DNA of 64,000 bases from Clostridia bacterium (GTDB lineage: Bacteria > Bacillota > Clostridia > Oscillospirales > CAG-382), in NCBI GenBank assembly GCA_017620655.1, contig JAGAUT010000079.1, forward strand, positions 3,635 to 67,634. Direction: 5' to 3'. This document shows positions 1-64,000 of this stretch, piece after piece. Within the stretch, counting starts at the first letter, position 1, and the number at the start of each line of letters is the position of its first letter. A model generated the notes under the pieces. The model was not told the origin of the DNA and searched no databases. It worked only from the letters and a program-made list of their open reading frames with translations. Position numbers and translations under genes: made by a program.

Positions 1-1286
1 CTTGTACGCTTTGTCTGTGCCGACCAATTTGAAGAATCGTTTCCGAACGAATCACTGAAAAATCCATAGTCCTTATGATCAACATAAAGATCTTCTTCAT
101 TGAAGTCCTCATTGGGCAGTACAGGTACGGTTACCTTGGCACAAAACAGCTTTTCGGCATCAGAATCCGAAAGCTCCTTGGGAACGTCCCGTTTGATTTT
201 CTCAATCTGTCCGTCTACAAGCTCTATTGAGTTATTAAGCTTATTTACATATGCCGAAACGATGGAATTAAGTGATTTTTCGTTATTTTCACTTTCAAGG
301 CAATACAGCTTTCTGGGCTGAATAGCTCCGCCGGGAACCTCATTAAGTGAAAACAGAAGGAGATTGTACAAAAAGCGTATACGGTCGTATCTGTAATTCT
401 GATGTGTATTTGGAAGAATATCGGATGCTATAAATCTCATTTTGTCGAAATACATATTTCTTCCGACAAAATCGGAATATTCCTGTCCGATATGGGTTTC
501 CCAGTATACACGGTCATCGAAGAATCCAGTTTCGGTGGTTCTTTCCGCAAAGCAGAATACTTCTGCGGGAAGAGCTATGCCCATCGAGCTTTTTTTACTT
601 GTAAGACCGTCGCCCGGAAGCATCTGTTCAAGACATTCTGCTCTGAGACTGCTCTTGAGCTTATCCTGCTCAAGGTGATACAAGCGGTCAAGCTCCAAAA
701 GATATTTTTCGAAATTCATGCGATCAAGAACTTTATCGAAAAAGTCAATTGCCTCATGTTTTTCTGCAGGATTGTTGCTCTGCAAACCGTCCGGAGCAAA
801 GCAAAGGCATGTCACAAGTCTCTGAAAAGGATAGCTGAGTGCATCTCTGAAGATTTCAGTATTATCCCTGAGGCGAGCGTTTATACGCTCGCCGCAGTCG
901 TTTTTCCACTTTTCAAAAGATTCCTGAGACAAAACTTCAAAATCGGTTTCTTCGGACGACACATCATCTCTGATATCTGTCTCATCAAGGGGATTTACCA
1001 GCTTATTTTTTTCTGCACACTCAAGAATTCTGTCGTAGCCGATGGCATCGAAAGGATTCTGTAAGAGCGAAAGGCTGTCATCCTTAAGAATTACTGCACG
1101 CCATGTTGCATGTCTTCCGACCTTTTTTACAAGAGAAGGAACACATTCGTATAAGTTTTTTCCCTCGGGATTCCATTCACAAAACGCAAACTCTTTATTT
1201 AATCTGTCAAGAAACGGCTTGAAATACAGTTTATTCTGTTCAATCGCGTCAAAATGCTTTTTTTCAGCTATTATGACAGTGTACAT
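1..1286 (-). CDS. Large uncharacterised protein, 4th gene of the vWA/tubulin-like operon (3' end beyond window; not in ORF track)
   Basis: ATG at 1286 with GGAGG RBS 8 nt upstream (1295-1299). Reads MYTVIIAEKKHFDAIEQNKLYFKPFLDRLNKEFAFCEWNPEG..., and my manual translation found no stop before the window edge. Starts 34 bp after the stop of the tubulin-like gene. Confidence 0.85.
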   Translation of the reverse strand, partial: MYTVIIAEKKHFDAIEQNKLYFKPFLDRLNKEFAFCEWNPEGKNLYECVPSLVKKVGRHATWRAVILKDDSLSLLQNPFDAIGYDRILECAEKNKLVNPLDETDIRDDVSSEETDFEVLSQESFEKWKNDCGERINARLRDNTEIFRDALSYPFQRLVTCLCFAPDGLQSNNPAEKHEAIDFFDKVLDRMNFEKYLLELDRLYHLEQDKLKSSLRAECLEQMLPGDGLTSKKSSMGIALPAEVFCFAERTTETGFFDDRVYWETHIGQEYSDFVGRNMYFDKMRFIASDILPNTHQNYRYDRIRFLYNLLLFSLNEVPGGAIQPRKLYCLESENNEKSLNSIVSAYVNKLNNSIELVDGQIEKIKRDVPKELSDSDAEKLFCAKVTVPVLPNEDFNEEDLYVDHKDYGFFSDSFGNDSSNWSAQTKRT

Positions 1287-1320
1287 AAAGCATACCTCCG
1301 TTTTATTTCTGATAGATTAA

Positions 1321-4300
1321 TTATCTTGAACGCTTTGCGATATGGTCGAGAAGTGTCTCGTAATCTTCGGGTTCGGGTGCAGAACGAACTTCTTCCTGAA
1401 TCTTTCTTCTGATAACATCAAGAACTTCGTTATCTTCAATGCGCTCAGGAACATTGATTTCAGGATGTTCAACATAAAGGTGGTAGTTATTCTGGAGCAA
1501 GTCAAACTCGTTTACGAGTCTGTCGCAAAGAACAAACTTTACGTCCTCTTCCTTTTCCCATGTTTCATATTCTTCTCTGAATACGCTGATTACAGCATCA
1601 ACCATAGCATTGAGTTCGGAAATGTATCTGCTGGAATTGGGGAGAGAATAATAATAGATAAGCGGAATCGCAAAGAGGCTGGTTGTGTTTTCTGTAAATC
1701 TACCTTCAAAGTCGGGATTGTTCTTCTTTTCCAATGCATTCTTCTGAATTTCTTCCGCGAGCTTTGAAAGTTCCTTTGCAGACAGAGGAGCAGCTTTTCT
1801 CTTGCCATCATAGAATGTAAACATGTCAAAGTTAGCCATATCCTTGAAGAATTCGGTTTCTTCATAGTTACAGTTCTTCATGATACTCATTGCGCGCTTA
1901 CGCTGCTTAACTACTTCGTTGATATCCTCAACTACCTTTGCATTTACATAGAGAGCATCGAGGATTTCATAGAACTCATCACAAAGAGTACCGTTTGAAA
2001 CAACGAGAGACTCAAAGCGGTCGATGGAGTTCTTATAGTTGTATACAAGCTTACCGCCTGCCTTGAGGGAGAGAGGATTGTGCTGGATAGCATCGTGAAC
2101 GATACCATAGATAAACGCCTTATGAATATCAAGAATAATGTTCTGCTGGTATTCGTCATCAATTTCAGGCATAACCTTAATGCTGTCCCAACGCTTATCG
2201 ATATGTGTCGACATAGCGGCATTCTTTGTGGAATCGGGACCTATGCTCTTGGAATAGCTATGGTAAGCCTTATGGTATGTACCGGATTCCTTCTTACCTG
2301 TTTCTGTTGTGTAAGGAGCCGCAAACTTCTTGAGCTTATCGGGAGTTACATTATAAAGAGCGTTGAAGAAACGGATTTCATACTTGGATACAGATTCGCA
2401 GGGATCACCCTTTTCAAGGAGAACCTTAACATTGAACTGACGGTTATCTGTAAGGCTTGTGTTATAAGCACAACGGTTGATTTCTCTGGGTTCTACGTTG
2501 AGCATTCTCTGGATGGAGGGAGCTGCAATTCTTGAACCCATGGCAATCTTTGTCTTGAGGTAGGATTCAGCATCACTCTGCTTGAAAATGAATTCTGTGC
2601 CGTTTGCACGAGCCTTCAAACCTTCAATAAGCTTATATTCAAGAACAATAGAGTTGATAACATCGACATTGATTTCTTCGCACTTTTCGCAGATTTCATC
2701 CTTAAAGTAACCCATAAGAATGTCGTCAAAGATATCCTTATGACGGTTTTCGATGGAAAGATCGTCGCCTGCGATGGCTCTTTCCATGTTGAATACTGCA
2801 TTCTTCTTAACCTGATCGAAGATAGCGCCGTTGATTTCGGAACTGAGAAGTGTGGATTCCTGAGAAATCTTGCTGAGAGATGTACGGCTGAGTTCAGCAA
2901 GCACATCACCGTCAGAGCAGATATTCATAACGGAGTCGCCCTTCTTATACTTGAGTTCGTTTGCGATATCGTCCTTCACGCGGCTGAGTCTCTTAACCTT
3001 TTCTTCAAAAGAACCGAAGAAGCTTTCATATTCTTCTGCATATGCCTTGATATAGCTGTATGCCTTTTCGTAAGCTGCATGCTTAGCTTCTTCGTTACAG
3101 AATGCCTTTGCCTTTCTGAAGTAATTGGGAAGAGCTTCATTTGCTGTTTCGAAAAGACTGTTATATCCCTTCATCTTATCAACAAGAGAGGGATTTTCCT
3201 TTTCAAGTTCTCTGAGTCCTTCAAGACCTGTAACAGAGTTCTTTACAAACTTGAAGGAGTATTCAGCGTTTTCTGTAGCTTCGAGAGCCTTAGCGGCATC
3301 AAGATGATCGCCCTGCTTGAGTCTTTCTTCAAACTCGCTCTTGAGCTTGTAGATTATGTAACGGGCAGCACAAGGATGTGAAACGTCACCGATGCTGTTC
3401 TTGAGAAGCTTTTCAATGCTGTAATCCTCATCAATTATAGTTGTAGGTCTTTCATTGGTGAATACGCCTTCGATAAAGCGTCTTGCAATGTCGGCAACCT
3501 TATAGGAACCGTCCTTTGCCTTTTCCTTAACCTTGTTTCTGTAAGCGATAAGGCTGTCAATATTGTTGCTGAGAGAATTTTCGGGGTTAGTATAATCAAT
3601 TGTAGAGCAGAGGCTTGATGCGGCATTGAGAACGTTGAATATTGTGGGATCTTCACTTACAACAGCTTCAATCTGAGCATCAAGGTTAGCCATATACATT
3701 TCTACACGTTCATCAATGTTTTCAAGGAAAACGCCAACCATATCCTTGGAGAAGCTGTCGCCGCCGGATTTAGCCGAGCTGTCAAGATGTTCAATGTAGA
3801 ATTCGCCGAGCTTCTTAGAGGATTCAAGAGACTGGCCGCGCTTCTTCTGTTCCTTCATGTAAAGCTTATGAGCCTTATCGTATCTTGTCCACTTGGAGGA
3901 CTCGCCTTCGCCGCCGATACTGTCTGCAGCAAGGTCGCATGCAACATAGTCAACAATTCTTTCGTAAGGATAACGAACGATACCTGCACCGATACCGCCG
4001 AATCTGTTACGTCCGCGAGACTTTGCAAGTTCCTTGATGATATTATCTTCTGTGGAAGCCGCCTTTCTCTGCATAGGACCGATATTCTGTTCATATAGAG
4101 CGATGGAAGCCTGTTCCTTATACTGCTCATAGCTTGTGAGAGTACTGTCTTCAGCATCCTGTCCGTCCATAAGGAAACAGAAGTCGATAGGAAGTGTAGA
4201 GAGAGACTTGAGCTTATCGGAGCCTGCTATCGGCACGTCAACATGAAGGTCACGGTACTGCCAGAGGTCGGGATCAAGGTCAACAAAGCCCGAACCCTTC

Positions 4301-4989
4301 ATCATAAACGCATTGAGTTCCTTGATGGTAGCATAGCCGTTACGAGCCTGGCTGTCACGTTCTGTCTGGGAGTCAATAACACTGTCGAGTGTTTCGGGAA
4401 GGAGAAGGAGCGCTCTTGTAAGAAGGGCTGCATTGGGGTACTTTTCCTTAACGTAGTTTCTGATAAACATGGAGATGGGAAGGATCATACCGGAACCTGT
4501 ACCGCCGGAAGACGAGCTTGCAATGATACAACGCATTGACTGCTTGAGTTCCTTACCTGTCTTTCTGAAGAGGCTGTCGATAGCATCATAGAGAGGACGG
4601 ATTCTGCCTGTCTTGATTGTTGCATCAACTGCGAGACGGGAAATTGCACGAACCTGACCTGCACCTTCGGACATTGTCTTATCGTACATTACTGCACTCT
4701 TGGGGAACCAGCGCTTACGTGCATCTTCATCGTTGTCAAGGAATGCACCGACTGTCTGGGTTGTGGATGTCTGAATGATGTGTACAAATGGGAGTTCGTC
4801 CTTAATTCTCTTAAGGTCGTTAACGTCAGTATCCATGCAGAGGAAGCTGATGTTTTCTCTTTCAGCAGGATGACATCTCTTTGCGATTCTCTTTACAATG
4901 TCACAACCTGCACCGCCGATACCGAGGAAAAGGTACGCTGCATTGACTTCATTGGGCTTAAGGTCTTCGTTAATTCTTTTTGTTTCCAT
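1321..4989 (-). CDS. Divergent FtsZ/tubulin-like GTPase (Tubulin_2 / FtsZl-type) with long helical C-terminal region
   Basis: N-terminal FLGIGGAG, MDTD, EGAGQVR and SSSGGTGSG tubulin signature; about 850 aa of helical/coiled-coil-like C-terminus; AGGAGA RBS. Confidence 0.88.
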   Translation of the reverse strand: METKRINEDLKPNEVNAAYLFLGIGGAGCDIVKRIAKRCHPAERENISFLCMDTDVNDLKRIKDELPFVHIIQTSTTQTVGAFLDNDEDARKRWFPKSAVMYDKTMSEGAGQVRAISRLAVDATIKTGRIRPLYDAIDSLFRKTGKELKQSMRCIIASSSSGGTGSGMILPISMFIRNYVKEKYPNAALLTRALLLLPETLDSVIDSQTERDSQARNGYATIKELNAFMMKGSGFVDLDPDLWQYRDLHVDVPIAGSDKLKSLSTLPIDFCFLMDGQDAEDSTLTSYEQYKEQASIALYEQNIGPMQRKAASTEDNIIKELAKSRGRNRFGGIGAGIVRYPYERIVDYVACDLAADSIGGEGESSKWTRYDKAHKLYMKEQKKRGQSLESSKKLGEFYIEHLDSSAKSGGDSFSKDMVGVFLENIDERVEMYMANLDAQIEAVVSEDPTIFNVLNAASSLCSTIDYTNPENSLSNNIDSLIAYRNKVKEKAKDGSYKVADIARRFIEGVFTNERPTTIIDEDYSIEKLLKNSIGDVSHPCAARYIIYKLKSEFEERLKQGDHLDAAKALEATENAEYSFKFVKNSVTGLEGLRELEKENPSLVDKMKGYNSLFETANEALPNYFRKAKAFCNEEAKHAAYEKAYSYIKAYAEEYESFFGSFEEKVKRLSRVKDDIANELKYKKGDSVMNICSDGDVLAELSRTSLSKISQESTLLSSEINGAIFDQVKKNAVFNMERAIAGDDLSIENRHKDIFDDILMGYFKDEICEKCEEINVDVINSIVLEYKLIEGLKARANGTEFIFKQSDAESYLKTKIAMGSRIAAPSIQRMLNVEPREINRCAYNTSLTDNRQFNVKVLLEKGDPCESVSKYEIRFFNALYNVTPDKLKKFAAPYTTETGKKESGTYHKAYHSYSKSIGPDSTKNAAMSTHIDKRWDSIKVMPEIDDEYQQNIILDIHKAFIYGIVHDAIQHNPLSLKAGGKLVYNYKNSIDRFESLVVSNGTLCDEFYEILDALYVNAKVVEDINEVVKQRKRAMSIMKNCNYEETEFFKDMANFDMFTFYDGKRKAAPLSAKELSKLAEEIQKNALEKKNNPDFEGRFTENTTSLFAIPLIYYYSLPNSSRYISELNAMVDAVISVFREEYETWEKEEDVKFVLCDRLVNEFDLLQNNYHLYVEHPEINVPERIEDNEVLDVIRRKIQEEVRSAPEPEDYETLLDHIAKRSR

Positions 4990-5023
4990 AACTGTTCTCC
5001 TTAATTTATAGTAAATTTATTTT

Positions 5024-7588
5024 TTATTCAAACTTTATGTCATAGGACACAGTAAATTTAGTTGCTCTGCCGTTTATATCTTTTGTTCCGGAATAATTCA
5101 TTGTTCCCTGCGGGAAATTGAAATCCTTTACGCTTTCTGATGCACGGATAAGGGATCCGTCTTTCTTGCTGCGGAAGAATGACTCATTGCCAATATCCAG
5201 TTTAGCTACAGTGTTAGGATTAGGCTTTACACTTCCATTTACCACCAATGCTTTTCTCTTCTTTGAGGGAAGATATCTGTAGCTATCCTTTGCAGGAATG
5301 AGTGTTGCACTCCAGCTTGCATCGGAAAGATCTCCCGTTCCCTTGATTTTAATATCGCGTCTTTTTCCTTTTGAGGGATATCTCACGGTTGCCTTCAATG
5401 TATCAACTGTTTTGATACCAAGTTTTACCGAAACATTTACAAGTCTTATCTTCTTAGGCAAAACGGGAGTTCTGAGCCAGAGCCAGATAATAAGTGCTAT
5501 CAAAAGGATTATGAGAATCCAGAACAGCCACTTCAGCCACAAAGCAACAAGGCTGAGGGTTACTGTAAGAGCCCCTTCTGTTTCTGTCACTCTGCCGATG
5601 TGGTCGGTATATTCTGCCTTTACTCTGATGGGATAATTGCCCTCAGCTATACCCTTTGTGGGTAAAAGCTTGATAAGGTATGCAGAATTCTTCTTATCGG
5701 GTGTAACTTTATGTTCAATTCCGCCGCAATCAACCGAAAGCTTTATTGCATCAAAGTCCTGTTCGCTGAGCTTTTTGCCCTTAAAGCTGAATGATGCAAC
5801 TATCGGGCGGCTTTCTTCAATATCTTTGATTGTGATGTAGCTGTCGGGTGCATACAAATCCATATGCACGGGAACAAAATCATCTCTGATGATATACGAA
5901 AGTGTCTGCTGTACCTGAGCGTTGTCGCTGCCTTCCTTCTGATAAGAAGCATAAATGGTTACGGTACATTTGCCGCACTGCGTATCCTGAGGATTTGATG
6001 TATCCTTATAGCTTAACAAAAGATTGTAGTGATCGTCTGCAAACTCAGGTGTAATTTTTGCATAGGTTACATCTTTATCCCAATCAAGAACAACCTTTTC
6101 AAGCTCTGCTCCGGTGAGCTTACTTCCTTCATAGAAAATCTCGGCAATAAAGGGACTTCCCTTGGGGAGATCCTGCAACGAATAATAATCGTCGCCGCCT
6201 GAAATTTTAAGCTTCATGTTCCCCGCGGGCATCGGAAGAACCTTGATACCTCCAAAAGGCCAGCCAAAGTCTGTGGAGCGTTTTGTAATTGTATATCCGC
6301 TAAGATATGTAACGGTAAGATTGGCATCGAAAGTATCACCCATTTTCAAATATACATTTTCATATCCGCTATACCCATCGCAAGCAATTGGCGTCTCTTC
6401 GCCTTTGACAGAATAGGTGCCACGATATTTCGGGGTGCCAAGAAGTTCAGAAGAAATAATTACTTGTTCTTTATTATCCCACATTCCAAAACTTATCGAG
6501 TAGTCGCCCTCATAAAGAGCATCGGGATTTACATCATTTCCTTCGGAATCCGTAAATACAAAATCAAGGTCTACATCCGGCTCGTAATACACCTCAAAGG
6601 TGGGTTTTTCGCCGGAATACTGGATTTTATATTTTCCAGATTCACAACCGCCAAATGTGAGAATCTCCCCTTGAAGCGAAGTGTCGGATTCAACAACAAC
6701 CTTTCCGTTAAGCCATTTTCCCGCACCTTTTGTCGAATATTTAGTGGTAGTTTTGCTGAGTGCCTTCAAAGGCTTGCCGTTTTCGCCAACAACTTTTAAA
6801 TCGGAAATATTCTTACCCTGTGCAAACAGGATAAGCTTGCTCATTGAAATGTCAAATTCAAAGCTATCTCCCGAAATATACTTTTTGGGTAAAGTATCTC
6901 TGCCGAAAATACGGTTACACATTTCCGTTAGAGCCGAGAGAACATCCTCACTGTTCACAACATGTTTTTTTTCGAAATAATCCGATTCAGGGGTATCAGG
7001 AATTACGGCTTTCTCACCGATTCCCAGATACATGATTGTCATATCTGGACCGGCGTTGTTCTGGATGATTTCATCGAGAAGAGGCTTTGCCGCGTTTCCT
7101 TTATAATCTGTACTACCGCGTTTAAACGAATCGCCATCGGTAAGTACAACAAGATATTTATTGCCACTATTTACTTCACTAAGACCATTGATGGCGCTGT
7201 CAATACTTTCAATAGGCGTTCCCTGTGCATTCGGTGTATAAATCTCACGTATATCGGACGCCTGTTTAGCTCCGGTTATTTTCATGGGATTATCCATGGT
7301 ATACTTTTCGCCGTCAACCTCAATTTCCCACATGGGATAAATCATAAGCGTATCGCCTTCGTTAAGCATTGAAGCGAAAACTTCCATAGCGTAGGTTGCA
7401 CGGCACCACGCCTTGAGCGGTTGCCCATTGTTCTCGCTCGTCATATACATCGAACCGGAATTGTCAAAAACAATGGCTATCGTTCTTTTATCCTCAACCT
7501 TTTTGGCAGCCTCTACCCCGGTTGTTCCGATGTTTATGCATATGAAGAACAAAAACACCGCAAGCAGTGCACTTGTAAATTTCTTCAC
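5024..7588 (-). CDS. Single-pass membrane protein with extracellular vWA (MIDAS) domain, beta-rich stalk and basic cytoplasmic tail
   Basis: Signal peptide; DNSGSM (DxSxS), GTP and LTDG MIDAS motifs; TM helix WLFWILIILLIALIIWLW; Lys/Arg-rich C-terminal domain. Confidence 0.85.
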   Translation of the reverse strand: MKKFTSALLAVFLFFICINIGTTGVEAAKKVEDKRTIAIVFDNSGSMYMTSENNGQPLKAWCRATYAMEVFASMLNEGDTLMIYPMWEIEVDGEKYTMDNPMKITGAKQASDIREIYTPNAQGTPIESIDSAINGLSEVNSGNKYLVVLTDGDSFKRGSTDYKGNAAKPLLDEIIQNNAGPDMTIMYLGIGEKAVIPDTPESDYFEKKHVVNSEDVLSALTEMCNRIFGRDTLPKKYISGDSFEFDISMSKLILFAQGKNISDLKVVGENGKPLKALSKTTTKYSTKGAGKWLNGKVVVESDTSLQGEILTFGGCESGKYKIQYSGEKPTFEVYYEPDVDLDFVFTDSEGNDVNPDALYEGDYSISFGMWDNKEQVIISSELLGTPKYRGTYSVKGEETPIACDGYSGYENVYLKMGDTFDANLTVTYLSGYTITKRSTDFGWPFGGIKVLPMPAGNMKLKISGGDDYYSLQDLPKGSPFIAEIFYEGSKLTGAELEKVVLDWDKDVTYAKITPEFADDHYNLLLSYKDTSNPQDTQCGKCTVTIYASYQKEGSDNAQVQQTLSYIIRDDFVPVHMDLYAPDSYITIKDIEESRPIVASFSFKGKKLSEQDFDAIKLSVDCGGIEHKVTPDKKNSAYLIKLLPTKGIAEGNYPIRVKAEYTDHIGRVTETEGALTVTLSLVALWLKWLFWILIILLIALIIWLWLRTPVLPKKIRLVNVSVKLGIKTVDTLKATVRYPSKGKRRDIKIKGTGDLSDASWSATLIPAKDSYRYLPSKKRKALVVNGSVKPNPNTVAKLDIGNESFFRSKKDGSLIRASESVKDFNFPQGTMNYSGTKDINGRATKFTVSYDIKFE

Positions 7589-7621
7589 TGATTCTTCACT
7601 CCTTTTTGTTGCTGTGCATAT

Positions 7622-7945
7622 TTACTTTTGCTTGACGAACTCCACACCGTCTATATAAATTGAATTACCGTCTTTTTCAAAGCTCTTTACCATATCATAG
7701 CTGAGTCCGAAAAGGCTGTATGTGATTGTTATTTCATCCTTTTCAATCATGTATTCCCCGGTAACATCAACACCAAATGCGGAAACCTTTACCTTGTTAT
7801 CTTCCATAAAAGTAAATGTCTGCTTGATGAAACCGTCCGTCTGTTCATATGTGCCGTTAAGTTTTACAGCACAGGACACAAGGGTAAATACCGCAGCAAC
7901 AGCCAAAACAACTGCTGCAACTCTTTTTAAAAGTCTTTTTTTCAT
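7622..7945 (-). CDS. Small lipoprotein (beta-rich), first gene of the operon
   Basis: MKKRLLKR + hydrophobic stretch + LVSC lipobox; GGAGG RBS favours the ATG at 7945. Confidence 0.8.
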   Translation of the reverse strand: MKKRLLKRVAAVVLAVAAVFTLVSCAVKLNGTYEQTDGFIKQTFTFMEDNKVKVSAFGVDVTGEYMIEKDEITITYSLFGLSYDMVKSFEKDGNSIYIDGVEFVKQK

Positions 7946-8030
7946 AAAAACAACCTCCAAAGTTATTCTTTCTGTATCGCCTAATATTTTGTTGAAAAAT
8001 TATACAAATTTATATTTAGGGATAACAAAT

Positions 8031-8091
8031 ATTTTATCACCAAAATCGCAAAAAATCAACAATTTCGACATATTTCGGCATTTTTTCTACA
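8031..8091 (-). promoter_or_regulatory. Sigma-A promoter (TTGATT-17-TGnTAAAAT) of the vWA/tubulin operon with upstream tandem Spo0A-box-like motifs
   Basis: -10 at 8031-8036 and -35 at 8054-8059; on the minus strand TGTCGAA (8064-8070), TGCCGAA (8074-8080) and TGTAGAA (8085-8091). Confidence 0.55.
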
Positions 8092-8253
8092 TTTCTTACA
8101 AAACAGTGCCGCTTTAATTAGTTAATACGTTAATATTTGGACCGTGAATGACATTATTTTGTCAAAGAATTCGCCAAAACTCGTGTGTTGCACGGTCATG
8201 CAAGGCAAGAACCGGAACATCCGCACCGTCATCTGTCTTTTTATAAATTCCTA

Positions 8254-8282
8254 TTTACAATTCACCATGCCGGGTATATAAT
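8254..8282 (+). promoter_or_regulatory. Sigma-A promoter of lipase gene
   Basis: TTTACA-17-TATAAT. Confidence 0.6.
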
Positions 8283-8312
8283 TAATAAAAACAACTAACG
8301 AGGAAGTGAAAC

Positions 8313-9569
8313 ATGAAGCGATTATATTTGACAGGCGGAGCAATTATTCTCACTCTCATTTTAGTACTTATTCTGGTATTCAGTTGCACAAGAAACAAAG
8401 AACCCGACGCAATAATAATTCTGCCCGGCATTATGGGAAGCGATTTATTCCTTGCTGAGCAAGCCGTATACGACGGCGATGTTTATCCCGCTGATACAAA
8501 GCTATGGATTGACATAGATTCGGTAAGGAAGATTTTCAAAACAGCCGAACACATCCGAATGCTTGCACCGGAGAACAATTTCAACATCCGTCCGGATGCC
8601 CCTGTTATCAACGACCTTAAAACACTCGGAAACTACGGTGCAATGAATACATACGGTGTTTTATACAAACAGATATACTCGCAGTTCCACGACACATGTG
8701 ACGTGATACTTTACAACTATGACTGGCGCGAAGATCCCTATGAAACGGCTCGAAAGCTTGACCGATTTATATCCGAGAGAGATTATCAAAGCGTTTCCTT
8801 TGTGGCACACAGCATGGGCGGTCTTGTAGCGTCCCATTATTTTGCCATGGGCAAAACACAAAGGAGCAAAGTAAACACATTTCTTTCTCTTGGTACCCCC
8901 TATCTTGGCTCCGAGCAAGCATCAAATGCCATGCTGACAGGCAACATCAGCGGTTTTATCGCAAATGTATTTATTTCAGATGAAATAAGAAACATATGCC
9001 CAAAGCTCGATTCAATGTATGCACTGTTACCCTACGAACATCTATGGCGCAGTTCACTTGCCGTTTACGATTTAACGGGATCTGACCGTTCATTATCATT
9101 TGAAGATGAAGAACATTTACTAGAAGAGTTTGCACAAGGATACAGTCAGAAACAGCATGACACAGCAAAAAGAAACAAAGAGCTGTTATTTACCGAAAAA
9201 GGCAAGCATATAAGCGAGCTTGTTAACTCTTATTATCTTGCGGGTGACGGCCAGGAAACCGTCAGTGTAATTAATTTACCCAAGATAGCAGAGCTTTCAA
9301 ACACACTAAGCACGACTTCCAAAACATCATCGGGAGACGGCACGGTATCCTTATACAGTGCCACTGTTGCAGGAACGCTTCCCAAAAAAAGAACATTCAT
9401 CAAATCAGAGGATAAAAAAAGCAAATCCTCCCACGATTCACTCGCCGACGGAAGTGATATATCTACCATGGATTTTATCATCGAAGTTCTGAAGGGCAAT
9501 GCAGACAAGATGTCGGATTCCGATTTAGAAAGAAAATACAACATTCGCAGAGCATCAAACGATAAATGA
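8313..9569 (+). CDS. LCAT/PGAP1-like alpha/beta hydrolase (lipase/phospholipase/acyltransferase), membrane-anchored or lipoprotein
   Basis: IILPGIMGS, YDWR, AHSMGG nucleophile elbow, GTPYLGS, GDGTV, late His; N-terminal hydrophobic segment ending VFSC. Confidence 0.85.
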   Translation: MKRLYLTGGAIILTLILVLILVFSCTRNKEPDAIIILPGIMGSDLFLAEQAVYDGDVYPADTKLWIDIDSVRKIFKTAEHIRMLAPENNFNIRPDAPVINDLKTLGNYGAMNTYGVLYKQIYSQFHDTCDVILYNYDWREDPYETARKLDRFISERDYQSVSFVAHSMGGLVASHYFAMGKTQRSKVNTFLSLGTPYLGSEQASNAMLTGNISGFIANVFISDEIRNICPKLDSMYALLPYEHLWRSSLAVYDLTGSDRSLSFEDEEHLLEEFAQGYSQKQHDTAKRNKELLFTEKGKHISELVNSYYLAGDGQETVSVINLPKIAELSNTLSTTSKTSSGDGTVSLYSATVAGTLPKKRTFIKSEDKKSKSSHDSLADGSDISTMDFIIEVLKGNADKMSDSDLERKYNIRRASNDK

Positions 9570-9594
9570 TGGGCTGATGCGTAATTGACACAGC

Positions 9595-9624
9595 AAAAGC
9601 GGAGTGAATATCACTCCGCTTTTT
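9595..9624 (+). terminator. Rho-independent terminator
   Basis: AAAAGCGGAGTGA-ATA-TCACTCCGCTTTT perfect hairpin after the lipase. Confidence 0.85.
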
Positions 9625-9705
9625 ATGTTGCTGTCTTTACTTTTCAATTCGTTTATGATAAAATGAAAGCAGAAATCACAAAAAACACCAAGGAACACAA
9701 AAGAC

Positions 9706-10305
9706 ATGACCGAATTTGACAAAAAAGAAATCCTTATTACTCAAAGAGCGAGAATGTACATGGAAAAATTGTCAAAAGGCATAAGTCCAATTGACGACAG
9801 TACAATTGAAAACGACAGTGTTTTAAACAACAGCAAGGTAAGAAATTGTTTTAAATACCTTATAGGGATTCTTGAAACATACGAAGAAGCACTGGAAGGC
9901 GTTGCGGAACCGCAAAAGCAAGTCTTTACCAAAAAGAAAAAGCCATTCTATCTAAGATTTGAAGAACGGCTGATGATTCCTATCTCGGATAAAAAGCTGA
10001 AAACAGGCGATTTTGTAAAAATTATCAATACTCTTATTGACGAAAACGTTATGCGGCGGTTGAAAATTTCATCCGTAAACAAATGGCTTATAAAAAAAGG
10101 GTTTCTTGAAACCGTCGCAGGAATTGACGGCAAAAATCACAAATGGCCGACAGAGGCAGGGGTTGAAATAGGGATCAGCAAGGAGAAATACATGAGCAAA
10201 ACGGGATTCCCCTATTTCGCCGTTCTTTTAGACCGCAATGCACAGCAAATCGTTGCTGACAACATTGAGGAAATTATTGAGATAAATAATATGAAAAAGA
10301 AGTGA
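9706..10305 (+). CDS. Hypothetical protein, possibly DNA-binding
   Basis: 199-aa ORF with AAGGA RBS; WLIKKGFL...WPTEAGVEIGI resembles antirepressor C-terminal/wHTH-like segments. Confidence 0.65.
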   Translation: MTEFDKKEILITQRARMYMEKLSKGISPIDDSTIENDSVLNNSKVRNCFKYLIGILETYEEALEGVAEPQKQVFTKKKKPFYLRFEERLMIPISDKKLKTGDFVKIINTLIDENVMRRLKISSVNKWLIKKGFLETVAGIDGKNHKWPTEAGVEIGISKEKYMSKTGFPYFAVLLDRNAQQIVADNIEEIIEINNMKKK

Positions 10306-10314
10306 GTTGTATGC

Positions 10315-11490
10315 TCACTTCTTTTCTTTCAAGCCCAGTTGTTCCAATAGCAACTCCATATTATCAAAGTCTGCAAAATTGGGCATTACGGGTAATACCA
10401 GTTCATTCTTGGCAATTTTCAGATATCCCGGTTTAAAAATTCTAAGCCATCTGGATATCTCGCAAAATGGCGTCATCCACTTGTGCTTTCTTATGATGGG
10501 GTACTGTATTTTGAGCTTATCATATGATAAAAACACCGTATTTAAGATACGTTTTATTTTACTATCATTTTTTGCATAAGCCACAGAATGCCGATTACTT
10601 GCCGTACCATAAGTGCCGCCTCTCAAAACAAAGTTTTGAAGTTTTATAATAGTTTCATTACTCTTTCCGTCAGAAAACCAAAAATCACTTAGTTCCCTGC
10701 TGCAATCAGCAAACTTGAGCAATCCGCATTTATTAAGCAAAATATCTCTTTTTTCTTTATCATGATCAACCTTGTTATCAAGAATCCATAAATCAAGAAA
10801 AGGTCTAATTCCGCAGCCACCGCTTTCAAAATGTTTTGCCATATGATATATGTGATACAAATAAAAGAATTCATCGCTCAAAACACAATAGTAAGCTTTT
10901 CCTTCTTTTGGACAAGCATACTCCCAAACCCTATCTATCAGCTTTTCTGCCGAGCTTTCATAATATATTTCCGATAATTTATAATGAAGCTCTATATGGG
11001 TTCCGTTTTGAGAAAAAAGCGAAACATCATGAGTTCCGGATTCATCTTTTTTATAGCCATAAACATTTCCCAGAAGCATGGATGCCCTTTCCAAATCTTC
11101 TTCATGCACAAGAATATCGATATCACAGCTTGTTCTCATCCACGGCTCTGGGTAATAATCACGTATTACAGATCCTTTGAGGGGAACAAACTGAATATGC
11201 TCGGACTCAAAAGCATCACACACCTGGCAAAAAATCTGATTGGTTGCCTCATAACGAACAGCTGCAATTGGATGGCGTTTTTTGAGTTTTTTTGTAAGTT
11301 CAGTTTGCTCAAGCGGTATTCTATTTTTTTCAATTGCATAAGATACTAAGTGGGAAATATCGTGGTGTTTTGAAAACTTATACAATTTGTCAGCACAGTT
11401 GAAAACTGCCTCTCTCGTTTCCTCATCAATCACAGTTTCAAATACAGCATTTCTGATGAGCGAAAACAGGATTTCTATAGTAGGTTTCAA
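10315..11490 (-). CDS. Nucleotidyltransferase family protein (NTP_transf_5), last gene of cluster B
   Basis: PLKGSV...RTSCDIDILV, IELHY, H-x3-H...GIRPFLD motifs; TTG start with AGGAGA RBS. Confidence 0.85.
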   Translation of the reverse strand: MKPTIEILFSLIRNAVFETVIDEETREAVFNCADKLYKFSKHHDISHLVSYAIEKNRIPLEQTELTKKLKKRHPIAAVRYEATNQIFCQVCDAFESEHIQFVPLKGSVIRDYYPEPWMRTSCDIDILVHEEDLERASMLLGNVYGYKKDESGTHDVSLFSQNGTHIELHYKLSEIYYESSAEKLIDRVWEYACPKEGKAYYCVLSDEFFYLYHIYHMAKHFESGGCGIRPFLDLWILDNKVDHDKEKRDILLNKCGLLKFADCSRELSDFWFSDGKSNETIIKLQNFVLRGGTYGTASNRHSVAYAKNDSKIKRILNTVFLSYDKLKIQYPIIRKHKWMTPFCEISRWLRIFKPGYLKIAKNELVLPVMPNFADFDNMELLLEQLGLKEKK

Positions 11491-11506
11491 AGTATTTCTC
11501 CTATAT

Positions 11507-12964
11507 TTATATGCTCTTTTTTTTATAAATAACAGTCAATAGGTATTGGAAAGATGAGTTTTTTGTCAACACAGATAGCAAAATATACACTGCCACACCG
11601 ACCACTACCTGAGACACTATGAGTACATAATCATTTTCGATCACAAGCGATACGCTCCACACAGCAACAGACATTAAAAGGGTTGACAAAGAATTAGGAA
11701 TCAAATCCATAAGCTGTTCTTTATAAGAATAGTTTATAAGTTTTGTATTGGGATACATATTTATCAACGAAGATAAAACTGCAATCAGTAGACCGCCATA
11801 TGCAACGTATAGCGCATCGTCAAAAAAAACAATTGAAAGAATAAGAACAATTATTCCTAAAGCTTTCTTCACTATCTCAAGTTTCAAGAAGACATCGCTT
11901 CGTCCCATAGCATTTATTACCTGTGCATTTGCAGTCTGCAACGGAGTCAACATATATATGAGCGCATTAATTACCAAAAATGGCACACAAGGAAGCCATA
12001 CATCGGTTATGAGTATTGAAACAAGAGGTTTAGACACTATACAAAGACCGGCAAGCAAAGGAAATACAACAAACGAACTAACCCTTACAGACAAGCTGAG
12101 TTGTTGCTTTAACCTTTGAGGATCATTCTGTGCTTTAGAATAAACCGGAAGCATAACGTTATCAATAGTTGTATTTATATTAGATATAATAAGGTGCGGG
12201 AACTGCTTGCCTTTATCATAATAAGCAAGAGTAGCACTATTGTACTTCTTGCCAATCACAAGGCTTCTCAATTCATTATATCCGGTACTTATTATGTTAG
12301 CAATCAAAATCTTATAGCCATACTTTAGCAACGGTTTGACTTGCTTTACAGAAGACACTCCGTTAGGAACCCACCTCGTAGCGACTTCCATCGCAATTAA
12401 TGCTACTGCCTGATTCGCAATGTGCTGATACACTAAAGCCCAAACACCATATCCACAGTAAGCTAATATAATACCAACTATTCCAGACACGACACTGGCA
12501 ACTATATTACAAAGGCACAGCACATTAAACTTCATTTCTTTTGCAAGCTTTGAGTTGAGCACCGTTGTGCCTGCACCAAAAAACAACGAAAGCGACATAA
12601 CCTGCAAAGTCTGTTCTACTATTGGCATATCGAAAAACTCAGCAATAAACGGAGCACTTACGTACAATGTGACGTATAGTACCGTTGCCAGCGCAATACT
12701 GACATACAACACAGAACTATAATCGTTATTGTTCACATTCTTTTTCTGTATGAGTGCTGTGCCAAGACCGCTCTGTACAATAACCTGAGAAAGCGTTATG
12801 AAAATCAGCAATACCGACAAAACTCCATACTCTTCAGGCAATAGCATTCGAGCTAAAATCATCGACACAACAAACGATGAAATTTGCGCCCCGCATCGTT
12901 CTACGAATTTCCATATAAGTGCGACAACCACGCTGTTTTTACTTATCGAATCATTTTTTGACAC
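11507..12964 (-). CDS. wzx: Polysaccharide flippase (WzxC family)
   Basis: About 12-14 TM; LARMLLPEEYG, ALIQKK, VIGKKY motifs. Confidence 0.9.
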   Translation of the reverse strand: MSKNDSISKNSVVVALIWKFVERCGAQISSFVVSMILARMLLPEEYGVLSVLLIFITLSQVIVQSGLGTALIQKKNVNNNDYSSVLYVSIALATVLYVTLYVSAPFIAEFFDMPIVEQTLQVMSLSLFFGAGTTVLNSKLAKEMKFNVLCLCNIVASVVSGIVGIILAYCGYGVWALVYQHIANQAVALIAMEVATRWVPNGVSSVKQVKPLLKYGYKILIANIISTGYNELRSLVIGKKYNSATLAYYDKGKQFPHLIISNINTTIDNVMLPVYSKAQNDPQRLKQQLSLSVRVSSFVVFPLLAGLCIVSKPLVSILITDVWLPCVPFLVINALIYMLTPLQTANAQVINAMGRSDVFLKLEIVKKALGIIVLILSIVFFDDALYVAYGGLLIAVLSSLINMYPNTKLINYSYKEQLMDLIPNSLSTLLMSVAVWSVSLVIENDYVLIVSQVVVGVAVYILLSVLTKNSSFQYLLTVIYKKKSI

Positions 12965-12974
12965 AATTATCTCC

Positions 12975-13952
12975 TTAGGTGTTTGAATAATACTTCTCCA
13001 TAACAGTTATCAGATTATTCAGGTGTTCAGAAAATTTACAACTGACCCTTTTATATACTTCTGTTTTTTTTATATCACAAAACTGCTTATAATAGTTTTT
13101 GTAGAGCTCAGAAGATATTATACTTTCCTCCGCTTCAACAATGACAGGGCTTCTGAATATTCCCAAATGGATACCGTGATGAGGTCTATAAGCTGCCTTG
13201 GAAGCATCTGTTTCAATATTGTAAGGCAAGCCTGTTGATAATTGACAATCGTTAAAACCCGCATCCATAACAAGATCCCGAAGCATAGCTTCATTGTTAA
13301 AAGAACAGAGATTATATCTATTTGATTTTCCTACTGCAAGAAGATTCAGTTCATCATAAAAATCGTCAATGACCGACTTCACTTTTGCATAATACTCTTT
13401 TGTAAGAACAAAGTGAAGCCCTGAAAGCTTAATAACAGGCTCATTCTTGCCAAAATAATACTTTAATGACTGCAAAGGACCAAACTTTATGACATTTCTT
13501 GCAATAATTCTTGGATTAAATCTTCTTTTTCCTGCCGCTCTGCTGATATTGCTGTACGGAGCTCCCACAATTTGACAATGAAGCTTATGCTGTTCAAACA
13601 AGGGCTTGTCTTCTCGGCAAATCAAGAGATCTATATCACCAATATAAATAGCTTCATAATCAAGAAAAGCCTCATCATAAAACAACCATCTTTGACAGCG
13701 CTGAATCTGCTGGATCGATATTGCCTTTTTTGTAAATTTGGTATGCTCTGCATAATTCTCTACAACATATATTCCGCCGTAATACTCGGAAAGAATATTG
13801 ACAGCTTCTCTTGTATCTTTATTGAGCGTTTTATCAATATACAATCTAATATGGTAATCGGGATAACTTTCTTTCAAAGAAATTATATACAAAGGTATGA
13901 ATCCCTGATACTTTTCTCCGTGTATATAATTTACAACACAAAGTTTATTCAT
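12975..13952 (-). CDS. Hypothetical, possible GT-A-fold transferase
   Basis: YIGDIDL DxD motif after a beta strand; lies inside the polysaccharide cluster; GGAGA RBS favours ATG 13952. Confidence 0.55.
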   Translation of the reverse strand: MNKLCVVNYIHGEKYQGFIPLYIISLKESYPDYHIRLYIDKTLNKDTREAVNILSEYYGGIYVVENYAEHTKFTKKAISIQQIQRCQRWLFYDEAFLDYEAIYIGDIDLLICREDKPLFEQHKLHCQIVGAPYSNISRAAGKRRFNPRIIARNVIKFGPLQSLKYYFGKNEPVIKLSGLHFVLTKEYYAKVKSVIDDFYDELNLLAVGKSNRYNLCSFNNEAMLRDLVMDAGFNDCQLSTGLPYNIETDASKAAYRPHHGIHLGIFRSPVIVEAEESIISSELYKNYYKQFCDIKKTEVYKRVSCKFSEHLNNLITVMEKYYSNT

Positions 13953-14373
13953 TGCCACCGTCTCCAATTTCCTTAGCAGGGGCACTGACAACAGTACTTC
14001 CGGGTTTTACGCTCTTTACAACCAGAGCTCCCCCCCCGATTTTTGAATTCTCACCTATTGTTATATCTCCCAGAATTGTAGCATTAGCACCAACAAAAAC
14101 CCCATCCTTCAAGACAGGCCCCTCAGAGGAATTACGATTTCCGATAGTTACATTTTGATATATTGTACAGTTTTCACCAATTTTACTGCTACTGTTAATT
14201 ACAACACCGAGAGCATTGTGGGGAAAATTTACTGTAGGAGCTATTTCACAAGTATAGGGTATAACACACGAATACATAAATCGCATATATCGATATATCA
14301 TTACTGAAACAAACTGCATTTTATGCAAATAAAACCACCTTGCACGTCTCTGCAATTTTGTTATTTTATTCAT
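13945..14373 (-). CDS. CysE-like hexapeptide-repeat O-acetyltransferase
   Basis: FPHNALGVVI, IYQNVTIG, VGANATILG LbH repeats. Confidence 0.85.
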   Translation of the reverse strand: MNKITKLQRRARWFYLHKMQFVSVMIYRYMRFMYSCVIPYTCEIAPTVNFPHNALGVVINSSSKIGENCTIYQNVTIGNRNSSEGPVLKDGVFVGANATILGDITIGENSKIGGGALVVKSVKPGSTVVSAPAKEIGDGGNE

Positions 14374-14377
14374 TATT

Positions 14378-15577
14378 TCACTTTCCTTCATTTGCTTCTT
14401 TTTTTATCAAACTCGCAATAGCAAAACATAATGCCAACAATACATATGTAAACTTATTTAGAAGGGTGGTTGTCGTTATATCGTTAACAAACGTCATTAA
14501 AGTTATAAATACAAGCAATGGTGCCATATTATTCTTGTAAAAATGCTTTACACCTACAATCAAAAAGTAGACGTATGCGCCATACCAGAACGACAACCCG
14601 ATTATGCCAAAACTCACTGCAATTTGGATATAATTGTTATGGGAAGGGTGAAAACTACCGAACGTCTGTTCAAACAACAAACCATATTGCTCTATGCCGT
14701 ATCCCAAAATCGGTCTTTCTTTGATTTTTTCTAAGCCAAAATCTATATATAACTGTCGTTTTATAGTTGATGTATCTTTTCCTTGCAACGCATCATCAAA
14801 TCTATTCAAAACAAGCTCCATTACCCCTAAACGGTATAAAATAAATGCTAACAACGCAATAATTGCCAAAGCAAAAGCTGCTCGCGTAATCAACTTTTTT
14901 TTATCTTTCAGTGCAATCAACAAGAAAGTCGCTACTAAAAGCAAAAGTAAGCACTTCTTTGACCCTGACATCAACCCCATCAATACAGGCAGTGGCAAAA
15001 AGACAATTTGCCACCTCTTTTTGTTGTATATAAATTGATAAAGAGCAAAAGCAAAAACTATGGCACTGTAATATCCAAATGCATTTTCCTGATTTACGTT
15101 GCCTCCGATTCTCACCTCATCAGCAAGCATACTCAAAACCCCATCGATACCGATAGTTGCAAATGTATAAAAATACATCACGTAACCCGAAAAAATAATG
15201 GAATTGATAGTAAAACTTACTTTATACGGTGTATCAATTATAACATTCGCAAATATACACAAAATGATGAGTTGCACTAGTGTTATAATCTTTCCTGTTC
15301 CGTATGTAACATCCATAGACCATGACAAAGAAGCAAATGCCAATAAGAAAAGACCAAACAGCCACAAAACAGTACCGTTGACATAAAATGCACGCTTTTC
15401 CGTCAAAATATAAAGAAAACTGCAGGCACACATCACAAAAAACGCTGCTTGCGAGATTATATTCAACTCTTCATTTGAACTAAAAACAAAAACAGTTGCA
15501 ATGTATATAGCAAGTGAAAATATTGCCATATTCCCCGTTGTCCAAGACCATTTTTGTTTTCTCTGAATATTATCCAT
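14378..15577 (-). CDS. wzy: O-antigen polymerase/ligase family membrane protein
   Basis: About 10-11 TM; SGSKK, RP-ILGYG, SHNNYIQ motifs. Confidence 0.8.
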   Translation of the reverse strand: MDNIQRKQKWSWTTGNMAIFSLAIYIATVFVFSSNEELNIISQAAFFVMCACSFLYILTEKRAFYVNGTVLWLFGLFLLAFASLSWSMDVTYGTGKIITLVQLIILCIFANVIIDTPYKVSFTINSIIFSGYVMYFYTFATIGIDGVLSMLADEVRIGGNVNQENAFGYYSAIVFAFALYQFIYNKKRWQIVFLPLPVLMGLMSGSKKCLLLLLVATFLLIALKDKKKLITRAAFALAIIALLAFILYRLGVMELVLNRFDDALQGKDTSTIKRQLYIDFGLEKIKERPILGYGIEQYGLLFEQTFGSFHPSHNNYIQIAVSFGIIGLSFWYGAYVYFLIVGVKHFYKNNMAPLLVFITLMTFVNDITTTTLLNKFTYVLLALCFAIASLIKKEANEGK

Positions 15578-15585
15578 TATTTCTT

Positions 15586-16686
15586 TTAACGCCTTTCAAT
15601 AATATCTATCCACTGCTTTGTAATAGCCTCACCCGAGAACAGCTCTTTTGCCTTTTCTCGTGAAGCCTTCCCCATTCTTTCAAGCTCCTCTTTGGGAGTT
15701 TCAATGAGTTTTACCAGTGCTTCTTTTATGCTTTCTACGCTGTTCGGATCACAAAGATATCCGTTATCAGTTACAAGCACATCATAATCCGATACTTTAC
15801 TCATAACAACGGGACGTCCTATGGTCATCGCTTCGCAGATTGTATTGGGCAATCCCTCAACCGTGCTGAAAAGACCAACAGCGTCGCTTTGTGACATAAT
15901 TTTATAAATCTCACTTGTTTCGTGGTTTAAGTGCAAAACTTCAGAGAGACTGTAGTCCTTTACCATTTGTACGGCTTTATCATAAATTTCAGTATCACCT
16001 GTTGTAACCTCGGCTCTACCATACCAATCTATTACAAGCTTTGCTTTCTGTTCATCCGAAAGCATATTAACAGCTTCAATAACCGCAAGCGGATTTTTAA
16101 GTCCCTGATAGCTGGCTGCAACAGCAAGCCTTACCTTGCCGTTTTCACAGTATTCATGGTCTTGTGACACATATTCATCAGGAACAAGAATGTGATTATA
16201 AATTACCGAGTATTTATCATTATACTGCGGATAGTATTTCTGCCACATCCTTATGGCGTTCCATGAGTTACCAACCTTTGCATCAGAGAATCTTTCAAAA
16301 AAATTAAAGATTTTGTTTCTGCGAGAAGTAAATGTAGAAATCTTTGCACTTCTTTCGGTGGTTATCAGCTTCCACTTTTTATGACCAATTTTAGAAAAGC
16401 AGGAAAGAAAACATGGTGTTTCAAGAAACGCAGCAACAACATCAGCACCTGATTTATTGAGATACCTACGGATACTCATCATTCTTGAAATGATGCTTTT
16501 TGTTTCAAGAAGAGTAACAGGTATTTCATTTTCATCAAGCATTGGCTTATAAAACGGCATATTGTAATACACAAGCACGCTGACATCATACCCTGCCTTT
16601 TTTAAAAGCAATGCAACGTTTACAACCTGTCTTTGTGCTCCGCCTGAGCCAAGATTGTCAATAAAGAAAATTACTTTTTTCATCAA
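15586..16686 (-). CDS. Glycosyltransferase family 4
   Basis: LGSGGAQRQ; EGLPNTICEAM (EX7E). Confidence 0.9.
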   Translation of the reverse strand: MMKKVIFFIDNLGSGGAQRQVVNVALLLKKAGYDVSVLVYYNMPFYKPMLDENEIPVTLLETKSIISRMMSIRRYLNKSGADVVAAFLETPCFLSCFSKIGHKKWKLITTERSAKISTFTSRRNKIFNFFERFSDAKVGNSWNAIRMWQKYYPQYNDKYSVIYNHILVPDEYVSQDHEYCENGKVRLAVAASYQGLKNPLAVIEAVNMLSDEQKAKLVIDWYGRAEVTTGDTEIYDKAVQMVKDYSLSEVLHLNHETSEIYKIMSQSDAVGLFSTVEGLPNTICEAMTIGRPVVMSKVSDYDVLVTDNGYLCDPNSVESIKEALVKLIETPKEELERMGKASREKAKELFSGEAITKQWIDIIERR

Positions 16687-16700
16687 AACAAACCTTCTTA

Positions 16701-17675
16701 TTAAAGATTCGCCTTATACCACTCAATAGCCTCAGCAAGACCTCTTGCAAAATCATAATCGGGGTCATAGCCGAGAAGGTTTCTTGCCTTTGAAATGTCA
16801 GCATTTGAGTGCTTGATATCGCCCTTACGGTCAGGACCGAAGTTAGGTTCAATATCAACACCAAGTGCCTTTGTAAGGCTATAGTAAATATCAATAAGGT
16901 ATTCTCGTCCGCCGTATGCTACATTGAATGCCTGACCTGCCGCTTCATGAGGAGCAAGGCAAGCCTTAAGATTTGCTTCAATTACGTTTTCGATATATGT
17001 AAAGTCTCTTGACTGCTTACCGTCGCCGTTGATTGTGGGCTGCTCACCCATAATGAGCATCTTGATAAACTTAGGAATTACTGCTGCATAGAAGCCGTGA
17101 GGATCCTGACGTCTGCCAAATACGTTGAAGTAACGAAGTCCGTATGTATCAAGACCGTAGTGCATTGTATACTGCTTTGCCCATTCTTCATCACATCTCT
17201 TTGTAAGAGCGTAAGGTGAAAGAAGGTTACCCTCTCTGCCTTCTGTTTTTGGAAGGTTGGGTTCATCGCCGTAAACAGAAGAAGATGAGGCATATACAAA
17301 CTTCTTAACGCCGTTCTGTCTTGCTGCTTCCATCATATTGAGTGTACCCTGAATGTTATTTGCGCAGTAGAAAAGGGGCATCTCAATGGAACGGGGTACG
17401 CTTCCCCACGCCGCCTGGTTGAGAACGTAATCTACGCCCTCACAAGCCTTCATACAAGTATCCAAATCCTTGATATCACCCTTCACAAATTCATAATTTG
17501 GGTTATCGGCGAACATATCAACATTTGCCTGCTTACCTGTAGAAAGGTCGTCAAGGCATCTAACCTTATATCCCATATTAAGAATAGCTTCGCAAAGGTT
17601 TGAGCCGATAAAGCCGGCACCGCCCGTTACAAGAAATTTTGCGTTTTCAGGAAACTTTAAATGCTTATATCCCAT
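16701..17675 (-). CDS. tviC: UDP-GlcNAc/GlcNAcA 4-epimerase (WbpP/TviC-type SDR)
   Basis: TGGAGFIGS, AAWGSVPRS, YALTK, YFNVFGRRQDP..YAAVIPKF. Confidence 0.85.
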   Translation of the reverse strand: MGYKHLKFPENAKFLVTGGAGFIGSNLCEAILNMGYKVRCLDDLSTGKQANVDMFADNPNYEFVKGDIKDLDTCMKACEGVDYVLNQAAWGSVPRSIEMPLFYCANNIQGTLNMMEAARQNGVKKFVYASSSSVYGDEPNLPKTEGREGNLLSPYALTKRCDEEWAKQYTMHYGLDTYGLRYFNVFGRRQDPHGFYAAVIPKFIKMLIMGEQPTINGDGKQSRDFTYIENVIEANLKACLAPHEAAGQAFNVAYGGREYLIDIYYSLTKALGVDIEPNFGPDRKGDIKHSNADISKARNLLGYDPDYDFARGLAEAIEWYKANL

Positions 17676-17694
17676 TTTTATTTACTCCTTAATC

Positions 17695-20079
17695 TTAATA
17701 CATTACTACAGAACCGTGAGATGCAGAATACACATTCGCAGCTCTGTCAAATCCATATTTATCATAATATTTTTCATTCAAAACAGAAATTATGCTGTCA
17801 GCCTTTGCCTTTTCAACAAGTGCCACAACGCATCCGCCTAGACCTGCACCAACAAGCTCGCTTCCGAGAACGCCGTCTGTTTCGTTAAGGGTGTCGCAGA
17901 GGTAGTCGATTTCAGGCGTTGAACAGTCATAAGCACCATACTGAAGTGCAACATCGGCATTATCCTTTGAAAGCTTGTCCAGCATTTCATCGGTAACTTT
18001 AAGACCTGTGAGTCTGTCGCCGTTATGGCTTATCTTCATCATTTCGCCAAGTTCTGTGTACTTTCCTTCACGAAGAAGCTGCATACATCTGTCGGCTCTT
18101 ACACATTCCGAAATACCGTAAAGCGATACTGCTCTCAAATCGTAAACCTCAGGGTCAGCATGGCTCATGAAAATCTGCTTGATTCTGTCGGAATACTCGG
18201 GAAGCATCATCTTGATACCGCCCCTTGTCATTGTTTCGGGAATTGATTTTAAGATATCATAAATCTTGCTGTAGGGTCTTACCTTTGCAAGGTCTCTAAA
18301 CTCAACAAAGCCGTATTCGGGATAAAGACGCTTTATCAGCATAAGTGCAAATTCATATGAGGCAACCTTTGCATTGAACTTATCCTTACTGCCTTCAGAC
18401 TTCTTTGCCTTAATCATGCTGTTTGCAACAATTACTGCATATTTATCCGAAAACTCGGCATTTTCACCCACTTCAAAGGGTTTAAAGCCAAGGTGGACAA
18501 TTCTGTCTGCCTTTCCGCATTTCATTGCCGCATGGTCGCCGGCACCGCCTCTGGAACCAACAAACCATTCGCCTTCACCGCAAAGGGTAATGAAATCCTT
18601 GTCAGAAATGTTGAGACAGTTAAGTGCAACAACCGCTTCCATTGTAGAAACAACTATACTCGAAGAAGACGAGAGACCTGCCGCAACGGGAATTGTACCA
18701 CTTGCCGCCATATCCATGCCGCAAAGTGGCATTTCGTTATCAAACTGAACTCGAATTACTGCACTCTTTACGTAGTTTGACCAACAGCCGCCACTTTCCT
18801 GAAGCTCACGAACCACTCTTTCATCGTCGAGATAGTCGAGCCACTTATCATATTTCTTTTCGCCGAGAACACGACCTATTGAGAAGGTTTTATCAGGGAA
18901 AGAAGGGTCTAAATTTGTAATACTTACCATATCATCATCACGGGAAGCAGATACAAAAACTATATCCTTGTCGGTTGCCATAACATTGATGCCGCCGCCT
19001 CTGTGGTCAATGTGTCTGCCCATGAGATTTACTCGTCCGGGTGAACGGGTAATTACAACCTTTTTATCGCCGTACTTTTTCATAAAATGACTGAGAAGCT
19101 CTATGTATCTTGCCTTTTGCATCTCAGCGGTATCGCTGTAAAGCATCTTGAATTTATCGTCAAATGCTCCATCTTTGATATCAGAAACAAACTGAGAAGC
19201 CGTTCTCATAAAGTGCTTGCTGATTTCACAAAGTTCAGGCTTTGTACTGTAGGTGAGCATATCCTCTTTGGACTTTACAACGTAAATCTCAGCATCGTTA
19301 TTTGATGCAAACTTTTCGAGCGCATCTGTAAGATAAATCTCACCCTGTGCATTGTTTGAACCGATGTTTTCAATAACCTTTACTGCCTCATCAACGTCAA
19401 AGCAGTAAAGACCTGCGTTTGCATACTTTGAATTTATAACTTCATCTGCACCAAAGGTCTTGCCGCAAAGAGTAACTGTACCGCAAGGCTTTTTCTCGAG
19501 TGCCTTCTTAAGCACCTTTTCTGCTTTTTTAGCGTTAAGTCTTGTGGATTTTAGCACCTCTGCATAATCCTTTTCATCGGCATCCGCGAGCTTCATAAGC
19601 GCTGCATCCGCAAACTCTACAACACCGTAAGGCTTTTCATTGACAGTTACAACTCGTCCTCCGTTGAAATTTGCAGACAGGGGTTGTACTCCCCATACCG
19701 CCTTTGCGTCTTCCGCCTTTTCAAGAAGATCGGCAATTACCGGAGTAGATATTATTTTGTCGCCCATTGAAATGATAACGGGTCCCGAATAGCCTACCGT
19801 CTGAAGGGCCTTCAAACCGCACATTGCAGCATGACCGGTACCCTTCTGTTCCTTTTGATAGGCATACACAACGCCCTCTACTCCGTCAAGACAGTCCATT
19901 ACGCTGTAAGCATTGTGACCGATAACGATAACAAAGCGGGAAACACCTGCCTGTCTCATGTTATCAATTATTCTTCTTATTGTAGGGGTGCCTGCACAGT
20001 CAAAACAAACTTTATTCTTAGAGTCGTCATTCATTCGTGTGCCTTTACCCGCACACAGAATTATTGCAGCAGCATTCAT
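17695..20079 (-). CDS. Bifunctional GlmU-like uridylyltransferase / GHMP galactokinase-like sugar-1-kinase fusion
   Basis: N-terminal ILCAGKGTRM, QKEQKGTGHA, NNAQGEIYLTD; C-terminal SPGRVNLMGRHIDHRGG, PVAAGLSSSSS, GAGLGGC. Confidence 0.85.
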   Translation of the reverse strand: MNAAAIILCAGKGTRMNDDSKNKVCFDCAGTPTIRRIIDNMRQAGVSRFVIVIGHNAYSVMDCLDGVEGVVYAYQKEQKGTGHAAMCGLKALQTVGYSGPVIISMGDKIISTPVIADLLEKAEDAKAVWGVQPLSANFNGGRVVTVNEKPYGVVEFADAALMKLADADEKDYAEVLKSTRLNAKKAEKVLKKALEKKPCGTVTLCGKTFGADEVINSKYANAGLYCFDVDEAVKVIENIGSNNAQGEIYLTDALEKFASNNDAEIYVVKSKEDMLTYSTKPELCEISKHFMRTASQFVSDIKDGAFDDKFKMLYSDTAEMQKARYIELLSHFMKKYGDKKVVITRSPGRVNLMGRHIDHRGGGINVMATDKDIVFVSASRDDDMVSITNLDPSFPDKTFSIGRVLGEKKYDKWLDYLDDERVVRELQESGGCWSNYVKSAVIRVQFDNEMPLCGMDMAASGTIPVAAGLSSSSSIVVSTMEAVVALNCLNISDKDFITLCGEGEWFVGSRGGAGDHAAMKCGKADRIVHLGFKPFEVGENAEFSDKYAVIVANSMIKAKKSEGSKDKFNAKVASYEFALMLIKRLYPEYGFVEFRDLAKVRPYSKIYDILKSIPETMTRGGIKMMLPEYSDRIKQIFMSHADPEVYDLRAVSLYGISECVRADRCMQLLREGKYTELGEMMKISHNGDRLTGLKVTDEMLDKLSKDNADVALQYGAYDCSTPEIDYLCDTLNETDGVLGSELVGAGLGGCVVALVEKAKADSIISVLNEKYYDKYGFDRAANVYSASHGSVVMY

Positions 20080-20085
20080 GTTTTT

Positions 20086-21402
20086 TTACAGCCTCCAATA
20101 GAGATATCCGGCATTTTCGTATGCCTTTCTGTCAAGAAGTCCCTTGATATCGAGAAGTACCTTTCTGCCTTCGCCGAAGAACTTATCCATATCGCTCATT
20201 GTAAAGTGTGAGAAGTTTTCGTGGGCAACCGCAAGAACAACCGCATCCATGTCCTTAACAGTATCAATATCGACAAAGTCAACACCGTAGAGATGCTTTG
20301 CCTCAGCAGCATCTGCCTGAGGGTCGGCAATAGTGGGTTCAATACCGTATTCACGAAGTTCTTTTACTATATCAAAAATCTTGGAGTTTCTTGTATCGGG
20401 GCAGTTTTCCTTGAAGGTAAAGCCAAGAATTGCAACCTTTGCATTCTTAACCGCCTTTTCAGCCTTAATAAGGCTCTTTACTACGTTTTCGGCAACGTAT
20501 TTACCCATATCATCGTTTATTCTTCTACCTGCGAGAATAACCTGGCTATGGTAGCCCATCATTTCTGCTTTGTATGTAAGATAGTAAGGGTCAACACCGA
20601 TACAGTGACCGCCTACAAGACCGGGATAGAACTTAAGGAAATTCCACTTTGTTCCTGCCGCTTCAAGCACGCTCTTTGTATCAATACCCATTTTATTAAA
20701 GATAATCGAAAGCTCGTTCATGAAAGCAATATTAATATCTCTCTGGCTGTTTTCAATTACCTTTGCAGCTTCTGCAACCTTGATTGCGTTTGCTCTGTGT
20801 ACGCCTGCTTCAACAACAAGCTCATACACCTTTGCCACAATATCAAGTGTTTCATCGTCCATACCCGAAACAATCTTGATAATTGTTTCAAGTCTATGTA
20901 CCTTATCACCGGGGTTAATTCTTTCAGGAGAATAACCAATCTTAAAGTCAACACCGCATTTAAGTCCTGATTCCTTTTCAAGTATCGGTACGCACACATC
21001 CTCTGTAACACCGGGATAGACTGTAGATTCGTATACAACAACGCTTCCCTTTGTAAGGTTTCTGCCGAGGATTCTGCTTGCACCTTCAACGGGTGAAAGG
21101 TCGGGAGTATGGTCATCATATACGGGTGTAGGAACGGCAACAATGTGGAACTTTGCTTCTCTGAGCTTTGTTTCGTCTGCCGTAAATTCAACTGTTGTAT
21201 TCTTAATAGCTTCGTCGCCAACTTCATTTGTGGGGTCGATGCCTGATTTATAGAGTTCTATTTTCTTTTCATTAAGGTCATAGCCGACAACCTTTACCTT
21301 CTTTGCAAATGCAACGGCTATAGGCATACCTACGTAGCCGAGACCTACAAGGGATATTTTTTCTTGTCCGTTTACTATTCTTTCGTAGAGGTTTGTGTAC
21401 AT
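20086..21402 (-). CDS. tviB: UDP-N-acetyl-hexosamine 6-dehydrogenase (TviB/WbpO/CapL type)
   Basis: VGLGYVGMP, YESTVYPG, SPERINPGD, GGHCIGVDPYYL, FKENCPDTRNS. Confidence 0.9.
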   Translation of the reverse strand: MYTNLYERIVNGQEKISLVGLGYVGMPIAVAFAKKVKVVGYDLNEKKIELYKSGIDPTNEVGDEAIKNTTVEFTADETKLREAKFHIVAVPTPVYDDHTPDLSPVEGASRILGRNLTKGSVVVYESTVYPGVTEDVCVPILEKESGLKCGVDFKIGYSPERINPGDKVHRLETIIKIVSGMDDETLDIVAKVYELVVEAGVHRANAIKVAEAAKVIENSQRDINIAFMNELSIIFNKMGIDTKSVLEAAGTKWNFLKFYPGLVGGHCIGVDPYYLTYKAEMMGYHSQVILAGRRINDDMGKYVAENVVKSLIKAEKAVKNAKVAILGFTFKENCPDTRNSKIFDIVKELREYGIEPTIADPQADAAEAKHLYGVDFVDIDTVKDMDAVVLAVAHENFSHFTMSDMDKFFGEGRKVLLDIKGLLDRKAYENAGYLYWRL

Positions 21403-21443
21403 ATTAAGCTTCCTTTCTGAATTACAACTTCTATTTAAACTAA

Positions 21444-21967
21444 TTATTCATCTTTCAAACGCGATTTTATAACCTTTGCGGGCACACCCGCAGCAACGGA
21501 ATATGCAGGTATATCCTTTGTTACAACGGCTCCTGCCCCAATCACACAGCCATCACCGATATTAACTCCCGGCATAATTATTACTCGTCTGCCAAGCCAT
21601 ACATCGTTGCCTATTGTAACGGGTCTTTCTGCGGTGTCACCCTGATCCATCATCGGAGCATCAATGCTGTCAAATGTATGTCCGCTTGTATAAATCACAA
21701 CTTCGGGTCCCATCATAACACAGTTGCCGATTTTTACACTTCCATTAATCTCGCAGTTTATTCCAATACCCGAACGGTCTCCAAGTTCAAGCCCCGGGGT
21801 AAAACTTGCATTGTGTTCTATATTTACGTCTTTACCGCATTTTGAGATAATCCTGCGTGCAAAAAAACTCTCAATTTCTTGGCAAACGCCATATGTCTGC
21901 TTTGAGGCAGCCATGAGGCAAACATCTGATACAAAATATACAGTATTTTTGTTTTAGCAGTCCACAT
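21444..21967 (-). pseudogene. LbH O-acetyltransferase frameshifted at a T7 homopolymer (possibly phase-variable or an assembly error)
   Basis: RBS GGAG + ATG at 21967 gives MWTAKTKILYILYQMFASWLPQSRHMAFAKKLR. One extra T in the tract at 21861-21867 joins this to FFARRIISKCGK...VTIGNDVWLG...GVPAKVIK. Confidence 0.75.
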
Positions 21968-22003
21968 ACCTGTCTCCATTCCGTTACACATAAGTACTCA
22001 ATT

Positions 22004-23041
22004 TCACATTCTGTCAATCAGCACCTTTATTGCAACATCAGATTTAAACTTCTGTGCCTCAAATAAAGCACTTGATTTCATTTTCAAAAACTCATCAGGA
22101 TTCTCAGCTACTTTTTTTAACAAATCCGTCAATGCATCAACATTTTCAAATTCGTACCCCCATCCGGTAACATTTTCACTGAAAACATCACTGTAATTAA
22201 GCCAAAGAGATGTTATAACAGGAACGCCTGCGGAATATGCATCAATTAAAGTTCCGGGTATTCCTTCAGTATAAAACCTTGTAGGAAAAAGAAGGGCAAA
22301 ATAATCTTTTAGTACTTCTACACTTTTATCATACTCAACAATGCCGCGGTAACTTACAAAACCGGTGAATTCTTTTTGCAGGTTTTGGAACCATTCAATC
22401 TGAGAAACGTCTATCTGACCAAATATATCAAGAGTATACACGGTTCTTCCGTAATGTTCATTGACTCTTTTTACGGCAGTTATTGCATCCTCTATTCCTT
22501 TTTCTTTCATAACCCGAGAAAAAGTACATAGTTTATAAGGCTCGGTCTGCGCATACACAAGTTCTTTCTCGCTTAGTGGTGTTAACTCTTTAAAATTAGG
22601 CATTACTCTGACATTTTCAAAGCCCATCTCTTCAAGTGATCTTTTCATTGTTGATGTTTCAACATATATACCATCAAGTTTTCTAAGAGTATTGGTCAAA
22701 GATTTTTTATTCTTCAAAAAAGCTGCCAACCATCCACCGATAACAACATAGTGAATACGTCTTTTATAAAAACGATTCAAGAATTGCAACAATGCCGGAA
22801 CTATTCTAAGGCTGTTGTGTGCAGGAAGAATTACAACATTCTCACACTGTTTTAAAGCCAACCGTGAAAAAAACGGCAGTTTTAATAGAAAATTTTTCCC
22901 GCCATAGGTATCAATTTTCAAAACTTCATTTTCACCGAATTCTTTTTCAAGAGCCGCGGTCACCGATTTAGTTTTAACCGTCTGTCCGTCCAAAAACTCC
23001 TTGTTTCCGCCAAAATGACCTATTACAGCCGTCCTAATCAT
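22004..23041 (-). CDS. Glycosyltransferase family 4
   Basis: FSRVMKEKG; EGIPGTLIDAY. Confidence 0.85.
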   Translation of the reverse strand: MIRTAVIGHFGGNKEFLDGQTVKTKSVTAALEKEFGENEVLKIDTYGGKNFLLKLPFFSRLALKQCENVVILPAHNSLRIVPALLQFLNRFYKRRIHYVVIGGWLAAFLKNKKSLTNTLRKLDGIYVETSTMKRSLEEMGFENVRVMPNFKELTPLSEKELVYAQTEPYKLCTFSRVMKEKGIEDAITAVKRVNEHYGRTVYTLDIFGQIDVSQIEWFQNLQKEFTGFVSYRGIVEYDKSVEVLKDYFALLFPTRFYTEGIPGTLIDAYSAGVPVITSLWLNYSDVFSENVTGWGYEFENVDALTDLLKKVAENPDEFLKMKSSALFEAQKFKSDVAIKVLIDRM

Positions 23042-23060
23042 AAGCTAATGCATCCCTATA

Positions 23061-24080
23061 TTAAATTAATTTGTGAGTATATCCTTTGTCTCTATACTTC
23101 TTATCAAACAGCTTTACTATACCGCAGAGCGAACCGAAGCCGTATGATATATGAAAAACAGGAAAAAGTATAAACAAAGTCAAAAACTCTTTTACAGAGG
23201 AGGTCTGTTTTAACGAAAACAAAGCATCCAATGAAAAGTACAAAACAAGTTCAAGTCCAAGACCAATCCAAAAGATATAATGCAAAAGTCCGAGAAGTGA
23301 AAATGCCAAAACCGATGCAACAAATGCAAAAGGAATAAAATGCCGGATTCCCATAGAACCTGGACAAAGTTTCATTGTGATAACATTCCACATACCGTTT
23401 ATAAAAGCCATCCTCGAAATACCTTTTACTGTATCTCTGCAATAATACGATAAATGTATATCGTTGGATAAATATATTTTTCCGCCGTTTTTACGGATTC
23501 GGTAATTCATTTCATTGTCCTGATTACGTATGAGACGTTCATCATAACCGCCGTATTTTGAGAAAACCTCACGTTTAAACGCCCCAAACGGCACAGTATC
23601 AACATATCCGCTTTCACCGTTTGTGCGAAACTGTGAATTGCCAACACCGAATTTTGAAGAAAGCATCTTTGCAATAGCTCCACCCATAAATCCATTTGCC
23701 TTCGTTTCAGCAAGACCACCAACATTTTCAGCATCTGTATTTTCAAGATAATAAACACACTTTGAAATGTAGTCACTTGCATAGTCCGAATGTGCATCAA
23801 GACGAACTATATACTTTCCTTTTGATGCCGAAATTCCTATATTCATTGCAAACGGAACTATTTTATGAGGATTGTTAAGCACCTTTATAAGTTTAGGATA
23901 TTTTTCACCATATGTCCTCAGAATCTCAACAGTTCTGTCCTTCGAACAACCATCTATAAAAATCCACTCCATGTTTTCAGCAGGATAATCCTGAAGAAGA
24001 AGCGATTCAATACATTTATCTATGTACTTTTCCTCATTATAAACCGGCATCACTACCGAAACCACAATTGTTTCGCTCAT
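23061..24080 (-). CDS. Glycosyltransferase family 2 (ExoA-like)
   Basis: VSVVMPVYNEE, IDGCSKD, RLDAH, DTVPFGAF, RNQDNE. Confidence 0.9.
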   Translation of the reverse strand: MSETIVVSVVMPVYNEEKYIDKCIESLLLQDYPAENMEWIFIDGCSKDRTVEILRTYGEKYPKLIKVLNNPHKIVPFAMNIGISASKGKYIVRLDAHSDYASDYISKCVYYLENTDAENVGGLAETKANGFMGGAIAKMLSSKFGVGNSQFRTNGESGYVDTVPFGAFKREVFSKYGGYDERLIRNQDNEMNYRIRKNGGKIYLSNDIHLSYYCRDTVKGISRMAFINGMWNVITMKLCPGSMGIRHFIPFAFVASVLAFSLLGLLHYIFWIGLGLELVLYFSLDALFSLKQTSSVKEFLTLFILFPVFHISYGFGSLCGIVKLFDKKYRDKGYTHKLI

Positions 24081-24832
24081 TATTTCACCTTTTCAATTTC
24101 GTTATGAACCTCGGTTTTAACAGGTGCCACATAATCACCCTTATATTCCTTACCGAGAACCGCAAACACAGTCATAAACATAATCTTAATATCACCGAAA
24201 AAGCTAAATTCCTTAATCGCCTTAAGATTATAGTACATTTTGCCCGGAAGCACATCTTCCACATATACCTTGTCGGCATCCTCTGCATTATCCAAAAGTT
24301 CAGCTTCGTCTTTATAATAGATGCTTGCAAGACTTGTAACTCCGGCAGGCAAAAGAAGCGTTGCCATCATTTCGGGTGTATACTGCTTTGTATACCTTTC
24401 AACCTCAGGTCTTGTACCTACAAAAGTCATTGTTCCGCGCAACACGTCGATTAGCTGGCATAGTTCATCAAGTCTGCACTTGCGTATAAACTTGCCGACC
24501 TTTGTAATTCTCGAATCTTCTCCGACAGTGACAAGAGAGCCTTTGTCGGCATTCTGTACCATTGAACGGAATTTGAAGATTCTGAATTTTTTGTTATATT
24601 GCGTAAGTCTGACCTGTCGGTAAAAGACGGGGCCCTTACTGTCGATCTTTATGGCTGCAGCAAGAACAACAAAAACAGGAGAAAGAATTATAAGCATTAC
24701 AAATGACACAACAATGTCAAACACCCTCTTGAAGAATAGACTTAGTCTTTTCTTTTTCAAAACATCATAATACTCTCTGACTTGCTCAGTCTGCATCTCG
24801 GCGGGAAGCTTTTCCCATTTTTTTAAAAGCAT
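24080..24832 (-). CDS. Priming phosphoglycosyl transferase (Spr1655/WcfS-like AATGal-1-P transferase)
   Basis: KRVFDI, FKFRSM, RLDEL, VGTRPEV; the N-terminal KWEKLPAEMQ is characteristic of the pneumococcal teichoic-acid priming enzyme group. Confidence 0.85.
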   Translation of the reverse strand: MLLKKWEKLPAEMQTEQVREYYDVLKKKRLSLFFKRVFDIVVSFVMLIILSPVFVVLAAAIKIDSKGPVFYRQVRLTQYNKKFRIFKFRSMVQNADKGSLVTVGEDSRITKVGKFIRKCRLDELCQLIDVLRGTMTFVGTRPEVERYTKQYTPEMMATLLLPAGVTSLASIYYKDEAELLDNAEDADKVYVEDVLPGKMYYNLKAIKEFSFFGDIKIMFMTVFAVLGKEYKGDYVAPVKTEVHNEIEKVK

Positions 24833-24833
24833 A

Positions 24834-26036
24834 TTATATGTACTCTTTCAAAATTCTCGTATAGTTTTCAATCACATAATCCATTTCTTCATCAGTAAGT
24901 TTTGTATGAAGCGGGAGTGTAATTTCATTTTCAAAATACTTGTACGCATTAGGATAATCCTTGATATCAAAGCCGAGATTCTTATATGCAGTGTGCATTG
25001 GCAGAGGCTTGAAATGAACATTTGTTGAGATGCCACATTCTGCCATCTTTATAATAATCTCGTTTCTCTGTTCAAGACTTACACCGGGTATTCTTGTCAT
25101 ATAAAGATGTCCCGAAGACTTATAATCATCTGTGTAATGATTGAGAACTCCAATTCCGAGAGGCTCAAATGCTTTATTATACCTAGCAATCATTGTCTTT
25201 CTTCTCTCAAGCATACCGCCGTAGCGTTCAAGCTGCTTAAGCCCGATTGCCGCCATGATATCCGTCATATTGCACTTAAACCAAGGACCGACAACATCAT
25301 ATTCCCACGCACCAAGTTGTGTCTTAGCCAAAGCATCCTTGCTTTGTCCGTGAAGCGAGAGTAACTGAAGCTTTTTATAAATATCCTCATTGGAAACACC
25401 GTCAATTGTTCTCCAGGTAAGAGCACCGCCTTCGGCTGTTGTAAAATTCTTTACTGCATGGAAGGAAAAAGCGGTAAAATCGGCGACATTACCAATCATT
25501 CTGCCCTTATATTCAGCACCAAGAGAATGTGCTGAGTCTTCAAGGATAATAACTCTTCCGATTGCCTTTTGAATCTCATTATTGGGCTTAAACAGGTGCT
25601 TTTTTCTCTCGACAATTTCAAAAATCCTGTCATAATCGCAGGGAACACCGCCGACATCTACAGGGATAATAACCTTTGTCTTTTCTGTAATAGCCGCTTC
25701 AAGTTCATCGTAATTCATTTGTAAATTATCCTTCTGGGAGTCCACAAGAACAATTTTTGCACCCACATGGTCAATTACAGATGCAGAAGCCGTATATGTA
25801 TATGCGGCAGTGATAACCTCATCACCTGCACCTACACCGAGCAAGCGCAATGTCATTTCCGCACAGGCGGTCTGAGAGTTAAGACATACGCATTTTTCGG
25901 TACCGATCCACTCGGCAATATTCGCTTCAAGCTTTTTTGTTCTCGGACCTGTTGTAATCCAACCGGAGCGCAATGCTTCGGCAACTTCGCTGATTTCAAG
26001 TTCTGTTATATCAGGAGGTGAAAATGGTATATTCAT
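24834..26036 (-). CDS. aatB: DegT/DnrJ aminotransferase, AATGal-forming type (Spr1654/AatB/WcfR-like)
   Basis: MNIPFSPPDITE, SFHAVKNFTTAEGG, SLHGQSKDALAK, KCNMTDIMA, NVHFKPLP. Confidence 0.8.
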   Translation of the reverse strand: MNIPFSPPDITELEISEVAEALRSGWITTGPRTKKLEANIAEWIGTEKCVCLNSQTACAEMTLRLLGVGAGDEVITAAYTYTASASVIDHVGAKIVLVDSQKDNLQMNYDELEAAITEKTKVIIPVDVGGVPCDYDRIFEIVERKKHLFKPNNEIQKAIGRVIILEDSAHSLGAEYKGRMIGNVADFTAFSFHAVKNFTTAEGGALTWRTIDGVSNEDIYKKLQLLSLHGQSKDALAKTQLGAWEYDVVGPWFKCNMTDIMAAIGLKQLERYGGMLERRKTMIARYNKAFEPLGIGVLNHYTDDYKSSGHLYMTRIPGVSLEQRNEIIIKMAECGISTNVHFKPLPMHTAYKNLGFDIKDYPNAYKYFENEITLPLHTKLTDEEMDYVIENYTRILKEYI

Positions 26037-26072
26037 ACTGATTCTCCTTACAAATTATCATTTGTGATCTAC

Positions 26073-26140
26073 AAACAGGCATAACTTCGCCCTTATAAAT
26101 ATACAGTATAAATTATACTCTTTTCCCTCCCCAATGTCAA
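26073..26140 (-). promoter_or_regulatory. Cluster B promoter and conserved leader
   Basis: TTGACA(26135-40)-17-TATAAT(26112-17), followed by TTATACTGTATATTTATAAGGGCGAAGTTATGCC. Confidence 0.8.
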
Positions 26141-26205
26141 TAGAATTAATACTGTTTTTACATTATTATTTATTAATTGTTTTCCTTTTTCGTCAAAACC
26201 CAAAC

Positions 26206-26235
26206 AAAAAAGCAAAACCCGAAGGTTTTGCTTTT
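26206..26235 (-). terminator. Rho-independent terminator ending cluster A
   Basis: AAAAGCAAAACC-CGAA-GGTTTTGCTTTT hairpin. Confidence 0.85.
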
Positions 26236-27403
26236 AATACAACGATTCAAGTCCAATTTTTTCAAAGAGCAACGATACGTCATCTTTGTTCTTTTCAGAC
26301 ACGTCATTATTCAGTGAGATTTCCTTTGACGCATATCCGATTCGTCCGCCAAATGCAATTCTGCACCATCTTCTCAGCTGATAAATCGGTGTGAGATATT
26401 TCTTGCCTTTCAGTCCGGGATATGTTATTACAAGATGTTCATATGGCATGAAAATTCGGGAAAGAATATATGAAACCCTGCTCTTTTTCCGTCTGCTTGC
26501 CGCAATCTGATTTTTCTTTGTTCCATACACACCGCCGTCAAGAAGGTACTTCTGGTAAAGGAGTGTTGTTTCGTCATGCTCTCCGTCACCAAACCAGACC
26601 TCTGACAGCCTGAGACTTTCATAATAGAAGGTCTTGATTTCGCAAATTTCAAGCATGGAACAAAGCTTGCTTTCATCAAGCTCAATCTTGTTTTTCAAGA
26701 GATACATGTCAAGAAAATTTCTGATGCTGCATCCCCCGCCGGCTACATGATAAGACAGGTGTGCCGCAATCTGGAACATGAAAAATTCATTCGTCAGCAC
26801 GTATTCATAAGAGCCGTTATTCTTAGGTAAAGCGTAATCCCACACCCGCGTGAGAAGGGTGTCGACATTATTTCTGTTTTCCTTGATGTTAAAGTGCAGT
26901 TCGAGATGCACATCGTCCTCGGAATAGAGGGAAACATCATGATAGTCCCTCACGCCTTTCGAGGTAAAACCAAGCTTTTCAACAATTGCCTTTTCGGCTC
27001 TGTCGAGGTCTTCTTCATGCACAAGAATGTCAATATCGCAGCTTGTTCTCATCCACGGTTCGGGATAAAAATTCCTGATTACCGCACCCTTCAGCGGAAT
27101 AAACGGAATTCCTTCCTTTTCAAGAAGTTCTGAAATATTGACAAGTGCAAGATTCAAATTTTCATATCTCATGACAGACATGGCATTCTGCTTTATGAAC
27201 TCAAATGCAACATTCTCATCAGACACGGAAATTTCGCTGATTTTATATGCGTAATCAAGCAGATGCGCCATGTCGTGATGTCTTGCCATTTTATAAAGAA
27301 GCTCGGCCTCACGCCCTGCTTCCTGCTTTGCCTCTTCACTCATTTCTTCGCCGAGAACGGCGTTACGGATGAGGGCAAAAAGGGTATTTATCTCTTTTCT
27401 CAA
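26234..27403 (-). CDS. Nucleotidyltransferase family protein (NTP_transf_5), last gene of cluster A; paralog of 10315..11490
   Basis: PLKGAV...YPEPWMRTSCDIDILVHEEDL shared with the paralog; TTG start. Confidence 0.85.
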   Translation of the reverse strand: MRKEINTLFALIRNAVLGEEMSEEAKQEAGREAELLYKMARHHDMAHLLDYAYKISEISVSDENVAFEFIKQNAMSVMRYENLNLALVNISELLEKEGIPFIPLKGAVIRNFYPEPWMRTSCDIDILVHEEDLDRAEKAIVEKLGFTSKGVRDYHDVSLYSEDDVHLELHFNIKENRNNVDTLLTRVWDYALPKNNGSYEYVLTNEFFMFQIAAHLSYHVAGGGCSIRNFLDMYLLKNKIELDESKLCSMLEICEIKTFYYESLRLSEVWFGDGEHDETTLLYQKYLLDGGVYGTKKNQIAASRRKKSRVSYILSRIFMPYEHLVITYPGLKGKKYLTPIYQLRRWCRIAFGGRIGYASKEISLNNDVSEKNKDDVSLLFEKIGLESLY

Positions 27404-27421
27404 GATTTATCTACCACCTGA

Positions 27422-28606
27422 TTAGAATTTTCTCCAGACCATCTTATTAACAACACCTGTGTATGACTGGATAATCTTTACAACCTTTGTTGATACGTTT
27501 TCTTCAACGTATGTAGGAACGGGAATACCATAATCACCGTTATCGTTCATGGAAACTGCTGTTTCAACCGCCTGAACAAGGCTGTTTTCGTCAATGCCGG
27601 CAAGGATAAAGCAAGCCTTATCAAGTGCCTCGGGGCGTTCGGTTGAGGTTCTTATACATACCGCAGGGAAAGGATTACCAACACTTGTAAAGAAGCTGGA
27701 TTCTTCGGGAAGTGTACCGGAATCCGACACAACTGCATATGCGTTCATCTGAAGGTGGTTATAGTCATGGAAACCTAAAGGCTCATGCTGAATAACACGC
27801 TTATCAAGTACAAAACCGCTTTCCGCAAGTCTCTTTTTACTTCTGGGGTGGCAGGAATAAAGTATCGGCATATCGTACTTTTCAGCAATCTTATTGATGG
27901 CTGTAAAAAGTGAAAGGAAGTTCTTTTCTGTATCGATATTTTCTTCTCTGTGAGCAGAAAGAAGGATATACTTTTTACTCTCAAGTCCAAGTCTTGAAAG
28001 TATATCGCTCTTTTTGATATCCTCAAGGTTATTATGAAGAACCTCTGCCATAGGCGAGCCTGTTACATATGTGCGTTCCTTGGGAAGTCCGCATTCGTGA
28101 AGGTATCTTCTTGCGTGCTCGGAATATGCAAGGTTGACGTCGGAAATGATATCAACAATTCTTCTGTTTGTTTCTTCGGGAAGGCACTCATCCTTACAAC
28201 GGTTTCCAGCTTCCATATGGAAAATCGGGATATGAAGACGTTTTGCGGCAATTGCCGAAAGGCAGGAGTTTGTATCACCGAGTATAAGAAGAGCATCGGG
28301 TTTTATCTCATTCATAAGCTTATACGAGCAGTTGATGATATTACCGACGGTTGCACCGAGGTCGTCCCCTACTGCATCCATATAAACCTCAGGGTCTGCA
28401 AGCTTCAAATCCTTGAAGAATACGCCGTTGAGGTTATAGTCATAGTTCTGACCTGTATGGGCAAGAATTGTATCAAAATACTTTCTGCACTTATTGATAA
28501 CAGCCGCAAGTCTTATGATTTCGGGTCTTGTACCAACGATAATAAGAAGCTTGAGTCTGCCGTCGTTTTTGAATTTTACGTCTGAATAGTCAGTTTTGAT
28601 ATCCAT
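27422..28606 (-). CDS. fnlC: UDP-2-acetamido-2,6-dideoxy-L-talose 2-epimerase (CapG/WbjD/FnlC)
   Basis: GTRPEIIRL, HTGQNYD, LGDTNS, EAGNRC, PEETNR, SDSGT; follows fnlA/fnlB. Confidence 0.85.
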   Translation of the reverse strand: MDIKTDYSDVKFKNDGRLKLLIIVGTRPEIIRLAAVINKCRKYFDTILAHTGQNYDYNLNGVFFKDLKLADPEVYMDAVGDDLGATVGNIINCSYKLMNEIKPDALLILGDTNSCLSAIAAKRLHIPIFHMEAGNRCKDECLPEETNRRIVDIISDVNLAYSEHARRYLHECGLPKERTYVTGSPMAEVLHNNLEDIKKSDILSRLGLESKKYILLSAHREENIDTEKNFLSLFTAINKIAEKYDMPILYSCHPRSKKRLAESGFVLDKRVIQHEPLGFHDYNHLQMNAYAVVSDSGTLPEESSFFTSVGNPFPAVCIRTSTERPEALDKACFILAGIDENSLVQAVETAVSMNDNGDYGIPVPTYVEENVSTKVVKIIQSYTGVVNKMVWRKF

Positions 28607-28619
28607 GTTTCTTTATCTC

Positions 28620-29132
28620 CTAAAGTTTATATGTTCTGTTTTCTATTACCTGCCCTGCTTCGACCTTCATAAAGGCAGGGATTCTGTTTTCCGCTTTAAC
28701 TATTGCACCAAGGCACACATGAACGCCCTTTTCAATAACACATCCGTGGTCAACAATTGCACCGCAGTTGATTATACAGCCTTTTTCAATCACTGTATCT
28801 GTATTCACCATGGCATTGGGAAGCACAACAGTACCTTTGTTAAGGCTTGCCTTAGGGCTGATATAGGCAGTTTTATGCACAATTATCGGGATATTTGCAC
28901 CTTTTTCTTCCAGCTTTTCAATGAAAGAGAGGCGTGATTGGTTATTGCCGAAAGCAGGATATATTTCTGTATCGTCTGAAATGAACTTTTCAAAATCCGC
29001 ACATTTTCCGACAACATTGTCAGCAACCTTATTGTCATCGAGAAATACAATTCTTTCGTATTTTCCCGACTGTTCTGCAACATCGCACACCGTCTGTCCG
29101 TATCCGCCGGCACCTATTATTACTAAAGTCAT
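28620..29132 (-). CDS. PglD/NeuD-like acetyltransferase (short)
   Basis: IIGAGGYG, FLDD, AFGNN, LbH repeats with IVDH. Confidence 0.75.
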   Translation of the reverse strand: MTLVIIGAGGYGQTVCDVAEQSGKYERIVFLDDNKVADNVVGKCADFEKFISDDTEIYPAFGNNQSRLSFIEKLEEKGANIPIIVHKTAYISPKASLNKGTVVLPNAMVNTDTVIEKGCIINCGAIVDHGCVIEKGVHVCLGAIVKAENRIPAFMKVEAGQVIENRTYKL

Positions 29133-30328
29133 TCCACTACCTCAAAAAATGTGTCAGGTTTATTGGGGTCAAAGCATTCGTTTGCCCACATAACAGTCAC
29201 CAAGTCCTCGGTATCCGAAAGGTTGATGATATTATGGGTATATCCGGGAAGCATATGAACAGCTTCGATTTTTTCACCGCTGACATTAAAATTAAGTACC
29301 TCATCCGAACCGATTTTTCTCTGCTGAATAAGACCGTGACCTGAAACAACAATGAAAAACTCCCATTTTGTGTTATGCCAATGTTGTCCCTTTGTGATAC
29401 CAGGCTTTGAAATATTGACAGAGAACTGACCGCACTTTTCGGTTTTAAGAAGTTCCGTAAATGAACCTCTTGCATCAACATTCATTTTAAGTTCAAAGCT
29501 CGCCTTTTCTTTAGGTAAATACGAAAGATATGTGCTGTAAAGCTTCTTTGCGAAACTATTATAGGGAATTTCGGGCATAACAAGAGTCTTAGGCTGATCA
29601 CGGAAGCTTTCGAGAAGCTTTACGATTTCGCCAAGAGTTACTCTGTGGGTAACAGGTGCGGCACAGTATTTTCCGTCATCGCAAAGCACCGTCTTTATGC
29701 CGTCAAAACTGCATTTATGTGCCTTACCTTCAAGAGCACAGAACATTTCGTCTACAAGATCATCAATGTAAAGAAGTTCAAGCTCTACAGCAGGGTCATT
29801 GACGGTTATCGGCAAATCATTTGCGATATTATTACAGAAGGTGGCAACAGCACTGTTATAGTTAGGTCTGCACCACTTACCGAAAAGGTTAGGGAATCTG
29901 TAAACAAGCACCTTTGCACCAGTTTCCTTCTCATACTCGAAGAACAGGTCCTCCCCTGCCTTTTTACTTCTGCCGTAGTCACTGTCATAACGTCCGATGA
30001 GTGTAGCCTGAATAGAGGAAGACAGTACGATAGGGCATTTATTATTGTGTTTTTTTAAGGTATCAAGGAGTGTCGATGCAAAGCCGAAATTGCCCTGCAT
30101 AAACTCCTCCGGATTTTGAGGACGGTTTACTCCCGCAAGATTAAAAACAAAGTCTGCATTTTTACATGCTTCATCAAGAAGCTCTTTGGGTGAATCTATA
30201 TCATAAAGATAAAGCTCGCCGATTTCAAGACCGGGATGGGTTCTGTCCTTGCCGTCCTTTACGTTCTGAAGTGCAGCTGTGAGGTTTTTACCGACAAAGC
30301 CTTTTGCACCTGTAATGAGAATATTCAT
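29129..30328 (-). CDS. fnlB: CapF/WbjC/FnlB reductase + cupin epimerase
   Basis: LAGVNRP, GKWCRPNYNSAVATFC, DARGSFTE, KGQHWH. Confidence 0.9.
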   Translation of the reverse strand: MNILITGAKGFVGKNLTAALQNVKDGKDRTHPGLEIGELYLYDIDSPKELLDEACKNADFVFNLAGVNRPQNPEEFMQGNFGFASTLLDTLKKHNNKCPIVLSSSIQATLIGRYDSDYGRSKKAGEDLFFEYEKETGAKVLVYRFPNLFGKWCRPNYNSAVATFCNNIANDLPITVNDPAVELELLYIDDLVDEMFCALEGKAHKCSFDGIKTVLCDDGKYCAAPVTHRVTLGEIVKLLESFRDQPKTLVMPEIPYNSFAKKLYSTYLSYLPKEKASFELKMNVDARGSFTELLKTEKCGQFSVNISKPGITKGQHWHNTKWEFFIVVSGHGLIQQRKIGSDEVLNFNVSGEKIEAVHMLPGYTHNIINLSDTEDLVTVMWANECFDPNKPDTFFEVVE

Positions 30329-30337
30329 AATATCTCC

Positions 30338-31390
30338 TTAATACTTTCTGCCCATGGCATCGAGTTCGTCTCTGATATACTGAAGTGTAAGAAGCTTTTC
30401 TTTTACTTGTTCTACATTAAGAAGCTCTGTGTTATGAGAATTGAACTCTGTAAGAGTGTTTCTTTCTGTATCGCCGTCCTTGAAGTATTTATCATAATTA
30501 AGACCGCGCTTATCTGAAGGCACTCTGTAGAAGTTACCCATATCAACGGCATTCGCACATTCTTCGTTAGTGAGAAGTGTTTCATACATCTTTTCGCCGT
30601 GTCTGATACCGATAACTTTAATAGCATTCTTATCTCCGCCGAAAAGTTCGCAAACAGCTTCAGCCTGTGTCTGGATTGTGCAGGCAGGAGCCTTCTGAAC
30701 AAGGATATCACCTGTTGTGCCGTTTTCAAAGGCAAAGAGAACAAGGTCAACAGCCTCATCAAGGCTCATAATAAATCTTGTCATTGTGCCGTCGGTGATG
30801 GTGATAGGATTGCCATTCTTAATCTGTTCAATCCAAAGAGGAATAACAGAACCGCGTGAGCACATAACGTTACCGTATCTTGTACAGCAAATCTTTGTCT
30901 TTTCCTGTGCAACCGTTCTCGACTTTGCAACGATTACCTTTTCCATCATAGCCTTTGATGTACCCATAGCATTAACAGGGTATGCAGCCTTATCGGTAGA
31001 AAGGCATACTACATTCTTAACGCCTGCTTCAATTGCAGCTGTAAGCACGTTTTCTGTACCAAGTACGTTAGTCTTTACAGCTTCGATAGGGAAAAATTCG
31101 CAGGAAGGCACTTGTTTTAGTGCAGCTGCATGGAATATGTAATCTACGCCGTGCATTGCGTTTTTAACGCTGGCTAAATCTCTTACATCGCCGATATAGA
31201 ACTTGATTTTATCAGCTACTTCAGGCATCTTTACCTGAAATTCGTGGCGCATATCGTCCTGCTTCTTTTCGTCTCGGGAAAATACGCGGATTTCTCCGAT
31301 ATCAGTTCTCAAGAATCGGTTGAGTACGGCATTGCCGAATGAACCGGTACCGCCGGTGATGAGTAGGGTTTTGTTTGTGAATGATGACAT
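30338..31390 (-). CDS. fnlA: UDP-GlcNAc 4,6-dehydratase/5-epimerase (CapE/WbjB/FnlA)
   Basis: TGGTGSFG, SRDEKKQDDMR, AALKQVPSCEFFP, STDKAAYP, RYGNVMCSRGS. Confidence 0.9.
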   Translation of the reverse strand: MSSFTNKTLLITGGTGSFGNAVLNRFLRTDIGEIRVFSRDEKKQDDMRHEFQVKMPEVADKIKFYIGDVRDLASVKNAMHGVDYIFHAAALKQVPSCEFFPIEAVKTNVLGTENVLTAAIEAGVKNVVCLSTDKAAYPVNAMGTSKAMMEKVIVAKSRTVAQEKTKICCTRYGNVMCSRGSVIPLWIEQIKNGNPITITDGTMTRFIMSLDEAVDLVLFAFENGTTGDILVQKAPACTIQTQAEAVCELFGGDKNAIKVIGIRHGEKMYETLLTNEECANAVDMGNFYRVPSDKRGLNYDKYFKDGDTERNTLTEFNSHNTELLNVEQVKEKLLTLQYIRDELDAMGRKY

Positions 31391-31414
31391 AATACATTCC
31401 TCTGTTTTTAAAAA

Positions 31415-32332
31415 TTAATTTGAAACAATTCTATTATATGCAGTGGGAAAAGCATTTTTCAAATTATCAAATCTTTCAAAATACATATTGCACGCAACAT
31501 TGTCAGTCGCAAGTTGTACTACTTGTGTTTCTAAAACCACACTAAAAATTTTATGGTATTTGCAAGTTTTGATGATTTTTGTACCACTTTCGGCACATAC
31601 AAACATCACCCACAAATCATCAGCTTTCAAGGCGGTTTTCTTTATATTATCAGCATCAACAAGTTCTTTTCTCACTGCTCCAAACGGATATAAACAGCCT
31701 CCACCATTTGAAGGCAATATTTTATATGTCGGCACTTCTAATCCTATATTCGAAATGGTTTCCCATCTTCCAGGATTATTCATATTTCCTGCTTTATCAT
31801 AAGACATTGCTTGAGCTCGATTACAAACAACACAATTTGGATACTTCTTGTGTGTTTTTATGAGTTTTTCTATTGAGTCAGGTGAATAAATAATATCATC
31901 ATCATATGTTATAACTAGTTCATTTTCCTTTTGTTCAATCAGAGCATTATAATGTTTTTTATGTCCATATAGATTATCGTCCACCCAACATATCTCAAGC
32001 CCATGCTTTGTAAGTTCTAACAGTTGAGCGGGCAACACCTTTTCAGGAAACTGCTCCTCAGCAAGCCACAATACAATTCTGTCGGGTTTATAACTTTGAA
32101 GCATTAATGACTTAATTGCGAGATGAACATATTCTATTCGTGCCGGAAATGACGTAAGAGAAACAGTAACAGTTTCATCTCTCTTTTCTGTATTCAATGC
32201 ATTTTCAGGAAGTTTTTCCCTTATAATTGATTTATTGTCAAGCCAATTCAAAAAACAATACCATTTTCCACCAAAATATGGAATTCTGATTGATTCCGGT
32301 ATTTTAAGAAATTCCGTTATTCTTCTGTTCAT
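31415..32332 (-). CDS. GT-A (GT2-like) glycosyltransferase
   Basis: VSLTSFPARI, QSYKPDRIVLWL, TYDDDIIY, ADDLW. Confidence 0.75.
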   Translation of the reverse strand: MNRRITEFLKIPESIRIPYFGGKWYCFLNWLDNKSIIREKLPENALNTEKRDETVTVSLTSFPARIEYVHLAIKSLMLQSYKPDRIVLWLAEEQFPEKVLPAQLLELTKHGLEICWVDDNLYGHKKHYNALIEQKENELVITYDDDIIYSPDSIEKLIKTHKKYPNCVVCNRAQAMSYDKAGNMNNPGRWETISNIGLEVPTYKILPSNGGGCLYPFGAVRKELVDADNIKKTALKADDLWVMFVCAESGTKIIKTCKYHKIFSVVLETQVVQLATDNVACNMYFERFDNLKNAFPTAYNRIVSN

Positions 32333-32345
32333 AACTTATGCCACC

Positions 32346-33806
32346 TTATACTTTCTTTTTAAGAAAACTCTTAATTATACTTAACACATAAATATAACTC
32401 TCATTTTTAGTAACAATAGACATTAGCACATATACCACTAGGCCTGTGAAAATTTGAATTGCAAGCAAAACTACATTAGATAAATCCAAAACCATAATTA
32501 TACGCACTGCAAAAAACATAACTGTAGACATAATCATTGGCGGCAAAACATCAAGAAACTGTCTTCGGTATGAATATCCAAGCAGTTTTCTGTTTGGATA
32601 TGCGTTTATAGCCGAAGAAAGAATGTTGCCTACCAAAAGGCTGATTGCTATGACTTTGACACCAAATGGCACTGCACAGAATATTAAAACCGTGCCAACA
32701 ACTCTCTTTATAATTTCAAGTTTAAGAACAATATCGCTTCTGCCCAATGCTTTAATCGCCTGAAGATTCTCAATTTCTATCGGTGCAAACACAAAGGAAA
32801 TACTTATAATTTGCAAGTAAAAAACGCATGGAAGCCATTTTTCTGTAAGAAGCAAATCAACTAATGGTTCCGCTACTGCAGCAAGACCAACCAGAAGTGG
32901 TGTAATAAAATATGTACTCACCTTGATAGTGCGTCTTAGTATAGACAGCATCTTTTCTTTTGAGTCCTGAACCTTTGACATGGTTGGAAAAAACACACTG
33001 TCTATTGCACCGCCGACACAACCTTCAACAATCTGCGGAAAGCTTTGTCCTTTGTTATAGTATGCAAGCGAAGCTGCATTATAGTATTTGCCTATAACAA
33101 GACTTCTTAAATCATTATATAATACCTTGATTATAGATGCAGCAAATATCTTCCATCCGTATGAATATAATGCTTTAAAGCGTTTCAAAGAAAACACAAG
33201 AGACGGTCTCCATTTTACAGTAAACCAGAGCACAAGCATACTTCCCGTTGCTTTCACAAGATACTGAGCTACAAGTGCCCATACACCAAAACCTCGAAGT
33301 GCCATGATAATACCGACAACAGCAGACAGTATCATTCCTCCAAGATTTGACCAAAAGAATCTTTTAAACTGCATAGTATTAGATACATACGCACTTTGAA
33401 CACTGTTTACTGCAGTAACAATCACCTGAATACCCATTACTCTTATGACAGAGATTAATAATTCCCTATTATAAGCACTATAAAAATCAGCAATAAAAGG
33501 AGCTAAAAAATATAAAACCGCGTATAGGACAAAAGACATTCCAAGGCTAAAATAAAAAATAGTTGAAAAGTCCTTGTTATCAGCATCTTTTTTTTGAATA
33601 AGCGATGTTGCAAGTCCACTTATTACCAATTTATCACAAAGAGTAACAAAAACCGAAACAAGTGCTATAATCCCGTAATCTTCTGGAAGAAGCAATCTTG
33701 CAAGGACTATGGAAATAATGAAATTTACAATTTGACCAAGTCCGTTTTCCGCAAATTTCCAAAACACACCTGAAACAGTTTGTTTTTTCAATGCATTATC
33801 ATTCAT
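32346..33806 (-). CDS. wzx: Polysaccharide flippase (WzxC family)
   Basis: Multi-TM; LARLLLPEDYG; paralog of 11507..12964. Confidence 0.9.
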   Translation of the reverse strand: MNDNALKKQTVSGVFWKFAENGLGQIVNFIISIVLARLLLPEDYGIIALVSVFVTLCDKLVISGLATSLIQKKDADNKDFSTIFYFSLGMSFVLYAVLYFLAPFIADFYSAYNRELLISVIRVMGIQVIVTAVNSVQSAYVSNTMQFKRFFWSNLGGMILSAVVGIIMALRGFGVWALVAQYLVKATGSMLVLWFTVKWRPSLVFSLKRFKALYSYGWKIFAASIIKVLYNDLRSLVIGKYYNAASLAYYNKGQSFPQIVEGCVGGAIDSVFFPTMSKVQDSKEKMLSILRRTIKVSTYFITPLLVGLAAVAEPLVDLLLTEKWLPCVFYLQIISISFVFAPIEIENLQAIKALGRSDIVLKLEIIKRVVGTVLIFCAVPFGVKVIAISLLVGNILSSAINAYPNRKLLGYSYRRQFLDVLPPMIMSTVMFFAVRIIMVLDLSNVVLLAIQIFTGLVVYVLMSIVTKNESYIYVLSIIKSFLKKKV

Positions 33807-34613
33807 TTACAATTTACACTCCACAATTGTTTTACAACACTCATATACTTCTGATTCGGGAGGTGTTTCCATATAATTTCCATATCTCTTTGTCAGAAAC
33901 TCATCATAATTTTTGGGGATATAGAACACTCTGTCTTCAAATTTATGCTCTATCAAATCTTCAAAAGTACATCTTGGTATTGGATAAATACCATTATTGG
34001 GATGAGCTACCTTGTAAACATTTTTTGTTGGAAAATACTTGAACATTTTTAGAGCTCCACTTCTGAACGCATTTATCGCAAAATAAGGCATCCACGAAAA
34101 GAGTTTGTATACTCTTTTTTTTGATGCACTTCCGTTATACAAACCACTCTTAACCTTACCAACACAGCTCCAAAACATTGCCATTTTCACCTGCAAATTC
34201 AAAAAGCAAGGGACAATATTATCTATTGGATGAAGGTCTATAAACACACCTTTATGAAGTTCGGCAAGGCTTGCTAGCTCCTTTTCAAGAAACACCGTGC
34301 CATTAAGTCTAACTTTACCCCAGCTATTGGGATATCTTTTTTCAGATTTATAATTGCTGAAAAAGATTTTTTCGTTGGGATGCTTTTTCATATACTTTAC
34401 GAATCTATCATAATCTTTTCTCGGCATTGCCATATCGATATCATGATCCCACGGAATAAAACCATTATGACGAACAGCACCGATAACGGAACCTCCGTAC
34501 AAAGAACATTTCCATCCCTGCTCCCTGCAAATACGGTCGACTTCTGTTGCTATTTCAAGCATTCTGTTATGTAGCACATCCATATCATATCCGCAGACTG
34601 TATATTTACTCAT
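33807..34613 (-). CDS. licD: LicD-family phosphotransferase
   Basis: GGSVIGAVRHNGFIPWDHDIDMAMPRKDY; FIDLHPID; YGNYM. Confidence 0.9.
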   Translation of the reverse strand: MSKYTVCGYDMDVLHNRMLEIATEVDRICREQGWKCSLYGGSVIGAVRHNGFIPWDHDIDMAMPRKDYDRFVKYMKKHPNEKIFFSNYKSEKRYPNSWGKVRLNGTVFLEKELASLAELHKGVFIDLHPIDNIVPCFLNLQVKMAMFWSCVGKVKSGLYNGSASKKRVYKLFSWMPYFAINAFRSGALKMFKYFPTKNVYKVAHPNNGIYPIPRCTFEDLIEHKFEDRVFYIPKNYDEFLTKRYGNYMETPPESEVYECCKTIVECKL

Positions 34614-35599
34614 TAAATACCTCTTATTTTTTTGATTATTCTGTTACCTTCTCCATAAGCGAAGCACTTCAACACATATGCAAGCTTTCTCCCATAACGC
34701 AACAAAGGATGCCCGACACCGCCTATTCTATTCAATTCCTCAACATACTTATAGTCGGGAACCAAATACTTCGGATGCTTGAGAGGGAAAGAAACATTGT
34801 ACGTCTTCATATTAAACATTTTTCTCTGTGCCTTCGTCAAAAGTTTTGTGTTCGACACAGCATGGGTAGCATTATCCGTCAAACCTAAATCGCAAATCAT
34901 ATTTCTTTTAGGAATGATTGCAACTCTGTTATTAAGCATTCCACCCATGCCTAGAATGGTTTCCCAATACTGCTTGCCGGTTTCTTTGTGCCAAAGAGCT
35001 GTATTATATGCAGATTCAATACGTTCTTTGCCAACAGAATTTTTCAAACATTCTATAAAGTAATCGTTATCTTCCAAAAAACTGTATTCTTCATCCCATT
35101 CATCGGCAACTCGCTTCCATGTTGCCCATGTAGTAGAACCAAAAGGCGCAAAGAAATAGTCCGCATCACACTTTTCATTAACTCCCAACAAATTTGTCCC
35201 GCAAATATGATTAACTCTTGTATCAAATTCATACTTGTCAAGAAGTTCTTTACAATACATGTAAAATGAATCACAAGGAACTCGGTCATCCTCCATTATT
35301 ATACACTTATCAACAATCGAAAAAGCCCACTTTTGTGCAAGGAAAGTGGAAGGATCACATCCCATGTTTTTAGTATGATAATTTCTGTGTACTTCGCACT
35401 CCCAGTCAATACTTTCCGCTATTTTACGGCATTTCTCTACTCCTTCCACATCATCGGGTCTACCTGTTCTCGGGCCGTCCTGCCAAAGAAGTAACACTCT
35501 AGGTCTAGCCTTTCTTACACTTTCAAAAACTTTTTCAAATGTATCTGCTCTAACAAAAAATGTAAGTAATACCGGAACATCAATTTCCCAAGGTTTCAT
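34613..35599 (-). CDS. Nucleotide-diphospho-sugar transferase (GT-A)
   Basis: PVLLTFFVR, QDGPR, NMGC, IIMEDD, WATWKR. Confidence 0.75.
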   Translation of the reverse strand: MKPWEIDVPVLLTFFVRADTFEKVFESVRKARPRVLLLWQDGPRTGRPDDVEGVEKCRKIAESIDWECEVHRNYHTKNMGCDPSTFLAQKWAFSIVDKCIIMEDDRVPCDSFYMYCKELLDKYEFDTRVNHICGTNLLGVNEKCDADYFFAPFGSTTWATWKRVADEWDEEYSFLEDNDYFIECLKNSVGKERIESAYNTALWHKETGKQYWETILGMGGMLNNRVAIIPKRNMICDLGLTDNATHAVSNTKLLTKAQRKMFNMKTYNVSFPLKHPKYLVPDYKYVEELNRIGGVGHPLLRYGRKLAYVLKCFAYGEGNRIIKKIRGI

Positions 35600-36819
35600 T
35601 GTAAATCTCCTTCTTCGTTAAAAATAGTTTCTATCATAAGCGGCGCTATAAACCAAGTTGCAACGCCTAAAGGCTGTGATGCATGTATTGGATTTGTTAC
35701 ACCCATTAAAACAAACATAAGAACAACAGAAGCAAATTGATTTTTCTTTTCACCCAAAAGTCCGCTTATTCGATTTGCTACATAGCAAAGCAGTGAATAG
35801 AACGGCGCACCACCCACAAGCCCTGTATCGCTAAGAACAGTGAGAAAAGTCGCATGACCGTCAAAAGAAAGATTTCGGTTACCAATCAAAGGACTTTCAA
35901 AAAATGCGAGTATAGTTCTCCAATAAAGAGTAAACCTGCCGTTGAGATTATAGCCTCCCGCACCCTTTCCGGTAAGAAAATCACGGATTTCACTCAACCT
36001 TATCGTCATCTGCTCAGATTTAATATTAGCTATGGCAAATTCAAGGATTGAAGGAATGAAAAACGAAATCAAAATGACCGCCAAAACGAAAAGCACCTTT
36101 GATGACGACTTTTTCATGCTTCGGTATACCTGAAAAACAATTCCCACAATTGATATCAACACCGAAAGAGTATACTGTGCATTTATCAGAAAAATCAAGC
36201 CAACAAAAATTGAAACTATTGATACGTACTTAGCCGTCTTTCTAAGTTTTACATAGCATGCTGTTATAATGGAAATAATAATCGGTATAGCATATATGAA
36301 GTAATAATTTGCAACGCCTTTTTGAGCATTTTCATCAAAGTTTTCCCATTCACGTGTTGCATTAGGATTTTCCAAAAGAAACATCCACGTTGTGTACATA
36401 ACGAAAACAATCATGATAAGCGAAACAACCATAAGTGTTTTTTTCTGTTTTGAAGATGCTTTCATCTTCACATGAACAAAAAGGACAGCAGGAAAATATA
36501 ACGTATAATACTGATACATTTTCGAAATAAAACGCTTTAACGTACGATTTGATACTGTTTGCGCTATTGAGTTGGCATTAGTCAGAAAAGCATACACCAA
36601 CGCTAACAATACAACGAGCAATAAAACAGCAACTACCGTTTGGCTTGATTTTCTGTCAAAAAAGAAAATATAAGCCGAATACATTAGCAAAACGCCTAGG
36701 AAAACCGTTGAACCGATTGACACACTTGGCAAAAGATATATTGCCATCAGAAGAACTATAAATACATATTCCAAAGATGCAAGTTTGTTTGTGTTTCCTT
36801 TAATAACATTATTATTCAA
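35596..36819 (-). CDS. wzy: Putative polysaccharide polymerase
   Basis: About 10 TM; FFESPLIG...GHATFL...TG loop; position in cluster. Confidence 0.7.
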   Translation of the reverse strand: MNNNVIKGNTNKLASLEYVFIVLLMAIYLLPSVSIGSTVFLGVLLMYSAYIFFFDRKSSQTVVAVLLLVVLLALVYAFLTNANSIAQTVSNRTLKRFISKMYQYYTLYFPAVLFVHVKMKASSKQKKTLMVVSLIMIVFVMYTTWMFLLENPNATREWENFDENAQKGVANYYFIYAIPIIISIITACYVKLRKTAKYVSIVSIFVGLIFLINAQYTLSVLISIVGIVFQVYRSMKKSSSKVLFVLAVILISFFIPSILEFAIANIKSEQMTIRLSEIRDFLTGKGAGGYNLNGRFTLYWRTILAFFESPLIGNRNLSFDGHATFLTVLSDTGLVGGAPFYSLLCYVANRISGLLGEKKNQFASVVLMFVLMGVTNPIHASQPLGVATWFIAPLMIETIFNEEGDLQ

Positions 36820-36861
36820 ATTATTAATATTCCCCTATAACTTTTTGTAAAATGCATACGC

Positions 36862-38070
36862 CTATATCAAACTTCCGTATAAATCTAAATACTTTCTGTA
36901 ATTTGTATCTTTATCAAATCTTTTAGAAACAAAATCAATACATCCGGTTGAATACCTCTGTTTTCCGTTCGCTTTGATTTCTTTTATTTGTTCTAGCAAT
37001 GCATTTGCATCTCCTGTTTCAACAGAAAAGCTATTTGTATTGTCGACAGTTTCAGCAGCTCCTGTGTTGCAATAGGTTACTGTCGGAGTCCCACAGGCTT
37101 GCGGTTCCACATTAGCAAGAGAAAAAGACTCTTCCCTCGTGCAATTCACAAATACATCTGCCATCGAATAAACCTGTCTAAGTTTATCTCTGTCTCTTAT
37201 GTAATCAATTGCAAGAACATTTTTTGGAAGCCGTTTCTTTTGTTCGCCGTCACAACCTACCATCAAAACCACGCTGTCATCATCAATGCCATCAGTTACA
37301 GTCTTAAGAGTTTCAGCATTGATATCAAGCATCCATTTGTTTGCAACTGTTAGAATTATAAACTTGCCTTCCAGTCCAAGTTCTTTTCTCAAATTCGACT
37401 CGGTAGGAACAAAAAATTTCGTATCTACTCCATTATGTATTGTAACATATCTCGTTGCAGGAACACGACTTTTCTTAGCTTCATTTGTAATCCACTCTGA
37501 TACACCAACAAATGTAAGGTTTTCAATTGCACCAAAATACTTTATCCTATCTTTAAGAATTTTTGCTGATTTGTCAAAAAGGAAAGCAGGTGTATCTTTT
37601 TTCTTTTTAGGACAGCTCCCACATTTTTTTGTCCAATTATCACATCCTACACTCGTGTAGTGAAAACACCCTCCTGTATAAAACCAACAATCATGAAGAG
37701 TTACAACAACAGCAATGTTTGTTTCAGAAAGAAACTTCAAAAGCACATTCAGATTTATATAATTACTGTGTAAGTTATGAAGATGTACAACATCCGGTTT
37801 AATTGTTGCAATATGTTTTATGAGTTTTCCTGTTGCAATTCTTGAAAAGTATGCCTGTTTTCCGTTTACTCGGCTGAGAATTGCGTGAAGCTTTTTGCCA
37901 CATGAGTTGCCAATCACGTACCCGTTTACAATTTCATCAGGTAAGCATTTTGATGTGGAATATGCAACATAAGATTCAATACCACTTTTCAGAGAAAGCT
38001 CATGTATGTCTTTTACTATAACACCTGTGCTACCAACACCGTAAACAGCATTGATTTGTAATATCTTCAT
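36862..38070 (-). CDS. Glycosyltransferase family 4 (WcaC-like)
   Basis: GSTG, VHLHNLH, TLHDCW, ESFSLANVE. Confidence 0.9.
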   Translation of the reverse strand: MKILQINAVYGVGSTGVIVKDIHELSLKSGIESYVAYSTSKCLPDEIVNGYVIGNSCGKKLHAILSRVNGKQAYFSRIATGKLIKHIATIKPDVVHLHNLHSNYINLNVLLKFLSETNIAVVVTLHDCWFYTGGCFHYTSVGCDNWTKKCGSCPKKKKDTPAFLFDKSAKILKDRIKYFGAIENLTFVGVSEWITNEAKKSRVPATRYVTIHNGVDTKFFVPTESNLRKELGLEGKFIILTVANKWMLDINAETLKTVTDGIDDDSVVLMVGCDGEQKKRLPKNVLAIDYIRDRDKLRQVYSMADVFVNCTREESFSLANVEPQACGTPTVTYCNTGAAETVDNTNSFSVETGDANALLEQIKEIKANGKQRYSTGCIDFVSKRFDKDTNYRKYLDLYGSLI

Positions 38071-38101
38071 GTTTTCTTCCTTACATTAACAATTATTTTA
38101 A

Positions 38102-39406
38102 TTATTTTTTATCACAGCAATTTTTAATAGTATTAATAAATGTTTTCTTCACATCATCAACACTATGATTTCGCCTTCCGCATTCAAATGCTTTTTTTCC
38201 ATACTGAGTAATTAGTTCCTTATTCTCAACAAGCTTCTGCAGTTGCTGTTAAATTTCATCATATTCACAAGCAATAACAGCTGCATCATTTTCCTTGAGA
38301 TACTGAATTGGTGCAATATCCTTATCGCCTATTGCAAATATACACTTCCCGCTTTTGAAATAATCGGTAAGTTTTGTTGAAAATGACAGTCTCGCCGTAT
38401 AGCGATGTTCCTTTTCAAGCGATTCGACAAAAACAACAACATCCGCAGAATTTTGAATATTTTGTACCGCTTCTCGTGGAACAAGACCGCGAAAATGACA
38501 GCCATTTGAATTGAAAAGTTCCATTGTTTTTTCGTCAAAAGTATCACCTGAATATATATCAAGAACAATTTTTTCACCATAGCGGTTAATATTCTTAAGT
38601 GCTTCTGATATAGCTACAATGGAATAATGTCTGCCTATTACAAGTTTTCCCGTATAAACCATTCTTATAGGGTCTGAAATCGGCTGCTCTTTGAATTCAA
38701 GATTTGAATAATCAATCCCCTTTGTAAGAACAACACTGTTTGTTCCAAAAAGACGGTCTGTATCTTCAGCTTCCGTTTTCGTGATCGTAAACATTTCATT
38801 ACAATTTTTCGAAAGACTTTTAACATACTTCCTAAGCCAAAACCTATGGATATATGCAAAAGGATTCTTTCCGCAGGACATATATGAGTAGTTATCGTCT
38901 GCTAGATAACACACATAAGGTCTCGGGTGCTTCTTCAAAAGATATCTCTGTATTTTTCCCATATACACAACAGGGTATATCGGAATAAAATACACATCGG
39001 GATCAAATTCCTCAACAAATTTATCAAGTTCCTTGCTCTTCCAACATCCCAATGTCCAAACAAATTCTCTCATAAGAGTATAGAACCATGACTTTTTTTT
39101 ATGAGCCATTTTATAAAGTTGTGCTTCCTGTTTTACTGCCTTGCTGTCAGTTTCCGATGCACTCGCACCATTTTCCACACATCTTCCAACACTCTTTCTG
39201 TTGAAGACACTTTTTATGACTGCATTTTCGGAAATCTGAAAAAAACGGTTACAAACACTTGTGGCAGGAAGATCCGACTTTGTGTATATCTGTGCTACTC
39301 TGTCATTGTCCCAAAATTTAAACAAATCAGTTTGAGTATGTATACCGCTGTCTTCTCTCCATGTGCTAAGCGAAATAGCCATGACCTTCGGTAATCTATT
39401 ATCCAT
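38102..39406 (-). pseudogene. GT-B glycosyltransferase with in-frame premature TAA at 38249-38251
   Basis: YTGKL and STKLTDYF motifs; after EYDEI* the same frame continues for 48 codons (QQLQKLVENKELITQYGKKAFECGRRNH...) to TAA at 38102. Confidence 0.75.
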
Positions 39407-39407
39407 T

Positions 39408-40376
39408 TTATAATGCACCCTTCAATCTATCAACAATTTTAAGTATTGTTATTACAGCACTGAAACCCAATGTTTTATAGACTTTGTTTATTTGCATCGG
39501 ACGCTTGTTTATCGAATAATTAAGCAAAAAGCTTAACGCCTTAACGCGTTTTACACTTTCTCTTTTACTCTTATCCTTTAGTCTTGCATAAACAATTAGC
39601 ATATTGGAGTAATACTTTGCCATTGCCCCATAAAGTGCCTTTCTTTTTGTTTCAGAAATATCTGATGTCAAAACCTTTCTGCTCCACTTTTCAAGAGTGT
39701 AAATAAAGTCCGTTAAGTTTTTAATTCTGAGAGTAGAAGTGACAGAACCAGAACGCTGTCTATAAGCAATATATGCTTTATCAATAACAGAAAAACTATC
39801 TGTGTTTGATAAAAGATTGAAGAACCAATCCATATCTTCGCAAACAAGATTTATATTAAATTCTGTTGCTATGCTTTTTTTGAAAGCCTTGGTCCAAGCC
39901 ATACCATAATATGCGTCTTTCTTTACCATCTCAAGAAGCATCTCATCGCCATGATACTTTTTTGAATCCGGGAAAGAAAAGCTACATTTTTCTAAAACTT
40001 TTGTTTCATCGAAATATTTAGAAAACTTATAAATAACAACATCAGAATTACTCGTGTTTATATGTTCATAAACATCAGAAAAAAAGTTGTTATCAATAAT
40101 ATAGTCATCACTGTCAATATATATTATATATTCTCCCGAAGCCACTGTTGTACCTACATTTCTAGCATCAGCCTGACCGCCGTTTGGCTTATGAATTGTT
40201 TTTATAAAACTATATTTCTCGGAATACTTGTCACAAATGCTGCCGCTTGAATCCTTGGAACCATCATCTACAAGTATAACCTCATAGTCAGTAAAGCTTT
40301 GATTTAAAATGCTTTCCACACATTCATCAAGATATTTTTCAACATTATAAACAGGAATAACAATACTAAAAAACAT
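39408..40376 (-). CDS. Glycosyltransferase family 2
   Basis: SIVIPVYNVE, VDDGSKD, NGGQADARN, IDSDD. Confidence 0.9.
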   Translation of the reverse strand: MFFSIVIPVYNVEKYLDECVESILNQSFTDYEVILVDDGSKDSSGSICDKYSEKYSFIKTIHKPNGGQADARNVGTTVASGEYIIYIDSDDYIIDNNFFSDVYEHINTSNSDVVIYKFSKYFDETKVLEKCSFSFPDSKKYHGDEMLLEMVKKDAYYGMAWTKAFKKSIATEFNINLVCEDMDWFFNLLSNTDSFSVIDKAYIAYRQRSGSVTSTLRIKNLTDFIYTLEKWSRKVLTSDISETKRKALYGAMAKYYSNMLIVYARLKDKSKRESVKRVKALSFLLNYSINKRPMQINKVYKTLGFSAVITILKIVDRLKGAL

Positions 40377-41374
40377 TATTGAACCTCCCAAATACTATCG
40401 GAAACATATATTCCATTTTTTAAATTCCGTCTGTAATTATCGAGCCTATCATCTCCGGGAATCGATATCTTCATTCCTTCTACGTTTTTTCCTGTTCTGA
40501 CACTATTAATATAAGAATCCATTTCACTGTAAAATTCTGTTCCATACACAATTTTTGGATTGATTACAATAAATGTAAATCCTACATCCATACACTTTTT
40601 TTCAGAATTGTAAAACCTACCGACGTTTCCAAGATACGACGCTCCCGAAATCACACCTGTAAGTATATCTATCATCATTGACATTCCATATCCCTTAAAT
40701 CCTGCCATTGGCTGCATCAAACCATTTAAAGCCACCTTTGCATCCGTTGTAGGCTTTCCATTTGCATCAAGTGCCCATCCATCAGGTATTGGCAGTCCAT
40801 TTTCTGCATACTCATTAATTTTTGACTTTGCAACAACACTTGTTGCCATATCCACAACAATCGGGTGATTATTCTTAGCTGGAATTGCAATCGAAAACGG
40901 ATTTGTTCCAAGTATTTTTTCACATCCACCTGCAGCCGCCATTTGAGCAGGGCTGTTACTCATGGTAAAACAAATACAACCTTTTTGTGCTGCTCTTAAT
41001 GCATAATAAAATGCTGCTCCATATGTATTATTATTAAACGAAAAGGTGGTAAACACACCGGACTCCTTAGCTTTCTTCACAGCATAATCAACACAATGAA
41101 TACCGCTTAACATTCCAATTGCATTATCTCCGTCTATCACAGCAAAAGCGGATGTTTCTTTTTTTACCTGAAAACTCGGAGTTAAATTATACCCACCTGA
41201 TTCGATTTTCTTCAAATGTGCCTTCAATGTCTTTAAACCGTGGCTTTTAACCCCATAAAGTTCTACTTGTGTCATATATTCAGCAAACACTTCTGCGGAG
41301 TTGTCCTCAAGTCCTGATTGTAACAGAACGTTTTTTGTTTTTGCTTTTATCTCATCTTTTTTATATATACTCAC
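40376..41374 (-). CDS. Ldh_2 family (malate/L-lactate/ureidoglycolate-type) oxidoreductase
   Basis: GVKSHG, DGDNAIG, GTNPFS, DMATS, IPDGWALD, GFKGYG. Confidence 0.9.
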   Translation of the reverse strand: MSIYKKDEIKAKTKNVLLQSGLEDNSAEVFAEYMTQVELYGVKSHGLKTLKAHLKKIESGGYNLTPSFQVKKETSAFAVIDGDNAIGMLSGIHCVDYAVKKAKESGVFTTFSFNNNTYGAAFYYALRAAQKGCICFTMSNSPAQMAAAGGCEKILGTNPFSIAIPAKNNHPIVVDMATSVVAKSKINEYAENGLPIPDGWALDANGKPTTDAKVALNGLMQPMAGFKGYGMSMMIDILTGVISGASYLGNVGRFYNSEKKCMDVGFTFIVINPKIVYGTEFYSEMDSYINSVRTGKNVEGMKISIPGDDRLDNYRRNLKNGIYVSDSIWEVQ

Positions 41375-41385
41375 TGTAGCACATC

Positions 41386-43392
41386 CTATTCCACGCTTGT
41401 ATAATTCAAAATCTCTTTGTAATCCTGTAGAATATTATTTAGCATTATCGATCTCTCAAAGTATCTTGTAGCTCTCTTATGACCATTCTGGGAGTATAGC
41501 ATTCTTCTTTGCCCATCATTCATTAGTGATATCATTTCGCGACGCAAAGCTTCACTGTCCTTGGCAGGAACAAGTTTTCCTGAAACACCATCCTCTATAA
41601 CTTCACTCGGGCCGGGAATGTCTGTAGTAATTACAGGAACAGCCATTCCCAGTCCCTCCTGAATAACCTTGCCAAATCCCTCTCTATGTGTCGGATGAAC
41701 CAGTATGTCAAAAGATGCAATATACTTACAAACATCATTTTGCGGGACATGTCCGGTCAATATAATGTTTTCACACTCTTCAGCAAAACGCAAGTTGTCA
41801 TCAGAAGGAACATCGTTTTCTCCAAACTTGCCTACCAGCATAAGCTTAGCATTTTGCATTCCCTTAAATGCACTGATCAGCTCATTAATTCCCTTGTCTT
41901 TGTGCAATCTTCCAATATATCCAAATACAAAATCGTCTGCTTTTATACTATACTTCTTTCTGATTTCATCTCTGTACTGGGTTTTCTTTTCGATGTCATA
42001 TTCCGTCAAATCAACGCCGATGGTTCCACCAATACCAATAACAGAAATCTTTTCCGGTTTACACAGTTTTTCGTCAATTGCAAATTGTCTATTTTTAAAA
42101 CTTTGAGATTTAATATGAGTCGAATTCCAACACACAATCTTCTCGAGTGCCTTAAATATTCTTCTAGATAAACCTGAAAGTCCCACGTATCTTATACCCC
42201 ACTGGCAGTAAAGTCTTATAGGTGCCTTCACCAATCTTGCTGCAATACTCGAATAAAACGAGGCGTTAGGCGTCGAGTACTGAATCATATCGAACTTTTC
42301 ACGTTTAAAGATCTTTCTTAGTTCACGAATTGAAGAAAGTGCAGAGAAATCAATCCCTCTGGCCATTTTCACTGGTATAAATCTCAGATACTTTGGAAGT
42401 GATTTTGCAAATTCCTCATCATCATTGCAGATAAGGGTAATATCATATCCCCCTCTTTCGTGAAGATACTTTGCCATTTCTACAACAAAACTCTTCATCG
42501 TAAGTGAAACAGTTGTTACCATACAAATTTTCTTTGCAGGCTCTGCGGACTTCTGTTTTTTCCTGGCTACTATTTCCAAAACTTTTTCTTTTATAATCTC
42601 AAGATTTTCAAGATATTTATCTTCAGAATAATCCGACACTTCTTTTTCTTTATCTCTTATATTCTTTACGCCATCAATAAAAAGCTGTTCTACTTCTCGT
42701 GGATTCTCAATTTGATTGGCATCGCAAAATCCCCTTGAGAGAATGGCTGCAGTCGAACCTAAATGATAATGTTCTGCAATAACATACTCTGCAGGAAGCA
42801 TACCATGTCCAACTCTTGCAATGCCACCAAACCCGTATTTGATTCCTTTGTTTTTGAATTTTTCGCATAATTTCTTCACAGTGTCATCGCAAAGAAGCTC
42901 AAACATGAAATCTTTACCATATGCAAGATGAAGATCGTTGAGTCCAATATGCACTTCATCTATGCCTTCAACACTCAAAATCTCATCTGCATTTTCTACA
43001 GACTCAGCCGTCTCAAACAGAAGAATTGTTTTTGTTCTGCCGTTTACGCATTTAACAAAACGCTCAACTTCCGAAGAAGTTCTGAACATAGGAAGCATTA
43101 TTACATCTGCGCCCGCTTCTATTGTTTGTTCAATCTCTTCCTCGGTACTACAATAAGCATCCGTTGCTTCATGTACAGGATTTATTCTGACAAGAAGTTC
43201 AGCTGATGTAACATACGGTCTTATTATCCTGATATCTTCGACAGTATGATGAGACTTTACTGTATCAAGACCGCCCTGACGTTTTTCTTTATCGATATAT
43301 TCCATATCAATCCAGATGCGGTCAACACCTGCTTTTTGTGCTATTTTTGCAATTTCAACATTATTTGTTATGTACATCAATGTCAATGACAT
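41386..43392 (-). CDS. HpcH/HpaI aldolase-citrate-lyase-family domain fused to a CapM-like GT4 glycosyltransferase
   Basis: N-terminal GVDRIWIDME, VRINP, IMLPM, LLFET, HIGLNDL; C-terminal GRLHKDKGINEL, HREGFGKVIQE; continuous frame across the junction. Confidence 0.85.
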   Translation of the reverse strand: MSLTLMYITNNVEIAKIAQKAGVDRIWIDMEYIDKEKRQGGLDTVKSHHTVEDIRIIRPYVTSAELLVRINPVHEATDAYCSTEEEIEQTIEAGADVIMLPMFRTSSEVERFVKCVNGRTKTILLFETAESVENADEILSVEGIDEVHIGLNDLHLAYGKDFMFELLCDDTVKKLCEKFKNKGIKYGFGGIARVGHGMLPAEYVIAEHYHLGSTAAILSRGFCDANQIENPREVEQLFIDGVKNIRDKEKEVSDYSEDKYLENLEIIKEKVLEIVARKKQKSAEPAKKICMVTTVSLTMKSFVVEMAKYLHERGGYDITLICNDDEEFAKSLPKYLRFIPVKMARGIDFSALSSIRELRKIFKREKFDMIQYSTPNASFYSSIAARLVKAPIRLYCQWGIRYVGLSGLSRRIFKALEKIVCWNSTHIKSQSFKNRQFAIDEKLCKPEKISVIGIGGTIGVDLTEYDIEKKTQYRDEIRKKYSIKADDFVFGYIGRLHKDKGINELISAFKGMQNAKLMLVGKFGENDVPSDDNLRFAEECENIILTGHVPQNDVCKYIASFDILVHPTHREGFGKVIQEGLGMAVPVITTDIPGPSEVIEDGVSGKLVPAKDSEALRREMISLMNDGQRRMLYSQNGHKRATRYFERSIMLNNILQDYKEILNYTSVE

Positions 43393-43415
43393 TCTATTAT
43401 CTCCAATCACAAAAA

Positions 43416-44024
43416 CTAATCATTAACTTTGCGTGCAGGAACACCAAGATACGTTCCTTTTTCTGTTATATCCTTTACTACAACAGCGCCTGCACCTATT
43501 ATACAATCCTCGCACACTGAAATATTATTGCTGATTGTAGCACCTGCACATATAAAAGATCTTTGCCCGACACAAACAGTTCCAGCTAAATGTGTTCCCA
43601 CAGAAATATGACAATAATCTCCTACAATATCATCATGATCAACAGAACTGCAAGTGTTAATAATTACACCCTCACCAATTTTTGCACCATTATTGATAAC
43701 TGCACCGGCAACAACAACTGTTCCTTTTCCGATTGATACATTTCCACCGACAACCACTGACGGATGCACAAGTGTTGCCATCTCTCCGCCATCCGATACT
43801 ATCATGCGCATAATTCTTTCGCGTACAATATTGTTTCCTATTGCCACAAAGAAATCACTGTTGCTTATGTAATTGATGTAATCCTTAGTTTTACCCTTAA
43901 TTCCAACATCAAATCTATCAGAATCATCAAGAAAAAATACGTTTTCGTAACCAACAGACAAAGCGATATCTCTCACGACTCTTCCATGACCGCCTGCCCC
44001 CAAGATAACAATTGTCTTTTTCAT
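43416..44024 (-). CDS. PglD/EpsM-like N-acyltransferase
   Basis: LGAGGHG, VAIGNN, SVDHD, LbH repeats, GVPA. Confidence 0.85.
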   Translation of the reverse strand: MKKTIVILGAGGHGRVVRDIALSVGYENVFFLDDSDRFDVGIKGKTKDYINYISNSDFFVAIGNNIVRERIMRMIVSDGGEMATLVHPSVVVGGNVSIGKGTVVVAGAVINNGAKIGEGVIINTCSSVDHDDIVGDYCHISVGTHLAGTVCVGQRSFICAGATISNNISVCEDCIIGAGAVVVKDITEKGTYLGVPARKVND

Positions 44025-44662
44025 ATATACTTTTCCTCTTTTACCTTTTCATCAACCACAGGAGTTACGGTAAACTCTTCCATTGTGACATTTGTTTCTG
44101 AACTGATACCCTCTCTTTTAAGTACAGCAAGCACCGTTCCTAAAATGATTTTCACATCACCCACAAAAGTAATGTTATTAACATACTCAACGTCCAATTT
44201 GAATTTTTCTTCCCATGAAATAGCATTTCGTCCATTTATCTGAGCAAATCCCGTAAGTCCCGGCCGCACGTCGTGTCTGTGCTTTTGTTCTTCGTTATAA
44301 AGCGGAAGATATTTGACAAGCAACGGTCTTGGACCCACTATTGACATATGACCGACAAGTATATTGAAAAGCTCGGGCAATTCATCAAGCGAAGTCTTTC
44401 TAAGCAATTTCCCGTAGCCGTTCAACCTTAATTCATCAGGTAAAAGATTACCGTTCTTATCCCTACCGTTTGACATTGTTCTGAATTTTATCAGTTTAAA
44501 TATCTTTTCGTTTTTACCCGGCCGTTGTTGAGTGAAAAAAGGATTTCCCTTCATCATTACTACACCAATAATGCTTAAAACCAGTAAAACAGGTGATAAA
44601 ACCAGAATTGCCATAAATGACAGTGCAAAATCCATCACTCTTTTAAAAAAACATCTATACAT
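44021..44662 (-). CDS. Priming phosphoglycosyl transferase (PglC/EpsL-like)
   Basis: KRVMD, QQRPG, KFRTM, SLDELPEL, GPRPLLVKY, RPGLTGFAQINGRN. Confidence 0.9.
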   Translation of the reverse strand: MYRCFFKRVMDFALSFMAILVLSPVLLVLSIIGVVMMKGNPFFTQQRPGKNEKIFKLIKFRTMSNGRDKNGNLLPDELRLNGYGKLLRKTSLDELPELFNILVGHMSIVGPRPLLVKYLPLYNEEQKHRHDVRPGLTGFAQINGRNAISWEEKFKLDVEYVNNITFVGDVKIILGTVLAVLKREGISSETNVTMEEFTVTPVVDEKVKEEKYI

Positions 44663-44670
44663 GTATTCCC

Positions 44671-45888
44671 TCAAAAACAACTCTTAATAATTTCAATAAT
44701 AATGTCCTGTTCTTTAGGAGTCATTTTAATATCGCTTGGCAGACACAAACCTCTTTCAAATATATCTGCTCCAACGTCCTTTGTGCTTTCATTTGCCTTT
44801 CCTCCGACATGAGCAGTTACAAATCCGTTATTCTTATAAATCGGTTGCATATGCATAGGCTTCCAAATAGGTCTACCTTCTGCGTTATATTTTGCCAAAG
44901 TTTCGAGAATTTCTGTGGGACAACTCTTTCCTCTTTCACGGACATATGAAGCTTCGCAGTCACTTCTGTTCTGCTTGCACATGGCGTTTTCATCTATAAT
45001 AAGACAAGACAGCCAGAAGTTAGGCTCCATTATATTTTCATTATATGGATTCATCTTAACAGGCAAATCCTTTAGACCTTCTTTATAACGCATATAAATA
45101 GCCTTCTTTTGGGCAATATGTTCTTCAAGGTGAGGATACTGCCCTCTGACAACACCGGCTATAACGTTACTCATTCTGTAATTATATCCTATTTCTTCAT
45201 GCTGGTACCAAGGGGCGTTTTCCCGGCTTTGTGTAGACCACTTTCTTACCTTTGTCGCTGCGACAGAATCATCAGTAAGAAGCATACCGCCTGAAGAACC
45301 GGTTATAATCTTATTTCCATTAAAAGAAATGGCATTATATGTACCAAATGTACCTGTCTGTCTTCCTCTGTATGTGGCACCTAACGATTCTGCTGCGTCT
45401 TCAATCATAACAGCACCGTGTTTTTCACAGATTGATGTAATCTCATCCATTTTAGCCGGAGTTCCGTAAAGATTAGCAAGAACAACAACCTTGACATTTG
45501 GATATAACGCAAACGCTCTTTCAAGTGCCACAGGATCCATATTCCATGTATCATATTCAGTATCTACAAATACAGGCTCAGCCTTTTCATAAACAACCGA
45601 ATTTAACGTTGCTGCAAATGTCAAATCCGAACAAAAAACCTTGTCTCCGGGTTTTACACCTGCAAGCTTTATCGCAAGATGAAGGGCAGCTGTTCCGCAT
45701 GAAAGACCGACTGCATTCTTGCAACCCAATTTTTCACAAGTAATGCGTTCAACCTCGTTGATATTTTCACCAATTGTAGACATCCAGTTCTTTTCATATG
45801 CGTCGGTTATATACATTAGTTCTTCGCCGTGCATTGTCGGTGTTGCCAACCAGACCTTTTTATCAAATGGTTTGATATTATCAAGCAT
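44671..45888 (-). CDS. DegT-family aminotransferase (PglE/EpsN-like)
   Basis: EDAAESLGA, SFNGNKIITGSSGG, GYNYRMSN, RPIWKPMHMQP, GLCLPS. Confidence 0.88.
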   Translation of the reverse strand: MLDNIKPFDKKVWLATPTMHGEELMYITDAYEKNWMSTIGENINEVERITCEKLGCKNAVGLSCGTAALHLAIKLAGVKPGDKVFCSDLTFAATLNSVVYEKAEPVFVDTEYDTWNMDPVALERAFALYPNVKVVVLANLYGTPAKMDEITSICEKHGAVMIEDAAESLGATYRGRQTGTFGTYNAISFNGNKIITGSSGGMLLTDDSVAATKVRKWSTQSRENAPWYQHEEIGYNYRMSNVIAGVVRGQYPHLEEHIAQKKAIYMRYKEGLKDLPVKMNPYNENIMEPNFWLSCLIIDENAMCKQNRSDCEASYVRERGKSCPTEILETLAKYNAEGRPIWKPMHMQPIYKNNGFVTAHVGGKANESTKDVGADIFERGLCLPSDIKMTPKEQDIIIEIIKSCF

Positions 45889-45908
45889 TTTCTTTTCTCC
45901 CAATCTTT

Positions 45909-45976
45909 AAAAAGGCATACCTATGCCTTTTATAAATATACAGTATAATTATACCCCTCCCCTTTTAAAAAGTCAA
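45909..45976 (-). promoter_or_regulatory. Cluster A promoter and conserved leader with hairpin
   Basis: TTGACT(45971-76)-17-TATAAT(45948-53), then TATACTGTATATTTATAAAAGGCATAGGTATGCCTTTT (perfect hairpin). Confidence 0.8.
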
Positions 45977-46014
45977 TAGCATAAATGATTTTTTACTTAT
46001 AATATTAATTAAAC

Positions 46015-46042
46015 AAAAAAGTCCCCGCACAAACATGCGAGG
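46015..46042 (-). terminator. Second terminator-like hairpin downstream of wecB
   Basis: Minus strand CCTCGCATGTTTGTGCGGGG-ACTTTTTT. Confidence 0.55.
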
Positions 46043-46124
46043 AAATACTCTATTACGGGTTACCAAGTGCCTTTTTGATAAGTTCAACTCTTTCGATGGA
46101 AAAATGCATGTGCTTAAAAAATTT

Positions 46125-46148
46125 AAAAGCAGCCCAACGGCTGCTTTT
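46125..46148 (-). terminator. Rho-independent terminator after gpsA-wecB
   Basis: AAAAGCAGCC-CAAC-GGCTGCTTTT. Confidence 0.85.
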
Positions 46149-46157
46149 ATTATTTTG

Positions 46158-47249
46158 TCAACCTTCAAGAATATCTGCAATTCTCTTGCAGGCAAAACCG
46201 TCGCCGTAGGGGTTACTTGCCTTTGACATTGCTTCATATGCGTTCTTATCATTGAGAAGAAGCTTGAAGTTTTCGTAGATTACCTCTTCATCGGTACCTA
46301 CAAGTTTTAGCGTTCCTGCCTTGATACCCTCGGGTCTTTCGGTGGTATCACGCATAACGAGTACGGGCTTGCCGAGACTTGGAGCTTCCTCCTGAATTCC
46401 GCCGCTGTCTGTCAAAATCATAAAGCTTCTCGCAAGGAAATTATGGAAATCAAGAACCTCAAGAGGCTCGATAATTCTGATTCTGTCGCAGCCGCCGAGT
46501 TCTTCATCGGCTGCCTGACGTACCACAGGATTCATATGAATGGGATAAATCGCCTTGACATCGGGATGCTCATCCATAACACGGCGGATTGCTCTGAACA
46601 TATTATGCATTGGCTCACCAAGGTTTTCACGTCTGTGAGCTGTAATCATTATAAGTCTTGAATCCTTTGCCCATTCAAGTTCGGGATGTGTATAGTCATC
46701 CTTTACGGTTGTCTTGAGTGCATCAATGGCAGTATTGCCTGTAATATAGATTGTGCCCTCATCCTTACCCTCACGAACAAGGTTTTCCTTTGAAAGTTCG
46801 GTGGGAGCAAAGTTATACTGCGAAATTATAGAAACTGCCTGACGGTTAAACTCTTCGGGGAACGGACTATAGATATTATAGGTTCGAAGACCTGCTTCAA
46901 CGTGACCTACGGCAATCTGCTTGTAGAAGCAGGCAAGCGCCGTAACAAAGGTTGTTGAAGTATCTCCGTGAACAAGCACAACGTCAGGCTTTACCTCATC
47001 AAGAACCGCACCTATGCCGTTAAGAATGTTTGTTGTAATATCAAAAAGCGTCTGCTTATCCTTCATAACCGAAAGGTCATAGTCAGGCTTTACGCTAAAA
47101 GCTTCAAGCACCTGATCAAGCATCTGTCTGTGCTGACCCGTTACGCAGACAACGGTATTTATATTCTTTCTTGTCTTGAGTTCATTTACTAGCGGACACA
47201 TTTTTATTGCCTCGGGACGTGTTCCGAATACAAGCATTACTGTTTTCAT
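46158..47249 (-). CDS. wecB: UDP-GlcNAc 2-epimerase (non-hydrolysing; WecB/MnaA)
   Basis: FGTRPEAIKM, TGQHRQML, VHGDT, HVEAGLR, TDSGGIQEEAP. Confidence 0.93.
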   Translation of the reverse strand: MKTVMLVFGTRPEAIKMCPLVNELKTRKNINTVVCVTGQHRQMLDQVLEAFSVKPDYDLSVMKDKQTLFDITTNILNGIGAVLDEVKPDVVLVHGDTSTTFVTALACFYKQIAVGHVEAGLRTYNIYSPFPEEFNRQAVSIISQYNFAPTELSKENLVREGKDEGTIYITGNTAIDALKTTVKDDYTHPELEWAKDSRLIMITAHRRENLGEPMHNMFRAIRRVMDEHPDVKAIYPIHMNPVVRQAADEELGGCDRIRIIEPLEVLDFHNFLARSFMILTDSGGIQEEAPSLGKPVLVMRDTTERPEGIKAGTLKLVGTDEEVIYENFKLLLNDKNAYEAMSKASNPYGDGFACKRIADILEG

Positions 47250-47261
47250 CTGTATCACCTG

Positions 47262-48251
47262 TCAAATATTTTCTATTTTCATTTCCCTTGTCATGAGAGA
47301 GTCAACAACATCTGCAGGGTTTGCATTTCCGTTCACAACGGCATCTACGGCATTTATTATGGGAAGATCAACACCGTATTTTTTCGCAAGACCCATTGCT
47401 GCAGGAAGTGCATTCATGCCCTCGACAACCATACCCACCTCTTCAATTGCACGCTTTGGGGAATGTCCCCTGCCTATAAGAAAGCCTGCGTGATTATTTC
47501 TTGAATGGATACTCGTACATGTTACGATAAGGTCGCCAACGCCTGCAAGACCGTAAAAAGTCTTTATGTCGCAGCCCATGGCCATGCCCAGCCTTGACAT
47601 TTCGGCAGCACCTCTTGTGATAATTGCCGCCTTTGCGTTGTCGCCGTAGCCGAGTCCTGTGGAAATACCTGCCGCAAGGGCAATGATATTCTTGAGTGCA
47701 CCGCATATTTCAACGCCGAGTATATCTGAGTTTGCATAAACTCTCATGACATTGTTTGAAAAGACTCTCTGTACAAGAAGCGCCGCATCCTCGTCGCGGC
47801 TTGCAGAAACGATGGTTGTGGGAAGATCCTTTGCCACCTCTTCAGCATGGGTAGGACCCGAAAGGGCAACAAGTCTTACATCTCCAAGTTCGTCCGCAAT
47901 AACCTCTGTCATAGTCTTAAGCGTGTCGGTTTCTATTCCTTTCGCAACGTCCACAATAACCGCACCGGAAGAAATATAGTCCTTTGCGGATTTTGCAACA
48001 GAACGGATATAAACAGAAGGTACTGCAAACACAATCATTTCCATACCTATACATGCTTCTTTTATATCACCGGTAAAAACGATTTGCTCGGGTATTTTCA
48101 TGCCAAGAAGATTGGGATGCGCACGCTTTTGGGAAAGTGTTTCAACTTCCTTTTCAATAGCAGACCACACAACAACATCGTTGCCGTTGATTGCAAGCAT
48201 ACGTGCAAGAGCCGTACCCCATGTTCCTGAGCCTAAAACGCCTATTTTCAT
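47262..48251 (-). CDS. gpsA: NAD(P)H-dependent glycerol-3-phosphate dehydrogenase
   Basis: GSGTWGTALA, SGPTHAEEV, GALKNIIA, GDLIVTC..HSRN. Confidence 0.93.
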   Translation of the reverse strand: MKIGVLGSGTWGTALARMLAINGNDVVVWSAIEKEVETLSQKRAHPNLLGMKIPEQIVFTGDIKEACIGMEMIVFAVPSVYIRSVAKSAKDYISSGAVIVDVAKGIETDTLKTMTEVIADELGDVRLVALSGPTHAEEVAKDLPTTIVSASRDEDAALLVQRVFSNNVMRVYANSDILGVEICGALKNIIALAAGISTGLGYGDNAKAAIITRGAAEMSRLGMAMGCDIKTFYGLAGVGDLIVTCTSIHSRNNHAGFLIGRGHSPKRAIEEVGMVVEGMNALPAAMGLAKKYGVDLPIINAVDAVVNGNANPADVVDSLMTREMKIENI

Positions 48252-48295
48252 TATAAATCTCCTGAAAAAGTGTTGTATACATAACTATATATAGT

Positions 48296-48325
48296 ATTAT
48301 AACCCTCTTTCACAAATATGTCAAG
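48296..48325 (-). promoter_or_regulatory. Sigma-A promoter of gpsA-wecB
   Basis: TTGACA-18-TATAAT. Confidence 0.65.
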
Positions 48326-48344
48326 ACAATATATGACTACAAAT

Positions 48345-48376
48345 AAAATCCTGCCCCTTTCGGAGCAGGACGTTTT
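48345..48376 (-). terminator. Terminator after GH78
   Basis: TCCTGC-CCCTTTCGGA-GCAGGA hairpin with flanking A/T runs. Confidence 0.6.
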
Positions 48377-48391
48377 CAACCGATTAAAATA

Positions 48392-50332
48392 TTATGAAAA
48401 AAACTTATGATAGTAATAAATCGGCACCGCACTCCAACCGTGGCAGAGCGAGCCTGCACTTGCAAAGGCACTTTCGCCTTCTTTTGTTTCCCAGACGGTT
48501 GTAGAGTCTGCATCAAGCATCACCTTATATGTATCTCTGATTTCCGAGAGAACATTTTCCCTGTATTTTTCATCCGTCATAAGAAGTGCGTCATACTTAA
48601 AGCCCTTCATACTGAGAGAACACTCAGAAAGAGTATTTGACGAGAGTTTTTCACATATACTCTTCGCTCTTTCACCCTCAGCAATACCTGCACAAACACA
48701 AAGGCTGTTTACAAGCTCTGTCGGGTCTTCTTCGGGAGAAGTAACAAAATACAGTCCCTTTTCGCCGTCAAAGAAGGTTTCATTGACTCTTGTCTTTATT
48801 TCATCCTTAATGCCGTCAAAAGGATTAGCCCTGCCAAGCTTTTTGCATATTTCCTCAAAGGCACAAAGTGCAATTACTGCAATGGCATTCACAAGACAGT
48901 TGGAAGACAGCACATCTTTATTGAACATTTCCTTAGAACCGTTCGTTCCGTATCTTGAGCCGTCGGCATAGTCCGACCAGTCGTAGAAATTCCAGCGGCT
49001 GTCGCCGTCAAAGTTACAGATAAGTCCGTCTTTTCTGTTATCCATAAAGGTATTCAAGGTCTTTACCATTTTGTCGAATACTTCTTGTGCGAGTGTTATA
49101 TCGCCGCTGTGCTGTGTGTATTCCTTAACGGCAAGCACATAATAGAGGCAGAAGGACGGTATCGTCAAATCCCTCTTACTGGGGAAGCATATCGACATGA
49201 GTCCGTCTTCCCTGTTGTCCTTGCTCATAAGAAGAAGATTTGCTCTTGCATATTCAAAGTTACCGTCGGCATATGCGTAGTAGCCCGTCAACATCTGATT
49301 TCTGGAATCGAAAGCATAAAGGCACTGCTCACGCCAGGGGCAGTCAACATAATGCTCAAGCATTGAAAGTTTTAAGGTGTTAAGGCAGATTTTATATATA
49401 TCCTTATCAAGTTCCGAAAGGAAATCGTACTTTGCCGCATTTGTGGGATATACCTGCGGTAAAATACCGATATAATCCACATCTATCTCATCCTCACACT
49501 CGATTTCTATGTATCTGCAAGCGAGTCTTAGCATATGGTTTGTAAATACATTTTCGCCTTTTTTTGTCTTGTAATCAAAGCGGAAATTTCTGAATCCGAT
49601 TGTCTTTTTAACGTGTCCGTCTTTGAGAAGCTCGCCATAGAAGACTCTGATTGTCTGTTCTGTTTTGCTGTTAATCGAGAAATTGCAAAAGCCCACATAT
49701 TCTTCACCGAGGTCGAAAATGTAGTTTTTCTTTTCGCCATGGGGTTTGCCCTGTCTTAAAGCCTCAACAATCTGAGCCTTTATTGGACGTTTAACAAAAT
49801 TACATTCCTTTTCGAGTACAACGGATTTTCCAAAGCCGTCACCGCCGCCTACAAGCCATTCGTCCTCTTTTGTCGCATCATAAGAGAAGGAATAGCCGAG
49901 CTGGGAGGAGATTTCCACATCAAAGCCGGAAAGGTATACACGGCTCTGTCTTGATGGAGTATTTTCATCAGAAACAGCAATTATTTTACCGTCATTCTCG
50001 ATTTCATAGATAAGTCCGGCTTCGGGTGTGTTCCAGCGCATACCGGATTTCGACCAGTAAACACAGAGGAAGCATATATAATTTTCACCGTTTTTCAGAA
50101 ATGAGGTAATATCAATATTCTCATATGCCTTATAATGCTCAAAATCGGCATATTGAATACTGCTTACATATTCGCCGTTAACAAAAAGCGTATATTCGCC
50201 GCTGACAGAGAACTTTACGTTCACTTTACCGCCGTTGTAATCAATTTTCTGACAAAATTCAGCATAATTGTTTATGCCGTATTCCTTGGATGTCCAAATC
50301 CATTTTGAGTTTGAAAACACGTTGTTACACAT
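48392..50332 (-). CDS. Alpha-L-rhamnosidase family (GH78)
   Basis: FDLGEE, YVDCPWREQ, TTVWE, SLCHGWS. Confidence 0.85.
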   Translation of the reverse strand: MCNNVFSNSKWIWTSKEYGINNYAEFCQKIDYNGGKVNVKFSVSGEYTLFVNGEYVSSIQYADFEHYKAYENIDITSFLKNGENYICFLCVYWSKSGMRWNTPEAGLIYEIENDGKIIAVSDENTPSRQSRVYLSGFDVEISSQLGYSFSYDATKEDEWLVGGGDGFGKSVVLEKECNFVKRPIKAQIVEALRQGKPHGEKKNYIFDLGEEYVGFCNFSINSKTEQTIRVFYGELLKDGHVKKTIGFRNFRFDYKTKKGENVFTNHMLRLACRYIEIECEDEIDVDYIGILPQVYPTNAAKYDFLSELDKDIYKICLNTLKLSMLEHYVDCPWREQCLYAFDSRNQMLTGYYAYADGNFEYARANLLLMSKDNREDGLMSICFPSKRDLTIPSFCLYYVLAVKEYTQHSGDITLAQEVFDKMVKTLNTFMDNRKDGLICNFDGDSRWNFYDWSDYADGSRYGTNGSKEMFNKDVLSSNCLVNAIAVIALCAFEEICKKLGRANPFDGIKDEIKTRVNETFFDGEKGLYFVTSPEEDPTELVNSLCVCAGIAEGERAKSICEKLSSNTLSECSLSMKGFKYDALLMTDEKYRENVLSEIRDTYKVMLDADSTTVWETKEGESAFASAGSLCHGWSAVPIYYYHKFFS

Positions 50333-50333
50333 T

Positions 50334-51077
50334 TCAGTTATTCCTTTCAGGTATATAATCTATATTTGCTTTTCTCGCCTGTAGTCCTTGTTTAGGTTTG
50401 GGCACTCTGTACAGTCGTCCGTCTTTTACGAACTTTGCACCCGTCTGTTTAAAGTGAAATCCGACGCCTGCATTTACGCACTGCTGTCTCAAATCAAGTA
50501 CCCATTCATATTTACAGATTCTTGCCTCAAGACCCGATTCTCCGCCTGCAACAACCTCGTCAATGCCTTTGTCGAGGTATGCAGAAAGGTCTATCTTTTC
50601 TAAAAGAGGCTCGCAGATTATTATACGTTCTTTAAGCGGTATTGACAGATATATTGGAAGCCTGTAGTCTGCCCTGTCCTGATTTTCACACGTTACCGCC
50701 ATTGTGACATGACCGAAAATTTCCTGCCAGTCATCGGGAACACATTCATAAAAGCGGTCAACGCGTTTAGTGATAAAAAAGAAGTTACAGTCGCATCTTT
50801 CACGCATTATCTGCCACACATCATCTCTCCACTCGTCAGCTTCTTTAAGGAAAAAGTCGGAGGTAAAGCAGGTATAAAAGGTTGTACCCGACGGGTATTT
50901 ATATTCGCCTTTTCTGTTTTTTGCTATGGGGAGATTAAAGGTTGAAGCATTCTTTTTTATCTCACTTGCATCCTTGTCATTACGTGAGTCGATTCTGTAA
51001 ACGTAGCAGTTGCGACAGCCCTCGCTGTGCTTTTTACAGCCGTGCCACATATTCCATGTTACGTCCATTTTGCTCAC
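50334..51077 (-). CDS. DUF5131 (Gp37/Gp68-like, three-Cys radical-SAM-related) protein
   Basis: WNMWHGCKKHSEGCRNCY, SDFF, TKR, CEPLL, GGESG, FKQTG. Confidence 0.85.
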   Translation of the reverse strand: MSKMDVTWNMWHGCKKHSEGCRNCYVYRIDSRNDKDASEIKKNASTFNLPIAKNRKGEYKYPSGTTFYTCFTSDFFLKEADEWRDDVWQIMRERCDCNFFFITKRVDRFYECVPDDWQEIFGHVTMAVTCENQDRADYRLPIYLSIPLKERIIICEPLLEKIDLSAYLDKGIDEVVAGGESGLEARICKYEWVLDLRQQCVNAGVGFHFKQTGAKFVKDGRLYRVPKPKQGLQARKANIDYIPERNN

Positions 51078-51116
51078 CTCGTTTTATTATACAACACATG
51101 TTTTGTAAAGTCAAAC

Positions 51117-51145
51117 AAAAAACACCCTTTCCGGGGGTGTTTTTC
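51117..51145 (-). terminator. Terminator after MATE gene
   Basis: AAAAACACCCT-TTCC-GGGGGTGTTTTT. Confidence 0.7.
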
Positions 51146-51164
51146 ACAATTTAATTAAAATTAA

Positions 51165-52580
51165 TCAGATGCCGACCTGTCTTCTGAGCCACTTGCCCCT
51201 TGCCAGTATCACAAGATAGATTATTCCTCTGAAGCAAAGCTCAAGTGCCATTGCAATCCATACACCGTAAAGACCCAAATGCGGTACAAGTAAAAGTGAA
51301 AGGGTTATTCTCACACCCCACATACTCACAAGGTTGAGTATTCCCGGCACAAGTGTGTCGCCTGCTCCGCGAAGCGCACCCGTGCATACGATAGATGCAG
51401 CATACAGAGGTTCTGCAAAGGCTTCGATTTTAAGAATATCCGCACCGAGAGAGCGAACAAGAACATCGCTTGACAAAAGCGAAAACATAAATTCTGCACC
51501 GAAAAACATTAAAAATCCCATAAACGTCATCACAGAAACGCCGAGAAGAACGGCACACCAGGAAAAACGCTTTGCAATATCCCGCCTTTCTGCACCTATG
51601 CTTTGTCCGACAATAGTGGTAGACGCCGAGCCTATGCCGTAGCCGGGCATATAGCAAAAGCTCTCGGCAGTAACAGCAAGGGAATGTGCCGCAACCGAAA
51701 CAGTACCAAGCGGTGCAATAATAAGGGTTGAACAGATATATCCCGTACACATAATGGCGTGTTCAAAGGCTGACGGTACTGAAATTCTGAGTGCCGCCAG
51801 AAGGGTGTTTTTTCTGATTCTCCAGTTTCCGCCAAGACGAAAGGAAAGTTTATCGGATTTAAAAATGCACACAAGCATCATAAAAAGCATTGTGACATAA
51901 TCGGCAAGTGCCGTACCTATTGCCGCACCCATAACACCGAGACCTGCACCAAAAACTGCAAGTTCAAAACCGAAAAGTGTTATTTTTCTTGTGGGATAGA
52001 TAAAGAAGAAATTAAAAACAACATCAAGAAAACACATCATTATATTGAGAAAACTGGGTGTTTTCATATCGCCGCTGCACTGAAGCGAGCTTGAAAAGAG
52101 CATTCTCATCTGGGGCGAAGGAAGCGACAGGGCATATACAAAGAAATACCTTGAAGCATCCCGTTTTATCTCCGGCTCACCGCCAAGCCACGTTGGAAGA
52201 TTCGGACTTATGCAAAGTGCAACAGCACATATAAGTAATCCAAAGGACAGACAAAGCAAGATTCCCTGTCTGAATGTACTTCTGGCATCGTCATCTCGTC
52301 CTGCACCCACAAGCTGTGCAATCTGCACGGAAAAGCCCATTGCAAGCGATGAGCAAAGTCCCGAAAGCAACCATGTTGTTGTGCTGACAAGACCGATTGA
52401 AGCCGAGGCATCAGCACCGATGTTGCCCACCATTGCCGCATCTATATACTGCATTACGACGGAGGTGAGCTGAGCAAGAATTGCAGGAACACTCAGCATT
52501 ACCACCGTCGTCAGCATTTGTTTTACTGTCGGCTTTCCCATTGCCGAAAAATTCAGATAATTTGTTTTACTCAACGCCAT
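51165..52580 (-). CDS. MATE family efflux transporter
   Basis: 12 TM; YIDAAMVG, GDMKTP, LGVMGAAIGT, LRGAGDT. Confidence 0.9.
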   Translation of the reverse strand: MALSKTNYLNFSAMGKPTVKQMLTTVVMLSVPAILAQLTSVVMQYIDAAMVGNIGADASASIGLVSTTTWLLSGLCSSLAMGFSVQIAQLVGAGRDDDARSTFRQGILLCLSFGLLICAVALCISPNLPTWLGGEPEIKRDASRYFFVYALSLPSPQMRMLFSSSLQCSGDMKTPSFLNIMMCFLDVVFNFFFIYPTRKITLFGFELAVFGAGLGVMGAAIGTALADYVTMLFMMLVCIFKSDKLSFRLGGNWRIRKNTLLAALRISVPSAFEHAIMCTGYICSTLIIAPLGTVSVAAHSLAVTAESFCYMPGYGIGSASTTIVGQSIGAERRDIAKRFSWCAVLLGVSVMTFMGFLMFFGAEFMFSLLSSDVLVRSLGADILKIEAFAEPLYAASIVCTGALRGAGDTLVPGILNLVSMWGVRITLSLLLVPHLGLYGVWIAMALELCFRGIIYLVILARGKWLRRQVGI

Positions 52581-52639
52581 ACCTTCTCTGAAAATATTAC
52601 AAGAGAAGTATAGCATCATTTGCGGCAAACGTCAATAAG

Positions 52640-52912
52640 TCAGCAGAGTTCTTTTTCGGGCATTTTTATTCGTTTTGCCGTTCTGATTACACCGGTAACT
52701 CTTGTTCTTTTGGTAATACGGCGGCGCCTTGTTCTTGTGAGGTACGCATTATAGTGCATGAGTGCACTTGTGCCGAAAAGAACTACGAGCATACCGCACA
52801 TTTCAAGAACAAGGAGATTTACAAAGCTCATGCCAAAAACATCCGCACTGCCTGCAGCACCTACCATGAGTATAAATCCCAAAAGAATAATCATACCTAA
52901 AAGCTTTTTCAT
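52640..52912 (-). CDS. Small two-TM membrane protein with basic tail
   Basis: AAGGAG RBS; two hydrophobic helices, Arg-rich C-terminus. Confidence 0.7.
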   Translation of the reverse strand: MKKLLGMIILLGFILMVGAAGSADVFGMSFVNLLVLEMCGMLVVLFGTSALMHYNAYLTRTRRRRITKRTRVTGVIRTAKRIKMPEKELC

Positions 52913-53023
52913 TTTTATGCACTCCTTTATGTAAAATTCGTTGTTTCTTTATCTTACGGTTTTATTATAAAGGAATGGGTGTCCAAAAAAACGGACTTTG
53001 GCGTGCTTTTTGTGAGTGATTAT

Positions 53024-53266
53024 AAAAAAGCAGGGCTTATGCCCTGCCGTGTATTGCTTTTATCTCAGTTACAGTACCCGGTCTCAGTACCGGTATCAGC
53101 CGTAATTGCATGCAATTGTAAAAACAAAAATCTCCGACGCCGTCATTTAATGTCGGAGATTAATTATTTACGCGGAGAATATATTCCGGCTACAGGCAAA
53201 ATCACCCGCGACACATCCTGTCGGCCGTCCCGACAAGACAAAAGCACCCTCGGATGAGAGTGCTTC
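53024..53266. other. Hairpin-dense intergenic region (terminators plus possible ncRNA)
   Basis: At least five stem-loops and a perfect palindrome AATTGCATGCAATT. Confidence 0.4.
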
Positions 53267-53284
53267 AAGATTAATCGTATCAAC

Positions 53285-53473
53285 TTAGATTGCTCTTGTA
53301 ACCTTGTTGGAACGGAGACATCTGGAACATACGTTAACTGTCTTATGAGTTCCGTTATCAACAACCTTTACCTTACGGATGTTGGGCTTAAAGGTTCTGT
53401 TTGTCTTTCTGTTGGAGTGAGATACGTTACAACCGAATGTAACACCCTTTCCACATACTTCGCACTTTGCCAT
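53285..53473 (-). CDS. rpmB: 50S ribosomal protein L28
   Basis: MAKCEVCGK...VSHSNRKTNRTFKPNI...VCSRCLRS. Confidence 0.96.
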   Translation of the reverse strand: MAKCEVCGKGVTFGCNVSHSNRKTNRTFKPNIRKVKVVDNGTHKTVNVCSRCLRSNKVTRAI

Positions 53474-53558
53474 TTATAACACCTCCATGTGATGTTCTCT
53501 TGTTTTTTAAACTATTTTAATAATGTTCGGGCAGTCTTTGCCCATTTGCAACAGTGGT

Positions 53559-53587
53559 ATTATAACACACTAAATTTTAAAATGCAA
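53559..53587 (-). promoter_or_regulatory. Sigma-A promoter of rpmB
   Basis: TTGCAT-17-TATAAT. Confidence 0.7.
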
Positions 53588-53653
53588 TAGGTAAATCGAA
53601 TTTTTTTTAAGTTTTTTCAATTTTTACATTTTTTATAAAACAAGCAGTCTTTT

Positions 53654-56116
53654 CTACTGTTTCTTTGACATTTTGGCAAAGTTGCCCATGATTTTCTTTG
53701 TACCCACCTTATCAAAAGCAACCTCGTACATAACGTCATTGCCCATAGGCTTTGCCGAAAGCACCATACCGTCACCGAAAATGGGATGTGAAACCGCCTG
53801 TCCTGCAGAGAAGGTTTCACCCTGAGGCTTGGGGGCTGAGAAGGACGAAGGCTTTGACACCGGTTTTGCATAAGAAGGTTGTTTATTCCAGGGTGCATCC
53901 TCGGAATTCACACGGCTTGTTCTTACTCCGTTCTTATTACCGTATGAGCCGTAAGAGGAATACTGATTGACAAACTCACGCTGAGTGTCTTCCATTCTGT
54001 CACCGTAGCTCATTTCGTATTCGCAATAGCTTTCGGGGATTTCGTCAACAAAGCGGCTTCTGCGGTTGAATTCGGTTCTGCCGTAAGTCATGCGGGAATT
54101 ACAGTGAAGTATAAACAGGCGTTTCTTTGCTCTGGTTATGGCAACATAAGCAAGGCGTCTTTCTTCCTCAAGCTCATCCTCGCTCATAATCGACTGAGTT
54201 CCGGGGAAAATGTTTTCTTCAAGACCGGGCAGGAATACAACGGGGAATTCGAGACCTTTGGATGAATGTATTGTCATCATGACAACGGCAGGTGCATCGG
54301 CATCGTAGTTATCGATATCGGCAATGAGGGCAACTTCTTCAAGGAAGCCTCCGAGTGTCGGTTCATCATTGCTTTCTTCATAAACAACGGCATTTGATAC
54401 AAGTTCCTTGACGTTTTCGCATCTGTCCTTGCCCTCCGCCTTATCAAGCTCCTTGAGCATTTCCATGTAGCCTGTTTTTTCAATTACCTTTTCAACAACC
54501 GAGCCGAGTGTTAAAAGCCCTACGCTTGACTTTAAATCTTCAATCAGCTGTGAGAAGAGAACAAGCTTTGCCGCACTTCTTGAAAGTGACGGGTAGCGTT
54601 CCGCGTTCTTACAGATTGACAGCATGTCGGTTTCAAACTCAACCGAAAGTCTGTCGATTTCATCAACCGTAGCATCACCGATGCCACGTTTCGGGGTATT
54701 GATAATTCTCTTGAATCTCACCTTGTCATTGGCATTTGTCATGACGCAGAGATAGGCAACAATATCCTTGATTTCTTTTCTGTCGTAGAATCGTGTACCG
54801 CCGAGAATTCTATATGGTATACCGCTTTTTGCAAATACCGTTTCAAGGCTGTTTGACTGGGCATTCATACGGTAAAGTATTGCAAAGTCGCCGAAGTTAT
54901 ATTTACCGTCTTTTACCATTTCGCCGATTTTATCAACGATATACTGTGCCTCGGCGTTCTGGGTTTCGCACTTTTTGACAGTAATCTTGTCGCCGCCTGC
55001 CTCTTTTGTCCAAAGGGTCTTACCCTTTCTGCCTGCGTTGTGTTTGATTACCTCATTTGCCGCACCTATAATCATGTCGGTACTTCGATAGTTCTGTTCC
55101 AGCTTTACAACACGGGTATTCTTGAAGTTCTTATCAAAGGACAGGATATTTTCGATTGTAGCACCTCTGAATTTATAGATACTCTGGTCATCGTCGCCTA
55201 CTACCATAATATTATAATCATCGTTACAGAGCATTCTTGTCAGTTCAAACTGTGCCTTATTTGTATCCTGATATTCATCGACAAGTATGTATTTGAACCT
55301 GTTTCTATACTTTTCAAGTATATCGGGACAAGTTTTGAAAAGCTCTACCGTAAGGGTGATAATGTCGTCAAAGTCAACAGCGTTGGCGCTTCTCTTTTTA
55401 TCTTCATACAGTTTATAAAGCTGTACAATTGTCGTTTTCCTGATATCGCCCTGCTTTACGTCTGCCATATAGCCTTTCCAGTCGATAAGCTTTTCTTTGG
55501 CACGTGAAACTTCCGAAAGCACAAGCTTTGCAGGGAACATTTTATCGCTGACATTGGCTTCCTTGATACATTCGGTCATGAGCTTTTTCTGGTCATCGGT
55601 ATCGTAGATGGTAAAATCCCTGTTTCTGCCGATAAGCTCTATATGCATACGAAGAAGCTTTGCACAGACGGAATGGAAGGTGCCTGCCCAGATATTAAGT
55701 GCATCATCGCCAAGGCTCTTTTCAAGTCTTTCCTTCATTTCCCTTGCCGCTTTATTGGTAAAGGTGATTGACAGGATTTCATAAGGACTTGCCTTATCAA
55801 TGGCAAAGGTGTTAAGAGCATTCTCAAGCTGGGTTTTATCGGGATTTTCCGCTGAAGCTATCTTCTCAAGCATTGCAATATACGGCTCAAAAAGGTTCTT
55901 TTCGGGTATATTCTTTTCGTCCATACATCTGCCGTACTTGATAAGGTGGGCAATTCTCTGTACAAGCACCGTAGTCTTACCGCTTCCTGCACCTGCAAGC
56001 ACAAGTAAAGGTCCGTCGGATGCATATACTGCCTCACGCTGTTTATCGTTAAGACGGCTGTAGTATTTATCAAAAAGTTTTTTTCTGACGTTTATATATC
56101 TTTCAAGTAGTGTCAC
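53654..56116 (-). CDS. pcrA: ATP-dependent DNA helicase PcrA/UvrD
   Basis: LAGAGSGKT, TFTNKAA, VDEYQD, GDDDQSIY, LEQNYRS, TIHSSKGLEF, YVAITRA, C-terminal Tudor-like domain; GTG 56116 with AGGAGA RBS. Confidence 0.95.
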   Translation of the reverse strand: MTLLERYINVRKKLFDKYYSRLNDKQREAVYASDGPLLVLAGAGSGKTTVLVQRIAHLIKYGRCMDEKNIPEKNLFEPYIAMLEKIASAENPDKTQLENALNTFAIDKASPYEILSITFTNKAAREMKERLEKSLGDDALNIWAGTFHSVCAKLLRMHIELIGRNRDFTIYDTDDQKKLMTECIKEANVSDKMFPAKLVLSEVSRAKEKLIDWKGYMADVKQGDIRKTTIVQLYKLYEDKKRSANAVDFDDIITLTVELFKTCPDILEKYRNRFKYILVDEYQDTNKAQFELTRMLCNDDYNIMVVGDDDQSIYKFRGATIENILSFDKNFKNTRVVKLEQNYRSTDMIIGAANEVIKHNAGRKGKTLWTKEAGGDKITVKKCETQNAEAQYIVDKIGEMVKDGKYNFGDFAILYRMNAQSNSLETVFAKSGIPYRILGGTRFYDRKEIKDIVAYLCVMTNANDKVRFKRIINTPKRGIGDATVDEIDRLSVEFETDMLSICKNAERYPSLSRSAAKLVLFSQLIEDLKSSVGLLTLGSVVEKVIEKTGYMEMLKELDKAEGKDRCENVKELVSNAVVYEESNDEPTLGGFLEEVALIADIDNYDADAPAVVMMTIHSSKGLEFPVVFLPGLEENIFPGTQSIMSEDELEEERRLAYVAITRAKKRLFILHCNSRMTYGRTEFNRRSRFVDEIPESYCEYEMSYGDRMEDTQREFVNQYSSYGSYGNKNGVRTSRVNSEDAPWNKQPSYAKPVSKPSSFSAPKPQGETFSAGQAVSHPIFGDGMVLSAKPMGNDVMYEVAFDKVGTKKIMGNFAKMSKKQ

Positions 56117-56196
56117 GTTATTTCTCCTTAAAATGGGGTGGATAATTATTATAGCACAGAAGCAAGACAAAATCAACGGCTTTTTGAATAATTGTA

Positions 56197-56225
56197 TTGA
56201 CAAAAAATGCGGTGTGATATAAAAT
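56197..56225 (+). promoter_or_regulatory. Sigma-A promoter of GH116-like/queA operon
   Basis: TTGACA-17-TAAAAT. Confidence 0.7.
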
Positions 56226-56279
56226 GTTATGATAGGAAAATTATAAAACTCGGCGCTATTTTCGGAGGAAAACTTATAC

Positions 56280-58001
56280 ATGGCAAAAAATCTCTACAAG
56301 GCAAAATTTGAAGACAATCTGCCCCTCGGCGGCATCGCAACGGGGCATATAACCTTAGGCTGTGATGGAAGCATTACAGCTCAGGCACCCACCTTTTTCG
56401 CAATAAAAGCAGAAAAGGGCGGTGAGCTTCTTGATGCAAGAATTTTACAAAGCTCACAGAGTGAGGCTGTAATTCTCCCCTGCTTTGAGAATGCTTCCGC
56501 GGCTTCATTTTTCCCCTTTACAGAGATTTGTTTCTCGGGCTCCTCCTTTCCCTTTGATGTAAAAATGACAGCTTTCTCCCCCTTCATTCCTTTGAGCGAC
56601 ACAGACTCCGGAATACCCGCCGTTCTTTTTGAGCTTGAAGTGACGAACAAGGAGGACTCAAGAGTTGACTGCTCAGTGTGTCTTGTATCCGCAAACGTCA
56701 ACCGTGACGGCATCAACCGCATGGGCTGTACCGACACGGGAGAGGCATACATTCATCTTTCGGGAAACGGAAAGGATGCTCCAAACACCTGCATTGCCAC
56801 CGGCGGCAAGAATGTCTCCTTTTGCGAATACACCTGCGCCGACGCTTTTATAAAGAACTTCACGGAAAATGAAACGCTTTACAACACAACAAAGTCAGAA
56901 TATTCTTTCCCCTTTGCGAGCGGTGCATTATGCACCCACTTCTCACTCGGCAAAGGCGAGGTAAAAAGAGTAAGTTTCTGTCTTTCGTGGTACAGTCCGG
57001 AAAATGAATTCTCAAGAAACTACTACGCCCAGTATTTCGAGTCCGGTCTTGAATGTGCGTCCTACGTCTTCAGACAAAAGGAAAGACTTCACGGAGCAAG
57101 CACGGAGTTTTGCCAAAACATACTCGGTGCAACACTCCCCGAAAATGTTCTTGAAGAAGTCAACAAAGACCTCTTTTCATTTACGGGAAAAGGCTATATC
57201 CGTCTTGACGACGGATGTCTCATGTCGGGAGAAAGAATACGCTTTTCCGACACAGACAGCTTTATCTGCCGTTCTGACATTTTGGCAAGCATGTTTCCCG
57301 ATCTTTCATATTCCGAGACAGAAAGTTTTTACAAATCGGGCATGTTTGACTCGGCAGGCGATGAGGACATGCTGACACACATTCTCGCAAGCTACAGAAA
57401 ATACATTCTTTGCGGCGACAACGATTCGCTTATTGAAGACTGGTACTACATTTCAAAATGCATGGAAAAGGTATTTGGCGAAGACGGAAATATAAAATCC
57501 AAAGCAGACGGAAAGTTATTGACTTGTGCAATCGGAGCTGCTGTCGAAATGTCAGATGCCGTAAAAGACAAAAAAAGGCATGAGCTATATTCGTCAATGC
57601 TTGATAACATGCCGCCTTGCCAGACTTCAATGGATATCGCAGAAGGCTATGCAAAAATCAATGAAATCTCACGCTTTGAGTACAACGCTGTTTCAAAGCA
57701 CATAGGCTTCAGCCCCGATTCCGATGCCTGTCCCCTTGATTTCGGAAACACCTTCAGATGCTTTTTCTGCACGCCCACCTGCTACGGCTATGTGGAAGAA
57801 GGCATTGACTACATTGAAATTAATCTTCTTCACGGTGTTCTTACCGTGCGAAGCTTCGGCGTTCCCAGAACACCGAGACTTGTTCAGTACGGGGGACGAA
57901 ACTGGAAATTCACAAATGAAAACCTTGTGGCGGTTCTCGATTCGGATTTGGAGATTACACCCCAGAAAAAGCTTACAATATTCATTGATATAAAACAGTA
58001 A
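56280..58001 (+). CDS. GH116-like protein (N-terminal domain recognisable; catalytic barrel appears shortened)
   Basis: LPLGGIATG, AFSPFIPL...SGIP, NYYAQYF, TLPE; only 573 aa. Confidence 0.65.
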   Translation: MAKNLYKAKFEDNLPLGGIATGHITLGCDGSITAQAPTFFAIKAEKGGELLDARILQSSQSEAVILPCFENASAASFFPFTEICFSGSSFPFDVKMTAFSPFIPLSDTDSGIPAVLFELEVTNKEDSRVDCSVCLVSANVNRDGINRMGCTDTGEAYIHLSGNGKDAPNTCIATGGKNVSFCEYTCADAFIKNFTENETLYNTTKSEYSFPFASGALCTHFSLGKGEVKRVSFCLSWYSPENEFSRNYYAQYFESGLECASYVFRQKERLHGASTEFCQNILGATLPENVLEEVNKDLFSFTGKGYIRLDDGCLMSGERIRFSDTDSFICRSDILASMFPDLSYSETESFYKSGMFDSAGDEDMLTHILASYRKYILCGDNDSLIEDWYYISKCMEKVFGEDGNIKSKADGKLLTCAIGAAVEMSDAVKDKKRHELYSSMLDNMPPCQTSMDIAEGYAKINEISRFEYNAVSKHIGFSPDSDACPLDFGNTFRCFFCTPTCYGYVEEGIDYIEINLLHGVLTVRSFGVPRTPRLVQYGGRNWKFTNENLVAVLDSDLEITPQKKLTIFIDIKQ

Positions 58002-58010
58002 GGAAAAATT

Positions 58011-59075
58011 ATGGAACTCAGGAAAAGCGATTACAATTATTATCTTCCGGAGGAGCTTATTGCACAGGTTCCCGCCGAGAAAAGAGATATGTCAAGATTA
58101 TTCATACTTGACAGAAGCAAAGAAGAATACGAGCACAGGCATTTCTGCGACATAAAGGATTACTTGAAAAAAGGAGACTGTCTTGTTCTCAACAATTCCA
58201 AAGTTATCCCTGCCCGTCTTTTCTGCAAAAGATACATTAAAGACGGCGAAGGCAACCTGACGGGAGCTTTAGGCGAAACTGAAATTGAGGTTTTACTCCT
58301 AAAGAGACTTGACGACACAAAGTGGGAGTGCATAGTACGTCCCGGCAAAAAGATGACGGTTGGTGTCAAGGTACATTTTTCTGATGAGCTTGAAGCAGAA
58401 GTAGTTGAAGTTTTACCCGACGGCAACAGAATCCTTGATTTTTCCTACGAAGGCGAATTTTATTCTGTTCTTGACAAGGTTGGCGAAATGCCGCTTCCTC
58501 CGTATATCACAAGCAGAGAAAGTGAAAGAGACAGATACCAAACGGTCTACGCAAAGCACGAAGGTTCAAGTGCTGCACCCACAGCAGGACTTCACTTTAC
58601 AGAGGAACTCTTAGAGGAAATAAAAAATATGGGCGTTGACATTGTTTATGTTACGCTTCATGTAGGTCTCGGAACATTCCGTCCCGTAAAAGAAGAAATA
58701 ATTACCAACCACAAAATGCACTCAGAGTATTACTTCATTTCCGAAGACAGTGCAAACCGCATTAACGAAACAAAAAAGAGAGGCGGCAGGGTTATCTGTG
58801 TCGGTACTACAAGCTGCCGGACAATCGAATCCGCGGCGGATGAAAGCGGATTTATCCACGCAGGAAGTGACAACACCGAGATTTTCATCTATCCCGGTGG
58901 AAGAAAAATAAGAGCCACCGACTGTCTTATAACAAACTTCCATCTTCCCGAAAGCACGCTGATTATGCTCGTTTCCGCTTTTGCAGGCAGAGAAAAGGTG
59001 CTTGATGCTTATCGGGTTGCGGTTGAGGAAAAGTATAGGTTCTTCTCTTTTGGGGATGCGATGCTCATCCTGTAG
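58011..59075 (+). CDS. queA: S-adenosylmethionine:tRNA ribosyltransferase-isomerase
   Basis: [60 protein letters not shown]. Confidence 0.97.
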
Positions 59076-59078
59076 GTA

Positions 59079-59114
59079 TTCGGAATGAGGAGTTCGGAAT
59101 GAGGAATTCGGAAT
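59079..59114. repeat. Short tandem repeat, 14-bp unit x about 2.6
   Basis: TTCGGAATGAGGAG TTCGGAATGAGGAA TTCGGAAT. Confidence 0.8.
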
Positions 59115-59150
59115 TAATATAAGAATTTGTAAAACGTATTTCTTCAATAT

Positions 59151-59189
59151 AAAAAAACAAAGCAGGCATTCACTACCGAATGTCTGCTT
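59151..59189 (-). terminator. Terminator after XRE gene
   Basis: AGCAGGCATTC...GAATGTCTGCT hairpin with T-run on the minus strand. Confidence 0.65.
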
Positions 59190-59430
59190 ACTTTATTTCC
59201 TGCTCTAAATTCTTGAAAACATCTGCGTTAAAGAAATCCTGTATTGTTAATCCTAAGCCGTCGCATATCTTTTTTATCGTTGAAACGGTGGCACTGTTAT
59301 TTCGTCCGCTTGTGATATTACTGAGTGTTGATTGAGTAATTCCGCAAATCGTGGACAATTTATTTACTGTAATCCGTTTTTCTTCACAAAGCTGTAAAAT
59401 CCTCTGTCGCGTTGCTTCTCCTATATTCAT
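59188..59430 (-). CDS. XRE/Cro-C1 helix-turn-helix regulator
   Basis: TVNKLSTICGITQSTLSNI...TVSTIKKICDGL...DFF. Confidence 0.9.
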   Translation of the reverse strand: MNIGEATRQRILQLCEEKRITVNKLSTICGITQSTLSNITSGRNNSATVSTIKKICDGLGLTIQDFFNADVFKNLEQEIK

Positions 59431-59470
59431 ATCAAACTCCTACAAAACTGTTATACTACAATTCTATCCA

Positions 59471-59529
59471 TTTTGAGTTAAAATAGTTAACCCTTTTGAG
59501 TTGACAAATGCAAATTGCTATGATATAAT
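59471..59529 (+). promoter_or_regulatory. Strong sigma-A promoter with overlapping direct repeats
   Basis: TTGACA(59501)-17-TGnTATAAT(59524); TTTTGAGTT at 59471 and 59494. Confidence 0.7.
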
Positions 59530-59552
59530 TGTAAAAAAAAGGAGGAATTTGT

Positions 59553-60155
59553 ATGGGGAAAAGTTATAAAGCTTGGAGTAAAGAACTGGGAACAGTTTAT
59601 ATAGAGGAGGATTCTGGCATTGATACCCGTGGAAATGAGAACAAAAGCAATTATCTTAATCAACTGTTGCGCCAGTTAGGTCCTGTTGATGATTACTCTG
59701 ACTACAAAAGGCAGAAGCATATAAACCAAAAGGAACTCATTTTACAAAAAATGACTGAAGACGAAAAAGCAGACTATGAAAAACACTTAAAATCTTTTGA
59801 GGACGAAATAACTGCTTTGGTTAACAAGTGCAAAGAAATTGAAAAAGTGATTAACAGACGACTGAAATTACGAAGTTTTTTACCTGTTATTATTGCAATC
59901 CTTTTGTGGTTCCCTCGGATTATCTCAAATTTGAAAGTTCTTGATGTTGGAAGTATTGTTGGAAGTATTGTTTTAATCTGGATTACCTATTTCATTATTG
60001 AAAAAATTTTCTCTTCATCACTGTTCTATAGACTATTCATATTTCCTTTGAACGTAGAAACAGCAACAATCAAAAGCAAAATTGATATAATCAAAACTAA
60101 ATCAAGAGACTATATTTACAACTATACTACCGAATTCATATCACCATATAATTAA
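59553..60155 (+). CDS. Hypothetical protein with coiled-coil and two TM helices
   Basis: GGAGG RBS; two hydrophobic segments; AT-rich. Confidence 0.7.
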   Translation: MGKSYKAWSKELGTVYIEEDSGIDTRGNENKSNYLNQLLRQLGPVDDYSDYKRQKHINQKELILQKMTEDEKADYEKHLKSFEDEITALVNKCKEIEKVINRRLKLRSFLPVIIAILLWFPRIISNLKVLDVGSIVGSIVLIWITYFIIEKIFSSSLFYRLFIFPLNVETATIKSKIDIIKTKSRDYIYNYTTEFISPYN

Positions 60156-60179
60156 CGGAGAGGTCACCCTCTCCGTTTT
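60154..60179. terminator. Bidirectional terminator
   Basis: AACGGAGAGG-TCAC-CCTCTCCGTT between convergent genes. Confidence 0.8.
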
Positions 60180-60180
60180 A

Positions 60181-61038
60181 TTATTTCTTATTGAAATTCA
60201 ATTCACTTACAATACAAGCTCCGAGTATCAGCACCGCACCCACGACACCCGACACCGTCATTGGTTCTTTTAGCAGGAACACCGACAGAAGTATCGCAAA
60301 TGCAGGGTCAATGTAACTATAGATTGCCACCGTTTCACTCGGAAGATGGTTCATTGAAGAAAAGTAAAGATAATATGTAAGTCCCGTGTGAAGAAAACCG
60401 ACTACTACAAGCATAATTATTGCCTTTATGTCAACATTTCCTGTCGGCTGCATGCCTACTATAAGATTATAGGGTGTAATCACAACTGCCGCCACAAAGA
60501 GCTGAATAAGTGTGCTGTCATATGCAGATATGTCCTTCAAAAATCTGTTTGTCAAAACAACAGACGTATAAAGAACTGCTGCCGCAAGTCCCAGGGCAAC
60601 ACCTGTAAGGCTTACCTCTTGTTCTCCCGACAGAACACCCGATACAAGCACCATACCGACAAGTGCCACGGGTACGCAAAGAATCTTTTTTGCAGAAAGC
60701 TTTTGTTTCAGCACAAATGGCGTTAGCACTATCAAAAGCACCGGCTCCATGTAGTAGCAAAGTGTTGCCACTGCAACGGAGGTGTAGTTATATGCTTCAA
60801 ACAGAAATATCCAGTTTATGCCTATTGCCGCACCCGAAATTATGAGCGGCAGGGCGTTTTTCTTTATTGCAAAGGCTGACGGCTTTTTACCCGAAATCAG
60901 CATTACAAAAAGTAGAAATGCCGCACCCATAAAACCTCTTGCCATTGCAATAGTGCTTGAAGTAAGAGGTATATATTTTACAAATACTCCTATCGTACCG
61001 AAAATCAGCATAGAAAGGGAAAGTTTTAGTTTGTTCAT
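60181..61038 (-). CDS. EamA/DMT family transporter
   Basis: 10 TM in two repeats; FEAYNYTSVAVATL, YSYIDP. Confidence 0.9.
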   Translation of the reverse strand: MNKLKLSLSMLIFGTIGVFVKYIPLTSSTIAMARGFMGAAFLLFVMLISGKKPSAFAIKKNALPLIISGAAIGINWIFLFEAYNYTSVAVATLCYYMEPVLLIVLTPFVLKQKLSAKKILCVPVALVGMVLVSGVLSGEQEVSLTGVALGLAAAVLYTSVVLTNRFLKDISAYDSTLIQLFVAAVVITPYNLIVGMQPTGNVDIKAIIMLVVVGFLHTGLTYYLYFSSMNHLPSETVAIYSYIDPAFAILLSVFLLKEPMTVSGVVGAVLILGACIVSELNFNKK

Positions 61039-61055
61039 TAAGATTCCTCAATAAA

Positions 61056-61085
61056 TATCCCCGCACTTAAACGGGGATTGTTTTT
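61056..61085 (-). terminator. Terminator after nadC
   Basis: ATCCCCG-CACTTAAA-CGGGGAT hairpin. Confidence 0.6.
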
Positions 61086-61929
61086 ATGAAATAGTAAACT
61101 TAAGGCTTATGTCTGCCGCCTTGACAGAATGTGTAAGTGCACCGATGGAGATAATATCAACGCCCGTCTTTGCAACAGCCGACAAGTCCTTGTCGCCCAT
61201 ATTACCCGAAGCTTCGAGCATTGCTCTGCCGTCTACGATTTTAACGCACTCAGCCATTTCTTCGTTTGACATATTATCAAGCATAATAATATCTGCCTTT
61301 GCCTCAAGTGCCTGCATTAGCTGGTCCTTGTTTTCAACCTCAACCTCAATCTTGATTGTATGGGGAGCCGCCTGTCTTGCATTCTTTACGGCATTGATGA
61401 TACCGCCGGAAACAGCAATATGGTTATCCTTAATAAGAATACCGTCGGCAAGGTTGAATCTATGGTTTGAGCCTCCGCCCACTCTTACTGCGTACTTTTC
61501 AAGAACACGCAATCCAGGTGTTGTCTTTCTGGTGTCTGCAATCTTTGCATTTGTACCCTCTACACACTTTACAGCCTCTTTTGTTCTTGTGGCAATACCC
61601 GTCATTCTCTGCATTAGATTAAGTGCTGTTCTTTCACCTGTAAGAACATTTCTTGCGTTACCCGTCACTTCCGCAATAACAAAGCCCTTTTTGACATAAT
61701 CGCCGTCATGACAGAAAGGTGTGAACTTTACGTCCTTATCTACTGTATGGAAAACAAGCTCTGCAACATCAAGACCGCAGATAACCATACTTTCCTTTGC
61801 TATGAATCTTCCCAAGGCTGTTTTGTCGGCAGGTATCGTTGTTTCTGTTGTTATATCACCCGTTCCTACGTCTTCATTAAGTGCTATATCAATAATCTGT
61901 GTAACAAGCGGATTTGTAAGCATACTCAT
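61084..61929 (-). CDS. nadC: Nicotinate-nucleotide pyrophosphorylase (carboxylating)
   Basis: EDVGTGDIT, ERTALN, DTRKTTPGLR, LIKDNH, IEVEV, MLDNM. Confidence 0.96.
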   Translation of the reverse strand: MSMLTNPLVTQIIDIALNEDVGTGDITTETTIPADKTALGRFIAKESMVICGLDVAELVFHTVDKDVKFTPFCHDGDYVKKGFVIAEVTGNARNVLTGERTALNLMQRMTGIATRTKEAVKCVEGTNAKIADTRKTTPGLRVLEKYAVRVGGGSNHRFNLADGILIKDNHIAVSGGIINAVKNARQAAPHTIKIEVEVENKDQLMQALEAKADIIMLDNMSNEEMAECVKIVDGRAMLEASGNMGDKDLSAVAKTGVDIISIGALTHSVKAADISLKFTIS

Positions 61930-61961
61930 ATGTATTTTCCTTTCTTTCGGACAGTCCCGAC

Positions 61962-63506
61962 TTACTTAACAATATAGTGCGAGCCGAGGCTTTCTTTTCT
62001 GGCAATGGCTTTTTCTGTAATGATAATCGAATTTGTAACGGCATTCCACAACCAATAGTGCTTCTGGGTTGTGAAATTGCAATCCTTATACTTCTCTTCT
62101 ATTTCACGAAGCTGTACCAATGCACTCTCCATTTTTTCCATTTTACGAAGGGCACCCACGTTCTTTGACATAAGTTTTTTCATTTCTGCAATATCTGCAT
62201 CAATTTCTGCTTCAGGAGGACAAGGCTTTGTATATTTTTCGGTTTTGGGAAGCGTAAAATCATAGTCCTTACAAGGTCTGAAGTCCCTATTAACCTGCTC
62301 TGCCGCACGTCTGCCGAAAACAAGACATTCAAGAGTAGAGTTACTTGCAAGTCTGTTTGCACCCTGCACACCCGTACAGGCAACCTCGCCGCAGGCATAA
62401 AGACCCGAAACTCCACACCTTGCATGAAGGTCTGTTTTTACTCCGCCCATATGATAGTGCTGGGTCGGTCTTACGGGTATTTTATCATGGGGGACGTTTA
62501 TACCCTCGGATTTACATTTTTCATATATCGTCGGAAAACGCTTTTTGAAGAATTCTTCCTCCATACCCGAAACATCAAGGTAAAGGAATTCGTCATCTGT
62601 TTTTTCAAGCTCAGCGAGAATATGTCTTGTTACAATATCCCTCGGTGCAAGGTCTCGAAGTGAATGTTTATTATACATGAACGGCTCATCGAACTTATTT
62701 TTAAGCACACCGCCTTCGCCTCTTACAGCCTCGGATATAAGGAACATTCTGCCGTCCTCTGCACCAACCGCAAGAGCTGTGGGATGAAACTGCACAAATT
62801 CCATATCCTTTGTGACAGCGCCTGCTCTGACACAGGCTGCAATACCGTCGCCCGTTGAATACTGAGGATTTGTTGTGTATTTATAAAGCTGACCGATAGC
62901 ACCGGTTGAAACAACAACGTTTCTTGAAAGAATCACACTGTTCTTTTCACCGTCATTTACAACAACACCGCAAACTCCGTTTTTGTCGGTAATGACATCC
63001 ACAAAATATGTATTGAAAAGAACATCTATATTGTCTCTTTCCGAAACGACCTCGCCAAGTCTCTTTGTCATGAGTCTGCCCGTTGCATCACCGCCGCAGT
63101 GAAGTATTCTCGAACGGTTATGTCCGCCTTCACGTGTTACAATTATCTCGCCGTTTTCATCTTTGTCAAAGGGTACTCCCATTTCTATAAGTTCCTTTAT
63201 GTCGGACGGGCCTTCCTTTACCAGCACCTCCACTGCTTTTTCATCACAGTGGCCTGCTCCTGCAGTAAGGGTATTCTGTATATGGTCTTCAAAGCAGTCA
63301 TCTTCTTTTGTAACTGCCGCAATACCGCCCTGTGCAAGCCAGGATGAGCCGATATCAAATCCACCCTTTGTAACAAGTGCAACAGACAATGACGGTGACA
63401 ACTTAAGCGCACAGTAGAGCCCTGCCATACCGGCACCAATAACAACCACATCATATGTGCCGCAAACGGTTATGTTTTCAAAATCCGAGAACAGATATCT
63501 TCTCAT
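61962..63506 (-). CDS. nadB: L-aspartate oxidase
   Basis: GAGMAGL, SWLAQGGIA, REGGH, QFHPT, LISEAVRGEG, LAPRDIV, GANRLASNS; adjacent to nadC. Confidence 0.95.
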   Translation of the reverse strand: MRRYLFSDFENITVCGTYDVVVIGAGMAGLYCALKLSPSLSVALVTKGGFDIGSSWLAQGGIAAVTKEDDCFEDHIQNTLTAGAGHCDEKAVEVLVKEGPSDIKELIEMGVPFDKDENGEIIVTREGGHNRSRILHCGGDATGRLMTKRLGEVVSERDNIDVLFNTYFVDVITDKNGVCGVVVNDGEKNSVILSRNVVVSTGAIGQLYKYTTNPQYSTGDGIAACVRAGAVTKDMEFVQFHPTALAVGAEDGRMFLISEAVRGEGGVLKNKFDEPFMYNKHSLRDLAPRDIVTRHILAELEKTDDEFLYLDVSGMEEEFFKKRFPTIYEKCKSEGINVPHDKIPVRPTQHYHMGGVKTDLHARCGVSGLYACGEVACTGVQGANRLASNSTLECLVFGRRAAEQVNRDFRPCKDYDFTLPKTEKYTKPCPPEAEIDADIAEMKKLMSKNVGALRKMEKMESALVQLREIEEKYKDCNFTTQKHYWLWNAVTNSIIITEKAIARKESLGSHYIVK

Positions 63507-63662
63507 ATTTTGCATTCCTTTCACAAATCAGCTAAAAAACCATATACTTATTTTATTATAACACTGTATTTTCAATATTACAAGAGTTTTTTCGACATAA
63601 AACAAATATTGATATATACGGCATTTCAATTCACACAAGCGTCCGTAAAAAGCAAAAAACTA

Positions 63663-63691
63663 TTGACTTTTAACGGATTTATTGGTAAAAT
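63663..63691 (+). promoter_or_regulatory. Sigma-A promoter of SNF transporter
   Basis: TTGACT-17-TAAAAT. Confidence 0.65.
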
Positions 63692-63743
63692 GTTAATAAT
63701 TAATACTAATGATACAAATTAGTAAAAAAGAAAGGATATTAAT

Positions 63744-64000
63744 ATGCAAAGAGAAAAATTCTCGTCACGTCTCGGATTTATTCTTATTTCCGCAGGCTGT
63801 GCAATCGGTCTCGGAAATGTTTGGCGTTTCCCCTACATTGTAGGTCAGTACGGCGGTGCCGCTTTTGTACTTATCTATCTTGTATTCCTCGCAATCTTCG
63901 GTCTTCCCATTATGACAATGGAATTCGCAGTTGGCCGTGCAAGCCAGCTCAGTCCCGTAAAGGCATTCAAAGAAATTGAGCCCAAGGGAACAAAGTGGCA
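63744..64000 (+). CDS. Sodium-dependent transporter, SNF/NSS family (5' part only; not in ORF track)
   Basis: MQREKFSSRLGFILISAGCAIGLGNVWRFPYIVGQYGGAAF; AAAGGA RBS. Confidence 0.92.
   Translation, partial: MQREKFSSRLGFILISAGCAIGLGNVWRFPYIVGQYGGAAFVLIYLVFLAIFGLPIMTMEFAVGRASQLSPVKAFKEIEPKGTKW

Follow-up and report, generated by a model that had tools for sequence, protein, structure and literature searches.

A vWA-FtsZl1-B5-B12 operon of gut Clostridia with a predicted peptidase output and a possible role in envelope surveillance

What could a lipoprotein, a vWA protein and a giant tubulin-like GTPase do when they are encoded side by side? The question was raised by an earlier note on a 64,000-nt stretch of DNA (the whole of which is called the window here), in which four co-directional genes with gaps of about 33 to 34 nt had been described. 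The ORF list confirmed that the operon is real: the genes lie co-directionally on the minus strand, with intergenic gaps of 33, 34 and 34 nt from g1 to g4. The operon also exceeds four genes, with g5 and g6 following outside the window. Its features, in order of transcription, were as follows.

7999-8059, minus strand: promoter-like sites, TTGATT-17-TAAAAT with TG and TTGTTA-18-TATAAT (consensus scan)
7622-7960 as ORF, 7622-7945 from the likely ATG, minus strand: g1, lipoprotein, accessory component
5024-7588, minus strand: g2, exported MIDAS-vWA protein of 854 aa
1321-4989, minus strand: g3, predicted FtsZl1/Tubulin_2 GTPase of 1222 aa
1-1286 (ORF 3-1286), minus strand: g4, the first 428 of 727 codons, running off the window edge
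C17:2737-3634 of the window's own genome (G000), outside the window: remainder of g4
C17:3-2744 plus the end of contig C66, beyond the window: g5, about 1255 aa
C66:16438-17625, beyond the window: g6

The g4 and g5 reading frames overlap by 8 nt, and the gene upstream of the operon (8313-9569, plus strand) is divergent. The promoter-like sites are weak evidence, because the scan gave 23 consensus matches across 8.6 kb where 17.7 were expected. By hydropathy, three of the six products of the cassette are integral membrane proteins. A regular-expression search of g1 to g6 for Walker A gave no match, and g3 is the sole predicted nucleotide-binding protein among them.

By gene order, sizes and annotation, the locus is with high confidence a member of the vWA-FtsZl1-B5-B12 operon type. 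This subtype is listed, with a function that is predicted only, in Additional file 5 of Makarova and Koonin (2010, Biol Direct 5:33, PMC2875224), and the type is therefore not new. The supplement rows include BACCAP_04124-04121 and RUMLAC_01529-01526 (R. lactaris), and the sizes given for "Bacteroides capillosus" are vWA 861, FtsZl1 1183, B5 658 and B12 1435. The named proteins matched in sequence searches all carried the label "hypothetical protein". The earlier statement that operons of FtsZ-like and vWA genes had been predicted computationally and were experimentally uncharacterised agrees with the available text of this source and of Santana-Molina (2023, PMC9871819), where the FtsZl1 family is handled as a divergent outgroup. 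No experimental paper on FtsZl1 was found in the literature searched, which took in few subscription journals.

Synteny across genomes, which had been named beforehand as the refuting check, proved strong. Of 56 related loci, 40 have the complete order vWA-FtsZl1-g4-g5-g6. Another 15 are shorter than full-flank and end at contig ends, and whatever genes they contain are contiguous and colinear; in L032, g5 was missed by tblastn and recovered by ORF clustering. Because the order recurs in 56 loci of other genomes, the operon is more than a chance arrangement. Its distribution is patchy: g3 was present in 3 of 41 related genomes, G000 included, and the cassette was found in none of 13 genomes of the same genus (completeness 75-98%), while a g3 that is 92% identical occurs in a different genus. 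In the same-genus genome G005, the arabinose side is colinear at 91.7% identity and is followed by a different 4.7 kb. The cassette was almost absent from plasmid and phage collections (two weak plasmid matches, one phage-labelled fragment and one IMG/VR contig). It is, with high confidence, a self-contained unit of approximately 14.6 kb that has been transferred horizontally among gut Clostridia.

The topology proposed earlier for the vWA protein was borne out by hydropathy, motif and pI. In g2, a signal at the N-terminus (residues 1-28) is followed by the exported MIDAS-vWA domain, a stalk rich in beta structure, a single membrane helix (673-712) and a basic cytoplasmic tail of 146 aa, with 30 K+R against 13 D+E and a pI of 10.2. 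The MIDAS residues follow the DxSxS...T...D pattern, with DNSGS at 42-46 (D42-N-S44-G-S46), T124 and D151; four of these (D42, S44, T124 and D151) do not vary among 24 orthologues, and conservation of S46 there is at least 90%. Pfam gave no vWA match for the window g2, and HMM support among the orthologues was weak (VWA_2 in 10 of 24, best E 5.2e-4; VWA in 5 of 24); a search of the g2 profile against solved structures returned nothing. A comparison of G000 with G016 gave 55% identity for the vWA head, against 98% for the g3 tubulin domain and 96% for the RecA1-like domain of g5, so that, judged from these identities, the extracellular head is the fast-evolving part.

The g1 protein carries a signal peptide and an LVSC lipobox. 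It probably starts at the ATG at 7945, which has GGAGG 8 nt before it and gives 107 aa, rather than at the TTG at 7960. It matched DUF5640 weakly (E 0.0066, below the Pfam cut-off); in L049, a protein whose DUF5640 match is above the cut-off sits after g6 instead. Relatives of g1 occur in 13 of the 41 loci having room upstream, and g1 is missing from the closest relative; it is therefore accessory rather than core. The lipoprotein that had been described is there, as an optional component.

The tubulin-like nature of g3 was also sustained, including its SGGTGSG signature and the lack of an NxDxxD motif. Residues 20-357 align to positions 1-354 of the 356 in the Pfam profile Tubulin_2 (PF13809; E 9.4e-51; score 173.6 bits, cut-off 27), and the N-terminus has weak matches to PF00091 (E 3e-7) and TIGR00065 (E 1.1e-4). 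Both GTP-binding loops are intact: GIGGAG at 23-28 (T1, GxGGxG) and SGGTGSG at 161-167 (T4, GGTGSG), with G23, G25, G26, G28 and G162-G167 invariant in 24 orthologues. The pattern N.D..[DE], which represents the NxDxxD T7 loop, occurs nowhere in the protein; an acidic block, E314-D-N-x-I-K-E320, is invariant in the same 24 orthologues and could be the T7 equivalent. Pfam detected neither FtsZ_C nor tubulin_C, g3 has no membrane helix, and sequence searches found no solved relative.

The fourth gene, formerly the large unknown ORF at the end of the operon, is real. Its protein begins with an alpha/beta domain and ends with a small beta domain; between them, long helices flank a membrane hairpin of two helices (518-583). 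The long helical hairpin showed a weak likeness to dynamin/GBP stalks and to ClyA-type membrane-inserting hairpins, none of it significant (E 3e-3 to 0.2). It is neither the operon end nor, probably, the effector, because g5, a membrane protein with a helicase-like core, and g6, a predicted zincin peptidase, follow; these two are probably the better effector candidates.

The g5 product is a polytopic protein with an SF2-helicase-like core and a membrane anchor of about six helices. In an AF2 model of moderate confidence (pLDDT 68.6, pTM 0.40; second RecA-like half poorly modelled), it has a RecA1-like fold whose top match is the DUF1998 helicase MrfA. At the Walker positions assigned from this model, the best 150 family representatives have N-P-F-Y-x-D in place of the P-loop (P in 134, F in 140, D in 138) and hhhh-E-P-S, with a single Glu, in place of Walker B. 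With neither GxGK[ST] (Walker A) nor DExx (Walker B) in place, g5 does not belong to the active SF2 helicases, and the protein is, as predicted from motifs and model, a helicase-derived scaffold without an ATP-binding loop. Clustered at 50% identity, the family has 682 representatives, and at 90% it has 894 clusters, mostly from gut Clostridia. In 102 of the best 150 representatives, and also in L060, L063 and L065, g5 and g6 are fused as one protein; an extra transglutaminase-like domain is present in the L063 fusion (9crn_A, E 4.6e-20). The g6 protein has a predicted zinc ribbon and HExxH peptidase domain, with an acidic disordered linker as a tether, and C175, C178, C197, C200, H291, E292, H295 and E321 are invariant in 24 orthologues; E321 would be the downstream Glu of a gluzincin-type enzyme. 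All 24 of these matched DUF6782 at E ~7e-5, below the 27-bit cut-off; matches to DUF6055, BSP, M61 and WLM were weaker, and no solved relative was found.

Flanking genes across the loci are mostly housekeeping. Those in G000 concern arabinose catabolism, a hydrolase and polysaccharide synthesis, with AraC and arabinose genes beyond g6 and no mobility gene beside the cassette. A defence- or mobility-associated family, as assigned by reading and counted with no background rate, lay within the two nearest ORFs per side in 18 of 44 loci. These neighbours included TIR, a PD-T4-6-like kinase (PADLOC, ~1e-58), SoFic (PADLOC, E 2.2e-43), HsdM, integrases, transposases, IrrE-like peptidases and Endonuclea_NS_2. 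Tyrosine recombinases lay directly upstream in L022, L033, L051 and L059, transposases were found in L033, L034 and L047, and an Xre-HTH and IrrE-like pair lay directly upstream in L032, L034, L037 and L043. Cation channel or exchanger neighbours were found in 17 distinct loci of the 56 (Na/Ca exchanger in 8, RCK/Castor-type channel in 4, RyR/TrkA-like membrane protein in 8 and Ion_trans in 1). The cassette did not match the known anti-phage systems in PADLOC-DB 2.0.0: g1 to g5 had no match at E up to 0.1 or 1, full-length g5 had none either, and g6 had one marginal match (PDC-M69B, E 7e-4).

Taken as a whole, the locus is best explained as a known operon type acting in envelope surveillance, a reading with about an even chance of being right. 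Its more specific form, an outside-in surveillance module with a proteolytic output, is tentative and falls somewhat short of that. Outside the cell, the metal-dependent vWA head would stand on its stalk, at times with the small lipoprotein; the membrane would hold the g2 helix, the g4 two-helix hairpin and the g5 anchor; and inside would lie the g2 basic tail, g3, the g4 alpha/beta domain, the g5 helicase-derived domain and the tethered g6 peptidase. A putative ligand, or an envelope disturbance, at the vWA head would send a signal across the membrane and, through presumed protein-protein contacts, trigger or release a GTP-dependent process in which g3 assembles on g4 and g5 at the membrane. 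Such assembly would turn on the peptidase, which would then cleave a presumed substrate, either an invader or a host protein. The likeliest setting would be conflict with phages or other mobile elements, in line with the patchy spread, the divergent vWA head and the defence- or mobility-associated neighbours. The explanation as a whole is weakened by the PADLOC result, the mostly housekeeping flanks, the near absence from plasmid and phage collections, the moderate g5 model and the weak HMM support for vWA. A bolder version, which is doubtful, makes the cassette a bacterial integrin-like machine in which the fast-evolving MIDAS receptor would act on a tubulin-superfamily filament, nucleated or capped at the membrane by g4, and thereby license the membrane-bound, helicase-derived zincin protease; in the same doubtful version, g4 would be a tubulin-fold protein devoid of nucleotide motifs, with a pore-like two-helix hairpin.

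Envelope surveillance has to be weighed against an accessory envelope or membrane-remodelling system with no conflict role. There, the vWA protein would be an integrin-like sensor of the wall, neighbours, host surfaces or cations, reshaping or repair of the membrane would fall to the tubulin-like filament together with g4 and g5, and maturation or turnover of the parts to the peptidase. The membrane remodelling and vesicle biogenesis predicted for FtsZl1 operons in PMC2875224 match this alternative, and membrane remodelling is compatible with the present data; the three integral membrane proteins, the weak dynamin/GBP and ClyA-type likenesses of the g4 hairpin, the adjoining cation channels and exchangers and the many housekeeping flanks point the same way. 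It is nevertheless rather unlikely, given the patchy spread with a near-identical copy across genera, the surface head that evolves fastest, and the fair number of loci, though fewer than half, with TIR, restriction-modification, Fic, integrase or IrrE-like genes nearby; moreover, a core envelope function would be expected in sister species, yet the cassette was found in none of the 13.

That the cassette serves a mobile element, in entry exclusion, DNA handling at the membrane or maintenance, with g5 gripping nucleic acid at the inner membrane face, is improbable. The resemblance of the g5 fold to SF2 helicases, MrfA first, would fit, as would the upstream tyrosine recombinases and transposases of some loci and the four Xre-HTH and IrrE-like pairs, which are as found in element immunity switches; however, the flanks showed no genes for conjugation, replication or capsids, plasmid and phage collections contain almost no copies of the cassette, G000 has no mobility gene beside it, and g5 lacks the ATP-binding motifs that a DNA motor requires. 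A decaying or non-functional remnant, or a misassembly, is scarcely credible: the assembly does break inside g5 at a contig end, but the pieces from the two ends overlap by ~46 codons to give a whole protein of ~1255 aa, a 1255-aa protein is on record for the same genome, every reading frame is intact, the binding and catalytic motifs are invariant over 24-32 orthologues, and the gene order recurs in other genomes.

Within the tubulin/FtsZ superfamily, FtsZl1 is the branch that has diverged most; cassettes of this type are common, chiefly in gut Clostridia. The details added here are a single predicted nucleotide switch, the tubulin-like GTPase; a putative proteolytic output on a dead helicase scaffold; and a fast-evolving vWA head with an optional lipoprotein. 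If the conflict setting of the surveillance reading is true, envelope-level immunity would gain a new mechanistic class, one built on a tubulin homologue; if the integrin-like version is true, FtsZl1 would be a cytomotive switch for envelope immunity against phages or conjugative DNA rather than a cytoskeleton.

Several known systems invite comparison. The likeness of g5 to MrfA and other SF2 helicases is structural only; unlike them, g5 is membrane anchored, mostly fused to a peptidase and devoid of Walker A. With the cytomotive GTPases FtsZ, tubulin and TubZ, g3 shares the T1 and T4 GTP-binding signatures, but it differs from them in the absence of the NxDxxD T7 loop, FtsZ_C and tubulin_C, in its ~850 extra residues and in its place in an accessory operon. 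The DO-GTPase/GAP1-N2 conflict systems of Kaur, Burroughs, Iyer and Aravind (2020, eLife e52696, PMC7159879) have, in the available text, tubulin and vWA components, with one or two P-loop DO-GTPases next to GAP1. The present locus differs from them: g1 to g6 include no P-loop DO-GTPase, there being no GTPase Pfam or NCBIfam match and no Walker A, and arabinose genes lie beyond g6. An FNIII-repeat protein was not detected and only one clear tubulin gene is present; the predicted output, a zincin peptidase on a helicase-derived scaffold, also differs.

The closest comparison is with the vWA-FtsZl1-B5-B12 operons as they are given in PMC2875224, where the available text and supplement make no mention of a helicase-like core in B12. 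Shared features are a vWA protein of ~730-860 aa, an FtsZl1 of ~1140-1220 aa and a partner of ~660-730 aa, in that order, a large membrane-associated zincin and Zn-finger protein in last place, and gut Clostridia as hosts. In the present locus, two genes that overlap in different frames, g5 and g6, take the place of B12, a split that is usual in the clade nearest the window, and a facultative lipoprotein gene, g1, is added.

The lipoprotein, MIDAS motif, basic tail, SGGTGSG signature, ORFs and spacing described in the earlier note were all recovered, as was the lack of a T7-type motif, confirming that observation. The four-gene operon proposed there stood for its four ORFs but not for its extent, since two further genes (g5 and g6) continue outside the window. 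The ORF listing and a search of the same genome (G000) placed the genes as follows.

7622-7960, minus strand: lipoprotein ORF (g1), ORF listing
5024-7588, minus strand: vWA protein of 854 aa (g2), ORF listing
1321-4989, minus strand: FtsZl1/Tubulin_2 protein of 1222 aa (g3), ORF listing
3-1286, minus strand: hairpin membrane protein (g4), window part only, ORF listing
Contig C66:16438-17625: predicted zincin peptidase (g6), search of the same genome

The gaps among the four minus-strand ORFs were 33, 34, and 34 nt. The window spans G000:C17:3635-67634, and contig sequence past its edge gave a full g4 of 727 aa, which overlapped g5, encoding an SF2-helicase-like membrane protein, by 8 nt. On the window's contig (C17), g5 reached the contig end after 914 codons, and the last 46 of these recurred at the end of C66, indicating that the two contigs abut and together give an intact g5 of about 1255 aa; a 1255-aa protein attributed to the window's own genome was also found in the family search. 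The full extent of the operon is thus six genes, a result newly added here. The assembly break lies inside g5: the overlap of about 46 codons occupies the contig ends L002 1-140 and L067 12586-12726 and directly precedes the low-complexity acidic, lysine-rich tail of g5.

The g3 protein matched Pfam Tubulin_2 (PF13809) with an E value of 9.4e-51 over residues 20-357 and carried GIGGAG at 23-28 and SGGTGSG at 161-167, and neither an N.D..[DE] motif nor, by hydropathy, a membrane helix was found anywhere in the protein. The T1 and T4 loops were invariant across 24 orthologues, as were the blocks QTSxTQ, SEGAGQVRxISRLA, DFCFL, LYEQNxGPM, and GRNRFGGIG and an acidic block, E314-D-N-x-I-K-E320. A profile search of solved structures returned no relative of g3, with nothing better than E 0.035, and the ESM Atlas returned Tubulin_2 clusters only and no structure. 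A Walker A motif was absent from all six proteins, so the tubulin-like GTPase would be the only nucleotide switch of the cassette.

Upstream of g3 lie the two genes predicted to face the envelope exterior. The lipoprotein had a signal peptide and an LVSC lipobox, and a GGAGG sequence 8 nt ahead of ATG 7945 suggests that translation probably starts there rather than at TTG 7960. A tblastn relative of it was present in 13 of the 41 loci having room upstream; the lipoprotein is therefore an optional cassette member, also a new addition. In g2, hydropathy indicated an N-terminal signal followed by one membrane helix at 673-712, and the 146-aa tail was basic (30 K+R versus 13 D+E, pI 10.2). The putative MIDAS included a DNSGS motif at 42-46, and D42, S44, T124, and D151 were invariant in 24 orthologues. 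HMM support for the vWA domain was weak: the window's g2 had no Pfam match, vWA included, and of 24 orthologues, 10 matched VWA_2 (best E 5.2e-4) and 5 matched VWA; a profile search of solved structures returned nothing for g2.

The AlphaFold2 model of g4 (22 sequences, pLDDT 79.7, pTM 0.58) comprised a six-stranded alpha/beta domain over roughly the first 415 residues, very long helices at 417-659 enclosing a membrane hairpin at 518-583 assigned by hydropathy, and a small beta domain at 697-722. Against the PDB, no Foldseek match of the model reached E 0.001. The top-ranked structures, none stronger than E 3e-3, were ClyA-family pore formers and dynamin/GBP stalks, a modelled likeness that is only a lead. 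An hhalign comparison of the N-terminal domains of g4 and g3 gave a probability of 0.1%, so a second tubulin has no support from sequence, and glycine-rich loops were absent from g4. With both results negative, a nucleotide-less second tubulin fold in g4 is likewise a lead only, and a tubulin-like fold for its presumed counterpart B5 is a weak hint. The ESM Atlas gave no usable feature match for the g4 N-terminal domain; with a pLDDT of 0.42, its own model of that domain was too poor for the structural matches to carry meaning. A SLATT-type reading of the hairpin was rejected because no SLATT family appeared in Pfam even with matches allowed up to E 1.

The g5 model (AlphaFold2, 32 sequences, pLDDT 68.6, pTM 0.40) showed a helical membrane anchor followed by an alpha/beta core; the four hydrophobic blocks given by hydropathy were interpreted as about six helices. 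Of 682 family representatives, the 150 best had N-P-F-Y-x-D at the P-loop position and hhhh-E-P-S at the Walker B position, which points to a family lacking ATP-binding motifs throughout those representatives. The tail was polar (64 D+E and 41 K+R in 234 residues), and a profile search of solved structures produced only low-complexity matches to it. The N-terminus of g6 was acidic and disordered; the protein further had a zinc ribbon with four cysteines, an HExxH motif, and a Glu 26 residues past it, and ribbon, motif, and Glu were invariant in 24 orthologues. Metallopeptidase matches in Pfam were all sub-threshold, with DUF6782 in 24 of 24 orthologues and weaker matches to DUF6055, BSP, M61, and WLM, and a profile search of solved structures gave a marginal ribosomal zinc-ribbon match (E 0.05). 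The two genes formed a single reading frame in three loci (L060, L063, and L065) and were fused in 102 of the 150 top-ranked g5-family representatives, indicating that g5 and g6 act as one unit. The fused proteins of a divergent clade (L063 and L065; 1952-1970 aa) bore an extra C-terminal transglutaminase-like domain (L063 16260-18065, E 4.6e-20 to 9crn_A), which suggests two peptidase-type modules in that clade.

One of the refuting conditions named in the earlier note was a lack of synteny in other genomes. An alignment of g4 relatives, searched against contigs from one genome per species, picked out 56 loci, all from Clostridia/Bacillota metagenome-assembled genomes, and tblastn recovered the complete set g2 to g6, colinear and on one strand, in 40 of them, so that the gene order recurs. 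In 15 further loci, shorter than a full-flank locus because of contig ends, the genes present were contiguous and colinear; in the last, L032, tblastn missed g5, and ORF clustering placed two g5/g6-family ORFs there.

The distribution was patchy. The g3 gene occurred in 3 of 41 related genomes, G000 included, and in 0 of 13 genomes of the same genus, which were 75-98% complete. A genome of another genus (G016) carried it at 92% identity, and a distant relative (26% identity over residues 18-229) lay in the same-family genome G015 (C75:11868-12512; open frame of 1199 aa; L005 / L008), whose FtsZl1-like gene differs from g3. Past g6, G000 has an AraC regulator and arabinose genes; the same-genus genome G005 matched this arabinose side colinearly at 91.7% identity before giving way to a different 4.7 kb. 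On the other side, the window held the following genes.

8313-9569, plus strand: LCAT/DUF676-type alpha/beta hydrolase, divergent from the operon
10315-14391, minus strand: NTP_transf_5 nucleotidyltransferase, Polysacc_synt_3 flippase-type protein, 338-aa protein, and hexapeptide transferase

The hydrolase, searched with the window query, was also found in 0 of the 13 same-genus genomes, so the variable region extends past the cassette. These comparisons, new here, support insertion of the cassette into a variable region. The stretch 10315-14391, only 68-81% similar to G005, looks like a surface-polysaccharide cluster beside that region. Between G000 and G016, identity was 98% in the g3 tubulin domain, 96% in the g5 RecA1-like domain, 73% in the g2 tail, 67% in the stalk, and 55% in the vWA head, and the head thus appears to be the fast-evolving part, a further addition. 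DNA nearly identical to window 1-7960 occurred in 11 sequencing runs that contained half or more of the sampled words, labelled gut metagenome or bovine gut metagenome (one unlabelled), and part of it in 20 rows from 12 studies overall.

The two nearest ORFs per side were scanned in 44 loci (143 ORFs). By our own reading of the families, 18 of the 44 loci had a defence- or mobility-associated family nearby, a raw count; the remaining flanking genes were housekeeping. The families included TIR proteins with or without LRR or kinase (L012, L017, L030, L046, and L063), integrases (L022, L033, L051, and L059), IrrE-like peptidases (L032, L034, L037, and L043), transposases, Endonuclea_NS_2, Fic, HsdM, barnase/barstar, and Macro, and PADLOC confirmed SoFic (E 2.2e-43) and a PD-T4-6-type kinase among the neighbours.

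The closest relative of the cassette (G016:C37; L010 / L009) was flanked on one side by a barnase-barstar pair and a MazE-like gene. Its other flank carried the SoFic-type Fic protein (PADLOC E 2.2e-43) and a type I restriction-modification system together with a RhuM-like gene. Divergent clades carried a gene pair upstream (L030 and L046) or downstream (L063 and L064). One member encodes a TIR plus BspA-type LRR protein whose TIR is ThsB-like; the other encodes a membrane protein of ~600 aa, multi-pass and weakly matching RyR and TrkA_N, which was present without the TIR gene in L020, L029, L060, and L065. A Na/Ca exchanger gene directly followed g6 on the same strand in eight loci (L017, L020, L022, L025, L027, L036, L054, and L055), a Castor/Pollux-RCK channel lay near the cassette in L022, L032, L060, and L065, and an Ion_trans channel in L056; cation-transport-type neighbours, including the RyR/TrkA-like protein, occurred in 17 distinct loci among the 56, a count that ignores genome relatedness. 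Genes for an Xre-type HTH protein and an IrrE/ImmA-like M78 peptidase, which may be a regulatory switch for the cassette, were directly upstream of and co-directional with g2 in L032, L034, L037, and L043, and an Endonuclea_NS_2 lipoprotein, next to small ORFs, was encoded downstream in L032, L035, L037, and L043.

The best working model is most likely an outside-in envelope surveillance module, in which the cassette would sense from outside, a GTP-dependent assembly step would follow inside, the output would be proteolytic, and the use would probably be in conflict with phages or mobile DNA. A serious rival is membrane remodelling without a conflict role; Makarova and Koonin 2010 (PMC2875224), which defined FtsZl1, predicted FtsZl1-vWA operons to be membrane-remodelling machinery. 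A phage- or plasmid-borne origin was rejected, as the cassette was nearly absent from the plasmid collection (2 weak matches only, 24-25% identity), the phage collection (one 9.8-kb phage-labelled fragment), and IMG/VR (one viral-labelled 16.5-kb contig). The short viral-labelled records MT836542.1 (H3) and L069 (IMGVR_UViG_3300029447_000476) had g3 or g5 relatives at or near a contig end and may be bacterial fragments binned as viral.

PADLOC models gave no usable match to the cassette components. As the earlier note had held, FtsZl-vWA operons appear experimentally uncharacterised: a literature search, with most subscription journals outside it, found no experimental study. In the sections drawn on here, Kaur et al. 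2020 (PMC7159879) placed Firmicutes tubulin-vWA modules within DO-GTPase/GAP1-N2 conflict systems; the window locus differs in lacking the P-loop GTPase that defines those systems, and DO-GTPase/GAP1 membership was rejected because no P-loop was present in any of g1 to g6. Santana-Molina et al. 2023 (PMC9871819) treated Tubulin_2 proteins, in the part consulted, as a divergent outgroup of unclear history. The operon type itself was already catalogued in 2010: the architecture here is exactly the vWA-FtsZl1-B5-B12 order listed in Additional file 5 of PMC2875224, as represented by its 'Bacteroides capillosus' entry (vWA 861, FtsZl1 1183, B5 658, and B12 1435). By gene order, size, and annotation, g4 was provisionally equated with B5 and g5 plus g6 with B12. 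To that catalogue the present analysis adds that the presumed B12 counterpart is split into g5 and g6 here and that its core is helicase-derived and free of ATP motifs.

Follow-up and report, generated by a model that had tools for sequence, protein, structure and literature searches.

A gene on the minus strand (positions 17695-20079) of a 64,000-nucleotide window of Clostridia bacterium DNA encodes a two-domain protein in which a GlmU-type nucleotidyltransferase is fused to a galactokinase-like GHMP kinase, a putative sugar-1-phosphate uridylyltransferase and anomeric sugar kinase in a single polypeptide. The family to which it belongs probably turns free amino sugars back into precursors for polysaccharides, and we tentatively favor the reading that the enzyme is an N-acetylhexosamine 1-kinase/UDP-HexNAc pyrophosphorylase supplying the locus in which the gene resides. 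The gene is a single open reading frame, stop codon included, with a product of 794 aa, and the plus strand across the same interval is crowded with stops in our ORF analysis of the window. An initial annotation had described a single 794-aa frame joining a GlmU-type uridylyltransferase without LbH domain to a GHMP kinase; Pfam and NCBIfam agree, and the coding strand is the minus strand. Pfam places NTP_transf_3/NTP_transferase at aa 5-271, GalKase_gal_bdg at 331-376, GHMP_kinases_N at 435-522 and GHMP_kinases_C at 667-772, with neither a hexapeptide/LbH domain nor a fucokinase family among the Pfam matches. The AlphaFold2 model of the fusion is a confident prediction (pLDDT 93.5, pTM 0.91) and connects the two domains by a helical linker (aa 291-336, 19072..19209, minus strand) with helices at 294-302 and 307-336. 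We aligned 47 fused members sharing 30-74% identity and found the recognized catalytic and nucleotide-binding residues to be invariant or nearly so; judged by these residues, both catalytic centers look intact.

The N-terminal domain (aa 1-~290, 19210..20079, minus strand) aligns to GlmU uridyltransferase domains among solved structures (E 4e-20). Its nucleotide-binding signature LCAGKGTRM (aa 8-16, 20032..20058, minus strand) corresponds to the GlmU sequence L-x-A-G-x-G-T-R-M, with R15 present in 40/47 and M16 in 43/47 aligned fused members. The Lys, Gln, Gly-Thr, Asp, Glu and Asn positions of the GlmU sugar and uracil sites are likewise kept, and the family-conserved residues comprise K23, Q75, G80, T81, D107, G141, E155 and N221. 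In contrast to GlmU, the fusion has no LbH acetyltransferase domain, and NCBIfam GlmU models match over their N-terminal ~160-240 positions only, with 76-115 bits against cut-offs of 367-718. The best of them reaches 115 bits (cut-off 718), far above the RmlA (42 bits) and GalU (36 bits) models. A further difference is a ~58-aa insertion (aa ~160-218, 19426..19602, minus strand), across which the GlmU alignments stop at aa 160 and restart at aa 219, and which folds into three helices and a hairpin in the AlphaFold2 model. The putative metal/sugar-site residue D107 is invariant (47/47) and is followed by a family-specific basic residue (D107-K108, 19756..19761, minus strand), which is Lys in 37/47 and Arg in 6/47 members (K/R in 43/47), at a position occupied by Thr in the aligned GlmU structures (GDt). 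We take position 108 to be the site that in RmlA contacts O4/O6 of the sugar.

The C-terminal domain (aa 337-794, 17698..19071, minus strand) is a GalK/GALK2-like GHMP kinase according to Pfam, structure-sequence search and Foldseek. Human GalNAc kinase (2a2c) is its best solved structure by sequence (E 6e-27) and its best Foldseek match (E 3.4e-26, target TM 0.79), and the Foldseek matches of the fusion model are confined to GalK, GALK2, Gal1 and Gal3. PDB entry 9ulx ('AbGHMP') matches the kinase weakly (E 7e-8). Like GALK2 (2a2c/2a2d) and yeast Gal1p/Gal3p, the domain has a long, eukaryote-like size and contains PGRVN, H-x-D, GLSSS, a GG-x-x-D loop and GAG-x-GG; it differs in sharing only ~21-22% identity with them, in reading GRHIDH instead of GEHIDY and sRGGagDH instead of tEGGgmDQ, and in that only the fusion carries a nucleotidyltransferase. 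GHMP motif II (PVAAGLSSSS, aa 464-473, 18661..18690, minus strand; P464, G468, S472 and S473) and motif III (GAGLGGC, aa 744-750, 17830..17850, minus strand; G744, G746 and G749) are invariant in the 47 members and place the domain in the galactokinase-like branch of the superfamily. The galactokinase catalytic pair is also found: R349 of the PGR sequence is present in 47/47 members and D515, which aligns with the catalytic Asp of GalK, in 45/47. D515 lies in the loop GSRGGAGDH (aa 508-516, 18532..18558, minus strand), aligned to 'teGGgmDQ' of GALK2, and the same loop contains the family-specific R510, seen in 42/47 aligned fused members and, as Arg at the equivalent loop position, in 157/163 family ORFs. 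The domain is not a galactokinase proper, as it scores 163 bits with gal_kin (TIGR00131; cut-off 226.65) and reads G-R-H-I-D-H where that family has G-E-H-x-D-Y.

The altered motif is part of kinase motif I (RSPGRVNLMGRHIDHRGG, aa 345-362, 18994..19047, minus strand), which aligns to PGRVN(I/L)IGEHIDY of GALK2, Gal1 and Gal3. The initial annotation had located GRHIDHRGG at about 18990-19025, and we find it at 18994-19020 of the minus strand. In the structure-sequence alignment R355 takes the place of the Glu kept in GALK2, Gal1 and Gal3, presumably the residue that contacts the C6 hydroxyl in GalK structures. R355 is a real, strongly conserved feature of the family: it is found in 46/47 aligned fused members, next to H356 (47/47) and D358 (42/47, E in 4), and its equivalent in 54/54 fused genomic copies. 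Standalone relatives vary at this position (R, M, V, T, K); one V copy adjoins GDP-fucose synthase-like and dehydratase-like genes, and one standalone R copy adjoins a sulfatase and an MFS transporter. By alignment, R510 and K/R108 are further family-specific basic residues, located in sugar-site loops of the kinase and the transferase, respectively. Plant GalAK lacks the motif Glu. Arabidopsis GalAK has Ala at this position and continues as HIDHQGG, which resembles the HIDH(R/Q)GG of our family, but it is a standalone eukaryotic enzyme and has no Arg where the fusion does.

The gene lies within a Wzx/Wzy polysaccharide cluster (10315..26036, minus strand) that holds an aminotransferase, an initiating Bac_transf protein, GT2, GT1 and GT4 glycosyltransferases, acetyltransferases, Wzy, a flippase and NTP_transf_5. 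Its placement between a tviB-like dehydrogenase and a tviC-like epimerase, as originally proposed, is borne out by profile scores, in which TviB and TviC are the best models for the two neighbors. The TviB-like NDP-HexNAc 6-dehydrogenase gene (20086..21402, minus strand; 473 bits, cut-off 592) is located 6 nt upstream and the WbpP/TviC-like UDP-HexNAc(A) 4-epimerase gene (16701..17675, minus strand; 293 bits, cut-off 760) 19 nt downstream of the fusion, and both gaps contain ribosome-binding sites (GGAGG/AAGGAG). The epimerase is closest to the WbpP structure 1sb8 (E 1.4e-96, compared with 1.8e-40 for the solved UDP-GlcA 4-epimerase), and one of its Ser residues aligns with a candidate gatekeeper of WbpP, which we assume to select for N-acetylated substrates. 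The flanking genes thus best match components of the Pseudomonas aeruginosa WbpO/WbpP and Salmonella TviB/TviC routes to UDP-GalNAcA. To our knowledge, these pathways contain no kinase/pyrophosphorylase, whereas in the window such a gene is inserted between the two.

We surveyed 96 family loci and counted neighbors by tblastn, as ORF calling had missed a dehydrogenase (locus L002) and two epimerases (L004, L058). A WbpP-type epimerase is the commonest immediate neighbor (18/96 loci, 15 of these within 150 nt), and a TviB-like dehydrogenase is found within 97 nt of the fusion in 10/96 loci, with two more loci having a ManNAc-DH/TviB-like gene. The family occurs with HexNAc-type 6-dehydrogenases far more often than chance would give, but its core conserved partner is the 4-epimerase and not the dehydrogenase. 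Tight dehydrogenase-fusion-epimerase synteny is seen in the window and in 6/96 loci. The adjacent dehydrogenases all belong to the HexNAc class, with TviB or ManNAc-DH and not UDP-glucose dehydrogenases as best matches. Among nine possibly incomplete genomes in which a fusion-epimerase pair has no dehydrogenase next to it, eight gave no TviB-like match at E<=1e-30. In two lineages the fusion, or a split nucleotidyltransferase and kinase, is directly followed by a canonical GalE (438-450 bits, cut-off 262); a search of these genomes for GalT gave no match. L169 represents the split version, with transferase and kinase as separate genes. NagA-like genes follow Acidobacteriota and Armatimonadota copies, and GlmU-like genes precede the latter. 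An Armatimonadota R copy and M copy (47% identical) each lie behind a GlmU-like gene, with a full NagA-like gene only after the M copy. The uronate isomerase UxaC occurs within 6 kb in 6/96 loci from ~3 lineages, directly downstream together with an SSF symporter (L010, L046) or without it (L012), or separated from the fusion by unrelated genes (L041, L085, L092). Upstream of one Planctomycetota copy lies an SDR gene that matches the LegB, dTDP-glucose dehydratase and UDP-xylose synthase models only weakly and below their cut-offs.

The family contains 401 clusters at 50% identity (E<=1e-30), and in species-representative genomes at least 423-498 matched stretches hold relatives. It comes mostly from uncultured bacteria and is widespread in degraders of plant and algal polymers; many carriers are members of the PVC group and other complex-polysaccharide degraders. 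The fusion is patchily distributed (4/14 genomes of the genus, 5/31 related genomes) and is an accessory gene of polysaccharide loci, a pattern to be expected if it supplies precursors to particular loci and unlike that of the housekeeping GlmU. No canonical GlmU scores above the cut-off in the genome itself or in any of the 14 genomes of the genus, and we considered whether the fusion replaces it; only 4 of the 14, however, have the fusion, and all 14 carry an NTP-transferase/LbH/mutase-like protein of ~775-800 aa, so that this role was rejected. Public annotations name family members 'hypothetical', 'NTP transferase domain-containing' or, automatically, 'N-acetylgalactosamine kinase', and searches of homologous proteins and the ESM Atlas returned no functional name beyond automatic ones. 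A literature search covering GalAK, bacterial galacturono- and glucuronokinases, UDP-GalNAcA salvage and GHMP/uridylyltransferase fusions, found no description of or experimental work on the fusion family.

We compared the fusion to known kinase/pyrophosphorylases. Bacteroides Fkp has an N-terminal pyrophosphorylase and a C-terminal GHMP kinase, and the fusion shares this architecture within one polypeptide. Fkp is an L-fucokinase/GDP-fucose pyrophosphorylase that salvages free sugar for surface glycans (PMC11982464, PMC6468028), and the salvage logic would be common to both. The subfamilies of both domains differ, the fusion having a GalK-like kinase and a GlmU-like transferase that place it outside the Fkp family, and its nucleotide is probably UTP and not GTP as in Fkp. 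Zebrafish DrGKUP, a glucuronokinase/putative UDP-GlcA pyrophosphorylase, is reported to join an N-terminal bacterial-type nucleotidyltransferase to a C-terminal GHMP sugar-1-kinase in uronic-acid salvage (PMC3938481), a domain order like that of the fusion.

In the mechanism that we favor, the GHMP kinase would phosphorylate a free sugar at its anomeric hydroxyl in an ATP-dependent manner, and the GlmU-type domain would convert the sugar 1-phosphate and UTP into a UDP-sugar. The most likely substrate would be one of the neutral N-acetylhexosamines GalNAc and GlcNAc, or both. The adjacent WbpP-like 4-epimerase would interconvert the resulting UDP-HexNAc, which in the window may also be oxidized by the TviB-like dehydrogenase, and the cluster's glycosyltransferases would receive UDP-GalNAcA/GlcNAcA (and UDP-GalNAc). 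This assignment is consistent with the apparently intact sites (K23, Q75, T81, D107, E155 and N221 in the transferase; R349, GLSSSS, D515 and GAGLGGC in the kinase), with human GalNAc kinase as the closest solved kinase by sequence and fold, and with the GlmU scores of the transferase. The prevalence of the WbpP-type epimerase, the HexNAc class of the dehydrogenases, their apparent lack in eight genomes with a fusion-epimerase pair, and the occurrence of GalE where GalT was not found also argue for it; the GalE, NagA-like and GlmU-like contexts are no less compatible with a neutral N-acetylhexosamine than with a uronic acid. Against it, relatives that act on or bind neutral Gal or GalNAc (GALK2, Gal1, Gal3) keep Glu-His where the family almost invariably has Arg-His, and the pattern of R355, R510 and K108 matches the prediction for an anionic C6 substituent. 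In addition, any bacterium can already draw on UDP-GlcNAc, so that the gain from a dedicated HexNAc salvage is not obvious, and some loci contain UxaC. The conserved arginines led us to consider an analog of AmgK/MurU, the MurNAc recycling pathway, which we rejected in view of the recurrent 4-epimerase and 6-dehydrogenase partners.

The basic residues could instead indicate that the whole family, with its several hundred bacterial lineages, consists of anomeric kinase/uridylyltransferases for sugars with an anionic C6 group (GalNAcA/GlcNAcA or GalA/GlcA), with R355 and K108 as carboxylate clamps, a doubtful but sizeable possibility. The initial annotation had proposed salvage of free GalNAcA (HexNAcA) or GalA by way of the 1-phosphate and the UDP-sugar. 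Salvage of GalNAcA or GlcNAcA is a reading that we regard as rather unlikely; the kinase would produce the 1-phosphate and the transferase UDP-HexNAcA, C4 would be configured by the epimerase, and the TviB-like dehydrogenase would provide a parallel de novo route. The two-domain enzyme, its seemingly intact sites, the conserved basic residues and the locus stand as described, and the near-invariance of the Arg in fused copies, the variation of standalone relatives at exactly this position, as for a specificity-determining residue, K/R108, the tight synteny and the N-acetylated class of the partner enzymes are all in its favor. A correlation of the Arg motif with dehydrogenase neighborhoods did not emerge, because the motif occurs throughout the family whatever the context; it is retained in GalE- and NagA-linked copies, and Armatimonadota R and M copies share the same upstream context. 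In the eight of nine fusion-epimerase genomes without a TviB-like match, UDP-HexNAcA would depend wholly on a rare exogenous sugar, and no source of free HexNAcA is evident. The basic-residue argument applies equally to GalA or GlcA, derived for example from gut pectin or xylan and converted to UDP-GalA/UDP-GlcA by a bacterial counterpart of plant GalAK/GlcAK and USP and of the zebrafish glucuronokinase/pyrophosphorylase fusion. We consider this improbable, even though the UxaC loci, the Planctomycetota SDR gene, the prevalence of the family in plant and algal polymer degraders and the eukaryotic precedent (PMC3938481) point toward it. Free GalA fits poorly with a WbpP-type epimerase that has the gatekeeper-aligned Ser and is far from the UDP-GlcA 4-epimerase, the adjacent dehydrogenases are of another class, and the transferase retains GlmU sugar-site residues. 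The UxaC link is weak, since it comes from ~3 lineages and unrelated genes intervene in 3/6 cases. Another sugar could also be used, either plain galactose in a GalT-independent route of kinase, pyrophosphorylase and epimerase or a C6-sulfated, phosphorylated or otherwise modified hexosamine. Fusion-GalE bicistrons where GalT was not found, the many PVC-group and other complex-polysaccharide-degrading carriers and the standalone R copy next to a sulfatase and transporter speak for this group of substrates. Such sugars are unlikely, given that aligned galactokinases retain Glu, partners are mostly of the HexNAc class and the sulfatase adjacency is a single case. Finally, both domains score below curated equivalog cut-offs, and the zebrafish authors could not demonstrate pyrophosphorylase activity for their fusion (PMC3938481). 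One domain could then be an inactive regulatory or scaffolding module, but the near-invariant catalytic residues of such divergent members and the existence of a split version make this very improbable.

The recurrent fusion and 4-epimerase module looks like a GalT-independent, Leloir-like pathway. Fkp-like sugar-1-kinase/pyrophosphorylases are valued tools for one-pot nucleotide-sugar synthesis and explain how gut bacteria decorate their surface with scavenged sugars. Whichever sugar it uses, the fusion would represent a GHMP-based route new to bacteria, leading to either a UDP-amino-sugar or a UDP-uronic acid, and could provide a ready-made biocatalyst. If an acid sugar were the substrate, a gap in salvage metabolism would be filled by the first bacterial route from salvaged uronic acids to UDP-sugars, and gut and rumen bacteria could dispense with a dehydrogenase and make acidic capsules out of sugar acids that they scavenge.

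Positions 17695-20079 of the window hold a single minus-strand open reading frame of 794 aa, with stop codons throughout the plus strand. In Pfam, a nucleotidyltransferase domain (aa 5-271) is matched N-terminal to a complete galactokinase-type GHMP kinase half, made up of GalKase_gal_bdg (aa 331-376), GHMP_N (aa 435-522) and GHMP_C (aa 667-772), and the protein has no match to a hexapeptide/LbH domain. The two-domain frame described in the initial annotation, GlmU-type without LbH joined to a galactokinase-type kinase, is therefore correct, but lies on the minus strand. As also described there, the fusion sits between a TviB-like dehydrogenase (20086-21402, minus strand), from which it starts after 6 nt, and a 324-aa WbpP/TviC-like 4-epimerase (16701-17675, minus strand), before which it ends by 19 nt. 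Ribosome binding sites are found at both junctions, and all three genes belong to a minus-strand Wzx/Wzy polysaccharide cluster (10315-26036). NCBIfam GlmU models match the uridyltransferase part only (76-115 bits, cut-offs 367-718), and the galactokinase model scores 163 bits, under its cut-off of 226.65. By sequence, the protein thus fails equivalog tests for galactokinase and GlmU, and it is placed outside the Fkp family. Very probably the protein is a fusion of an anomeric sugar kinase with a sugar-1-phosphate uridylyltransferase and supplies the polysaccharide locus with a UDP-sugar made from a free sugar. The GHMP kinase half would phosphorylate the free sugar at its anomeric position, and the transferase half would convert the sugar 1-phosphate to the UDP-sugar.

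We aligned 47 fused relatives sharing 30-74% identity with the window's protein. The kinase catalytic pair Arg-349/Asp-515, the GLSSSS loop and GAGLGGC are invariant or nearly so, and the transferase residues Lys-23, Gln-75, Gly-80-Thr-81, Asp-107, Gly-141, Glu-155 and Asn-221, which align with GlmU uridyltransferase site residues, are kept. An AlphaFold2 two-domain model is confident (pLDDT 93.5, pTM 0.91), and Foldseek matches for the kinase half are only GALK2, Gal1p/Gal3p and GALK1. An inactive domain, which would have spoken against the initial annotation in the case of the kinase, is thus unlikely.

The kinase motif RSPGRVNLMGRHIDHRGG (aa 345-362, nt 18994-19047, minus strand) matches, residue for residue, PGRVN(I/L)IGEHIDY of human GalNAc kinase, yeast Gal1p and Gal3p, an alignment that bears out the reported GRHIDHRGG in place of GEH(T/I)DY. 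The family signature is G-R-H-[IV]-[DE]-H-[RQ]-G-G. Position 355 is Arg in 46/47 fused relatives of the alignment and in all 54 fused genomic copies; genomic standalone kinases have 9 Arg, 3 Val, 1 Lys, 1 Met and 1 Thr, and Met, Val, Thr and Lys are seen among representatives too. Arg-510, five residues before the catalytic Asp, is Arg in 42/47 aligned fused members and 157/163 family ORFs, and its GALK2 equivalent is Glu. Position 108, directly after the invariant transferase Asp, is Lys or Arg in 43/47, and Thr in aligned GlmU structures. Arg-355, Arg-510 and Lys-108-type residues are family-specific basic positions in kinase and transferase. We take the galactokinase Glu aligned with position 355 to contact the sugar C6 hydroxyl, and the RmlA residue corresponding to position 108 presumably contacts O4/O6. 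If these contacts are right, both active sites have gained a positive charge near C6, the strongest point in favor of an acidic sugar. The sole other GalK-like gene of the source genome (locus L036, 1-1308; G000:C23:43043-44350) reads GRSEISGNHTDHNHG, with Asn where aligned galactokinases have Glu, and scores under all galactokinase cut-offs. GalT of either type was not found in this genome.

HMMER detected 401 clusters at E<=1e-30 among 1.84 billion representatives, comprising fused proteins of ~770-1000 aa, still longer ones, and standalone kinases (~500-560 aa); a single locus (L169) has split nucleotidyltransferase and kinase genes. In public databases the members are labelled 'hypothetical' or 'NTP transferase domain-containing', or, by JGI automatic annotation, 'N-acetylgalactosamine kinase'. 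Carriers are almost all MAGs and include gut/rumen Clostridia, Kiritimatiellia, Lentisphaeria, Verrucomicrobiota, Planctomycetota, Acidobacteriota, Chloroflexota and Armatimonadota. Among relatives of the source genome the fusion is patchy (4/14 genomes of the genus, 0/5 other genera of the family, 1/12 other families of the order), and it is therefore an accessory gene. In two MAGs, standalone Val-motif relatives keep the order DnaG primase, kinase, two Cof-type HAD phosphatase genes (L147, 5574-8992; L155, 6815-10259).

Using the window's own proteins as tblastn queries against 96 loci, we found the WbpP-like epimerase (>=62% identity) in 18, in 15 of these <=150 nt from the fusion, and the TviB-like dehydrogenase (>=63% identity) in 10, always within 97 nt. 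These counts are minima because flanks are short in part of the set (>=1.4 kb upstream in 81 loci, >=1.1 kb downstream in 79). At least one of the two partners is present in 22/96 loci, and both together in 6/96. Among immediate same-strand neighbours in 144 non-redundant loci, the commonest cluster is an SDR (20 genes), followed by a dehydrogenase (10 genes) that takes in L110 and L116, where distant fused copies precede a ManNAc-DH/TviB-class dehydrogenase. In two loci the fusion is followed, after 40-53 nt, by a gene for an ~800-aa protein: the one in a rumen MAG (L054, 10353-12767) is annotated as an aceric-acid-hydrolase-like glycosidase (468 bits, under cut-off), and the copy in a groundwater Verrucomicrobia MAG (L093, 10723-13221) was assigned by BLAST clustering only.

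The window's epimerase is assigned to the WbpP type by its match to 1sb8 (E 1.4e-96, versus 1.8e-40 for the solved UDP-GlcA 4-epimerase 6zl6). It has a Ser aligned with a WbpP position that we assume to be the 'gatekeeper' for N-acetylated substrates. In L016, L055, L058 and L077, from Clostridia, Lentisphaerae and Bacillota MAGs, the epimerase is 80-90% identical to the window's where the adjoining fusion is only 42-57% identical, so that the epimerase either is extremely constrained or has recently spread horizontally on its own.

The sugar probably belongs to the N-acetylhexosamines, in neutral or oxidised form, because partner genes, GlmU-like site and GALK2 likeness all agree. Gene context tentatively favors neutral GalNAc or GlcNAc. 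The initial annotation suggested that Arg-355 could bind a C6 carboxylate in acid salvage. The motif favors such an N-acetylhexosaminuronic acid, which we consider rather unlikely, and the proposal is left with evidence on both sides. The basic residues, the tight dehydrogenase-fusion-epimerase operons, the variation of position 355 among standalone forms and a standalone Val copy (L134) beside GDP-fucose-synthase-like and dehydratase-like genes are consistent with it. Against it, two Arg copies, fused L070 and split L169, have canonical GalE (438-450 bits against a cut-off of 262) as the very next gene, GalT of either type not being found in their genomes. NagA-like deacetylases (209-233 bits, cut-off 226) follow the fused copies of Acidobacteriota L091 and L103 and the standalone copy of Armatimonadota L132, and GlmU-like LbH genes precede the L121 and L132 copies. 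The latter two are 47% identical, carry Arg and Met, respectively, and have a common upstream context; in L121 the amidohydrolase is reduced to a fragment. We further searched ten genomes, of unstated completeness, chosen for a fusion-epimerase pair without adjoining dehydrogenase: eight gave no TviB-like dehydrogenase match at E<=1e-30, which again argues against a uronic acid, L039 gave only a 32%-identical match with an internal stop, and in L002 the dehydrogenase adjoins the fusion after all. GalE, the NagA-like and GlmU-like partners and the WbpP-like epimerase all act on or make N-acetylhexosamine derivatives, and with GalE and NagA the C6 is suggested to be neutral.

The uronate isomerase UxaC, encoded within 6 kb of the fusion in 6/96 loci, would suit a uronic acid, but we give it little weight because these loci represent only about three lineages and unrelated genes intervene in 3/6. 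It lies directly downstream in L010 and L046, with a sodium:solute symporter, and in L012 without one. In these loci of one rumen Clostridia lineage (L010, 10487-13507; L046, 11486-14497; L012, 10428-11807) UxaC has the same orientation as the fusion and lies 3' of either the fusion or its epimerase, the symporter coming before it where present, and no further Uxa/Uxu genes were seen in their flanks. A plain hexuronate is quite improbable, and some other sugar only a little less so. With a neutral or an acidic N-acetylhexosamine alike, UDP-GalNAcA/GlcNAcA would reach the glycosyltransferases of the window's cluster.

The surrounding ~37 kb (10315-47258, minus strand) consist of back-to-back polysaccharide clusters on one strand, with two flippases and three aminotransferase plus initiating-transferase starts, including 24080-26036 and 44021-45903. 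Genes at 27422-31390 have FnlA/CapF/2-epimerase-like domain matches and may form an L-FucNAc route. PF14907, an 'uncharacterised nucleotidyltransferase' family, is represented by two genes (10315-11490, 26234-27403), and genes of this family immediately adjoin the fusion in several other loci. A 674-aa protein (40376-43410, minus strand) combines an HpcH/HpaI aldolase-like domain with a GT4 glycosyltransferase; its neighbor is a gene of the Ldh_2 (malate/L-lactate dehydrogenase) family, which is odd company in a polysaccharide cluster. A 1222-aa protein with N-terminal Tubulin_2 (PF13809; 1321-4989, minus strand) is flanked by minus-strand ORFs of 854 aa (5024-7588) and >428 aa (3-1286), in which no Pfam domain matched. 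Canonical GlmU over cut-off was not found in the source genome or any of 14 genus genomes, and was present in 3/31 relatives. These genus genomes all encode a ~775-800-aa NTP-transferase plus LbH protein (in the source genome outside the window, G000:C2:16560-18845; L035, 1-2286), whose C-terminal part weakly resembles archaeal phosphoglucosamine mutase and which may serve the lineage as its enzyme for UDP-GlcNAc (or GDP-mannose).

Among the closest known systems, Fkp has a like logic, kinase and pyrophosphorylase in one chain, and the same domain order, but its domain subfamilies differ; the eukaryotic GALK2 and UDP-HexNAc pyrophosphorylase form a salvage route, and GlmU shares the uridyltransferase part. 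The zebrafish glucuronokinase/pyrophosphorylase fusion is another (PMC3938481). The literature searched contains no account of a GHMP/GlmU-type fusion from bacteria, of a bacterial kinase acting on HexNAcA or GalA, or of UDP-GalNAcA salvage. Within that literature this large family is untouched.
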